Shown here: piece after piece, positions 1 through 64,000 of the stretch
Layout: the number at the start of each line of letters is the position of its first letter
Numbering within the stretch: position 1 is the stretch's first letter
NCBI GenBank assembly: GCA_965153355.1
Contig: OZ231126.1
Span: 2,232,001 to 2,296,000, forward strand
DNA from: Flaccisagitta enflata
Taxonomy: Eukaryota
Length of the DNA: 64,000 bases
Direction of reading: 5' to 3'
The notes under the pieces: generated by a model
What the model saw: the letters and a program-made list of their open reading frames with translations, nothing else
Told to the model about the DNA's origin: nothing
Database searches by the model: none
Translations under genes and position numbers: made by a program

Positions 1-205
1 AAATGACCTAAAATGACTCAAAATCATCTTATTTGACTAAAAATGTCCTAATTGACTTAAAATCAGTTAGTAGGAAAAAAACGAATAAAAAAAGTAAAAA
101 GGGACCAACCGACCAACCGACCAACCAACCGACCGACCGACCGACCGACCGACCGACCGACCGACGAACAAAGCGGAGTGTAGAGTCGCATGCACGCGAC
201 TAAAA
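1..205 (+). mobile_element. 3' part of a DINE-1/Helentron-like non-autonomous element (family A); about 25 further full or partial copies across the window
   Basis: (AAATGACT)-type repeats, then a (GACC)n microsatellite, then the terminal palindrome AGTCGCATGCACGCGACT followed by an A-run. The same module recurs at e.g. 1538-1838, 10308-10526, 38439-38582 and 59608-59790(-). Confidence 0.7.
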
Positions 206-836
206 ATAAGCTTTTACTTCCTTTGCAAAAGTATATAGTGTGACATATCAAACAAACTGGAAACTATCATCTGAGATCAAAATTGAATCTGCTGTCAAAA
301 TTATCAAAAAAAATTTATCAGAAAGAGTTATTGTAGAAAATATAGTAAAATAGTACAATTCTTTAAGATATCTAAAATTGCGCCCCAAAACAGGTTTTAT
401 TTTTTTTAGATATGTATTTTTTGCACCATCAGGGTCATGAAACCACTGAAGTTGGTGGCGATCATTTCGGGGCAACAAGCGTGAAGCTCCGGGCGACTGT
501 GTAATAAACATCCCTATATTTTTATGATTCTAAGCAAAGTGCACTTGTGATATCAAGGAGAGTGTTTAAGAAAAATCTACTAGCCAGATCTCATTTTAGC
601 ATACCTTAGTCTCCTGATAGTATACTGATTAGAACAAAAATGTAATAACATGATTACCGATAATTTCTGGAATCAAAAAGCATGTCTTGTTGAGGTTTTT
701 TTACCTTCTACTAAGTAACGGTTTTGGTTCTGCAATCACATGTAAATAGTGGTTGTTGATTAAATGTCCATTAGCTTGTACCTAAATGACTAAAAGCAAA
801 AAAATTGGCATTCTACGAGCAGTTCATGCTGTGGGG

Positions 837-1333
837 CTGTCTTGGACTCCTGACGAGATCCATTTTGCTATTCAAATCCTACATTAAGCTTTCCGCGCCT
901 CACCCTTGGTTAAACCTACCTCTATGGGAAACCAAAAATTTGTGCTTAAATCTTTGTTTTGACTGCAGGTTTGAAATCTGCAGAAAAAACTGTTAATTGA
1001 AAGTGTTTTCCTTTTTTCATTATTCCAACTAGAAGGTGTTCAAAATAAGCATCAAAGTTCGCAAAACTTACCTTTCTCTTTTATTTATATGTAAAATCGC
1101 CGAACTTACCTTTTTTTCATAACTTCAAGCTGAATTTTGACTATGATCCCAAAGGAATTTTGAAAAAAGAAAAGCACTACCAATTATCAGTTTTTTCATG
1201 CAGATTTCAAATATGCAGTCAAAAATAGGATTTGAGTAACTTTAATTTTTTGGTTTCCTATAGGCTTAAGGAAAGTTCAAGGAATGGCGCGGACAGAAAG
1301 ATGCAAATTGATGTCATTAGAAGCCCAAGACAG
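837..1333. mobile_element. Foldback MITE with long imperfect inverted arms
   Basis: CTGTCTTGG (837) / CCAAGACAG (1325-1333); internal arms ~900-995 and ~1187-1290 are reverse complements. Related sequence at 10119-10860 and ~23380. Confidence 0.55.
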
Positions 1334-1537
1334 AAGATTTCTGATTTTATTGTTTATTGTCATTTTGGTACAGGCTTATGTCCATTTTTGGTGACTTCAA
1401 CCCAAAAGAGTACTATCAAGAAGAAAAGTTTGGAAACACTCAGGGTTTGTAGTACGTTTTCCCCCTTATACATTCAAAACTCATATACCTGATTGTTTTT
1501 GGTAATTTTTATATTCATACTAACTAGAACAAAGGAG

Positions 1538-1838
1538 AACAAGGCCAACACCTATAAGTCGCGTGCGAGACTCACGAATTGACTTAGAATGACTTAGAGT
1601 GACTTAGAATGACTTAGTTTACCCTAAAAATGACTTAGAGACTAAATGACTTAAAGACTAAATGACTAAATGACTAAATGACTAAATGACTTAAAGACTA
1701 AATGACTTAATGACTAAAAATGACTTAAAGAAATAAAATTGATAAAAAAAGTAAAATGGGGACCAACCAACCGACCGACCGACCGACCGACCGACCGACG
1801 GACAAAGTGGAGTGTAGAGTTGCATGCACGCGACTAAA
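1538..1838 (+). mobile_element. Family A DINE/HINE-like element, complete copy
   Basis: AACAAGGCC start, GTCGCGTGC subterminal repeat, (AATGACTTA)n core, (GACC)n, terminal hairpin plus A-run. Confidence 0.7.
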
Positions 1839-1892
1839 CACAATCTGCAATCAAATTAAGTAACCGTAAGTTTGTTTTTTTTATCACAACTA

Positions 1893-2882
1893 CAGGGTTT
1901 TTCACGCCAAAACGCCGATTACAAAACGGCGTTTCTCAGCTCCTAGACATGCTTATTGATTTCTGAAAAATGATCTAAACCGCTCTTGAGCTCTGATTTT
2001 GTTATCTGAAACTGTGATGGTGTCATTCCAAGTAACTAACCAATCATAGAGAAGTGAATAAGTTCTCGAAATTTGGCTTAAAGCCAAAGAGTCAATTCCA
2101 AGGATAGAATTGGTTCAGTCCTAAGCCATTTCAGAACGCATAAGGCAATAATTAGGTTACCAGACTTAAGTCAAAGAACCCAAAATGATATGAATCAATC
2201 ACCGTTTGAAGGTCAATCACCATTTATAGAAAAAGTTAGCTGCCAAAAAAAAAAACAAAAAAAAAACAAAAAACAACAGAAATGCGTAACATTCTGCATT
2301 TGAAATTGAACTGTTCAAAGATAATGTTTTACACTGCATTTACCCTCCTGTTGGTCTTTATTTGTTCCAAGAGTAAGCTCGTTGGTCGGACTATTGGTTG
2401 GTAAAGCCTACAGTTGGTAACCTAGGCCTAATCATTTTTGATGGCCCCGGATTAAGTGGATTGTTATATGGCACTTCTCCATCAACTCACAGGGCCCACT
2501 CTTACTGGCAAGTAGCTTCATCTTTGATGGAGTTCTGCTTCTTAACGAAATGAGCTACTGGCTCTAGATTGGTCTATTTTTGAAGAGGTAAGACAGCCCT
2601 TGGAAATGGGACCAATTTGTGGTCCGTGGCTTTATCAATTAAGAAGCAGCACACCTTCAAAGTTGATGCTTTTTCCTCATTTCTCTGAAATGGCAACAGA
2701 AAAATCGAGTTTTTTTTAAATGGTCTCTAAATGGTGACTGTCTTGGTAATTGATCCAAGACAAAGCCAACACACAAAATCGGAGCTCATAAGCTATCCAT
2801 ATCCTGTTTTGGAATTTAATTATCATCACTAGAGGCTGAGAAATGTCGTTTTGTAATTGGCATGTTGGCGTGAAAAACCCTG
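1893..2882. mobile_element. Tc1/mariner-type non-autonomous element (TA TSD)
   Basis: TA|CAGGGTTTTTCACGCCAA ... TTGGCGTGAAAAACCCTG|TA; imperfect TIR extends ~55 bp. Confidence 0.8.
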
Positions 2883-3004
2883 TATGAGTTGGTTGTGGTA
2901 AAATTGGTATATTTTGGTCATTTTGGCTGCAAAATTGGGTTACTTCCGTTTCCAAATCTTACTAAAAATCCATGAGATCATAAAACTACAGCTCAAGAGC
3001 TAAC

Positions 3005-4752
3005 CAGTTGAGGTGTTCAAGAAAAGCCGAATTTGGTTGGATCATCGATGGCGGAAGTTTGGGCACGGTATTGTGTTTGTACAACATGGAAACAGCCTCA
3101 GAAGCCTTTTGGGAGTCGCCCAGAGACTACAAAAACTCATTAAAGTTGACATATCCAGCCTCAAAATGAGCAAAATCAACCTACCACCCTCAAATTTAAA
3201 AATTTCAAATTTTCAACAAATTTTGGACACTAAGCACCTTTTTTGGGCTTGTTGGATAGAAAAAACATGTTTGCAGGTGGCCATGTAGGTGGGTGGGAGG
3301 GGCGCCCCATGGGGGTACCGCAGCGGCATCAATTTGGACAAATTGCAGGGCCTGATGGAGGTGGTTGTAAAAAATGACTAAAATGGCCACTATTGATTTT
3401 AGGGCCAGGATTTATCTCAACATATCCTATTCTGCTCAAAAAATGATATTTCTTTCAATTTTTGACCAGAAATTGCTAAATTACAGTCCTACCCGTTGTT
3501 ATGAGTTTAGGTCCCTGACACCATCAACTTCGATTGCTTATAGCTTCTAAACGAAAAAAGTTGGAAAAACGCAGTTGGCGGCATCTTAAAGGGCTGAAAA
3601 AATCCTTTCAGAACAGCACAAAATTTGTCCCAAATGGTTATAAACAGCGGTACAGTGATCTCTCAAAGTACAGCAAATTCTATTTTTTTAGCTCTTTCAC
3701 AACCATCAACTTTGATTGCTTATAGGTTCTGAACAAAGAAAGTGGGAAAAACGCCGTTGGCGGCATTTGAAAGAGCTAAAAAAAAACTTTCAGAACAGCA
3801 CAAATTTTGACCAAATTAGTTCATAAACAGTGGTACAGTGATCCCCTAAAGTACAGTAAAATTTGGTGTTTTAGTTCTTTCACCCCCATCAACTTTGATT
3901 GCTTGTAGCTCCTTAACGGAAAAAGTTAAATGAAGACGGTTTGCGGCATTTGAAAGTGCTGAAAAAATGCTTCCAGAATTGCATATATTTCATTGAATTT
4001 AATTGAAAAACAGCGATACAGTGATCTCTTAAAGTACAGTAAAATTTGTTGTTTTAGTTCTTTCACCCCCATCAACCTTGATTACTTCAATATGTGGTCA
4101 GTGATACCCGTTGCCTTGCTTTACATGATTTTGAGTGAGAGGAAGCAGGGCAGCTGCCCTGAAGGGGACAAAGTCCTGTAGAACACAGAGGGACTTTCTT
4201 TCATCCATCCCCTAGACTCTCTCAGGCTTGAAATCTGCCCTCTCAGGCTGGAGATCTACCCTCTCAAGCCTGAAATCTGCCCTCTTTGCCTTTGAATCTT
4301 AGAGGGTAGATTTCAGGCCTAAGAGGATAGATTTCAGATCTGAGAGGGCAGATTTGAGGTTCCTAAGGGCAAAATTCAGGCCTGAGAGGGTAGATTTCAT
4401 GCTTCATAGGACAATTTCAAGGCCTGAGAGGGCAGATTTGAAGCCTGAGAGGGCAGATTTGAGGCCTAAGAGGGCAGATTTGAGGCCTGAGAGGGCCGAT
4501 TTCAGGCCTGAGAAAAAGGTGCTTAATGTCCAAATCTTGTAGAAAATTTAAAATCTTTAAGTTTGAGGGTGGTAAGTTGATTTTGCTCATTTTGAGGCTG
4601 GATATGTCAATTTTAATGACTTTTTGTAGTCTCTGGACAACTCCCACAAGGCTTCTGACGCTGTTTCCATGTTGTACAAACAAAATACCGTGCCCAAAAT
4701 TCCGCCATCGATGATCCGACCAAATATGGCTTTTCTTGTACACCTCAGCTAA
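3005..4752. repeat. ~240-bp inverted repeat pair (3005-3245 and 4513-4752) enclosing a tandem array and a family B insert
   Basis: ORF-track peptides 3013..3288(+) and 4417..4782(-) are near-identical, reflecting the inverted DNA copies. Confidence 0.85.
3520..4090. repeat. Tandem repeat, ~182-183-bp unit, ~3 copies
   Basis: CCATCAACTT(C/T)GATT anchor at ~3521, 3703, 3886 and 4069. Confidence 0.85.
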
Positions 4753-6338
4753 CCAGTCGTGCAATCCGCATATTTTTATCACTTTTTGAAAAAAAATGAG
4801 AGCAATTCAAAGTTGGAAAAGTAGGAGAAAAAAAGAAATCCTTTTTTTGTCATTTTTAAAAGTGCATGATCAACTTCAAACTTATGGCATTTCTGAACAG
4901 TTTGACGCAAAGAGAGGAGATTGCACTCAGATGGTAGATTTCTCGACAAAGATCAAAGGCTCATAAATTTTTTCTATTTATCTCAACGGGAAATTGAGAT
5001 AATCCTCTTTAAAGGTGTTTCCAAACATATTTCCTACATAGTATAGTAGATGTTGTCTGTACTTAGAAATATAGGGAAATTCATAGTAGGAAAACAAAAC
5101 AATCTAAGAAGCTGATATTTGGAATAAAAATTAACAAAATGATGTTTTATTGATTATGGGTATTGGTTGCTATGGAAACACATATCCATGTATACCCACT
5201 ACAATATCAATATCTTTAGAAATTTTTTGAGGGAACATCGCTTGAAATCAAATTTGCTACAACTTCTCTGCAGTATGTTCTGTAACAAGGCCGGATACAC
5301 AGCCAATACCAGTTGTGGAGGGTGGGCAGGGGCGGAAATGCATGTTTTCACACTTTTTGACCCGTGCCCACGGACCAACGGCAGACCGACGGACCAATGG
5401 ACGGATGGACAAAGGCTCTTATAGAGTTGCGTGTCCGCAACTAAAAATAACGCGCGTTTGGTGGTTGCCAGGGAGCATCACACGGTTTTGAGGGTTTTTA
5501 GGGTTTTAAGGGATTTATGATTTGTATCCCGGCCTTGGATAAAGATGGACTCATATTGAAAAAAAGGCCGGATACACGGCTACCCCAGTCGCGTGCGGGT
5601 GGGCAGGGGCCATATTTGAGGTCACCAGACCATTTAGGCAAAACCCTTTGATTACCCCCCCCTTGTGTATCATTTTTTTATACAAGTTATTTTACCTTTC
5701 CATCCATTTTTACAAATTGATTTACTTCAGTACAATTTCTGATAATTCAAGTCATTTGTTCAAAATTCTGGACCTAGTTAAAGGTCATTCATATAATGTA
5801 TAATCGTCTGCGGTATACAAAAATGTCACCATGGATTATACATATAAGTTTTTTTAGAGTTAATGATGTCTTTTGAAGATCCAACATACATACTTAAGAA
5901 TTATCATTGTGAACTTTGGGAAATGGAATTTTGTTAGAAAAGAGTAAATAATCCAGATTAGATCGATTTCATATGGAATGTACATACCAAAAATTTTCTT
6001 GAATGAAGAATTGTTTTCTCAAATGGCCGAAAATTACATTGAAGTATGTCGCAGTTGACAATTTCTTTTCATTAACATAATGTATTCTAAAAACCTTTGA
6101 TTTTAAAACGATACAGTTTCCCACTTATTTTCTTGATAATGCCCACGAATTTGTCTGAAGTAAATTCAGCTTTGATACGATCATCAAAGGGCCTGTTTTA
6201 CATTCGTAAGTTCTGATTTTGCTGCCTTCCTCTAGTATAATTTTCATTCAAAACATTCTCTGTTAGTGAATATGAAGAAAGTGATCAAAAAGTGAAGTAA
6301 GATGGAAGAAGGAAGTCGATATCTTTCAGGGGTATTCA

Positions 6339-6724
6339 CAGTCTATGGACAAAACGAGGAGAGTAGATTTTGCTGATCACCGGTATGATGCTAAGAACTG
6401 AAAGAATTAATGGAAGAACAATTACTACCTGTAGTAATCGTTCAAAATGTAGGCTTGTAATTACCTCATAGAAAATGACTGAGGACTGAAAGAAACTATT
6501 GCAAGAACGTTAGTTTCTTTCAGTCCAAAGTAATTTTTTTCAAGGTAATTACAAACCTATATTTTGAACGATTACTACAGGTAGTAATTGTTCTTCCGTT
6601 GATTCTTTCAGTCTTTAGTAAATTTCTATGAGGTAATTACAAACCTACATTTTAAAATCAACTACGCCTAAGCATCATAACGGTGATCAGCAAAATCTAC
6701 TCTCCTCGTTTTGTCCATAGACTG
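6339..6724. mobile_element. Palindromic foldback MITE, CAGTC termini, 4-bp TSD TTCA
   Basis: TTCA|CAGTCTATGGACAAAACGAGGAGAGTAG ... CTACTCTCCTCGTTTTGTCCATAGACTG|TTCA; the interior is also self-complementary. Confidence 0.9.
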
Positions 6725-7267
6725 TTCACCTAGAATCTTTTTCACTTTTTATTTAATAGAAGAAAAAAAACAAAACAAAACAAAGAAAATTTTTAACTTC
6801 ATAAAATATGTAGGGTAACACCCTTATTTAGCCTCTCCCACCGGCACTGGGTTTTATTCATGACCCGATTATGACAAAAAAGAAAAAAAAAGAAGAAAGA
6901 AACAAAAAAAATAAATAAAAAAAAATAAGAATAAAAAAAAAACAACAAAAAAACAACAAAAAAAACCCAAACTAACATTAAGGTATTATCAATTCTAACC
7001 TCCAAGCTGTGAATATGTAGCATAATTCCCCATATGTAGCAAGGAGAGGTGAAGTTTTTTGTCCATTTTTTACAGTGACGCAGCATGTAAATATTTGTCA
7101 GGGAAGTAGATCTGATGGTGTTTTGGTTTGTATTTTTAAGTGCGACAAAGCACCTCTATAACTGGCTGTGACCGTCAGTTGCTTGGTCAGTTGGTAGGTC
7201 GGTCGGGTAACGCTTTTGTTTGACAATCCACACGTCGCACCTTATTGGCCTACTTGGCCTTGTGAGA

Positions 7268-8502
7268 TAGTCCGCTAGCGAAATTGGGGGTTTTCATCAA
7301 CGGGGAATGAACGCACATTGACGAACAATGCCATACAGCTGTTCATGAACGAGTAAAAAAAGGCACTGGGCAAACAATTTTGTACATGGAGGGGCCAAAA
7401 AAACATGTTCAGGAACGACCGTTCATGTAGGGGTGAAAAATGTTGTTGCTGAGCAGGTAAAAAAAGGAGTGGGTTTTTTTACCTGTTGATGAACGATGCT
7501 ATGTTGCTGTTCGTGAACAGCAAAAAGAAGTCTAGACATGAACAAGATTGGCGCCAAATGGAAAAAACATTCAAAGGGCTTTCAAATTCTAAGATTTTAA
7601 CTACTTATCTTAAGATTCATTAGTAATACTATCCATTTAAAATTACATCTTTTTAGTCGCGTGCTACGCGACTCTACACCCCGCTTTGTCGGTCCGTCCG
7701 TCGGTCCGTCCGTCGGTCCGTCCGTCCATCGGTCTGTCCGTCCGTCACACTTTACTTTTTTGGGGGTTTTGCGGTTTTTAGCCTCACTGCTTCTGCCCAA
7801 ATGATGGAGTGACCTCAATTATGGCCCCTGCCCACCCGCACGCGACTGGGGTAGCCGTGTATCTGGCCTTGTTTTTTATCTGCGTGGTAGATCATAAGTT
7901 TCATATTTTTTTTCTCTTTATGTTTCCTTTTCATTTTTTTCTCAAAAAGCAATCTTTATTCAAATGCATTTAAGATATTGTTTATGAACAGTTTATTTCT
8001 ATATGGACACACAGTCTTTCATGAACAGCTAAAAAAACCCACTCCACCAACAAGTTTTTTTTCCTGCAATTTTTTTTTTATTTTTTTTTCTAGATAAGTA
8101 ATCGATCATCAAATGCATTTTAATGATTGTTTATGATTTTTTTTCATTATTGTTCATCAATTGACAATATGGAGTCGTCCATGAACCCACTCCATCAACA
8201 ACTTTTTTTCCTCTAATTTTTTTTCAGCAATCGTTCATCAAATGTATTCAAATGATCGTTCATCAACATTACTATGCCATTGTTCATGAACATTCATATT
8301 GAGTTGTTCATGAACAGCATAAAAAACCCACTCCACCGACAATTTTTTTGGCCGTACATGAACGGGGTTTTTATGGCCCTCTATGAACAAAATCGTTGGC
8401 CAAGAGCCTCTTTTTACATGTTCATGAACAACTGTATGGCATTGTTCATCAACATGCGTTCATTCCCCGTTGCTGAATGTACCCAAATTCGCTGGCGGAC
8501 TA
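7268..8502. mobile_element. TIR element with TAG termini and >100-bp inverted arms, containing a family A insert (7650-7873)
   Basis: TAGTCCGCTAGCGAA ... TTCGCTGGCGGACTA; repeated GTTCATGAAC palindromes inside. No clear TSD. Confidence 0.75.
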
Positions 8503-8621
8503 CCTGGGCTTTGTTTTCTTACAAGGTAGTCATTCTCTAACAAACAGCGGCTTTTTTAACAAGGTTGTCATTCTTCAACAAACAGCGGCTTTTAGCGGCT
8601 CAAGTTTTCTGGCTGAAATAA

Positions 8622-9601
8622 CACCTGTTAAACAATTTTTGCACCTGCAGCACATGAAAAACATACCTTCAGTTGGCACAGTAAGATGAAATTTGAACTG
8701 AAGTAGCCTATGTATACCAGGATACTTCAGTTCAAATTTCATCTTACTATCCCAGTCTCGAGGCCCAAATTCGAGTCTCGAGGCCCAAATCCCAGTCTTG
8801 AGGCCCAAATCCCAGCCTCAAGACCCAAATCCTACCCTCAAGGCCTAAATTCTAGCCTGGAGGCCCAGATTTCAGCCGTGAAGCCCAAATCTCAGCCTCA
8901 AGGTCAAAATCACAGCCAAGAGGCCCAGATCCTGGCCTTGAGGCCCAAATCTCAGTCTCCAGGCTAGGATTTGGGCCTTGAGACTGGAATTTGGGCCTCA
9001 AGACTGGGATTTGAGGGGGAGGGATGGAGGAGGAGGAGGAGAAGGAGGAGAAAATCCCCCATATGTGTGAAGGCATAGGTTATCCACCCACCACATAATC
9101 TGAGGTGAGATTAAGACCCGGGGTATACTTGGGTATTTGGGCATGCTCGGGTATTGCTCGGGTATTGCTTGGGTATTGCTCGGGTATTGCTCGGGTATTG
9201 CTAGGGTATTACTTGGGTATTTCTTGGGTATGCTTGGGTACGCCCGGGTATTACTTTGGCATTGCTTTGGTATCGCTTGGGAATGCTCGGGTATTTGGTT
9301 ATGCTCGGGTATTGCTCGGGTATTGCTCGGGTATTGCCTGGGTATTGCTGGGGTATTGCTAGGGTATTTCTTGGGTATGCTTGGGTATGCTTGGGATTTG
9401 CTCGGGTATTAATCTCACATTTTTCTATTAGAGATTACCAGGTGCCACCCCTTCGGGGCCGCTGCCCTGCTCCCCCCTCAACTTCAACCACAAGGCATAA
9501 CCAACTTAGGCAGGGCACGAGTACCGCTGACCATCTAACGCTTTTGCGACTATTATGGCTTTACTCCATGTGCTGCAGGTGCAAAAATTGTTGAACAGGT
9601 G
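8622..9601. mobile_element. piggyBac-like MITE (ATAA/TTAA flanks) with nested family B element
   Basis: ATAA|CACCTGTTAAACAATTTTTGCACCTGCAGCACATG ... CATGTGCTGCAGGTGCAAAAATTGTTGAACAGGTG|TTAA. Confidence 0.65.
9106..9418. repeat. 10-bp tandem array (GGGTATTGCT)n bounded by short inverted termini
   Basis: GTGAGATTAAGACCCG ... CGGGTATTAATCTCAC flanks roughly 28 units. Confidence 0.8.
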
Positions 9602-10118
9602 TTAATCAGGGTTCGAACCGATGGAGATCTTCGCTTTTCCTCGCTAAAATATGACAGGTTACTTGTTTTGAACCTCGCAATAACGGTGGCCATGAGACAG
9701 ATATATCTTTTTTGTTATAGGCAGAATTCTTTCATTACGATTGTAAGAGAAATCACCCCAACAGGCCAATAGTGGCGTGCTCGGTTTGCCATTTACACAC
9801 TAGCTTGGACCCTAAAAGATTAAATATTGTCAGAGCCTTTATGTTCAAGAGATGAGTGCGGCGCCAATTTCCCGTCATCTGATGACCTCCTAATTTTCAT
9901 TTGGTGCATTGTACCATGGTATGGTGCACGCATCTCCTGAACCTGAAGGCTCTGACAAGTTTTTGTTTCTAAGCTTCGAGCTATAACACACATGCTCTTT
10001 TTATCTTACCTCCCTTCCTCTCTTCTTGCCTTCCATCCATCCCCTCCAATCCTTCCTTCTTTCCTATCTTCTTCCCTACCTTATTTCCTTCCCTCCCTAT
10101 ATCCTTCCTCCCATCCTT

Positions 10119-10860
10119 ACCTTACCGCAACTTACCCTCTGTTGGACAAAACCCTATACAAAACCCAAAACTTCAAAGTGATTTAGTCTCAATTTTGACA
10201 ACAGATTTGAAATCTACAGAAAAAACTAAATAAATGAAAGTGCTTTCCTTTTTTTTTGATATTCCAAGGAGAAGGTGCTCAAATAAAGCATTGAAGTTTG
10301 CAAAAAAACAAGGCCGGATACACGGCTACCTCAGTCGCGTGCGGGTGGGCAGGAGCCATAATTGAGGTCAATGCATCATTTGGGCAGGAGCAGTGAGGCC
10401 AGGGACCGCAAAAACCAAAAAAAAGTAAAGTGTGACCGATTGACGGATGGACCGACGGACGGACGGACCAACGGACGAACGGACCGACAAAGCGGGGTGT
10501 AGAGTCGCGTAGCACGCGACTAAAAACCTACCCTTTTTAGTTGCGGACACGCAACTCTATAAGAGGCTTTGTCCGTCCGTCGGTCCGTCGGTCCGTGGTG
10601 ATCGAGTTGGAAAGTGTGAAAACGCGTAATTCCGCCCCTGCCCACCCGTCCGCAACTGGTATTGGCCGTGTATCCGGCCTTGTTATTTATGTATAAGATA
10701 GTTAGGCTTACCTTTTTTTTAATGTTTGCGATTAATTTTGAAAATGTTGAAAAATGTTGAAAAAGTCTAGCGGTCAAAATTGAAATTTGACCACTTTGAA
10801 ATTCTTGATTTTCTTTAGGGGTATGTCCAACAGATGTTAGAGGGTAAGTTGCGGTAAGGT
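10119..10860. mobile_element. MITE with two tail-to-tail family A inserts (10308-10526 +, 10534-10684 -)
   Basis: ACCTTACCGCAACTTACCCTC ... GAGGGTAAGTTGCGGTAAGGT inverted termini. Confidence 0.7.
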
Positions 10861-11192
10861 GAATGAACAATTTAGAAGTTGAAATTGATGTCAACAGATA
10901 TCCAAGACACCACTATAACATGAACTGGTCGGGGAATTCCACTATTCTTGCTTTTTGTTATTTAGATATAAGCTAATACTGAACTTAGACCAGAATTTCC
11001 ATCGCTATAGGATCCGTTATTGCCACATCGACTGTATTTTGCTTTCTGCTTTGTGGTTTGTGCCTAAATTCAAAATTTGATGAGGATACAAATTGCAAAC
11101 TGATCAGAACTTTTCAACCTCTTGTTTACCATGAGATGTTGGAGTAAAATGTACATAAACTGTAATTTTTTTGGTTGCATTTCTCTCTTTTA

Positions 11193-11603
11193 CTACTCGA
11201 CTAAAAAAAAAAGCCGCACCCTATTTTGAGTTGATGTATAAGAAAAAAGAATTATTTGAAAATTTTTCTGTTAAAGTGATTTGAAAGATTTTTGAATTTT
11301 CTTTCAACCTAGACCAATCCCAGATCTGTATCTCAAATGGTTTAGGAGCTAGAGCTCTGCAAAGAAAAGCACTATTTTGCTAAAATGCACTTTTTTCATA
11401 GGGATTGCGAAACTGAAATAGGCAACATTTCTATTCAAACTAATGCCATTTCTAAACGAAAAAACATAGCAATACCAGATTGGCGCCAAATGAAAGATCT
11501 TTTCAAGAGCTTTCTAATGGTTTAAGATTTTGATTAGTTTTTTTTGAAATTTAGTATGAGAATTTGTCATTTAAAAGTGCGGCTTTTTTATTGAGTCGAG
11601 TAG
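11193..11603. mobile_element. Tc1/mariner-type MITE (TA TSD)
   Basis: TA|CTACTCGACT..AAAAAAGCCGCAC ... GTGCGGCTTTTTT..AGTCGAGTAG|TA. Confidence 0.8.
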
Positions 11604-12196
11604 TATTGGGCAACAAATAATTCTAGGATTCAATTTCTAGGCAGATGATGCACCTTTGTCGATTTAAAAAATTCAAAAAAGAGGTTAACCTTTTTCCACT
11701 GACTGAGTAAGCTGCAGTGGAGTCTGAACACATGGTTATTTCGGAGATATTTAACCCTAAGTAGCTCTGAGGCAACCTCAAGCAGCCATAAGACAACCCC
11801 GAGGCAACCTCGAACAACCGTGAACAACCCAGAGCAACCCTGGGGCAATCTCGCACAAGCCCAAGCCACCTGCAGGAAACCCAGAGCAACCCCCACGGAT
11901 TGATCTTACTGATAGTGAGTCACTATTTTACACCACCGGTTATTAGAAAATCACAAATCAATAACTTAAAGTGCTTTAATGTTTGAGCTTTAAAAATTGA
12001 AATTCTATCATGCAAAAGTGCACCTCTGTCTTTGGAATTGCAACACTAGATCTGGTGATGGTTTTATTCTATCCCATGCGATTTTCTAGCAAAAAGAAAG
12101 AATGAATTGGCAGCATTTACATGTATTTTCCAAGAGTAATAAAATGTCTCTGTTGAAAATGTCTTGAATCAAGCTGCCAGTTTTTTTTGTTATGTA

Positions 12197-12586
12197 CAGC
12201 TAAATCCCGCTCTTACTGAATTCATGGTACTTCAAAATCGTATCTGTTATAAGGGGAATTCTGTTAAAGTCAATATAGGAAAACAATGCCGATTCCTTAC
12301 AAGTCGCGTGCGGTTGTTAAGACCAAACGACTAATGGACTAAGAGACTACATGTAAATTGACTTATAATAACTCAAAATAACTTAAAATGACTTAAAATG
12401 ACGTAAAACAACGAAAAAAAGCTAACGGCCACAGACGGACTGACCAACAGACCGACCGACCGACATAGCAGCTCATAGAGTCGCGTGCACGCGACTAAAA
12501 AGAGAAAAGATGAGAGGACTAAGAATTTGCATTCATTATGGGCAGAATACTGTTAGTGGCGAGTCCTAAAGAGTGGGATTCAACTG
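12197..12586. mobile_element. pogo/Tigger-like MITE split by a family A element (~12290-12500)
   Basis: TA|CAGCTAAATCCCGCTC ... GAGTGGGATTCAACTG|TA; same family as 24157, 38173 and 59998. Confidence 0.7.
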
Positions 12587-13477
12587 TATACTGCTTTTTA
12601 TCATCGGTTGTACTTTTATTGCTTTGCTCCGTTCCTAACCATTGATCATAGTAAACCTAACATAATTTTCTGACTTTTATTCATTACCGTTAATGATGAA
12701 GATTCAAGATGGGCAAGAACTACTTAAAAGGTAGCTAGATCATGGTTTTAAATGAATGAAAAATTCCATATTTCACATAGAATACGTGACCAACAGCAGT
12801 TGGTGGAACGAGAATTGATGGACAGGGTAGATCTCAGTAGGCATTAGCTTGTTCATGGTAGAGATGCGGATGCAGAAAGTTGGAATTAAGTGGAAGCGTT
12901 AGGTTGAGCATGGATGTGGGAGCGGAAACAAAATTTTGGAATTAAGTGGAAGCAGAAAAGTTTTTTTGCTGCCTAATCAAAGCAGAAGCGGAGGGCGAAG
13001 CACAAAACTGAGCGCTTCCTCTTCTCCTTTGGCTCCCGCTTCCCTCTTCAGTTGACTCATGTTCAAATTGGAAATGATATTTCAGCAGTACTCCTTAAAG
13101 TACAATCTTTTTTTCAAAATGCCAATTTCAAAATTTTCTTATTGTAAATGTCAGAAAACCAATTGCAGAAGAAAATTATTTTAACGAAGACTCTTCTTAG
13201 GAAAGTCCGCCTATGGAGAACATTTTTAAGTTGCGGACACGCGACTCTGCACCTTGCCGTGTCGGTCGGTAGGTCTAATGACCTCAAAAACGGCCCCTGT
13301 TCACCTGCTCGTGTCTTGGGTAGCCGTTTATCTGGCACAAAAAAGAAACAGTGAGAAAGAAAGAATTGAAAGTAAAAAAGTGTTTATGCTAGTGTATATG
13401 TCTATTGGCACCATTCCAGTCTATATTTGAAATTTGCAATGGTGTAAGTTAGTGTTTGTGTGTCAGATCAAGCGCGA

Positions 13478-13610
<133 letters not shown>

Positions 13611-14764
13611 ATATGAAGTTGACAAGGTCATTTTAACTCATTTTAAGTCACTTAAATCAGTCATTTTAGGTCAATTTGATTCAATGAATGTCATTTTTAT
13701 TATATGATTAGGTAACTATATATGTCTCGCACGCGACTTATAGGTGTTGGCCTTGTTTTTTGTAAAATCTTAATGAATTGAGCTAGCCACAGAGTTCTGC
13801 TAGGCGGCATTAAGCAGCATTTTTGTAGAACTTGCCAAAAGTCACAGATGTTCCTATGGTTTTTCTCATAAACTTGATGAAATGTGACAAATCATGGCGG
13901 ACTCTTGTTTTGAACAAAAGAGCAACGTCTGAAACAGCAACATTTAGCATTACGCGTTGTCGATTTTGACAAAGGTTGCTTGAAAGACTGATGATGATTG
14001 ATAGACGTTTTTTTTTTCAGAAACGAGAAATGGCTATGAAATTGGTACCACTGAATTCGGTCAGAGGAATTCTCAGTTCATGTTATGTGAAATAAATGGC
14101 TTCAGACAGTTTTGATCGCCAGTGCCTGTTTTTTAAAGTTGCGGACACACAATTCTATAAGAGGCTTTGTCCGTCCGTCAGTTGGTCGGTCCATCATGGT
14201 GATCGAGTTGAAAACGAGCGTTTTCGATACTATTTGTGTATGTTTAAGTGTTGGACGTAGGTTGGGGTGTGGATGGGGGTTGGATGCCCCTGCCCACCTG
14301 TCCGCAACGATATTGTGAGCCCGCGTCATTTGTTTCTTTTTTTACTACCATGATAACACTCAAACGCTCTCTTGTGCTTTTCTAAGATCAGACAAAACAA
14401 GATTTTATTATTTGTAGAAATTTTTAGATACTAAGAATACAATTACGTTTAGGTGAATTGGTGGTGATGGAGGGGGGATATGAGGGTGAGAGCTTCTTAA
14501 ACTGCGTGGAGGCGGTACCTGGTGCACTCTCGCCACTGTGTAAGTGAATTAGAGGTGTTAGAGGGGTCGTTAGGAAATGATCTTTTTAAGCTACAAGATA
14601 ATAACAGTTAAGGGTGGGGTTTTGGTAAGGGATGGGTTAGGGGATGGTTTGAGGGTTAGGGGAAGGGCTAGCGTTAGGGCTAGCCGCTAGGGGAGGGTTG
14701 GGTTTTCTGTATTACTGCCCAAATCTGCTCGAATTCAAGCTTCGCCCTTGCGGAATATTTGAAA

Positions 14765-14833
14765 TACAAAACAAAACAAAACAAAACAAAACAAAACAAA
14801 ACAAAACAAAACAAAACAAAACAAAACAAAACA
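14765..14833. repeat. (AAAAC)n microsatellite
   Basis: Perfect pentamer run. Confidence 0.95.
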
Positions 14834-14932
14834 AAAAAATCCGTCAGATTTTGAATCAAGATTTCCGAAATCTGCACCAGTTTTTTTATTAGAATTGGGC
14901 TACATCCATGCCAAAATCTACCGATCAGTAGA

Positions 14933-15589
14933 TCAGGTGAAGTTCAAGAACCTGGCCGAATCAAGCTTAACATAAAAATCAGTTTCTAAGAACCTCTGAC
15001 TTGTCGATCTATCAATGACCTTAAAAAGGAATTCAATCTTCAATACTTGAGACTTCTCAATTCCTGTCAACTGAAAATAATTGAGATAATAAATCAAACA
15101 GGAATTTAACATAGCAAAGTCCGATTCTAAGAAGGTCAATTATCACTCGGTTATTACGCACCCCCCCCCCCAAAAAAAAGAAAAAAAACACCTTATTTAG
15201 ATAAAACTATTTTTAGATATGATATCAGCCAAAAAAGATTTTTCTTCAAAAGACAAAGACCAATGTATCGCTTTTTCCGTATGCCCAACCGTCTATCCGT
15301 CGGTCTGTCTGTCGGTTGGTCACAGTTTATCTTTCTCAAAATCTTTATTCTGTGACTTCACTGCTCCTCCCCAAATGGTCCAGTGACCTCAAATACGGTC
15401 CCTGCCCACCGGCACGCAACTGTGTTGCTGGCCTTGTTCTTGTAACTGTCACAGTGCCCAGAATAAGTTGAAGGGGTAGCATGAACTTCTTACCACAGAG
15501 GAAATAGAAACGGTCGACGTCTGGGACCGCACAAAACCTATTAGAACTGCACTGAATCGAAAAGTGTAAGAAAGAATCAGCCAATACAT
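14933..15589 (-). CDS. Putative two-exon small ORF with signal-peptide-like N-terminus (exons 15589-15494 and 15070-14933); may be the 5' end of a decayed larger gene
   Basis: ATG at 15589 reads MYWLILSYTFRFSAVLIGFVRSQTSTVSISSV to a phase-0 GTAAG donor; TTTTCAG acceptor at 15071 then in-phase LTGIEKSQVLKIEF...FLNFT*. No recognisable homology. Confidence 0.3.
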
Positions 15590-16369
15590 CACGATTGCTT
15601 TTTACCGTCCCTGCGCTCATTTGGAAACCACCAGCGGCACCCTAATCAGAGTTTTCGATCCGCTCTCCCTTCTTCTCTTTATTTCCTTCTCGCTCCCACA
15701 ATCCCATTATCTCTTGCTGACTTCACTTTTCTTACCTTATCCCCATCTCCCTAGATTTTATTTCTCCCTTCTCTCATTTCTTCGAGTGTGATGACGCAGT
15801 GTGTGAAAATTCACGTTTCATGCAGTTTTCTATGAGCAATACTGGTCAGTACAATCACTATAGTAAATTAACCAGGTGATTTTATTAGGCCAAATCTTCG
15901 AGTAGCGTGAAATTCTCGCTGACATTTTCCCATCTAAACAAAAACAGGTGCCCATTTAGATTTGTGATTATAAAATTAATGGGCAAACATAGTATTTCTC
16001 TACTGACTTTGCCAAAAAAGTTTCTGCTTTTTAGATGCGTCCTCGTATCTCTATCATAGGCTGTGTCCGTTGGTCGGTCTGTGGGTTGGTCGATCGGTCG
16101 GTCAATAACGCATTCATTAAAAACATCAAAATCAAGCATTTTTTCATCAGAAAAGTGGTTCTAACCCGGAAATAGAAGCATACACCAAGTAATTTATTTG
16201 ATAAATCATCTATTCTTTCACAAATGACATTCATTCATAACAAAACATTCATTCGTAAAAAACATTCATTCATAAAAAACATTCATTCAAAGGACGCATT
16301 GTCGGCCTACTTGGCCTTGTTGATAAAATCTATTGTTAATATGATGCATTTTAGAATAAAATCATCGTT

Positions 16370-16620
16370 TTCTTTTTTCTTTTTTCTTTTTCCCTTCTTT
16401 TTCTTTTTCTTTTTCTTTTTCTTCCTCTTCTTCTTCTTCTTCTCCTTCTATTTCTTCTTCTTCTTCTTCTTCTTCTTCTTCTTCTTCTTCTTCTTCTTCT
16501 TCTTCTTCTTCTTCTTCTTCTTCTTCTTCTTCTTCATCATCATCTTCTTCTTCTTCTTCTTCTTCTTCTTCTTCTTCTTCTTCTTCTTCTTCTTCTTCTT
16601 CTTCTTCTTCTTCTTCATCT

Positions 16621-16655
<35 letters not shown>

Positions 16656-16710
16656 TTCTTTTGTTTTTTCTTTTTCTTCTGTTTCTTCCTCCTCATCTTC
16701 TTTTCTTTTT
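16370..16710. repeat. (TTC)n microsatellite
   Basis: Long TTC run; source of the poly-F/E/K ORF artefacts. Confidence 0.97.
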
Positions 16711-16825
16711 CTGCCAAAATCTTCTGAGAACAATTGGACGTATGGACAGAGTTGCGAGGACGCATGTAACAAGACCGGATACACGGCTACTGAAGTCACG
16801 TGCGGGTGACCAGGGGCAGTGATTA

Positions 16826-17386
16826 ACTAGTCATCCAAGGATCGCACATGGTCAGCGGTACCCGATGCCCTGCTTGAAGTGATCAGCTGAAGAAGTGAAG
16901 TGAGAGCAGGGCAGCGGCCCCAAAGGGCCGATGTCCTGTAGGACACAGGGGTGAATTTCCAGACGTCCTGAGAGGACATTCTAGGGGCTGATCTGATTTG
17001 GGGGGTCTTAGGGCTCAAATTAGATCAGGGATGAAAGCAGATTAGATACCTTAGAGGGTTGTTTTGAGGGCTGAATTGAGACCCAAGTGAACAGAATTTA
17101 GGTGTGAGAGGTCTGGTTTAGGGCCTGAAATGGTTGATTTTGGGCCTGACAAGGCTGATTTAGGGCCTTTGAAGGCTAATTTTGGGCCCGAGAGAGCTAT
17201 TTCTGGGCCTGGGAGGGCTGATTTAAGGAGTGGGCCTGAGGGGGCTGATTTCGGGCCCTAAAGGGCTGATTTGGGACCTCAGAGGGGCCTCAGGGGGGGG
17301 ACGGACAGACGGACGGACAGGCGGACGTCTGGAAATTCACCCCTGTGTCCTACAGGACATCGGCCCTTTGGGGCCGCTGCCCAAAA
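16826..17386 (+). mobile_element. Family B DINE/HINE-like element (subtype B3)
   Basis: 5' TGCCCTGC..GCAGGGCA hairpin, subterminal GGGCAGCGGCCCC, ~21-bp core repeats, (GACG)n, inverted GGGGCCGCTGCCC then A-run. Second B3 copy at ~42348-42845. Confidence 0.7.
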
Positions 17387-18727
17387 AGGCTAGTCAAGTT
17401 TTTTTGGCAATGGCAGTAATACAAAAACCACCTGTAAACGCAAAAAAGCAGAGTGCTACCGACGAACGACAGACCAACGGACCAACGGACAACGCGGGTT
17501 ATAGAGTCAAGTACTGTGCGCGCGAAAAAGAGATTGTTCATTTCACCACAGTAACGAGTGCTATCCTGACCAAAACACAAACTTTGGTTACACGCTAAAC
17601 GACGCCGTCTTAGTCGAGTGACTGCCGACATTTGGAGCAGATGAAGTAAAGTAAGTTAACATGTTGATTCAACGATTTTGCCTTATTCTGCGATTCGTAT
17701 CTTCCCCTCTACCCCCTCACCCCCCATCCTTGCGAGACGACAAGTGGGGAGATCTTGTTAAATTTAAATGCTCAGTTTTGCTGCATGTGGAACAAAATTT
17801 GCCTTTCTTTGCGATTCTGGCTCCCTACTGTCTCTTCCATTCTATCTCTCTTTACGCAGCGGTGACTGGACCGATCAATTTTACGAAAATCTGTATTTTG
17901 AGCGTTTTCTATGGAAAATGCGGAGTTACGCGCGGTTTCCCAAATGTGTCAATTGATTTAACCTAGTCCATGCTGTTAAAGTGAAATCCAAATGTTTCAC
18001 CACAATTTGCGTCAGAGTCAGTACAACTTTTCCCATTCAGTTTGCCCGACCTTATGATTTGCAATCCACGCTTGGAATGAGACCAATTCAATTTCTCTGA
18101 TCAAATCGAGACTTGAACTGGGCAGAGGTTTTACCGGATGTACTAGGTTTCCATAAATTTACATTTTGTTAAATTTTAACTTATTCCTTGAAGTCTATCT
18201 CTATTATTGAATTCAAGATTGTTTGATCATTGTTTAGCACGCTACATGGACCTCAATGAAAAAAAAATCCAAGGCTTTTTTTGAGCATTCCATGATCCAT
18301 GGCAAATTGGCAATTGGTGACTTTTCACATAGCGTGCTTTTTTTTACTCCGTTCTCTCCTATCAACCTTTTTGCTCAATGCAATAACATTACCAAGAGTC
18401 GTTGACTATGTTAGTAAATGACTCGGGAGATCTTACGATAGATGTAGCAGATGAGAGAACAAGGCCGGATGCCCGAGTCGAGCAGTGAGAATAAAATGCT
18501 AAGCATGTATTTGGGCCGAAGCGATAATGTTCGAATCGCCCATGAACGCCAAAAGAAGCAAAGTCCTACAAATGGACGGACGGTTGGTTGAACGGACGGA
18601 TGGACGGACCAATGGATGGACCAACGGACGGATGAATGGAAAACAGATAGACTGACGGACGAATGGACGGACGGACGCAAAAAAGGACGTAGGGGGGACA
18701 CACAGGCAGACGAAACAACAGGCAGAG

Positions 18728-18790
<63 letters not shown>

Positions 18791-19513
18791 AATACAGACC
18801 GAGCGACTCAGCGGGTTATGAACTCGCGTGCATGCAACGAAAGAGTAATCAAGAATGTGTTATTTATAGACGGTTTTCCCGACGATTTCTAAATCAAGTT
18901 CATCATTCTTGGAAACGATTCATCAGATCCGACTTTTGTTAATGTCGTCATGTCAATTTGGATAGAGGATAATAAATCATTTATAATTGTATCCAACTCA
19001 AGAAACAACCATGAATACTTAGAATAGAATGTCAGAGTCCTTAAAATTAATGCCAATGGTTACCGATAAATGACTAAAAATGAGGTAAAATGAGTCAAAA
19101 TGATTTAGAATGACTAGAAATGACTTGAAATAACCCAGAATCACTTGAAATGACTTAAAACAACTTAAAATGACTAAAATGACATAAATGAACAAAATGA
19201 ATAAAATTACATGACTATGAATGACTATAAATGATTCAAAATGACTTGAAATCACTAAGAATGACTGAAAATGACTTAAAATGATGAAAAACGACCAAAA
19301 AAGCGAAGTGTGACCGACCGACCGACCGACCGACCGACCAACAGACGGACAGAGTGAGTCTTAGAGTCGCGTGCACGCGACTAAAAGTAAAAAGTTGTTT
19401 AACTTTTTTAGAAGCCAAGATATCTATGGTAGAAGTTGATTCCACAATTATTGCCTAGGTAGTAAGATGATGAAATAGCATTTTGGGCTCAGTACATCAT
19501 TCATCAAAAACAA

Positions 19514-20675
19514 TAGTCGCAAAAGCGTTAGGTGGTCAGCGGTACCGTTTGCCCTGTTTAAGTAGGTTGTGGTTAAAGTTGAGGGGGGAGCAGGGCAGCG
19601 GCCCCAAAGGGGACTATGACCTATGCTTTCACGCATATGGGGAGTTTTTTCCTCCTCCTCCTCCTCCTCCTCCTCCTCCTCCTCCTCCTCCTCCTCCGTA
19701 CCCCCCCCTCACATCCCAGTCTCGAGGCCCAAATTCCAGTCTCAAGGCCCAAATCCCAGTCTTGAGGCCCAAATCCAAGCCCCAAGGCCCAAATCCTAGC
19801 CTCCAGGCCCAAATCCTAGCCTGGAGGCTGAGATTTGGGCCTCGAGGCTGGGAACTGGGTCTCTTAGCTGGGATTTGGACCTTGAAGCTGAGATTTTGGC
19901 CACAAGGCTAGAATCTGGGCCTCCAGGCTAGAATTTGGGTCTAGAGGCTGGGAACTGGGTCTCTTAGCTGGGATTTGGACCTTGAAGCTGAGATTTTGGC
20001 CTCAAGGCTAGAATCTGGGCCTCCAGGCTAGAATTTGGGCCTAGAGGCTAGGATTTGGGCCTCGGGGCTTGGATTTGGGCCTCCACCCTGATCAGGATTA
20101 GGAAATAGAATCACTTTTGGGCAGTGATGCCACAAAAATGGAAGTATTTATTAGTTGTTTTCATTAATAAAAATCTTTAGAAAATATTTTTTGCACCTTT
20201 TTATATACTTTAGTAATAATTGGATGTTCATTTCAGGTCGAGGATCAACAAATTGCCCTGATTTATTTTAATCCAAAATTGGGTTAAAGTAAGAGCACTT
20301 TTGCGCCATTTTCCTGGAAGTCTAAAAACTATCTTTTTTGGTTCATTCTGTATTCTGACGCTTATGTTTTATCCTCTACATGAATGTCCTTCCCTGGAAA
20401 TAACTCAAATATAGTAAAATGATTCAATCTTAATCACATGTTTACAAAAAATCAAATTTTAAGCCATAAATGATTCTATTACCTAAATTCATATTAATGC
20501 AGAAAGGGTGCCTCAAGACTTGGCTTTGGGCCTCGAGACTGGAATTTGGGCCTCGAGACTGGGATTAAAGGGGGGGGGGGTACAAAGGAGGGGAAGGAGG
20601 AGGAGAAGGAGGAGAAAACTCCCCATATGTGTGAAAGCATCGGTCATCGACCCCTTTGGGGCCGCTGCCCAAAAA
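19514..20675 (+). mobile_element. Family B element (subtype B1) with 21-bp GAGGCCCAAATCCCAG-type repeats in both orientations, interrupted at ~20085-20510
   Basis: TAGTCGCAAAAGCG start; long inverted ends (..GCTTTCACGCATATGGGG / CCCCATATGTGTGAAAGC..). Other B1 copies at ~8750-9550, 35320-36225, 42960-44150 and 45580-46072. Confidence 0.7.
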
Positions 20676-20967
20676 GGCTGACAAGTACTGATATCCAAGT
20701 ATTACCGTACATGAAGAAACGTAATAGGGGTAGGTTAAACAGATGGTAAGGCGCGACCACCTTAAGGGATTTTAGGAGTCCAATGTGAAAAAAATTGATA
20801 AATAGTTTCCAGATAATTTATGTTTTGTATGAGTCTGATAGAACAGAACGCAAAAAACCGTTTCACTTTTGCTCATTCCGATGGTTCTTGACAAAATTTA
20901 TGATAAACACAAGAATCATGAGTGAAAGCTAGAGAAAAAAGGAAGATACTGATGGAAACAAAAACAC

Positions 20968-21037
20968 AGAGCGCGGGGTTCGAACCGCTGAACTATAACC
21001 TGAGAGCCAGCGTGTTATTATTGCGCTACCGCCACGC
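20968..21037 (-). other. tRNA-like (SINE-head-like) Pol III promoter relic
   Basis: Minus strand GCGTGGCGGTAGCGCAAT...GGTTCGAACCCCGC: A-box-like start and canonical B-box/T-loop GGTTCGAACCC; D arm degenerate, no convincing cloverleaf. Confidence 0.55.
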
Positions 21038-21174
21038 CTGTCCAATTCTTGCAATTACGATTGTGTAATTATTGATCAATTAACTTTGGCAATTGAACGC
21101 GAAGTGAGAATAAGAATTCACGGAACTCTGTGTAAATCGAAGATGATGCGCCCTCATCGCTTTATCAATTTCGC

Positions 21175-21177
<3 letters not shown>

Positions 21178-21253
<76 letters not shown>
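21178..21253. repeat. (GA)n microsatellite
   Basis: Perfect GA run. Confidence 0.98.
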
Positions 21254-21254
<1 letters not shown>

Positions 21255-21259
<5 letters not shown>

Positions 21260-22560
21260 CTGTCCACTTGCAATTCCGTCTGTCGACTCGCAATTCTGTC
21301 TGTCAACTCGCAATTCCGTCTGTCGACTAAAGATTCCTTCTGTCAACTTGAACTTCTGTCTGTCGACTTGCCATTTCGTCTGTTCACTCGCGATTCTGTT
21401 TGTTGACTCACGATCTCGTCTGTCGAATCGCAATTCCGTCTGTTGACTCGCTATACCCTCTGTTGACTCGCGATTCTTTCTATCGACTGGCGATTTAGTT
21501 GTCAACTCGCAATTCTGTCTGTCAACTCTAAAATTCCGTCTGTAGACTCGTGATTCTGTCTGTAGACTCGGGATTCTGTCCATAGACTTGCAATTCTGTT
21601 TGTAGACTCGCGATTCTGTCTATAGACTCGCGATTCCGTCTGTAGACTCGCGGTTCCGTCTGTAGGCTCGCGATTCTGTATGTAGACTTGCGATTCCGTC
21701 TGTAGACGAACGTTTCCATATAAAGAATCGTGATTCCGTCTGTAGACTAACAATTCCATCTGTAGTCTCACCATTCCATCTGTAGACACACAATTCCATC
21801 TGTAGCATCGCAATTCTGTCAGTAGAGTAGCATTCTGTCCGTAGACTCACAATTCAGTCTGTCAAATTGCAATATTGTCTGTTCACTCACAATTCTGTCT
21901 GTCGACTCGCAATTCCGTTTGTCGACTCGCAATTCCGTCTGTCGACTCGCAATTCCGTCTGTCGACTCGCAATTCTGTTATTTCTACTTGTGATTTCGTC
22001 TGTCGACTGGCAACTCCGTTTGTCAACTTGTGATTCTGTCTGTTGACTCGCGATTACATCTGTCAACTCGCAATTTTATTGTCGACTCGCAATTCCGTCT
22101 GCCAACTCGCAATTCCGTCTGTCAACTCGCAATTCCGTCTGTAGACAAGCGATTCAGTCTGTCAAATTGCAATATTGTTTGTTCACTCGCAATTCCATCT
22201 GTCGACTCGCGATTCCGTCTGTCGACTCGCAATTCTGTTATTTCGACTTGTGATTCTGTCTGTTGACTTGCTATACCCTGTTGACTCGCGATTCTGTCTA
22301 TCGACTGGCAACTCCGTTTGTCGACTTGCGATTCTGTCTGTCGACTCGCGATTACATCTGTCAACTTGCGACTTTATTGTCGACTCGCGATTCCGTCTGT
22401 AGACTCGTGATTCTGTCTGTTGACTCGCAATTACGTTTGTAGACTCGCGATTCCATCTGTAGACTCGCAATTCCGTCTGTAGACTCGCGATTCCGTCTGT
22501 AGACTCGCGATTCTGTCTGTAGACTCGCTATTCCGTCTGATGACCCGCGATTCCGTATGT
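21255..22560. repeat. 20-bp minisatellite (TGT(A/C)GACTCGC(A/G)ATTC(C/T)GTC)n, roughly 65 units
   Basis: Exact 20-bp phasing visible over many consecutive lines, e.g. 21541-21700. Confidence 0.95.
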
Positions 22561-24156
22561 TGACAACCGAAGCTAAAGCAACAACAGCAACAACTACAAC
22601 ATGCAAAACCACAATGACAACATCGCGACGACACAACAAAATAAAAACAACAACGGTGATCACTCGTTTCAACTCACAATTCCATTGTCAATCAGGTTGC
22701 AGCATTGCAAAGTGATAGTGTTCTAAACAGCGCTTAAAGCAATGCATCCTAATGAACGAAAAATCACATAAATCGCTCTCCCTAGTAACCCGTTCCCTAG
22801 AAACGAAACCAGGAACACAAATTACAAAGCTGATGCCATTTGATTCAAGCCATACCCAGTTCACATCAGGAAACGTTGAGGAGAGAAGAAGCCAAAAATA
22901 ACAAATCCATTTTTTTGTGTGTTCGAGACCGCAAAAAGCCACGAAATTTTATATGTGAGTAAGGACAGGGATTGTGAAGGGTTGGTCGGAGAATTTTTTG
23001 TCAAAAAATTGTTTCTTGGCACATTTACACGACTAACTATTTTTTTAGTAATGTTTTGCCTGCTTGAAAAGGCCCCTAGTGAAAATATGAATCCGACCAG
23101 CCCTTAGTACCCCTCTGCCCTACCTAAAACCGCAATTCGTTCAGACTTTCAATGTCCGTGGTTTTCTAAAACAGTCCATATCTGAGCTCATAATTTCAGT
23201 AATTTGACATATACTGTAAGAAGACAATAACAGCTATCGGGAATGTCAATTACCAATTCGTTGGAACTCATTGAGTGTCTTTAGCCCCCACCAGGCCAGA
23301 AAAAGACATGTCAAAAAGTTTCAACCTTTCGACTATAAGCCCTTAATGTAGAATATCAAAGCAAAAAATGATTTCAACAGAAACCCAAGACAGCCCCACA
23401 ATATGATCTTCTTGGAGAATGTCGATTTTATTGCATTTAATCATTTAGGTACAGGCTAATGTCCACAGTCTGTTACACTGATATTATGTATTTCATCACT
23501 GTTCTAGACAGCTCAACTTGATTTTGTAGGCTGATTTACTAGATTTTCTCTCGACTGATTTCAAATGATTTGTAAGTTGCTACACAACAGCATAAACTGA
23601 TTTAACCATTTTGGTTAGAATTTCTCCATCAATCCTATGTGTTTCAAATTCTTTGTATGACTTGCGTTTGAACACTTAAAATTGCTGTATGGGATATGTA
23701 GGGTGTAGGGGTGACGCTCTCCTCCACTTTGTCCTTTTGCTTCTTTCATTAAATCTTACATATTGTCTCTCGCGTAAAATTTTTTATAAATCTAAGATAA
23801 CAAGGCCAAGTAGGCCAATAAGGTGCGCCGTGTGGATCGTCGAACGAATGCGTTACCGACAAACAGACAGACCAACGGACAGTTATAGAGGTGCGTTGTC
23901 GCACCTAAAAAGATACATCCTATGACAAAGTTGATGGTGAAGTGGACGTGTCATCTCTCTGTCATTGTCAGCTTGTCATCGCTTTCAACATTGTTTTTGT
24001 TGAAGATTTCATGCGCATCATCTATGTATTTCAATTATCATTTGCTAACAAACGAAAGAAAAGAATGAATTAAGAGGCTTCATCGGCAAAACGTTTGGAA
24101 GAAATTCAAGAAAACGCAATGAACAACCACATAGTAGCGGAGAAAATATACTGATA

Positions 24157-24528
24157 CAGTTACACCCTGCTATACCGTACCCAAGATTAACAGAAATCCA
24201 CCTGTAGTGGATATGAAAGTTAGGTCCCTTTAGCCAATCTCTTTTCATTTCATCTGTTATTGCGGGGATCAACTGTACCTAAACTTTTAAATGAAACTAG
24301 CAGTGCCTTTTGTGCAAATGAGGAAGCATATCCTCAAGTGGGGAAAAAACTCACCGTTTAATCCCGCTCTAACGGATTTCAGAGGATCAATATCTTTTCT
24401 GTTACTGGCGAAATTCTCTTATAACCAATATAAGATATAAAAAAAAACTGAAAAAAATTGACAAGAAATGGCATCTGTTTCAGGCGGACTACCGTTAGAA
24501 GCGGGTCCGTTGGAGCGGGGTTCTACTG
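24157..24528. mobile_element. Two pogo/Tigger-like MITE copies (24157-24275 and ~24355-24528)
   Basis: TA|CAGTT ... ACTG|TA termini with CCCGCT / AGCGGG subterminal motif. Confidence 0.65.
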
Positions 24529-25737
24529 TATGTGAGGGAGGGGGGGGGCATACATTGTGGTTGTGCCTATTTAGTGTAAACAAGGAAGTCATTCAAATTG
24601 GAGGGGGACCCGCCTCGTGTTTTGGTGGGAACTGAGGAATGCTCTTCGTTTGCCGCTCCCTTTGTCAATGAGGAAGCAAATACACGGCTGGAGAAAACCT
24701 TTAAGAGAAGGTTATATCATGATTGAACGGGTGTAAATTGTTTTTTTTTTTCAGCATCCATGCCGACGGAAAAAACATCTAAGTGTCAATGACTGAAAAG
24801 AAGTCGAAAGAGGATGACTTTTTGACGAAAGGAAATCCGTTAAGGAAGTCAATTTACGACTCCGGGGAAAAAACTCCCATGACCATAAACTCGCTTTTCC
24901 GGAAGACGGAGAGCCTCCGAAGCCAACATTCTTTTTTTTCAACAGGGGTCAAAATAATCATTAGACCAAGTAGCGTGCGTCCGCACTTTCAAAAAAGTCA
25001 GGCAGACAGACAGAAAAACATTTTTTTTCTCAAAAAGACACTTGAAATGGCTTTTTACTCTTCCATGTTTCTTCTCTGCTATTCAGAGACATAAAAACCC
25101 GATAAAAAACGACTTTGTTACAGACAGATCGACTGATGGACCAACCGACAGACCGACCAACGGACCGTCGGACCAACCAAAAAGTGGCTTATAGAGTCGC
25201 GTAGCACGCGACCTAAAAGAAGATCTAAGTAACATAGTTCTCTTCCAAATTCGATTACGGAGAGAACTTTGTTTTTGAGAGCATTTGAGAGTCTAAGAAT
25301 TTCGACCACAGGGTAAGAAAAAAACATGTAAGTCAAATTTCACAAAAACCTTGATTTTCCTGCCTTATCTTATGTAATTTGCATATCTAAAGGTACCTGT
25401 GAGGTCAGCTTATGACAAAGATATACACATCAAGTGTCCCTAGAGACAATTTGCCCATGAAAAGTATTTGTAGTTCTTTACTTGTTTAACTTTTGATACA
25501 AAAAGTGGTTTGAAACACTATTCCCCCCCTCCCCTACTGAGTCCGTCGGACCGTCTGGCGTTACGTAACGCAAAATTTTCTTAACGCGATTTTAAAGAAT
25601 TTCTCTCCATTTTGTCTTCCCTTTGTATCGATATTCATATCTCCAATATCTTATTTAGGCATCTTAACATATCATCTTAATTTCTAATATTTTAAGAGAC
25701 TGCATCTATTGGATATCATGTGGCCTTGTTAATCGCG

Positions 25738-26814
25738 CACAGTAGTTTATTTACATAGGCCACCTCTGACACCCCAAAGACACCACAACCCCTTAAATCA
25801 CCTACACAGTAGTCTATTTACATAGGCCAGAGGAAACAACCACCCAACCACCCCAAATCCCACCTAAATCACCACCTCTGACACCCCAAAGACACCACAA
25901 CCCCTTAAATCACCTACACAGTAGTTTATTTACATAGGCCAGAGGAAACAACCACCCAACCACCCCAAATCCCACCTAATTCACCACCTCGGACACCCCA
26001 AAGACACCACAACCCCTTAAATCACCTACACAGTAGTTTATTTACATAGGCCAGAGGAAACAACCACCCAACCACCCCAAATCCCACCTAAATCACCACC
26101 TCTGACACCCCAAAGACACCACAACCCCTTAAATCACCTACACAGTAATTTATTTACATAGGCCAGAGGAAACAACCACCCAACCACCCCAAATCCCACC
26201 TAAATCACCACCTCTGACACCCCAAAGACACCACAACCCCTTAAATCACCTACACAGTAGTTTATTTACATAGGCCAGAGGAAACAACCACCCAACCACC
26301 CCAAATCCCACCTAAATCACCACCTCGGACACCCCAAAGACACCACAACCCCTTAAATCACCTACACAGTAGTTTATTTACATAGGCCAGAGGAAACAAC
26401 CACCAAACCACCCCAAATCCCACCTAAATCACCACCTCTGACACCCCAAAGACACCACTACCCCATAAATCACCTACACAGTAGTTTATTTACATAGGCC
26501 AGAGGAAACAACCACTCAACCACCCCAAATCCCACCTAAATCACCACCTTGGACACCCCAAAGACACCACAACCCCTTAAATCACCTACACAGTAGTTTA
26601 TTTACATAGGCCAGAGGAAACAACCACCAAACCACCCCAAATCCCACCTAAATCACCACCTCTGACACCCCAAAGACACCACTACCCCATAAATCACCTA
26701 CACAGTAGTTTATTTACATAGGCCAGAGGAAACAACCACTCAACCACCCCAAATCCCACCTAAATCACCACCTCTGACACCCCAAAGACACCTCAACCCC
26801 TTAAATCACCTACA
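25738..26814. repeat. 112-bp tandem satellite, ~9.5 nearly identical copies, C/A-rich strand
   Basis: CACAGTAG anchor at 25805, 25917, 26029 and onward (period 112). Confidence 0.97.
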
Positions 26815-28316
26815 TCGCGGACACGCGACTCTACATCTTGCTGTGTCGGTCGGTAGGTCGGTACGTCGGTAGGTCCCAAATATTTCTGAATTGCGAGCGG
26901 TAAGAGGCTTTGTCCGTCCGTCGGTCCGTTGGTCCGTCGGTCCGTTGGATCCGTTGGTGCGTAATGATCGAGTTGAAAAGTGTGAAAACGCGCATTTCCG
27001 CCCCTGCCCGCCCGTCCGCAACTGGTGGCCGTGTATCCGGCCTTGTTGCATTAAAGCCTCTGCCCAACCGTCCGCGACTGTCTTGCCGTGTATTCGGCCT
27101 TCTTTTATAATACTTTGATCATATTTTGTACAAGCAAGAAGCTCTGAGCCATTTTAAACGTGACTATTCAATCAAATCTTATCCAATCAAAAAATACAGT
27201 AGTTGTCGTCTAGACTTGGGAATATGGGGAAATTCATATTGAGAATCCAAATAACTATAAAGGGATGATATTTGGATTATAAACTAATAAAAGGATGCTT
27301 TATTGATGATGGGTGTTGGTTGCCATGGAAACAATATGTTCTGTAAGAATGTCACTCATTTAGCCGTTGCTAGGGAACGTACCTATGTTTGACAGCCCTT
27401 TGATGCTCCCTAGCAACCGCTAAACAAGCAATATTCTTACAGAACATATTGTGGGAAAGTTGTAGAAAATTTAATGTTAAGCAATGTTCCCTCAAAGAAT
27501 TTCTCAAAAAGTTAATATTTTAGCGAGAAAACATGGAAATGTGTTTCCTTAGCAATAGAGTTTACCTATAGGCTTTTTTATCCGCCACCTCTACCGGAAG
27601 TGGCAGACGAGACGCAAAAACGTATTTGGCGCCAAAATGAGTTTCCCATTGGCGTTTTTCAGGTTTTTCACTTAGCAATGAAGGAGTAGTAATATTTAGG
27701 GAATTCATAGTGGATTTTCTGTAATCATTTCAAAAATTTGATAAAAATTTCCAGAACGTTATTGCTAGCATTAAAAGATTATTTTCATTTCTTATTTTTT
27801 TTTTTCATCAGTTTTCACATTTTATATTTCATGATTCACTTTTGATTTTTTACTTTTCACTTTTCACTTTTTACTTTTCACTTTTCACTTTTCACTTTTT
27901 ATTTTCATTTTTCAATTTTTAATTTTCACTTTTCATTTTTTTTTTCATTCTTCATTCTTTATTTTTCACTTTTCATTAGTTTTTGTTTGTTTTTTTATTA
28001 CATGTTTCATTTTTTTTATTTTATTCATTACCTTTTATGAATTTTTACTTTTCAGTGCACCATAATTTTAATAATTCTGTTGTCACTTTTTTTTATCTAT
28101 TTCATTTATATTTAATGTTTTTTACTTTTATTTTGTTAATCAAATTCTTTATAATTATTTCATTAATTATATTTCATGGTTGTAAATATTTCACCAGTAG
28201 ATTTGTTTTGATAAAACAGAAAATAAAGTAAGATAAATGATCGATGATTCTCCCTCATGCTTATATCAAGATTGTATCATCCCAAAAGAAATGCTGAAAT
28301 GAGTCTGTTTGTGAGT

Positions 28317-28357
<41 letters not shown>

Positions 28358-28469
28358 ACAACAAAGAAAAAATATCAAAGGACCCATAGACAAGTGGCAA
28401 GAAAAAAATCAAATAGCCAATCATATTTTCATGAATTGTCTTTTATTCTGTTCAAGTCTCGATCTTGGT

Positions 28470-31400
28470 ATATATGACGTTTATTCACACAAAAAGTGTA
28501 GTAGTACACAATAATAGGGCGAAAAACAGAAAGAAGGAATGACAATGGATTGAGCTAATCTAGAGAGAAAAGAAAAAAAAATGAAAATACAGATGAGAGA
28601 TAGACGAGTTAAGCGGGAGAGTTTAGCAAAATGCTCTCACAAGATTGTCACTGTTGCAAGCTCTTGCTCGATGGATGAAGCCATTGGCGCGTTTGTCGAC
28701 TAGCTCCTCCCAGGTGGGACGGCTGAGTGAGTGCTGAAGGTTGGTGACACTTTCGAAGTATCGATACCCAAAAAGTTTTCGGAAAATGGAGTTGTAAGCA
28801 ACTCTAAGAGAGCGATTTTCGTCCCTGTCCAAAACGCGAACAACTTCCATCCCGTAGGTGAGAAGCGGGACGCAGTGAGTCTCTATGAGCTGTAGCAGAA
28901 CCATGTCGTCTGATCGTCCATCAACGCGCAGAATGGAGTTAAGTGAACGATAAAATGATTTCACTCTTTCAGTGACAGAACAATCGATCTCCGACCGCTC
29001 TTTGGAAATACACCGAGATATTTCCATGTGGTCACCCAATCAATCGGCATGCCATTGAGTGTAGGCTGAAATTTAATGTCAACTGGCTTCCCATAGACCA
29101 TGTTTTTTGTCTTTTTGGCGTTGAGGCAGATATCCCAATCACTACAAAACGAGCTGCATGAGTCCAAAAGTCTTTGCAGGCCTTTCAGTGATGGGGCCAG
29201 GATGCAAATGTCATCCGCATAGAATAGCGCTGCGGCAAAAATGTTTGTCACGAAACAGCCAACGCCGCTCGATTGAAGAATCCGAATCAATTCATCGACG
29301 TAAATGTTATACAAGTTGGGAGAAAGCACACCGCCTTGTCTAACCCCAGCAGTGACATTAAACCATGACCCCAGATGGCCATCCCATTTCACGCGGCATT
29401 GAAGACCTTGATACCATGTAATCAAAATGTCTAAAAAGCATTTTGGAATGTTTCGATCCATCAGTTTGATGAATAGACCCGAGTGCACGAGTCTATCAAA
29501 TGCCTTGGAGGCATCGAGAAATGAACAGTAGACTCGGCTACCATGGTCAACATAATAATTGATCGTCTCACGTAAGCAGTAAAGAGCGTGGCTAGTGGAC
29601 AACTTACGCTTGAAACCAAATTGGTATGATGACGTTTTTAGGTTTTCCGCGAATTTTTCACGTAGAATCAACTCAAAAACTTTAGAGGTCATCGGAGAGA
29701 TTGTGATACCTCTGTAGTTTGAAGTGTCGCTGCTGTTGCCATTCCTATCCTTGATGATCGGGATGATTGTGCCAAAACGGAATTGTTTAGGGACAAACAA
29801 ATGCTTGAGCATATAATTGAATAGTGTTGTAAGTCTCAGCATCAAGATCAATGGTGCATTTTGAAAGTGTTCTGCATGTAAGCCATCGTCGTCAGAGCAC
29901 TTGCCAGGATTCATACCACAGATGGCATCAATGGTGTCATTCAGTGTGATGGAAAATTTGTCACAATCACAGCCTTGGCTATGTAACCGGGAGAATTCCT
30001 CGTAACAGTCATGAAACTGCGAGTCTAAAGAAGAAACTTTACTTTGGTTGTTTGGCTCGCTGTTTTTTTTGAAAGCGGTTTGAAAGGCTAATGCAATTCC
30101 TTCTTTTGAAGTCTGGCCGTCAACAACTGGTGCAAAATTGCTTTTGTCTTTGCTGTAAATGGCACGCCACCACTTCCAAAAAGAAGCAGAGTCTTGGTCA
30201 GTCATGGCGCAGTGCAATCGATTCCAAGCCAATTGATTGGGGACTTTTTTTGCTCGGCGAATCTCACACTTATACATTGCTCTGACGCGTAATCTCTCTT
30301 TGCAAGTAGGACCACTGCAAGGGCGACCTTCATTAATCCAGAGGGTTTGAATTGCCATGGACTGATTTCGCAGCTGTGTAAGAGTCGGTGTCCACCAGTC
30401 TTTTTCAACTCCAGCTGCTTTCCTTGGTAAGCAATTGGACGCCTCCCTGATGGAAGAGATGATATCGTCATACTCCCTTTGCATACTGTCTTTGCACAAT
30501 TCGTTGGTACAGCCACAGCCAATAGAGCATTGACTGACAGGTAGTAACGTTTGCCGTCGCAGCAAATTTTGCTCCAGTGCAGACGCGTAGCGTGAAATGT
30601 CCGCCGTGCTCAGTTTTTTCCAATTGACTGAGTTAGAACTATGGGGTTTATTTCTTATTTGATCTGCCGACTGAATCTGAAGCCGAATGCTCATCAGAAG
30701 AGGAAGATGATCAGAACAGTTATCACCTTCATCGAGTATGCGGTGATTATGAATGCTGCTGTCAAGGAGAGATTGACTCACAATAAAGTGATCGTTGAAT
30801 TTCTTTTGGTCGAGTGAATCATGACAGTATGTGTAGGATGGAGAAGAAATAAAACTGTCGCAATATGCAAACGAGTTTTTAGACATTAACTCTCCCCACA
30901 GTGGATCAAACGGAGACTCTCCTCTTAATTCAGTGTTAAGATCGCCTCCTATTACAATTTCATGATGAGGATGGTCCTCTATGAGTAGATCAAGCATTGA
31001 AATTGCGTCTATGGTTTCATTCATACACTGATCCCGTTTACTGGCATTGAAAAACGGCATGTAAGCGGAGATGAAAAGAATGTTTCAATTTGACGTTTTC
31101 ATTTCGATAGCAACTATGCGTTTGTGTTTGTAGTTGGTAACCGGCGTGATGAGATGGTTGAGGTCTGGTGACCAACAAATGGCAACGCCACCAAAAGGAC
31201 GACCACGGTAGATGCCAGAGGAGATGGCATCTTCCATGCCACTGCATGCAACATACTGAGTTTTAAGCTGCTGAAGTTTAGTCAGTTGCTGATCACTCAG
31301 CCAATGTTCTTGCAGCATCCAAATACCCTTATGCATGTGAACGCAGTCTTTAACGTAATTTGAAGATGTGGAAAATCCATGCAAATTGAAAGATGCGACA

Positions 31401-31640
31401 GTTACATCTTTATCACAAGAAGCTGACGCAGCGAAGATAATGGCAGCGAGAATGAGATGGAACACAGCTCTACAATGAGCCATTTTCGCCGCCAGTGGTG
31501 ACATTGGGTTTGGATCTCTTTTTGTTAACCCAATCCGCGACTCTGATATGTTGAGGCCAGATGAGAGGTGATTTGGCCCTTTCACTGTGCTCACGGGCAA
31601 CTCGCACTTTGGCCGCTTTTGTGCCCTGGGTCTGTCTGTC
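28470..31640 (-). mobile_element. Non-LTR retrotransposon (LINE, APE+RT; RTE-X/CR1-L2-like group, clade not certain), single ORF
   Basis: ORF2 motifs listed in the next feature; 3' UTR ends in GTGAATAAA near 28480; no ORF1 seen upstream. Confidence 0.9.
28623..31483 (-). pseudogene. LINE ORF2: apurinic-like endonuclease plus reverse transcriptase, with one in-frame TGA (31085-31087) and one -1 frameshift (~28988)
   Basis: APE motifs SFNLHG, LQEHW, GGVAI, GGDLN, DHF, SDHLP; RT motifs NYRGITI, QFGFK, FLDASKAFD, GVRQGGVLSP, YADD, KYLGV. Confidence 0.95.
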
Positions 31641-31642
31641 AG

Positions 31643-31695
<53 letters not shown>

Positions 31696-32862
31696 GAAAC
31701 AAAACAGAGATATCACGGTGATGGCCATGCTCTTAATAATCCTTATCCATAAATAAAAAGTAACAAAATTTCTATTTTATTTTATAATACTGACGAAAAG
31801 CAAATGAGAACATTTGAATGAAAAAACACCACCATGTTTTGCTCAAGTAATTTCCTAAAGAGTCAACAATGCATCGCAGGCACTGGGACACTCATTTCAT
31901 GATAAAAAATAGTTGTAATTGTAATACTACTAAAAAAAACGTTAAAAAGCGTTTTTTAGGCTAAAAACTCCACTTATACGCAACCTACTATGCATATAAT
32001 CTCAATTATACTTCCGTTATATGCCACTAGATGATTTTGTTTGAAACTCCAAACTCTACTTAGCAACCAACACCTATCGTCAATAAAGCATCCTTTTATT
32101 AGTTTATATGCCAAATATCAGTTGATTATGTTTACTTGTTTTCCTGATATGAATTCCCCTGTTTTTCCTTGTCTACATCTACTGTAGCAGATGAAAAAAT
32201 GAGTCCTGATCATTGTCAAGGCCTTTTGTAATTTCATCATCTAATATTTAGCTAATAAGTATATCAACATCTGGAAAGAAGCATCAACTAAATAAACGAG
32301 ACCGGATACATGGCAATCCAGTCGCAGATGGTTGGGCAGGAGCATTAATGCAAATACCGCTCGGAATTAAAAAATGTGACGTACCAACATACCGATGTAC
32401 CAACGTACCGACGTACCAACGTACCAACCGTCAAGGCAAGGTGTAGAGTCGCGTGTCCGCGACTGAAAAAGCTACAATTAGCTAATCAAAATCATTAAAA
32501 TGCGACGAGAATGGGGCCTGAGCATGATCTGTTAAGGAGCTATTCCAAAATCCACGCTTTGTTCCAGATGATGATATACAGTACAGCTCTTAAGTAAGTT
32601 TCAGGTATGTTCTTTGCTGAGGTGTATTTGGGTGAAAAATACAAAAATTTATCACAGAACCAAAGAGCTTTGAAAGTGAGAAATTTGCCACCAAGCACCA
32701 TCAAATCAGTTGAACGGTTTAGAATTTGTGAAAGTTAAAAGTTAAAAGTTGATGTTTTTAAAATGAGCTGGGAAAATGCTTCTTTTTCTGGATGTTTTTC
32801 GTCTATACTACCATGTATATTCATATATTTGGGTTACAGTTAGAATCAATATGACATTTCAG

Positions 32863-33009
32863 GGCTCACCAAGCAACAGTCTTGACCCCAACAATATCAG
32901 AAACCACCAGGAGCTTGTTGAAATAAAAACAACAAACATTAATCAGTTATTACTGAAATTTGAAAGATTTGTGAAGAATTTGGAGGATGATATTCAAAGA
33001 ATAACCTAG
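32863..33009 (+). other. Exon-like terminal coding segment (GSPSNSLD...FVKNLEDDIQRIT*)
   Basis: TTTCAG acceptor, open amphipathic/coiled-coil-like frame in non-repetitive DNA; no homology recognised. Confidence 0.25.
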
Positions 33010-33052
33010 TAGCTTGTTAATATCAATGCTGCGCCATATGGCGCTTCCGATA

Positions 33053-34402
33053 CAGTAGATGTCGTCTAGAATTGGAATTACGGGGGAATTTATATCAATA
33101 AAACAAGTAAACATAAACGACTGATATATGGAATATAAACTAACAAAAGGAAGCTTTATTGACGATGGGTGTTGGTTGCTATAGAAACAGATTCCATGTT
33201 TTCCCACTAAAATATCAATATTTTGAGAATTCTTTTGAGGGAACATTGCTTAAAATTAAATTTGCTACAACTGTCTTACAATATATCATGTATGAATATC
33301 GCTCATTTTGCAGGTTAATGGGGAGCATCACAGGGCTGTCACACATAGTTACGCTCCCTAGCAATGGCTAAACGAGCAATATTCATACAGAACATATTGT
33401 GGGAAGTTGTAACAAATTCAATTTTAAGCAATGTTCCCTTAGAAAATTGTCTCAAAATAGTGATACTTTAACGGGAATACATGGAAATGTGTTTCTATGG
33501 CAATCAACACCCATCGTCAATAAAGTATCCCTATACCAATAAATGCGGCTCTCGCCGTAAGAAAAAAGTCGTAAGTGGGAGGTTTTGGAATGTCTTGTGA
33601 ATGTTTTGTCTGGTTGATTGCTTTTTTTTTCTCTGGGCATCTTTTCGGTTTGTTCCACTCTCTACATGTGTTTCTCTGTTTGTTCTTTGTTTGCCCGTCT
33701 CTTTCTCTCTTTCTCTCTCCCATTCTCATTTCCTCTCTCCCAATCTCTCTCTATCTCTCTCCCCTTCCCTCAAGTAACACGGGGTTACAATATTGTTGCG
33801 GACAGGTGAACAGGCATCCAACCCCCATCCACACCCCAACCTCAACCCCCACATAAGCATCTAGACGGCTCAGACGGACAGACGGACCAACAGACCAATG
33901 GATGGACTGACGGACAAAGCCTCTCATAGCGTCCAGAGTTGAAATGAGAGAGAGACTGTGCTGCCAGGATGCACAATCATCACCTGGAACATTTCAAAGT
34001 TCATATAGACTTCAACTGACTCGATTTCTCGTTTTTGGGGGAAATGCAAAAAATGCAAAAAAATGCGAAAAAATATAAAAAAATTTTAAAAAATCATAGC
34101 TCCAAAACTATCAATCGCACAGAATTCTGCTTGGCGTCATCTGAAAGAGGAGAATTAGCTCTTTCTTAGCTATTAGTTTTATGCGTAGTCTAATTCTGCC
34201 CCCAAAATGCACCAACTTGCTCAAGCGCTTCATAAAACAAAGGGATATTCGTTTTTCTCTGCAGGACTCAAAAAGACCGAAGGGACTTCGTCTCTTCGAC
34301 TTTTTTTCAAATTAGTTTATATTCCAAATATCATCTCTTCATATGCATTTGTCTTCTCAATAAAAATTCCCCCGTATTTCCAAGTCTAGACGACATCTAC
34401 TG
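33053..34402. mobile_element. Foldback MITE (TA TSD) with a family C insert
   Basis: TA|CAGTAGATGTCGTCTAGA ... TCTAGACGACATCTACTG|TA; inner arms ~33150-33290 and ~33390-33530 are inverted. Partial copy at ~5042-5283. Confidence 0.85.
33533..34308 (+). mobile_element. Family C Helentron-like non-autonomous element
   Basis: Starts ATACCAATAAATGCGGCTCTCGCCG..AAAAAAGTCG and ends with a hairpin plus CGACTTTTTT (inverted subterminal repeat). Same head at 40299, ~41610 and reversed at ~62727-62768. Confidence 0.55.
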
Positions 34403-34818
34403 TATGTATTTTGAAGGTTTTATCAAGTAATAGTGGTTAATAGTGGGCAAAAAAAAAAAGAAAACTTAATGATATTTACTACTACCTAAGACTTGTTTTC
34501 ACGTTGCACTATATTTATGAGCTTGATGGTAAGTTATGCACTTATGAAGGGACCGTCACAATCATTGATAGACCGACTAATGGGGCTACATTTTCATTAA
34601 CCAATTTACCAACCAACCTACCAAACTGCCTCCCGGCTAATCCTTCCATCAACTCTTCAATTGCAATGTTACATGTGGAATTACTTCTAAATTTTCTAAA
34701 CTTCTAAATGACATGAAATATGCCAATTATTTAGGAGAAGATGAGGAGCTCCTTAGTAACATCCAGATATCATGATATCCCTCAAAATATCTAATATTAG
34801 TCAAACTTCCTCCCTGCG

Positions 34819-34922
34819 TATAAATACACAATTTTTTACGAACAGATTCATTTGCATTTGCAGGCGTATTCTCTACAAACGTGATACTCTTATTTTATAC
34901 TCGTAATTGACCCGTTTTATTG
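34819..34922 (+). promoter_or_regulatory. Candidate core promoter (TATA + Inr) and short non-coding first exon
   Basis: TATAAATA at 34819; TCATTT initiator with +1 A at 34850 (31 nt from the TATA start); GTAAGT donor at 34923. Confidence 0.45.
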
Positions 34923-35351
34923 GTAAGTAAACGAGGCCGGATTCACGGCTACCCAAGTCGCGCGCGGTCTGGTAGGGGTAGTGATAGGAATAGCTAACCA
35001 TGCATTTGGGCAGGAAACAAACGCCGACAAACACACAAAAAAAAAAACTAAGAGTTACCGACCATCCAACCTACAGACCAAGCGGGTGGTAGAGTCGCAT
35101 GCACGCGACTAAATCAAACTTGTTTGGATCGTGGGTCATCACGCACATGATTTACAGGAATTGACCAACGTACTATGCTCTGAGAGCACATCACCTTGGG
35201 ATAATGAAAATTATGCAATATGCATGCATATTTGGCTGATACTTGAGTGTGAAACTGGTGTTGTTTGTTATAGTGATTGAGAATATATATGGTTTCATCC
35301 GCTTTCCGACTCATTCGATGAGCAGCGGCTCCAAAGGAGTCGATGACCTAT

Positions 35352-35827
35352 CAGTCAGTGGACAAAACAAAATAGGTAGAGAGCTCACTCTGTTAGCTTT
35401 GATCCAACCTTTTGTTATTAAACAGCAGACTGTAAACAACAATTGGTTGTGAAAATGTGTTATCTTACAAAGTCGGCAAAAATCTAACCTAAATAGATGA
35501 AATTCTGAGAAGTTTGACATGTCACACATAAAACTTTTTATAAGAAATAACTTTTTAACATTGCATTATAACTTTATTAACATTGATAAAAAAAATCTTA
35601 TTTTCATATAAAAGTATATGTTGTGACATATCAAACTTGTTAGAATTTCACCAGGATTATGAATTTGCAGGTCTCATTCTATTTGGATTTTTGCCAACTT
35701 TGTAGCATGACAGCTGGCTGTAATTTTTGCAACCAGTTGTTGTTAACAGCCTGCTGTTTGATAACAGTAGGTTGGATCAAAGCCAACAGAGTGAGCTCTC
35801 TACCTATTTTGTTTTGTCCACTGACTG
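35352..35827. mobile_element. Foldback MITE, CAGTC termini, 4-bp TSD CTAT, inserted in a family B end
   Basis: CTAT|CAGTCAGTGGACAAAAC ... GTTTTGTCCACTGACTG|CTAT; inverted arms ~180 bp. Confidence 0.9.
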
Positions 35828-36576
35828 CTATGGCCTATGCTTCCACACATATGGAGAATTTTCTCCTCCTTCTCCTTCTCCTCCTTCTCCTCCTTCTTCT
35901 CCGCCCCCCCCATTTTATCAAATTCCTCCAAATTTTGTCAAATAATGCCCATTTCTGCCAAATTATGCCATATCCTGCCAAATTATACCATATTTTGCCC
36001 TATTCTGCCAAATTCTATCAAATTCTGACAATTTCTACCAAATTTTCCCAAATTCAGCCAAATTCTGCCGAGGAGAAGGAGGAGGAAGAAATATTCCCCA
36101 TATGTGTGTAAGCATAGCTCATCGACCTTTTCAGGGCCGCTGCCCTGCACCCTCTCAATCATAATCACAAACTACTCCAGCAGGGCACGCGTACCGCTGA
36201 CCATCGGACGCTTTTGCGACTATTAATTTCGACCATTAGTATCTAAATCCTATCATGCAAGGAATCAAAAATGATACTTAAAATTCTCAGATATATTCTA
36301 TATTTCTGAATAAGTTCAAAGATGGACTGAATATGACAAATTGAACAATATCTCTCACTATACCTAAACTGAAATTCATGGAAGAGGGCCTTATGAGCCC
36401 TCACTGCCTAGTGGCTACGCGCATCACTCCTACTAGTTTTCACTGACGAGAAGATTGACATTCGTTGACGATCAAGGTTTAGGGTCGCGTGCTTAAAGGC
36501 TTGATTTGAGATTGTCCACTTTTGATTTGAGGGAAAGTGAGTTGTTATCACACCATCATATTCAGGGGAGAAGAAG

Positions 36577-36849
36577 ATGCAGGAAATGCATTTACTCGTG
36601 GCATGCCTTATTTTGACGATGGCTCCATCGGTCCTGACTGAATCTTGCGATTGCGAACGGATCTCTGATGGTTGCAGGATCGTCTCGCCCGCTCCTGAGG
36701 GTTACTGTTGCAAGTGCAGTAAGACCTTCATGGAGGAATGCGATGGCACCGCAATTAAATGTAGCGAAGGCGAAAACTGTCCTGGTCGCTGCGCAACCTA
36801 CAATTGCTGCGTAAGATGTGGTGGAAACTGTGACGGGTACTCAAAGTAA
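36577..36849 (+). CDS. Small secreted cysteine-rich protein (signal peptide plus 14-Cys mature domain)
   Basis: Intact 90-aa ORF; hydrophobic leader MHLLVACLILTMAPSVLT; 14 Cys in ~68 aa; TTCAG acceptor at 36565 just upstream; AATAAA at 36868. Confidence 0.8.
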   Translation: MQEMHLLVACLILTMAPSVLTESCDCERISDGCRIVSPAPEGYCCKCSKTFMEECDGTAIKCSEGENCPGRCATYNCCVRCGGNCDGYSK

Positions 36850-37141
36850 GTTTGCTACAAAAACTGAAATAAACCCTGACTTTAGATTAAATCAACTTAG
36901 TACGTATTCTATCTGTAACAAGGCCGGATACACGGCCACCAGTTGCGGACGGGTGGGCAGGAGCGGAAATGCGCGTTTTCACACAACGGACCGACCAACG
37001 GACCGACCAACGGACCGACGGACGGACAAAGCCACTTTTAGAGTTGCGTGTCCGCAACTAAAAAAGACGAAGAAAGCTTTCTGCTATTTGAGACTTGCGG
37101 AGAATTTTGTATTTCCTTCTTGGGCAATTTTGTATTTCTGC

Positions 37142-37850
37142 GCGGCGGCCCCGAAGAGAACGAAGTCCTATAGAACACAGGGGAACTTTTGTCCGTTCGT
37201 TCATGCGTTTGTCCGTTCGTTCGTGTGTGCGCCCCCCTATCTCAAAACAACCATCTCGAGATGAGGCCTCAATTTTCTTCAATTCCCTTGTTATTCAATG
37301 AGAATTTTTGCGTTTATTTTTTCAATTTTTTGTCAATTTCCCATAATATACAATGGAAATTTTTACATTTTCCCATTATTTTTGTAAATTTTCCATGCTA
37401 TTCAATGATAATTTTGGCAATATGTGGTCAGCGATACCCGTTGCCCTGCTTTGTATACTCTGATGTTAAGTAAAGGGAAGCAGGGTGGTAGCAGCAGAGA
37501 GGCTGATTTGCGGGGCCTAAGGGCTGATTTGAGGTCCATGACAGCTGACTGGAGGCTAGAGGGGGCTGGTTGGAGATCAGATTAGGCTTGACAAGGCTGA
37601 TTCCAGGGCTGACAGGGCCGCTTGGGCCTAAGAGAGCTGATTTGATGCCTGACTGGAAGCTTAAGAGGGCTGACTTGGGTCCTGAGGGATCAGATTGTTT
37701 ATGTGGGCTGATGAGGCTTGAGGGGGCTGATTCCAGAGTTAAGGGATGAGATTAGGCTTGAGAGGGCACTAACGGACAAACGGACGAACTGTCCCCCTGT
37801 GTTCTACAGGACTTAGTCCCCTTTGGGGCCGCTGCCAGAAAAGGTTCGCC
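37142..37850 (+). mobile_element. Family B element(s), subtype B2
   Basis: GCGGCCCCGAAG..GTCCTATAGAACACAGGGG and inverted CCCCTGTGTTCTACAGGAC..GGGGCCGCTGCC, with 21-bp core repeats. Other B2 copies at ~4090-4512 and 43380-44085. Confidence 0.65.
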
Positions 37851-38023
37851 AAGCATTTGGGCGGGAGCGTTAATGCAAAATCGCCAATAAACGTCCAAAA
37901 AAGCAAAGTGTTACGGACGGACCAACCAACGGATCAACCGACAGACAAGTGACATGGCGGGCTATAGAGTCGCGTGCACGCCACTAAAAAAAACTTAGAA
38001 TTTGTTTTTCTTTCTAATGACAG

Positions 38024-38169
38024 GGATGTTGCAACAACCAGCGATTTTTGGCGTGCGGTGTACTACACACAAGCAGGTTTGGCAATCGCACAAGCGAGTT
38101 TGGCAATCCTTTCAGTTGCTGCCGGTGGATTCTCGACTGCGTCAACCTCTCCCGGAAATGGAAATGAAG
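38024..38169 (+). CDS. Internal coding exon encoding a hydrophobic (transmembrane/anchor-like) segment
   Basis: Pyrimidine tract plus CTAAT branch-like motif and CAG acceptor (38021-38023); open frame DVATTSDFWRAVYYTQAGLAIAQASLAILSVAAGGFST...; GT donor at 38170. Confidence 0.5.
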
Positions 38170-38172
38170 GTA

Positions 38173-38336
38173 TAGTTGAACCCCGCTCCAACGAACCCGC
38201 TTTTAACGGAATTCCGCCTGTAACAGATACTAATTTTTGGTCCCTTTAACCAGTTTATGTTGGCTATAACAGAATTCCGCCTATAACAGACAAAATTTGT
38301 TAGTCCTTTAAAATCAGTTGGAGCGGGATTCAACTG
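38173..38336. mobile_element. pogo/Tigger-like MITE (TA TSD)
   Basis: TA|TAGTTGAACCCCGCTCCAAC ... GTTGGAGCGGGATTCAACTG|TA. Confidence 0.8.
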
Positions 38337-40359
38337 TAGTCAAATTTTAAACATAAAGTCTGCATATCAATATTAAAGGATAAAATGCTGCAAGTTGAAG
38401 TTGCCGTAAAGCAATTGAAATTATCGTTATGAGGAGAATAACAAAGCCGGATACACGGCAAGACAGTCGCGGACTGTTGGGCAGGGGCCGTAATGCAAAA
38501 ACCGCTTGAAATTCAAAAATATTTGGGACCAACCTACCGACCGACACGGCAAGGTGTAGAGTCGCGTGACCGCGACTAAAAATTCACAAGGTATAAATGA
38601 AAGTTGGACAACATTACTATTAAAACTATCTGGTATAAGGACAAGAGCCTTGGGAGCTCATAAAGATGTTTAATCAGGACCCTTCAAAACTATCCTTTCA
38701 TTTCTTGAGAAAATACTCCCTTTGCAGGAATTATCATGAAACTTTCAAAATGCTCTGTATCATTTTGAAAAGGGTCACCAATTTCTGTCTACACCTGGGA
38801 TATGCAGACTACAAGAAAACACCTGATAAATATGCTTTTTTATTGCAATGTACTCATATGCATCTGTTTGGAAGTTATCCTGCAATCTCTACTCAAAGGG
38901 AAGTTATCCTGCAATCTCTACTCAAAGGGTCGTCTGCAAAATGTTTGATTGCATAAGATTTAACTTTAATTGATCTTATTTGTGTAATAGGTAATAGGTA
39001 AATTCAGATTATCATTTTCTTCCCTTGATATTGCCCAATTCAGATAAAAGTCAATCCGAAGGCTCCGCTTAACATCACCTAGATATTTGATTTCACCAAG
39101 TTGCATATCCGTTTGCATGTCCGTCTGATCAGACTGATTTGCATATGAAATGTCAATCCTTGCAAGGCAGGGGAAGAAGGAGGGGGGTGGGGGTAGAAAA
39201 CTAACGCGGCAAATAGCCTTCATCCAGGCCACATTTTTGATCTAGTCTCCTCTATCTACAATATCTGGGATGGTTTAGTGAACTATTAATCATCTCTTGA
39301 TCAATATGTCAATCAAGAAACCATTTGATTTTATGCCTCATGTGATGCACCATTGGAGGAAGGTTTCCTTATTATGTCTGAAAACTACCGGTATCTGCAG
39401 CTCAATCCACCCTTTCCGCATTTCTTTGATTTTCACGTAACCGAAACATTTTAGCCTTTTTGATGCCGTTTGCATGGAACCACGATCTAGCCAGGAATTC
39501 TTTAATCAATTTGTAACTACAGAGTCTTCATGTAAGCGAACATTATTTTCTTGGTGCAGTACAGACTTACACTGTTATGCAAAGCGACTATGGTGAGGCA
39601 TGAGAAAGATGAAGAGAAACTAGAGAAATTGAGGCAAAGTATGACCAAGACATGTGTCGATGATTGAAAGAATGAATGATTGATAAAATATTTGAATGAA
39701 TGAATATGCATTTTCAACATGATTGAAGAATATTTCTTTTATTTGACCGATTTGCGCAGTACTAACTAAAGTGTGACCTACGTCCTGCTAACTGATCAAT
39801 GAAAAGCCCGGTTTTGCGGCAAATATGTAATTGCATGCGTGTGGGCAGGGGCAGTGATGTATTTGGGCAGGGACAGTGGCATGGATGAGCAGGAGCAGTG
39901 ATGTGGGTGGGAAGGAGCTGTCATACCAATGGGTGGGAATAGTTCTGATCGGAAATAATCATTTTGGCAGATTTCACATCATCCACAAAAGTGGAAAAAG
40001 AAAAAAGAAAGAATAGGAAATGAATGCCTCGAGTTTCATGATTAAGCGGTAAAACAAAAATCTATGTTTCCAGTTAAAAGGCATTCACCGCTGCGATGAG
40101 AAATATCTTTTCAATTTCGTCAATAAAGAAAGGGTGAATCCGTTTTATAAAAAAAAGAGCAACTTGAAGAAAATATGTTCAGCAAGAAACTTTAAAAAAA
40201 TGGTGATTTTAGGTGATTTTGATTGGTAAAAAGGTTCTGATTTTTGTAAAAAAAAGTCCTGAGAACTACAGATCATTTATTAGTTATGTCGTCAAAGAAT
40301 ACCAGTAAAGGCGGCTCTCGCCGACCGGAAAAAAATCGTAAGGGCTGTTTTGTGTGTAT

Positions 40360-41010
40360 GTGACTCTCACCCTCTCTCTCTCTGTCTCCCTCCCGTGCTC
40401 CCTCCCTCTCTCCTTCCCTCCCCCTCCCTCTCTCTCTCCCTCCCTCTCTCCCTCTCTCTCCCTCCCTCCCTTTCCCTCACCACCCCCCTCTCGCTTTCTC
40501 TCCCCCTCTCACTCTCCCCCTCTCACTCTCCCTCCCCCTCCTTCTCCCTCCCTCCCTCTCCCTCCCTCCCTTTCTCACTCCCTCCCTCTCCCTCCCCCTC
40601 ACCCTCTCCCTCACCCTCTCCCTCCCCCTTTCTCTCCTTTTCTCCCTCCCTCAATCTCTCCCTCCCCCTACCCCTCCCTCCCTCTCTCCCTTCTTTTCCC
40701 TCCCCCTCACCCTCCCCCTCCCTCTCTCTCTCTGTCCCTCCCTCCCCCTCTCTCTTTCCTTCCCTTTTCCTCCCCCTCCCCTCTCCCTCCTACTCTCCCT
40801 CTCCCTCCCTCTCTCCCTCCCTCCCCCTACCCCCTTTTCCTCTCTCCACCCTCTCCCTTCCTCCCTCTTCCCCCTCTCCCTCCCTCTCCCACTTTCCCGT
40901 ACTACTTCTCCCACCCTCCCTATCCCTCCCTCCCTCTCCTTCCCTCCCTCTCCTTCCCTCTCTCTCCCTCCCTCTCCTTCCCTCCCTCTCCCTCCCTCTC
41001 TCTGCCCTCT
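40360..41010. repeat. ~650-bp polypyrimidine (C/T) low-complexity tract inside a family C element (40299 to ~41330)
   Basis: Almost exclusively C and T. Confidence 0.95.
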
Positions 41011-44000
41011 GCTGAACTCATTTTTATAGTTATTTAAGGCTCAAAATTAAGATCGATGAAAAATAAAGATCTTTGAGAAAAATGCGGAAAATGTGAAAAA
41101 ATAAAAAAAGATTAAAAAATTCATAGCGCCTAAAGTATTGGTCCGACAGTGCCCTGATTTTTTCCAGAAGGTGTAAAAAAGTGCCCTCTTTTACCCTGTA
41201 CCAATTTCAACCCCAGCCTCGGGCGAGCCTAGTCGTGACTCAACTTCCTCAAAACATCTCAAGCGAAAATGGAAAAAAATAATTCCTGAGCGAAACTCAA
41301 AAAATCGAAAAACGTTTTTCGATTTTTTTCCCAATAACAAATGAAAAAAAAAAGGTACTGTAATTGGCCGGTCAATTCATTCAACATTTTTTGGTCATTA
41401 TCTAGTCTTTACCGATGCCACTGCGATCGCTACTTCGGACACAATCACCGCCGCCCCTGATTCATGGGTATTAGTTATGAAGAACGATTACACCGCGCCT
41501 CAAGCGCTTCAATTCAAAGACGGAAAGTGGAGCAATTTTCGCGATGGATTTGGTTCCCCCAATCAAGGGTAATTAATTGGGACAAATGATCACAGGGAAA
41601 ATTTAGCGATAACAGCGGCTATCACCGACCGGAAAAAAGTCGTGAACCAAGATTTTTTTTCATTGTCAAGACCCCTGTTTCCTTTTTCTTCTCACTCTCA
41701 CTTCTAGCAATTCAAAGAAGCAATGATTACCTGCCAGACTGGTGTTCTTGCAGTCAAATTAGTCAAAATTTACATTTCTTTATACTTTGGTCATTTTTTG
41801 ACTAGTTGATTTGCCAGTTTGAACTAAGTTTTTGGCCGCGTTGGCTGGCCTGGAGCTTTCCTAAATCCACTAGTGCACTCAATTTGTTATTAGCATACAC
41901 AATTATCCTCTTGGGCATTTTAAAGTTCAAACTATCTTCAACTAACATTTGAGAGTGTTTTATCCGGTCGTTTCCTTGGCATTCTGCGCCTTGATTTTTT
42001 GTGTAAACATTGCTCTCCCATGCATTTTTAAGAAAACTATAACTTGAAAAGTCTGCCGAAAATAAGAAAGAAATAGTGCGCGAAAAAAGTTTACAGAAAG
42101 AACCGTCAAAAAATGTTCTGTATTTATTCTTCTGTTTGAAAATCAAAAAATTGCTTGACCTTAACATTTGTGAAAAGGAAGGGTAATACTCCAATCCTAA
42201 GCTCTTGCTCATGCTCAATATCTCATTTTTAGGAAAAATGCGCAAAACGCGGAAAAATTTTATTCAAATTCTGATTCAAATTCAGAGTTCAAATTCAGAT
42301 TCAAATTCAAATTCAGAGTTTTTTCAAAATCAGATTCAAAACTCAACAAGTCATCCAAGGATCGCACATGGTCAGCGGTACCCCATGCCCTGCTTGGAGT
42401 GATTAGCTGAAGAAGTGGAGTGAGAGCAGGGCAGCGGCCCCAATGGGCCGACGTCCTGTAGGACACAGGGGTGAATTTCCTTACGTCCTGATAGGGCATA
42501 TTCAAGGCCTTAGTAGCAATTTTCCATGATATTCAATGGGAATTTGGCATTTTTTTCAATTTCTTGTCAATTTGCCATGTTATTTAATGGGAATTTCATA
42601 TCTTTCGTAGTTTATCAATTTTTTCAATGGAAAACATGCATTTTTTTGTTTTTTTTTGGTAAATTTTCTATGTTATTCAATGGGAAGTTTGCATATTGAC
42701 ATTTTCCCATGCTATCCAATGAGAATTTGAGGCTTGAGAAGCTAAGGGGGGGGGGGACGGATGGACGGACGGACGTACGGATCGACGTATGGAAATTCAC
42801 CCCTGTGTCCTACAGGACATCGGCCCTTTGGGGCCGCTGCCCAAAAAGTAACTTTCGCCGATACCCATTGTTGGCTTTAAAAGAAAATAGTGGCAAAAGC
42901 ATTAGATGGTCAGTGGTGACCAATGCCTCCAAGTTAGTGTGTGTGGGGGCGAGGTGGTAAGAGGGGCAGCAGCCCCAACAAGTCCTGTGACCTATGCTTT
43001 CACACAAGGGGAATTTTCTCCTCCTTCTTCACCGAAATCTGGAATTTGGGACTCAGAATTTGAGCTTCAAGGCTAGGATTTGAGCCTCGAAGATGGGATT
43101 TGAGCCAAGAGGATGGGATTTGATCCCTAAGGCTGGGATTTGAGCCTCAAGGCTGGGATCTGAGCCTTGACGCTGGGTTTTGAGCCTCATGGCTGGGATT
43201 TGAGTGTCAAAGCTGGAATTTGAGCCTCAAGATTGGGATTTAGGCCTCAAGGTTGGGATTTGAGCCTCAAGACTGGATTTGAACCTTGTGGATAGGATTT
43301 GAACCTCAAGGCTGAGATTTGAGCCTTGCGTTGGGATTTGAGCCTCGAAGCCAGGGGGAATGGACAGAGGAGGAAGAACAGGTCACCCAAGGGCAATATG
43401 TGGTCAGTGATACCCGTTGCCCTGCTTTGAGTGATTGTGAAGTGGAGTGAGGGGAAGCAGGGCAGCGGCCCCGAAGGGGACGAAGTCCTGTAGAACACAG
43501 GGGGACTTTCGTTCGTCCTACCTGAAGAAGTTGATGAGATGCTATAGAGGGCTGACTGAAGGCATTCAAGAGCCTAAACTGAGGTTTAAGAAGGCTGATT
43601 TAAGGCCTGAGAATGCCAATTGGAAGCTTGAGAGAGCTGACTTAAAGCTTGAGAGAGCTGGATTAAGGCTTGAAAGGCCAGAGGACTGATTTGAAGCCTG
43701 AGAGCAATAAATTGAGGTTTAGATGGCTGATTTGAGGCCTGAGAGGCCTACTTTGAGGAATGAGAGGCCAGGTTTGAGGCCTGAGAGGCCATATTTGGAG
43801 CCTGAGAGGCCAGATTTGAGGCCTAAGAGGCCAGATTTGAGGCCTGAGAGGCCAGATTTGAGGCCTAAGAGGCTGGATTTGAGGCCTAAGAGGCTGGATT
43901 TGAGGCCTGAGAGGCCAGATTTGAGGCCTGAGAGGCTGGATTTGAGGCCTGAGGGGTCTGAGGGAGGGGGGGGGACGCACGAACGCACAAACGGACGAAC

Positions 44001-44669
44001 GAACCAACGAACGAACCAACTAACGAACGAACGAAAGTCCCCCTGTGTTCTACAGGACTTCGTCCCCTTCGGAGCCGCTGCCCAAAAGGAGGAGAAAATT
44101 CTCCATATGTGAAAGCAAAGGTCATCAGCCCCTTTGGGGCCGCTGCCCAAAAACCAGCTTATTCTGAGCTATGAATATAAAGAAATGTATACTCCTAGTC
44201 AGGCAAGGGCTCAACTTTAAAAAGTGGTCTCAAATCAAATTGGGAAAACACAACGAAACTTTAACGGACATTAGCGCTACGTGCGCTACTTGCCCTAACT
44301 AATACCCGTAGTAATTTAGCCTTTTGCTCACCAGTCAATTTCTAGCGCGTTCAAGGTTACAATTCCTAATTGCGCCAGTTCACCTGAGCCAAATCACGTA
44401 GATTGCGCTACGAATGGAGCGCAACGGATTTTCCTCCTGATTGCCCTAACATTCATGCGCCAACAATTCTTTGTCTGACTATCCTCCCTTGCGCTAGACC
44501 AGAGGCAGAGTCGTCTTAGCTTATTCGAGTCTATCGATTAATTCTTAAGGATTGACGGAGCAGAGAAGGCGTTATTCGATAGTTCTTGTCTCATTACGAA
44601 ATTCGGGGATCGTTGAGCTCACGATGAGTTCGTGATTTTCAATCAAGGGGGGAAAAAGAGAGAAGGACA

Positions 44670-44808
<139 letters not shown>

Positions 44809-45010
44809 TTAAGAGTAAGATCGCCGCATGACGTTTTAGATTGTATGATCGTGTACGCCTTTTCGTCTCCCAAGTCCCAATTTGGTGTCATGATGAGAGG
44901 ACCGAGACATGAGTCGACTCGTTGATCGTTTGGTCGTCCTCTCTCACTTTTCCTTAGGAACAAAAGACACAACGTGATTAGCGAAGAAGGGAGACAGCAA
45001 GCTGTGTCTG

Positions 45011-46140
45011 AACAAGGCCGGATACACGGCCGGATACACGGCTACCCTAGTCGCGTGCGGGTGGGCAGGAGCAGTGCTGGAGAAGGTCACTAAGGCGTCT
45101 GGGCAGGAGCCACATGCTCAAAAAGCTCAAAAACGCCGAAAAAGTAAATACACTTTTTATTTTTTATAAGAACCTAGTTTATAAGAACATCAAGGCTTCA
45201 AATTACCAAAAAATTAAGAACATCTTAAGAACATATGAAGGCTTAAAATTCTAAAAGAAATTTTTTTTCTAATGATAAAACTTTTGAAATATTGATAAAA
45301 TACTTGAAAATAGAAAATGTACAATAAAATTCTGTTATTTCTCATATAAATGCCATAAAAATATCCTTTGACTTTATAATTTAGTATCAATTTTAGCAAT
45401 TATAAATAAAAATACATTTATTTCTAATAGTTGATATTGAATTAAAAGGTTTACTTTAATCTATTTTTTATCTAGAATTAGGAACGCTTTAAGAACATTA
45501 AAGATTTAATTTTGCTTCAAAAATAAGAACATGAAGCCTTTGGAAAAAAAATGACGTTCTTATGAAAAATAAAAAGTGTAGTCGCAAAAGCGTCAGATGG
45601 TCAGCGGTACCAGTGCCCTGCCTGAGTAGGTTGTGCTTGAAGTTGAGGGGGGAGCAGGGCAGCGGCCTCAAAGGGGTCGATGACTTATGCTTTCACACAT
45701 ATGGGGAATCTTCTTCTTCTCCTCTTGAGATTGGGCCTCTTGGCTGGAATTTGGACCTCGAGGCTGAGTATTGGGCCTCAAGGCTAAGATATGGGCCTCA
45801 AGGCTGGGATCTGGGCCCCAAGGCTGGGATCTGCTTCTCAAGGCTAGGAATTTGGCCTTTAGGCTAGGATTTTGGGCTTTAGGCTAGGATTTTGGCCTCA
45901 ATGCTTAGATTTGGGCCCCAAGACTAGAATTTAGGCCTCGAGACTGGAAAATGAGCCTCGAGACTGGGATATAAGGGGGGGGGGGGACGGAGAAGAAGGA
46001 GGAGGAGAAGGAGAAAATTCCCCATGTGTGTGAAAGCATAGATCATCGACCCTTTCGGGGCTGCTGCCCAAAAGGGGACTGACCGACCGACCGACCGACC
46101 GACATAGCGGGGTGTAGAGTCGCGTAGCACGCGACTAAAA
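45011..46140 (+). mobile_element. Family A element split by a family B1 element (45580-46072) and a TA MITE
   Basis: Head AACAAGGCCGGATACACGGC at 45011; tail (GACC)n plus AGTCGCGTAGCACGCGACT at 46075-46140. Confidence 0.75.
45151..45578. mobile_element. AT-rich Tc1/mariner-type MITE (TA TSD)
   Basis: TA|CACTTTTTATTTTTTATAAGAAC ... GTTCTTATGAAAAATAAAAAGTG|TA. Confidence 0.85.
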
Positions 46141-46174
46141 ATCAGGGTTATTATGAGCAATTTCAGCAAGTGAC

Positions 46175-46696
46175 TAAATGCAAAACGAAAGACAGAATAC
46201 AGACCTGAAGACAAGATAAAACAACGTTATCAGTGCTAAAAAGACGCGTCATAAACTTACTTCTTTAGGCCCACTTCGTTGGTTTCAACCCACAGTCTGT
46301 CGAAGTCAAACTAACGTTAATTGTCCGTTCATAAGTTTATCTGCACCAAAAAGATGAGAGATTATTGAAATTAGTGAATTTTAAGGGCACATTCAATCAA
46401 TCACGAAAAATCAATCAATCACTTTAGGAAGCAATGCCGTAAATAAATAAAAAAATCAATCAATCCAAAATTGATGATACGAAAGACGAGTTACGTACGT
46501 TTGGCTACGTAATAAAAACAAATGGCACAAAATACAAGGCGCAACCATATGGTTACCCATCTAGCGTTCATTATGAAAAATGGCGAGAAACAAAAGACGC
46601 TGGCATTGAATAATAAAGAAAGAAGAAAAACCAAAAGCACGCAAAAGAAACAAAAGCACACATACTTAATAAACGGACGGACATACATTTCTAACA
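46175..46696 (-). repeat. 3' LTR (low-coordinate boundary approximate)
   Basis: Aligns to 58515-59037; begins TGTTAGAAATGTATGT on the minus strand. Confidence 0.88.
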
Positions 46697-46711
46697 TTCT
46701 GCCCCATTTTT
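46697..46711 (-). promoter_or_regulatory. Polypurine tract
   Basis: Minus strand AAAAATGGGGCAGAA directly abutting the TGT of the 3' LTR. Confidence 0.75.
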
Positions 46712-46849
46712 GGAATTTCACGAATTTCAAAAATCCGACATCTAGTTTCCAGTCGGGGAAACCCTACTAAAAAACCGATACTACCTTCCTTAAAAAAAAA
46801 ATTTACATAGATACAGCCCCCGCCCCTCCCCCCCCGTCCACCGCCTCTT

Positions 46850-49800
46850 ACATCCCCACCCTAACTATCAACAGATCGACGACTGCACGAATGATGATTC
46901 CCGTCCGGAAAGGATCCACCACCAGCAAATTTTCAACGATCACGATGACGCGGATGGAAACGAGGCGGCGACGAGGAGGTTGAGGCACCCGTTCTGTAAA
47001 AGTTAAGGGAAAGGGGGAAAGGAATCATTTGGAGCACTCCAAGCCTGGGATTTGACTGAAGAGTGGAAAATAATAAGTGGGGGCATACTACTAAACATGT
47101 CATACGAAAGTATTCGTAATAATGACTAAAAAGACCATGTCTAAAACAAACACAACATAAATGTACATGTTCCAAGGAACCAAACAAAACAAGACAAAAT
47201 AAATAAGTTACTAACTATATATAAAAAACGAATCTGCAAAAAGAAAATTAGCAAGCATCAGGGAATCCATTACATCACCTGCGCCTTCTCCATTACAGAG
47301 ATTTACGGTCATTCCGGAAGCTCCAACACCTCGCCAATCCGGGCGAAAGGCGATGAATGATGTCTTCGCTAACGGCGACCGTAGACGAAAGGCGCAGGTG
47401 GTGCAGCCGTCTGAGAATGTATCCTCCCCTAAGGGAAGAAAAAGAAAGAGAAAAATGGGGGCAGATTGATTAGTAAAGTTCTTATCGTACACAGATTCAA
47501 ATTTACCACAAAACCTCAACTTCCAACCCTTCCCAAACCATGATACTTACGCGGGCTTTGCTTTTCGCCAGGCCCCGGGGCGGACGTCCCCCACGCCCCG
47601 GGTAGCGCCCCCGACTTGGCCGGCCTGTCCATCGATGGGATGAGGATGTGATGGTGGATTACGATCCTCAGCGAATGGCGGCGCCCTCCACGCCATGTTG
47701 CAAACAGAAGTTAAATTGAACAGCAACTGGGCGTGGCACCAATCAGCGTTTAGCTGGCGGTCTGATTTTTCCAAGGCCTGGTTCGATTTTTCTTATTTCC
47801 AGGCTTGGGAGCGTCTTTTGCGACAGGATCTGCTGACCGACTTTTTTCTGCAGGAGAAGACGCAGGAGGTGGAGAGGATGCATCGCAATTTGGCGCCAGT
47901 CGAAATTTAGGACGCACAGCGGACGCAGTTTTGAAGTCGACGGCCATAGCCGCCTTGGCGCGTTCCACAGCTTCCTCTTTCTTCTTAGCCTTCATCGCAC
48001 AGGCCTGCTTCTCCGCTTCAAGCTGCTTCTCCAGTTCCACGACCGCTTATTGCCTTTGACTACCTCATTGTCCGCAGCCATTGCTGCTTGACGAGCATCG
48101 TCTCTCTCTTGGATGTTGCGACGAATCCTCTCAAGCTTCCAAGATTTCACGAGCCGCTTCAACTCACATGATTGAGCGACGCAAGAAGTCTGAAGCCTTT
48201 GATAAATTCTCTGTACCACACCAATGGAGCATTTGAGGCCAGGTGAAGAGGTTTCTGAGCAAAATGGACTCGGCGATGTGGTGTCCATGCGCAGGGTCAC
48301 AGGCTGGATCCGACGGGGGAGGCGGGTAGCGAATTTGCTGCAGACCTTGGGCAGACTCGGTTTGCTGACGAGGCGCTACACCAGCTTTAACAGATGCTGA
48401 AGCACCGCCAACTAGTTCGCTTCCTACCGCTGCTTTTGATGGCTGCGAGTGAAAGGAAGACGCTCCTGTCTGCTGACCAGAGACTTGAGGTTGAACAGCT
48501 GACGTCGAAGCACCGCAGGTAGAACCTCCCTTGGTTGCTGCTTTAGCTTTTTTCCAGCTCTCTTGGTCTTCTTCCCTTTTGTTGCCGCTGCCCCAGGCGC
48601 CTGATTCAGTTTCTGGGTTGTTGTATTAACGCTGCTTGGCTTCGACGAACCACTTGAAGCCTGGCCTTTGGGGGTTACTACGTAGGGGCGCCTGGAGGCC
48701 AAGGGGCCTGCTTTTGGAATCTGGCCCTTTTGCTGACTCCGCACATTGTGCGTTTGTGGAGTCTTTCCCCGACGTGATCTCTTCCATTGTTGTGAGGGAG
48801 AACGCCACTTATGTGACCCTGTTGCTGCTGATTTGGGGGATGAACCAATCCAGGGCGCGATTGACGACTTCCTGATGCTGTAGAGCGAATTGCCGCTGAT
48901 GTAGCTGCGGCTGCGTCGAGCACAAATACCGCTGGTGGAGTTGCGGAAGCGTCGACGGAAGTTGCTGCAGATGAAGGTAAAGGTGCATCAGGAGGCTTCG
49001 GAGCCGCATTCTTCCTCTTCGGCGCCTGGACCATGCGACGAACCTCCTTATCATGCCCTCTCCTTCTTTTGCTGCTTTTGGATTTTGCGTTCCAGAGTCT
49101 CCGAGCCAAGCTCTGTTTGATAGGCTTATTGAGCATGAGAGTTTGTTTGTTGCAGCATACTGAAAGTTTTTCAAACTCTTTGAAGAGGAGAGATACTCCG
49201 ACGTCCGGGCTGATGATACGATACCACCAACGCGCCCGCATCCGTTGGTGTTTCTCTTCCGGCGTCGCAGTGTCCACTTCCGGGTCAATGTCTTTCTCCA
49301 CCACCTCCCCCATTCACCAACACCTCCTCCTGTTTCCATCCTCCTCCTCCACTCTTGCTCCATCATTGACCAATCTCTCTCTCTCTTCGCCCCCGCTGCG
49401 TTGACATGCAGCTGCAGACGCTTGATCATGAGACGCTGAGCGACCGGAATCAAGGCAGAATTGGCGAGGCGATGGGCAAATCCACGATGACGACGCTTTT
49501 GTCATGAAGTGTGGATAAGTCTGGTCGCGCCGATTGATCGAGATCCGCCTCTCAATCTCCATCTCTGATGACCACCAATGGAGGAAGCGACGCGGATCAA
49601 CGGCGTGGATGGCTGACGATTTTCCAACGCATCAGCCTTGTTGACGCTTTTTCTTCGCCATTTTTGCGTCGACGACGGAACGAAGGTCGCCATTGAAGGC
49701 TGCCAGCGAGACAGCCTCCTCCTCCGCCCCGAACGACGTCGTGGATGCAGATCCTTCTCGAGTCGAGCCGTCGTTGAAGAGTCGATGGAGATCCAAGGAT

Positions 49801-49950
49801 CCGTACGACGTCGACACGTCGGCCTCTGCCTCGAGACGCTGCTGACGGGACATCTTGACTCCGACGAGCGACTTCAAGATGCGAACTGACTTCGTAGATG
49901 GAATGACGTCGTCAGCGGAAGCTTTGAAATGTTCTCGTATTGAGAACTGA
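46850..49950 (-). pseudogene. Accessory coding region between integrase and 3' LTR, frameshifted, function unknown
   Basis: GC-rich chain of overlapping minus-strand ORFs (49632-50081, 48809-49453, 48678-49313, 48424-48744, 47992-48300, 47750-48040, 47547-47774) separated from pol by an AT-rich spacer. Confidence 0.6.
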
Positions 49951-50199
49951 TAATGGTAAGAACGTAATGGCACACAATATGTACATATAGACAGAGCGAA
50001 TGAATCAGTGTTTTTGTGTAAGTGGAAATGGACAACATAATTGACAAGAGGAAAGATGAAAGCATGGATAATCAGAACCAAATATGAATAATAACAACTC
50101 TTTGTAAATATAACAAGTCAGAGTTTCAATCACTCATATCTATAGTTACTAATGGACAGGCCCATGCGCCTTTTTCTCTCTCTCAAAACTTAGCGTTTT

Positions 50200-51450
50200 T
50201 TATGAGTCCAATTCCAGCCGCACGAAGCTCGTGCCGTCTTTCGTCACGATCTTTCCATCTTGGCGCTGGATGTGAGCCCTCCCGACATGGGCTGATGATC
50301 CTCGATTTCATGACACGTCCTAAACTCCACCAGACGAGGCAGTTGCTGGCCCATGACGATGACTCCTACACAATAACCGCAGCCCCTCGATTCACCATTT
50401 GCTTGCCGTGAAGAAGCGATGAAACATTCCAATTCTCCACGAGCTTCCAAAACGCATCCACACGCCGCTGATTGCGCACGCCTCCATTGAATCTTCGCGA
50501 GTCGGCGCTGGTGAGCGACGCCTTTGTTGCACCAGATCTAGAGGGGCGGGCTGATGTTGATGGATTGAGGATATGATTCGGTGTAGAGGGCCTCAGAGTC
50601 ATTTGGATTTATCATGAGCTTTCGTCAGAGGATTTGCGATTGAGAATTCCTTCAACCGACAACGGCAGTGTTGAAGGTCGACGTTGAGGATGGCGCCAGT
50701 CGAGATGGAAGCAAGATGGCGCTTAAAGAGAGCGACGATTCTCTCCCACACCCTCCATAGTGGGGTGTTCTCGGCGTGATGAAATCCCACCGAAGGCCGC
50801 GCTGCTGCACTGAAGTTGACAGCTGTTCCAAGCTTTCATTTCCTTCTTGAGGATATTATTGGCGCCAATTAGATTCGTTCCGCAATCTGACGTGAATCGG
50901 CGGTCCTGGGCGCCTTGCTGCAAAGCGGATGATTGCATTTACCATCGCATCGGCTGGCATGTTGAAGAGCAATTCCACATGGACGGCGCTGCGGACACTA
51001 AACAGGTTGAACACTGCGATCCACACCTTATGATCAGTACGCCTGTTCATCTTTACAATGAAATGCCCCATGACATCCAATCCAGTCTCTGCAAAATGAC
51101 AGGGGCAGGATTGACGCGATTTGATGGAAGATTGGCCATTTGCTGATTTGCGTTCTTTTTAAAGTTCTCCTGGCATCTGAAGCACGTGTTGACGACGCTC
51201 TTGACAGCCTGAAGACCTTTTGTAATCCACACAAATTGGCGTAATTGGCACAATGTATGCTTTGCACCCGCGTGAAAATCATTGCGATGATAATGGCGAA
51301 TTAATGATTTCACATGCCTCGTTTTTTGGCGGCAGGATGAAGGGAAATTTAGCGCCATGTGCGATGTCGGCGTTTTCCAATCGGCTGCCGACGCTTAATG
51401 ATACCGCCATCGTCGACTAAAGGATTCAATTTCCGCATCTCCTTATTTTT
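50200..51450 (-). pseudogene. BEL/Pao integrase (fragmented)
   Basis: HHCC-type segment LIRHYHRNDFHAG...CFRC, QQMANLPSNRV, RSAVHVEL, SDCGTNLIGA, GVWERIV, TPNHIL, AFWK. Confidence 0.9.
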
Positions 51451-51759
51451 TATGATGAAGTCATGACGGCTTTCTGGTTTTAAAGACTTTTCCCAACTCC
51501 AATTGTTCGAAGACGTCGGAATAATGATGCCGCTGCATTGACTTGACGAGCTGTTTGCGCGCCTCCTCCAAAACGCCTTGCGTCACTTCCGGTTTGGGAA
51601 GGAGATCCTCTGCTGCTCGTGTCTTCGCCCTTGGATACGTCTCCACCTTTTGATTGCGATGAGAACTACAAATGATGATCCGCAACTTATGCATCCATTT
51701 TCCCGAGAAGCTGCTGCAAGAAGTATCGTTGGCCAGCCACTTCTTGTTTCTTTTTCACT

Positions 51760-52632
51760 TTCAGCCACATACAGCTGCGACTTGTGCAGAAATAGGGCAC
51801 GTCGCGATGTTCGTCTTTGGCCATTGATCTTCGGGAAGACGCAAATATGCAGGACTGTGATGGAATTGACGCCATTTTTCGTCTTCATGGGCCTGGATGC
51901 CTAGGCTGCAGTGGTCCGGGTTGTTTGACGAGTCAACCCAGCGCCACTGTTGAGGATCAGACCCACTGTGGATCTTGAAGAGACGATTGGCGAAGAATAC
52001 AGGCCTCGGTTTTGCCGGATTGTAAATCATCTTCAGTGCAGATTCAGAGTCAGGACTAAAAATCTGGATGGCTAAAGATTGTCCAAGGATGGCCCTTCCG
52101 ACGAAGCGTTTGAGCTGCACTGCTTACGGATACACCCCTGACCCTCGTGGAACGCTGTTGGTGATGTGAGAAGCACGCGTTTTGGATTGAGTGGAATGAC
52201 GTGAGATTTGGAGGCAAGGAATGAAATGTGAACATCCCCATCTCGATTGACTTGACGTCGATATGCAACTGCTCCATATCCGCTCTTTTTGGAGCCGCAC
52301 GCAAAGATCTCGGACACTTCCGCAATGTCGTTGCTGTCGACGCCGCCATTCCACCAGCGTTCACCTCGGTATTGCTGTAGAAGAGGCCAAGATGAAGTGT
52401 AGCGGAAGAAAGATTCCTCGACGCTTTCTTCCAAGGGCGATCCCATCCCACTTCCTGTGGACGACAGAGCTGAAGATGTCGGCCTACCGATGTATGCACT
52501 TTGACTCCAAAATCCCAATGGATCATAAAGTTTGGCTTTCATGGAGACCAATTGATGAGGTGTTTTTGCTCTAAGAGTTTTGAATTCCTCGTCGCAGATG
52601 AAGATGAAGACGCCTTCCGCCCCTGAAGCCAT
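51760..52632 (-). pseudogene. BEL/Pao RNase H region (fragmented)
   Basis: KVLGVSW, LYDPLGF, SKKSGYGAVAY, FLASKSHVIPL, DSESAL, FFANR, WRWVDSSNNPD. Confidence 0.88.
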
Positions 52633-52639
52633 GAGACGC

Positions 52640-53460
52640 CCAACACCTTCGTCGGCGCATCGTCTTGCTTATCTGAGATGGGAATTGGCACGTTGGGATC
52701 TCCATCCATCAATTGCCGCGCGTTACTTTTCCACTTCACGAGTTCCATCCCGCCTTCAGCCATCGCTGCCACTGCATCCACCTTCAATTGCAGTGCTTCG
52801 TCGACCGAATCCCCACCCCCACTTCCGTCGTCGACGTAGAGCCATAACGGATAAGGTCGTAGACGTTGTAGGGATACTTGGGCCGGATTACTTCAGCATG
52901 CTTTCGGACGGTGAAAGATGTGACAAATGAGCTAGATTGACTGCCGAAGACATGAGATAGGAACAGATTCAAGATTGATTCTCGAAGGGTGCGATCTTTG
53001 AACCAGAAGAATCTGAACAAATCGGCGTCATCAGTATGGACCCGGATTTGGTGGAAAAATGCTTTTATATCGCACATAAAAGCCACCTTCCATTGACGAA
53101 AACGCATTAGAATGTCCATCAAGCTGTTCATCAAGTTGGGACCTCCGACGAGAAGATCATTTAATGAAATCCCATCGGTCTATGCTTGCGCATCGTGACA
53201 TACGCGCGTTTTGCCGCGCAATTCAACAATATGAAGCGGCAAGTACCAGCGCTGCTTCTCAATGCCGTCGTAAAATTAGTCGCTGTCAATTTCAATCGCC
53301 ACTCCCGTCTAGTAAAATTTCTCGATCTCACGGAAGACTCTTTCTTTGAAGGCTGGATCACGCAGCAAACTAGTTGGTTGCCGAGCCGCTTCATCGCAGT
53401 AGGTCGTGGATTCTCTCTTCTCAGAATTTCCATGATCTTTTCACGATGAAATTCCCATGT
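52640..53460 (-). pseudogene. BEL/Pao reverse transcriptase (fragmented)
   Basis: GPNLMNSLMDILMRFR, DIKAFFHQIRV, FRFFW, HVFG, and YVDD in a shifted frame (~52830). Confidence 0.92.
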
Positions 53461-53861
53461 AATGGGAGCAATGTACTTTACCGCAATTGGGCAAAAATAT
53501 GTCTTTTCCTCTAACATTTTATACGCTCTGATATTCTCAAGAGAATCACCCATCTCCTCTTGCGAGGCGACTGATGATGCAAAGTCGTGGTAGAAGATGC
53601 GGTCAATGTTGCTGTTGAGGACGCGATTGTCGAGGATGCGATCGATGTTGTCGTTAAGGACACGGTCGTCCGTTGCGATGGCGCTGATCGATGCAATATC
53701 TCGTCCTCTCTTCCCCGTCTTTCCGCATACCGTCCAACCGAATAGACATCTGAAGCAAGTCAGAGATCCTGAAGGCCCTCGGCGGATTTCTTGAGCGACG
53801 GCGGCATCCGCATGCGCCGCTCCGATGATCATCATCACACCGCCTTCAGCTTCCGGAAATC

Positions 53862-54200
53862 TTATGTCTCTGATGTGAGGTTGGTCAGATAGATCGCGGA
53901 GAAAGGAGGAATATCGCGTTCACTCGTTAACAAATCCCACCAACTATGGGTGGTATCGACGGCGACATTCCCTCGTCGACCCGATTGCATGGTGAATGAT
54001 GTGATGAAACGATCCTCAACAACACGATTTCCCACAGTAATCACCGTCATTTGCACTGTTTTCGTTGGAATCAGAAGACTGCGAATGACATTGGTACTGA
54101 TCACGTCGCGATCAGCGCCTGAGTCGATCATAGCGTATATAGTCCTCTGCGCTCCCGAAGAATTGTTTATGATAGTCACTGGAACGATCGGACGGACAAC
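53862..54200 (-). pseudogene. Aspartic protease
   Basis: VRPIVPV...YAMIDSGADRDVIS catalytic DSG motif directly after Gag. Confidence 0.85.
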
Positions 54201-54245
54201 GTCGTCGAATGAAGAGACGGACCGCGACGTTGCCGTCGCCGCCAG

Positions 54246-55541
54246 TCATGCCGTGGCGTTAGGAGAGATTACTTCCGTTGGATTGGCTGCCTCCGCCGTC
54301 GACGGAGCTGTTGGTGCTGCTGCAGCCGCATCCTCTGACTTTTTGAAGGGAGCCAGCGGTACTTTATTTCCCTGCTTATTTTCTCCTTTCTTCTCTTCCT
54401 TTTCTTCTTTCTTGTAGGTGCGCCCGTGGAGAATAGTCGCGTGCCGCTTCTTGCAGATCTGGCAAGTTGGTCTGTTCGCGCACCCTTTGGCGTTGTGTCC
54501 TGGCGCGAGACAGTGGAAGCAAAGACGACGAGACATGATCTTCTGAACTCTCGCGTCCACTTCCAACTCTGACAACTGATGACACTCTTCCGTTTGATGC
54601 ATTCCACTGCAGACGTTGCAGCGGTCCGTCGACTGCACTTTTTGCTTGCCATTGGTCAAGGCGTCCTCGTATGAAGATGGCGCCTCTTTTTCTGTCGTTG
54701 CAACTGCTGCCACTGATGCCGTTTTGCAGCTTGCGCCTTTGTTGCGCTGAATCACCGCCCATGTTTCAATCATATGAACCAAGTTGTCGAATGAGAATAA
54801 CTGTCCATTTTGGGCTGCTTCATGTTGCTTTTCCCAGAATTTATCCGCAAGATGAGGGACCCTCTTATTGAGGATCTCCTGCAGCAGCTCGTCGCGATAG
54901 CATTGTTGCACTTCTCCACAGGTCCTCGCAATCTTCTTTGCTTTTTGCAACCTTGCAGACAAATTGAAATGCCTTGCATGGTCGGCCGACTGGATCTTCG
55001 CCTCCGCGACGATTTCGTTGAACAGCGCCGCAATGTTGCAGCGCCTTGCCATAAAGACGACGTCCATTTTTGCGAAGGCGTCGTCAATTTCTCCTCTTGC
55101 TGTCGCTTCAGTTGCATCAATCGTCGCAGTTTCAATGATCTCCTTTGCCGGACCAGCAAACCACTTAGGCAATTCCAATAAGATGTCCATTTGCGTCAAG
55201 CCTTCATGCTTCTCAGCATCCTTGAACTTCCTCTTCCACATCATAAAGTCGGTGGACGAAAGCTCCTGCAGAGGCTTCTCGGGTCTTGCTCTCTCCAACG
55301 CTTTGAGGCCGACCTCCCTTGCTCGCATGAGATCGTTGTACGCCGCTCTTTCCAAAAACATGTCCAGAGCCGGATTGTTGGGCATCTGAACGTGGACTTC
55401 CGGTTGACGGGCCACTTGATGATGCTCCACCTGATGATACGCTGGAGGTTGTTGGGTCAACGCGTATTGACCCCCGACTTTGACCGGAGATCTCTTTTTG
55501 GTGGTTTTTACGCTCCACCCAACTTCTTCTTGCTGATTCAT
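54246..55541 (-). CDS. BEL/Pao Gag core with three Zn knuckles
   Basis: CNVCSGMHQTEEC, CFHCLAPGHNAKGC, CQICKKRHATILH in a 431-aa open frame. Confidence 0.92.
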   Translation of the reverse strand: MNQQEEVGWSVKTTKKRSPVKVGGQYALTQQPPAYHQVEHHQVARQPEVHVQMPNNPALDMFLERAAYNDLMRAREVGLKALERARPEKPLQELSSTDFMMWKRKFKDAEKHEGLTQMDILLELPKWFAGPAKEIIETATIDATEATARGEIDDAFAKMDVVFMARRCNIAALFNEIVAEAKIQSADHARHFNLSARLQKAKKIARTCGEVQQCYRDELLQEILNKRVPHLADKFWEKQHEAAQNGQLFSFDNLVHMIETWAVIQRNKGASCKTASVAAVATTEKEAPSSYEDALTNGKQKVQSTDRCNVCSGMHQTEECHQLSELEVDARVQKIMSRRLCFHCLAPGHNAKGCANRPTCQICKKRHATILHGRTYKKEEKEEKKGENKQGNKVPLAPFKKSEDAAAAAPTAPSTAEAANPTEVISPNATA

Positions 55542-55553
55542 CTGTTGTTGTGA

Positions 55554-58064
55554 TCATCTTGATGAATCGGGATCAAAATCTTGGCGGACGTACTGTCGCT
55601 GTTGTTGTTCTTTTTCGTTGTTTCTCTCTTCTTCTCTCATCGCGGCAAGGTCAAAGTCTCTCTGCTGAATCTGCGTCTTCAAACTATCCACTTCCTGCTG
55701 CAAACGTTGATTCTGCTGGATGACTTCCGCTTGAGGCGTTGCTAGAGGCGCTTGCGCTACTTTTGGCACCTTCGGCTGCAATCCACTCGTTGTCTTCTTG
55801 GGAGCGACTTTTCTTCTCTCCTTATCTTGCAGCTGCTGTGTAACAGCGCGTCAGCGGCCTCCTGCCTCTGCCTCATGCATCGCCTCCGTTGCATCACCTC
55901 CGCTTCCGGCTGTGTTGAAGACTTTTTCCTCTTGATGGGGAAGACCAGTCTCCCTTCTAGCAGAATCAATCTGCTTCTCGAAGATCACTTCCGGTGCGGT
56001 AGGGAGAATCGTTGCTGCTGGGGTTTGGTGATGCTGATCCTGATGCTGTTGCTGTTGTTGAAGCCGTTGCTGCTGCCACTGTTGATGTTGAAGCTGCTGT
56101 TGCTGGTCAGGATACTGTTGCTGTTCATTCTGCTGCTGCAGTTGACGCTGACGTTGTCCTTGCTGCTGCTGCTGCTCCAACTGTTGCTGCTGCTGCATCG
56201 GCTGCTTGACGGACGTTTCCACTGACTGCACATGATGTTGCTGTAAGTTCGAATTGAACAATCCCGGATTGAAATTTCTGAAGATAGATCGACGGTCTTT
56301 TGGCGGATGCTGCGGCTGCTGCTTGTCCAGCTCAGACAATTGTCTAAGCTTCACATCCCGCTGCTCTAAAGCTCCACCAATGCCGCCGTCGTTCAGGCTA
56401 TTCCAGTGCTTTAGTTGCATTTCTGCCGCATTGTTGAACTCCCGCTCTTCTATCTTCATCTCGTTGCTGCTGTTGGCGAAAGTTACACATTCTGTCGTAT
56501 AACTCTTTGTCTTCTTGTGATGAGCTTCGCTGTTAGAATCCCAATGGCACATGATCGGCGCCTTTGGAGCTGTTGCTGCACCACCACCTTCACCTTCAGC
56601 CATCATGCGCAGACGTTGTTCTGCAAGGCGTTGCTGTCTCTCTTCCTCTGTTTCTTCACTGACGTTCATGCTTTCGACAGGATGGTTATTTGACGCTGGA
56701 GGATCCACTACCACCGCTGGGATCGCGGCGGAAGGTTGCTGTTGCTGCTGCAGTTGCTGTTGCATACGTTCGTCTGCGTTATTTTGCCGCTGTTGTTGTT
56801 GTTCATGCGGCTGCACGACCGGTTGATGTTGTTGCAGCCCTTGTTGTTGTTGCTGTTGTTGCTGCTGCTGCTGCTCGTGTTGTTGCTGTTGTTGAACCAC
56901 ATGTTGTGGCGCCGGCTGCAAAATTTGACGTTGTTGTTGGTCTTGTTGACGAAATTGTTGAAGTTGCTGCAGCTGCTGCTGCTGCAGCAGCTCTTGCTGC
57001 TGCCGTTGAGCTGTCGTTTGCTGCTGCTCCTGTGGTCGGTGGAGTTGACGTTGCTGTTGGAGTTACTGCTGCTGCTTCTGTTGTTGATGCTGCTGCTGTT
57101 GCTCCTGCTGCTGTCGCTGCTCCTCCTCCCATTGTTGCTGCTGCATATCATCTATCAACCGACATCCATGCCGCATTTCCTCCTCCAGCTGCCTACCCCA
57201 TCTGTCTCTCTCATCGCTCCTGTTAATGAAGCTTCTTCTCGCCCTCTCCTGCGGCGTCAGTCCGTTGATGATCCCACGACCTCTTGCGAGAGCATCGGCG
57301 TCGTCGAGATCCGAAACATGTCGTCAGCTTGCTCCATCGGAGACATATGCGCAGGTTCAATTTCCGAGAACAAATCCGATACCCATTGATTGGCGGCATC
57401 TCCTCTTTGGATCGGCGACAGGTGCAAAAATTGGCCGCCAGTTGGCGATTGCGCTTCATGTCATTGAGCCGGAAGTGGTGGATACTCGGATCCGTCGGGG
57501 TTTCAGCAAAGACGTTACATCATGCCCAATTGTTGGAGCGCCAGTCCATTGTCATAGCAGGCGACATGAGTGTCAGTTGAGAACTGGCCCATGAGAATTG
57601 GGTGTGGGTCTTTAAGTTTCCCAATGTGTTTAGCTATTGCGTGCTGATATGTCGGCGTTGGAAGGAAAACCCTCTGGATGATTTCACGATCGAAGAAGCG
57701 CGCCAGTTACGTTAGCGCAGGTCGAAGCGCAAGTGGGCGTCGCGAATGAAGAAGGTGCATGGACATCGGTGAAAGCGCCATTTTGCGCTAGATGCGATAT
57801 AAAGTCGTAGACCATATCCCGAAAGGCGTGTAAGGCACATGCATCTGATTCTGAGCGGCGTCGTGAGTGTTGATCACTTGCGCAAGTAACATGGCGCATT
57901 AAGAAAAGGCGCAGAGCATCTTCCATCTCCGCCCCACGTGATATAGGTTTCTCATCGCACATAACTTGATCCGACCTCGGCGACCCACTGATTCAAGCCG
58001 AGAAGTGAGATACGAGAGGCGTTGAGCGTGATGGGGGCGTGTCGTCGTTATAAGCGAATGCCAT
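55554..58064 (-). pseudogene. Extended Gag N-terminus: Cys/His-containing head, then polyglutamine-rich region (frameshifted)
   Basis: CAG/CAA-rich ORF 55851-56921 and continuation to ~57200; candidate ATG at 58064. Confidence 0.65.
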
Positions 58065-58514
58065 TGTCCAATTTAGCTTTCGGGTGGATGGAAAGAATGG
58101 AGTCGTTTTAAATTGTTGAAATATAATTCACCTTCACGAGGTTCAACTGGCACTGTCTATGAGCGTCTATCTGACTGTGAACTTGTGGTGAAAGAAAGTT
58201 GTCCGATTGGAAAATAGGAAGGCGATCGTCTCGTTTATTCCTTAAAAATTTCAACAACTGAAGAGAGGGGAAAAAATGAAAGTGAAAGAGTTAATTTTTG
58301 ATCAGCAAACGCAAAAGATAACATGAAATGGGGACAAAGGACACAATAAAAGAGGACCAAGAAAACAGCACATGACAACATGTTCTAAATATTCTTCAGA
58401 GCCCATGCCACACCTGATAATACCTGCCTACTAGCCTATCCCATTAGATTCATCATAATAGCTACATGATAGCTGATCAGGTAAGCGATAAAACCATACT
58501 AAAAATCCGGCGAT

Positions 58515-59037
58515 AAATGCCAAAGGGCAAAAGACAAAATAACAGACCGGAAGACAAGATAAAAACAATTTAATAAAAGCAAAGGCAACGTCTATAAACT
58601 TACTTTTAGGCCCACTTTCGTTGGTAGTTTCAACCCACAGTCATCAGAAGTCAAATTATTAATTGTCCGTTCCTCAAAGTTTATCTGCAGCAAGAATAAG
58701 GAATTATTAGAAATTAGCAAATTCAGGGCACATTCGTCAATCACCGAAAATCAATCCTTTAGGAAGCAATGCGCAAAATAAAAATAGAGATCCAATCCCG
58801 TCCAAAAGAAATTGGATGATGCGAAGGCTTGATTACGTATGTATGCCTACGTAATAAAAACAAATGGCACAAAATACAAGGCGCAACCATATGGTTACCC
58901 ATCTAGCGTTCAATATAAAAAATGGCGAGAAACAAAAGACGCTGGCATTGAATAATAGAGAAAGAAGAAAAGCCAAAGCACGCAAAAAAAACAAAAGCAC
59001 ACATACTTAAGAAACGGACGGACATACATTTCTAACA
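58515..59037 (-). repeat. 5' LTR (low-coordinate boundary approximate)
   Basis: Direct repeat of 46175-46696; homology stops exactly at ...TTTCTAACA (59037). Confidence 0.88.
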
Positions 59038-59997
59038 CACTCACTTTGCTCACTCCCTCGTGAGACAGTTGAATTAATGAATATGTGTTCAGACTGAAAA
59101 GGCGTACAACAGGAACAAACGCGTTTTTGGTCATCATAAGAAACACACCCAAAGCCAATGAGATCATCAATGATGACAGTAACACGAGTAGATTGTGAAT
59201 AAAAGACACATTTTAGATGAGTGTTGTTCAATGCCTTAGGTATTTAAGTTTGGAGATCTGTAAAAGTAATCTGTAGAGATTCCATGTGCTTATCCAGTTG
59301 TACTTCTATTGTCCAAATCCTAGCCCAAGTGACGCAATTTAAGTCTAGCTCTGCCTTCTGAAGCGAAGGTGTGTCTCAAATCTGTGATGCTAGCATAGGT
59401 TAATCCCGATTAAACGGATTTCAGTGGATCAATAAATTTCATCTGTTACAAGCGGAATTCTATTCTTGCTTATAGAGGAACAAGGCCGGATACACGGCGA
59501 GACAGTCGCGGATGGTTAGGCAGGGGCAGTAACGCCTAAACCACTCGCTATTTGTACAGAGAAATTGATTTCAAGCACCCATGTCTGTTTTTTTTTCTCC
59601 GTATTTCTAGTCGCGTGCTACGCGACTCTACACCCCACTTTGCCGGTCCGTCCGTCCGTCCGTCCATCCGTCGGTCCATCCGTCTGTCTGTCCGTCCGTC
59701 ACGCTTTACCTGTTTTTTGTTTTTTGCGGTCTTTGGTCTAACTGCTCCTGCCCAAATGATCAAGTGGGGTAGCCGTATATCCGGCCTTGTTCCAGTATGC
59801 TGTAAAATGAGCAACTAAACCTCTTTTGAATCCAGCAGGAACTATCTTGAGGATGAGCTCGAGGATCCATATAAATGTATAGCTAGGAAGCCTAGGATAA
59901 TTTGATTTTATGTTAATCTAATTGAAACATCAATAGAATCCTAAATATCGGGTGGGACTGCTTAAACACCTCTCCAACACCATCATCAATCATAATA

Positions 59998-60157
59998 CAG
60001 TTGAACCCTGCTCTAACGGACCCACCACCAACGGGATTCCGCCTATAACAGACGTATGTTAATTTCTTTTATTTCCTTTGTTGGCATTATCAAAAGTCCT
60101 CCAATAACAAACAAAAATTGTTGATCCTTTGAAATCCGTTATAGCTGGGTTCAGCTG
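59998..60157. mobile_element. pogo/Tigger-like MITE
   Basis: TA|CAGTTGAACCCTGCT ... AGCTGGGTTCAGCTG. Confidence 0.7.
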
Positions 60158-61339
60158 TGACAAGATTTACCAATTCAATGACCATGGGATATGAATATGG
60201 TATTCAAGGTACCGGTAACCTCCTCTTGTCAACATAGGATACAAGGAGATATTCTTTACCGTTCATGCCTCACCCCAAGCGATATTGGGTTGTGACATAT
60301 GACAAACCGGTTGTCCTACGCAAATGTCTTTAACTTGACAAGATTACCGGGCCTGAAATTCTATCGCGAATGGGTGAGCATCTAAAATGTCCGGAATTAC
60401 ACTTTTTCAATCGACGGCGGAGGGTTGGACGGACCGAAGGACGGACAACACCCCTTACATATAGAGTCGTAACTCCGCAGCTAAAGATACCCAGTCAGAG
60501 AGAGAAGAGAGAGAGACAGACCAGTTTTTTTGATGAATTAGAAAGAGAGAGAACCGGTTTTTTCAATGAATTTCAAATTCCTTTTGCCATGGATGATGGA
60601 TCTTTGGTGAGGAACTGAACATTTTGCCTCAGTTTGATCTACTCCTTCCTCGCGCTGGTTTCGTAATCTTACCGCCTAAGGCACGACTCTGTTACCAACG
60701 CACATTCGTTTCTACAGGCAAATCGTCAGCTAAAACCGCGAGAACACGACATTTGAAATTGCGTTTTTTTCTGTTGTTATATTGAAGTATGTATGTCTAC
60801 GTAATCAAATCCACATTTGTATCGGTTTTTTTCATCAAATGGGATGTCCTTACTAGGCCTGATTACCAGAGAGCTCAGTGGCCTTCCAGATTCTGTGAAA
60901 ATCGAGTGTTGACAGTAATCGTTCATTTTGGGTGCAAATCAAATATTTTGCACAATTTTACTCTAGGACCCATTAATTCATGGCTTTCCACTGTCACAGC
61001 CCAAAAATCTCACTTTTTTTCTAAAGTTTTGTGTCCCCAGTGAGTGATCGAATAATAAGCCTGAAATTGCAAATGAAGCACCAGTAAAACATACTTTTCT
61101 TTTTTTGCACAGTAATGCACAGCATAAGACCAGTTCTTTTATATCGCTGATTGAGTTTGGAACAAATGGGGAACAGTTTGATCACCGCCCGGTCCCGCCC
61201 AAGGGCGCTTTTCAAGGGATTTCCAGTTCTTGGAATATGTAAATTAAGCCAAAATGAGTTTGGTCCATTAGCAGAACCCATGTCCAACGGTCAATCTTAA
61301 TGTGTTTACACTATCCTTTGGCCCTCCAGGTGTTCCCGC

Positions 61340-61535
61340 ATTCATTCATTCATTCATTTATTCATTCATTCATTCATCCATCCATTCATTCATTCATTTA
61401 TTCATTCATTTAACCCATTTGCTGATTGAAATAGAGATAGAAGAAGAAGAAGAAGAAGAAGAAGAAGAAGAAGAAGAAGAAGAAGAAGAAGAAGAAGAAG
61501 AAGAAGAAGACGAAGAAGAAGACGAAGAAAAAGAA
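61340..61535. repeat. (ATTC)n followed by (GAA)n microsatellites
   Basis: Direct reading. Confidence 0.95.
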
Positions 61536-62914
61536 GTAGGACTAAATAGAAAGGAGAAGGAAGAAAGATAAGAAGAGAAAGTGGAATGAGACGGAGAAAA
61601 GGGAAAAAGAAAATAAGGACAGGGAGAAACCAAACCAGAAAAAGGGAGAAGTCGACGCAGAGGCCCATGGATTTATCAGAGGTTTGTATTCTTTGGTCAA
61701 GAATATTTCATCATTTCAATTCCAACTTTTTTGGCTCAGTCGGTCCGTTTGTTTGTCAGCCCATTGGTCAGTACATTATGCTCAAGAGTGAAAACTCACA
61801 TATAGGTGGGGAAAGGGTAAGGGAAGGAAGGATTAACGCCATTTGTGACCATGCCTTAACCTAGTAAACAGTATCATCATTCAATAAACACGCATTCACG
61901 CTTTTGTTCAGTTTTCGTTTGTTCACTTACCAAATAATTCATTCATTCATTTATTCACTTATTCATTCATTCGTTCATTCATTTGTTCTAAGAGGGGGGA
62001 TGTCTACGTCTTAGTAATTTCCATGTAAAAATCTTTGCAGGATTAGATAGATTCAAGCTGTGAGGGAGGTTCTCTTTATTTTTCAAATTCTCTGCATATT
62101 GGGTTGAACCAACTAAAATATGGGACAAAAGTAAAAAAATATAATTATTTGATAATTCAAATTTTTTTTTTAAACTTAGTTTTTCATTTCATCTATAAGT
62201 TTGTATTAGTTGATTCAGATAATGATTAACACTTTTAGTATGTTTTCTATGTTGTTCTGCTTGTTATTTATTCAAAAATATATGTTTTACAGTAAAATAA
62301 ATATCTTATCCGGCTGATTGTGGTCTGTAATGAAATTGATCGGTTAAGTAAATTTGATAATTCTTTTTAATTTAGTGCCAAGCAGAATTCTCTACAACAA
62401 ATATTTTTCAAGTTATGATTTTTTTCAAAAATTTATTTATAAAAAATTCAAATTGATTTTTCTCTGAATTTTTACTGATTTTATATAGGATCAATAAAGG
62501 AGTGTATCTATGCTTGTTTGAGTATGCAGATACAAGAAAGCATGTCTATGAGCATAGCTAGTCATCTGTGCGAGTGATTTCAAGTATTTCATTCCATCTG
62601 GTTTATTATGCGTAATCATATTTTTCTCTGTTTTTCAGTACAATCAATACAATTGCTCTTGATTAAATCTAACAACTAAAAAAATTGCAATGATTGAAGA
62701 CAAAAGTTTGGTGGAAAGTGGCCAATGCTTACGACTTTTTTCCTCACAGCAATAGCCCCCATTACTGGTGTTCAAAAACAATTTTTAATGATAAACAGAA
62801 AATCTAAAAAACATCTTTATACAAAGCGTATTTAACACTTTTAAATGAGCAAAATTAGAATATCATAACCGAAAAATTTTAGCAAAAATAGAAATAAAAC
62901 AATATACATTTTAC

Positions 62915-63165
62915 TAGAGATGCAGAAGCGGAAGCGGAAGCGGAAGCGGAAGCGGGCGGAAGCGGTACTTTGTACGTGGAAGTGGAAGCGGAAGCGGAAG
63001 CGCAATTTGGAAACTTGTTGGAAGCGGAAGCGGAAGCAAAAACAGATTTTTGAACTTCATTGGAAGCGGAAGCGGAAGCGAGAAAAAAAAATTTGGCTGA
63101 ATGGAAGCGGAAGCGGAAGCGGAACCTTATCCGCTTCCGCTTCCGCTTCCGCTTCCACATCCCTT
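62915..63165. mobile_element. hAT-like MITE with (GCGGAA)n / (TTCCGC)n inverted subterminal arrays; degenerate relative at ~12858-13050
   Basis: TAGAGATG start, CATCCCT end, hexamer array that flips orientation at ~63128; no TSD seen. Confidence 0.6.
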
Positions 63166-63478
63166 GGTCATGATGCTCGTAAATCACATAAGTCATGGTT
63201 TCAGTCATACTCTATTTTCTATGATTTTATTTCAGTCATTCAAAATCTTTTGTGGTATGTGTGTACTGGTTTACTTACCATTGCTTCATCACTTAATTTT
63301 ATGTTTGGCCGTGGCATTTTTCCTGTGTGAATGAGCTGATCTTATGTGACTATAAGTACATTACATGGGAAAAATCAAAGATCGTTAGACCAGGAAGTAG
63401 GGGGGAAGAATGAACTTCAATAACTTATTCATTCTTTTGTTAGTTCAGTTATCCCTTCATTTTTCTCATCTTTTCATT

Positions 63479-63480
<2 letters not shown>

Positions 63481-63555
<75 letters not shown>

Positions 63556-63640
63556 TTGTTGTTGTTGTTGTTATTGTTGAAGGTCTTGTTGTTTTGTTGT
63601 TGTTGTTGTTGTTGATGTTGTTATTGTTTTTGTTGTTGTT
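63481..63640. repeat. (TTG)n microsatellite
   Basis: Direct reading. Confidence 0.97.
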
Positions 63641-64000
63641 TCTATGTTATTTAAAGGGTTTGGTATTTGACTACAGCAATCAAATTCTGGCCGTTTTATT
63701 CTTTAGCATATCATTCTCACTTCAAAGTCTATCTGACTTCAACTATGAAAAATTGATGTTGATCTGCCATGAACTTGCTTTTAAAAAAACTTCGCCGTTC
63801 GTGACACTTCTCTTCTTAAACTGCTGCACCGTTATTCTTTGTCGATCTGACAGTAACACGCTACTATCTATAATCATTGAGAAAAAAAAATGAAAATAAT
63901 TGGTCCATAACTTCAATTCCACAATCATTGTAGCAATATACAAGTTAACAAATGATAAAGAGCAAGCAAGGATATTGTGAAATTATGTATGAAATCATAT

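Follow-up and report, generated by a model that had tools for sequence, protein, structure and literature searches.

The window analyzed here, a stretch of 64,000 nucleotides from Flaccisagitta enflata, is transposon-dense eukaryotic DNA with a G+C content of about 40%. Its forward strand carries at 36577..36849 a coding ORF of 90 codons plus a TAA stop, which was read from the sequence and is backed by relatives found with phmmer and by an AlphaFold (AF2) model. The ORF starts with the ATG at 36577 and ends in ...DGYSK, with the stop occupying 36847-36849. Residues 1-23 form a signal-peptide-like N-terminus, MQEMHLLVACLILTMAPSVLTES (Kyte-Doolittle 1.81), that aligns with the leaders of the relatives, and residues 24-88 form a Cys-rich domain of 65 residues, which closes with CGGNCDGY and is followed by Ser, Lys, and the stop. 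The ORF contains 15 Cys in total, 14 of them beyond residue 22, in agreement with the preliminary description of the locus, which spoke of a 14-Cys peptide. Two motifs in the interval 36868..36891, an AATAAA at 36868-36873 (19 nt downstream of the stop) and an ATTAAA at 36886-36891 (37 nt downstream), are the likely polyadenylation signals of a one-exon transcript; the first of these had already been placed after the stop by the preliminary description, all of whose sequence statements were confirmed. The other ORFs of the window that were scanned and gave Pfam family matches were all derived from retroelements. The locus is probably a single-exon gene for a secreted cysteine-rich peptide belonging to an unnamed, widespread domain family.

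A phmmer search with the 90-aa ORF (P0001) returned 92 relatives at E≤1e-3, and for nine of these the E-value was 1e-10 or lower. The best match, P0002 (6.3e-17), aligned in four stretches, P0004, P0005, and P0008 were among the further hits, and in relatives of 568-600 aa the domain is present in four tandem copies at the C-terminus. Many other relatives, of 84-115 aa, have the layout of the ORF itself, which is a signal-like peptide followed by a single domain. Among the longer relatives that were scanned, GDPD Pfam matches were found in P0034, P0042, and P0080 at E≤0.01, that of P0034 being above the curated cut-off; the domain also occurs after WSC domains, and one relative has a weak, sub-threshold aerolysin match. 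In an alignment of 30 sequences, nine Cys are invariant (C24, C26, C33, C45, C47, C55, C62, C68, and C78), C85 is conserved in at least 90%, Y88 is nearly invariant, and the Gly-rich motif is kept. Searches with the ORF gave no family in Pfam and no match in the PDB by sequence, and word-based searches at near and longer lengths found no close homologues. Likewise, no paralogues were found in the window by tblastn of P0001 or of all 92 relatives, as all 134 HSPs fell on the ORF exon (exon 1).

The family has been in print since 2018. Cordes and Binford (2018; PMC6299612) describe a ~70-residue "novel, unclassified cysteine-rich domain" located C-terminally in aquatic SMaseD/PLD-like proteins; most "Aquatic clade" SMaseD/PLD homologues end in between one and four such domains. 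The domain is characterized there by '10 perfectly conserved cysteine residues' and, in addition, by a Gly-rich motif and a Tyr that is conserved at its C-terminal end (Figure S2, where the domain has a terminal GGGDCGGY), and it is given as having no homology to any known family. Judged from its sequence, the 90-aa ORF is a stand-alone copy of the same domain: it has the 10 conserved Cys, the Gly-rich motif, and the terminal Tyr, and its similarity to the PLD-linked copies reaches an E-value of 6e-17. In contrast to the PLD homologues described there, the domain stands here alone behind a signal-like peptide and lacks an enzyme domain. The ORF further departs from the domain as described in being of the sub-type CP..C....CC in its second half, in having two further Cys (C44 and C81), and in the Ser-Lys that follows the Tyr. 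The gene is a new stand-alone member of a family published as unclassified.

The two further Cys, C44 (36706-36708) and C81 (36817-36819), lie beyond the family's 10 + 2 Cys. One metagenome locus, L008, has Cys at both positions, in the contexts ..TCCKC.. and ..CIECNGDC.., which hints at an extra, seventh disulfide that may have arisen more than once or may mark a sub-family. Other loci extend the range of contexts in which the domain is found. On the high-G+C contigs of L014 (62% G+C) and L019 (71% G+C) it lies behind PLD-like domains, and these contigs probably come from bacterial hosts. The domain of L018 is preceded by a long protein, in which an HExxHxxGxxHE stretch looks astacin-like by eye, and the range of fusion partners would, from these sequences, be wider than PLD enzymes. 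In the low-G+C, eukaryote-like loci L001 and L005 the open frame either lacks a Met or meets a stop shortly before the first CDC; the signal peptide of these loci is probably encoded on a separate upstream exon, whereas leader and domain share one exon in the window.

The AF2 model of the 90-aa ORF, built from 30 sequences, has a pLDDT of 83.7 and consists of four strands and a short helix. Foldseek of this model against the PDB returned nothing at E≤0.001, a wide search with VIA returned one chain with a best Z of 2.1, and the best ESM Atlas score for P0001 was 0.79, which is a sub-threshold lead. The model is a confident one, and in these searches the predicted domain has no convincing structural neighbor among solved structures. 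By analogy with its fusion partners, the domain is probably a binding or targeting module for a surface.

To establish where proteins of this family end, we read the frame to its end at 24 loci found in a scan of metagenome contigs. Two of these run off the contig, which left 22 readable loci, and three pairs among the 24 are near-duplicates, so that the independent loci are fewer than those counted. The stop directly follows the terminal Tyr in 18 of the 22, it comes after one or two more codons in three, and in one the frame reads on. The 92 proteins gave a related picture: 30 end exactly at the motif and 25 within eight residues of it (55 of 92 together), 28 have longer tails, many of which are further copies of the domain, and nine lack the strict motif. 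Short endings of the type ...Y-K or ...Y-A-K, comparable to the ...Y-S-K of the query, occur in P0053, P0015, P0081, and locus L014. Because its stop sits at the usual family end, the 90-aa product is, by sequence, a complete and canonical family member. This usual end and the AATAAA downstream support the soluble 90-aa product of the preliminary description well, and with both in place any expression of the gene very likely yields the 90-aa secreted form.

Clearly hydrophobic C-terminal tails were found in two of the 92 relatives, P0028 and P0014 (Kyte-Doolittle 2.34 and 2.79). P0028 has a TM-like stretch and a basic tail after the domain. In P0014 the first extra residue is Trp and the tail contains a strongly hydrophobic stretch; part of this tail (NW.EMT...) is shared by P0025 and P0012. 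P0007 is 95.7% identical to P0014 over 69 aa and ends three residues after the domain, where P0014 reads on; the pair could reflect a stop-codon difference, two isoforms, or an artefact of ORF calling, in which case P0014 may have been called through a stop. As far as these sequences indicate, the domain can thus occur in tethered form, but such cases are rare.

The one striking feature of the locus lies at the stop of the ORF. The TAA lies within a donor-like GTAAGT hexamer at 36846..36851 on the forward strand, with TCAA|GTAAGT on the exon side, exactly as the preliminary description had stated in placing the stop within a perfect donor. In the window as a whole, on both strands, GTAAGT encloses 27 of 2133 TAA triplets (1.3%). 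By a generic weight matrix, whose frequencies serve for ranking only and are not calibrated on introns of this organism, this donor ranks 54 of 6534 GT sites (top 0.8%). The preliminary description had proposed to look in paralogs for the same donor-embedded stop; at the 21 loci of the metagenome scan with a terminal stop, no stop lies within GTRAGT, and the stop and its preceding base form a GT at one locus only, which is L014 on its 62% G+C contig. An AATAAA within 57 nt after a TAA is found for 64 of 1066 triplets on the forward strand and 80 of 1067 on the reverse strand (~6-7%); a terminal exon should have such a signal, and it is only if the gene is constitutively spliced that its presence has to be put down to coincidence.

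About 1.2 kb downstream, a pyrimidine-rich tract at 37995..38023 on the same strand ends in a cag acceptor-like site with its AG at 38022-38023. With the same generic matrix this site ranks 83 of 7634 AG sites (top 1.1%). At a threshold chosen post hoc (at least 75% pyrimidine and Y at -3), it is one of two among 301 AGs within 6 kb, and an acceptor this good is expected by chance because there are some 300 AGs within that distance. The AG at 37810 has the top matrix score; it lies inside a repeat and, by eye, leads to a stop after two codons, and it was set aside as an acceptor. The candidate second exon (exon 2, 38024..38169, forward strand, 48 codons + 1 base) is a phase-compatible, weakly hydrophobic segment recognized in the sequence. 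Its first base, the G at 38024 after the AG, restores Lys with the AA carried over from exon 1, and the frame then reads K-DVATTSDFWRAVYYTQAGLAIAQASLAILSVAAGGF...; the phase agreement stated in the preliminary description is therefore correct. The frame reads DVATTSDFWRAVYYTQAGLAIAQASLAILSVAAGGFSTASTSPGNGNE and then continues, open for 75 codons in all, to the TAA at 38247-38249, and the GT at 38170-38171 that would close the exon is a weak donor, ranking 477 of 6534 with the generic matrix. Among 6024 AG sites outside retroelement ORFs, the fixed frame stays open for at least 48 codons after 12.1% and for at least 74 codons after 3.7%.

The preliminary description had assigned a hydrophobic helix to exon 2. 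An in-frame hydrophobic stretch is indeed present, but its character as a membrane helix is borderline: its peak, a Kyte-Doolittle 19-mer mean of 1.68, is close to the usual threshold of ~1.6 and is reached by 15.1% of 491 random stop-free segments of 48 aa from the window. The stretch has two Gln inside and no flanking Lys/Arg. It owes its length to a recent tandem duplication of 21 nt (38068..38108, forward strand, two copies, 90% matching), found by repeat analysis, which supplies ~7 of its residues. The exon-2 peptide, searched as region 20-67 of a 93-aa open frame, had no homologue in a collection of 5.8 billion proteins at the lengths searched, and blastp and tblastn found no relative of it among the 92 proteins (including their tails) or the 24 loci (best E 2.0). 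The frame matched no Pfam family, and its best ESM Atlas score was 0.83 (holin clusters), a sub-threshold lead. Of all these items, only the GTAAGT over the stop is unusual when taken singly; neither the acceptor nor the ORF nor the helix stands out.

The DNA between the candidate donor and acceptor, as well as that beyond exon 2, is largely made up of repeats. A SINE-like dispersed repeat (36912..37066), with many copies in the window at 66-88% identity, begins 63 nt past the ORF stop. It is followed by an element bounded by inverted repeats (37135..37844; 37135-37200 vs 37776-37841) with internal satellite-like units of 20-21 nt, and by the 3' part of a SINE-like repeat (37889..37990), whose terminal A-run lies 33 nt before the acceptor. 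The segment 37991-38170, with the acceptor and exon 2, is an island free of repeats that has transposon copies on either side. With these copies discounted, the acceptor would lie, by arithmetic, ~200 nt from the donor, and because of this short gap a former or present intron between the two sites is plausible. On its far side the island is limited by a MITE-like element (38171..38338) with terminal inverted repeats and flanking TA, whose inverted ends were recognized by eye and which has copies at 24353-24530 and 12195-12277. The T in the GT at 38170-38171 already belongs to the MITE, and so do the final 26 codons of the exon-2 open frame. As read by eye, an empty MITE site would continue the frame for ~13 more codons to a TAA at 38374-38376, overlapping an ATTAAA at 38372, and would resemble a small terminal exon.

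The exon-2 frame translates the start of the MITE (38171-38338) as IVEPRSNE. P0031, one of the relatives, shares 95.5% identity with P0025 as far as GGGDCKG, after which it ends in LVEPVRSN where the terminal Tyr would be; this comparison of peptides suggests that a MITE of this family has landed in the P0031 gene, at the TA of the codon for the conserved Tyr. Further repeats are found at some distance from the peptide gene. A 707-aa open frame on the reverse strand (28964-31084; RVT_1, E 2.7e-31) belongs to a LINE-like retroelement ~5.5 kb upstream of the gene, and a run of long open frames on the reverse strand at ~47700-57100, with a G+C content of ~0.5, is assigned to a BEL/Pao-type LTR retroelement because one of its frames (52075-52668, reverse strand) matches the Pao retrotransposon peptidase domain Peptidase_A17 (E 5e-12). 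A CT-rich low-complexity block of 640 nt occupies 40364-41002. Arrays of 20-21-nt units (..GGCCTGATTTGAGG..-like) were found at 43058-43346, 43680-43961, 45731-45967, and 37490-37760, and this unit also fills the interior of the inverted-repeat element in the presumed intron.

A search of sequencing runs with 36520-36900 gave no RNA run that contains this segment. Expression of the locus was assessed with one polyA RNA run from the same study, of which ~6% was read (12.2 million records). Over 36100-40300 we obtained 16 reads, 15 of which lay only partly on the stretch, and all of them fell on repeat segments. Depth was zero on both exons, and there were neither joints nor molecule ends. The gene is without detectable expression in this one polyA sample, and its reads speak neither for nor against splicing.

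We explain these observations most readily by a gene in which 36577-36849 would be complete in one exon, encoding a cleavable signal peptide and one disulfide-rich domain of ~65-70 residues. Elsewhere the same domain is C-terminal, single or in tandem, in secreted enzymes (SMaseD/PLD-like and others) of aquatic animals and some bacteria. Translation would end two residues past the family's terminal Gly-Tyr, the transcript would be polyadenylated after the AATAAA at 36868, and it would be by coincidence that a GTAAGT overlaps the stop and that an in-frame ORF follows 1.2 kb further on, amid transposons. Several observations weigh against this single-exon reading: the stop lies in a perfect GTAAGT, a top-1% donor that is expected at 1.3% of TAA triplets; the first top-1% acceptor downstream outside repeats is in phase and opens 75 codons; this acceptor is only ~200 nt from the donor once transposon copies are discounted; and, judged by its sequence, a membrane-anchored relative exists in P0028. 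Alternatively, most transcripts would end after the AATAAA at 36868 while a fraction would be spliced from 36846 to 38024 before cleavage, with Lys in place of the stop and a hydrophobic segment that tethers the domain to the membrane; we consider such a secreted/membrane switch unlikely. Exon 2 would then have arisen recently and within this lineage, by exonisation of intergenic DNA beyond the canonical stop. The donor hexamer shifts the balance from a single exon to a switch by a factor of perhaps 15-25, and acceptor, ORF, and helix combined shift it a few-fold more; the polyadenylation signal lies between donor and acceptor, as a switch would need, the acceptor and exon 2 form a repeat-free island between transposons, and the TM-bearing P0028 suggests that the domain can work tethered. 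P0028 and P0014 resemble the proposed membrane form in carrying a hydrophobic stretch after the same domain, but their tails are unrelated to exon 2. Exon 2 is moreover without a homologue, its hydrophobic stretch is borderline in strength, in composition, and against random segments, the length of that stretch depends on the recent duplication, and the MITE has replaced whatever followed 38170. The family also provides a low prior for a switch (none of 21 loci with GTRAGT at the stop, and two to four of the 92 tails hydrophobic), and the donor was noticed post hoc among many possible coincidences.

Two other explanations have to be weighed along with these. If the gene had two or more exons and the intron 36846-38023 were always removed, then the product would be a membrane-bound protein, and the same donor, acceptor, and phase would be accounted for. 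Any phase-2 intron that starts with GTAA or GTGA produces an in-frame stop when left unspliced, and under constitutive splicing the stop in the donor would be an automatic by-product of a phase-2 GTAAGT intron. It would however be a 6-7% coincidence to find AATAAA only 19 nt inside an intron that is always removed, the family overwhelmingly ends at this point, and each weakness of exon 2 that counts against a switch applies here as well. Since the AATAAA and the family-typical stop make the 90-aa form very likely, we regard constitutive splicing as highly improbable. It is also improbable, though less so, that the ORF is an intact remnant in a transposon-dense region, silent or decaying, from which neither isoform is made. 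The lack of any coverage of exon 1 by the polyA run, the surrounding LINE, Pao-type, and MITE/SINE copies, and the lack of a close orthologue or paralogue in the databases searched or in the window would fit such a copy. Against it, the conserved hallmarks of the family (10 Cys, Gly-rich motif, terminal Tyr) are undamaged, the ORF still begins with an ATG and a signal-like leader and is followed by a polyadenylation signal, and one RNA sample read to 6% cannot show silence. The single-exon gene for a secreted peptide therefore remains our preferred reading.

The switch between secreted and membrane immunoglobulin mu-chains is a known isoform switch that works through intronic polyadenylation. 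On paper, the locus is organized like that of the IgM mu-chain: a putative 5' splice site closes the coding part of the secreted form, a polyadenylation signal comes shortly after it, and a candidate hydrophobic exon follows in frame; in contrast to the mu-chain, the arrangement is here predicted from sequence, and the hydrophobic exon is weak and unconserved. It is doubtful, though conceivable, that a secreted-peptide gene has recently gained a membrane-tethering exon from intergenic DNA flanked by transposons, with a strong splice site over the ancestral stop competing with the ancestral polyadenylation site. If true, the locus would give an early-stage view of a secreted/membrane switch like that of IgM, newly arisen in an invertebrate. 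A real splice would mean that the locus shows how an isoform switch arises from a single-exon gene by exonisation, and transcripts that bore the switch out would make it a fresh variant of a well-known mechanism. For the domain family itself, which is widespread and has neither a Pfam entry nor a solved structure, the combination of a confident model with no convincing structural neighbor indicates that it merits a name and a structure.
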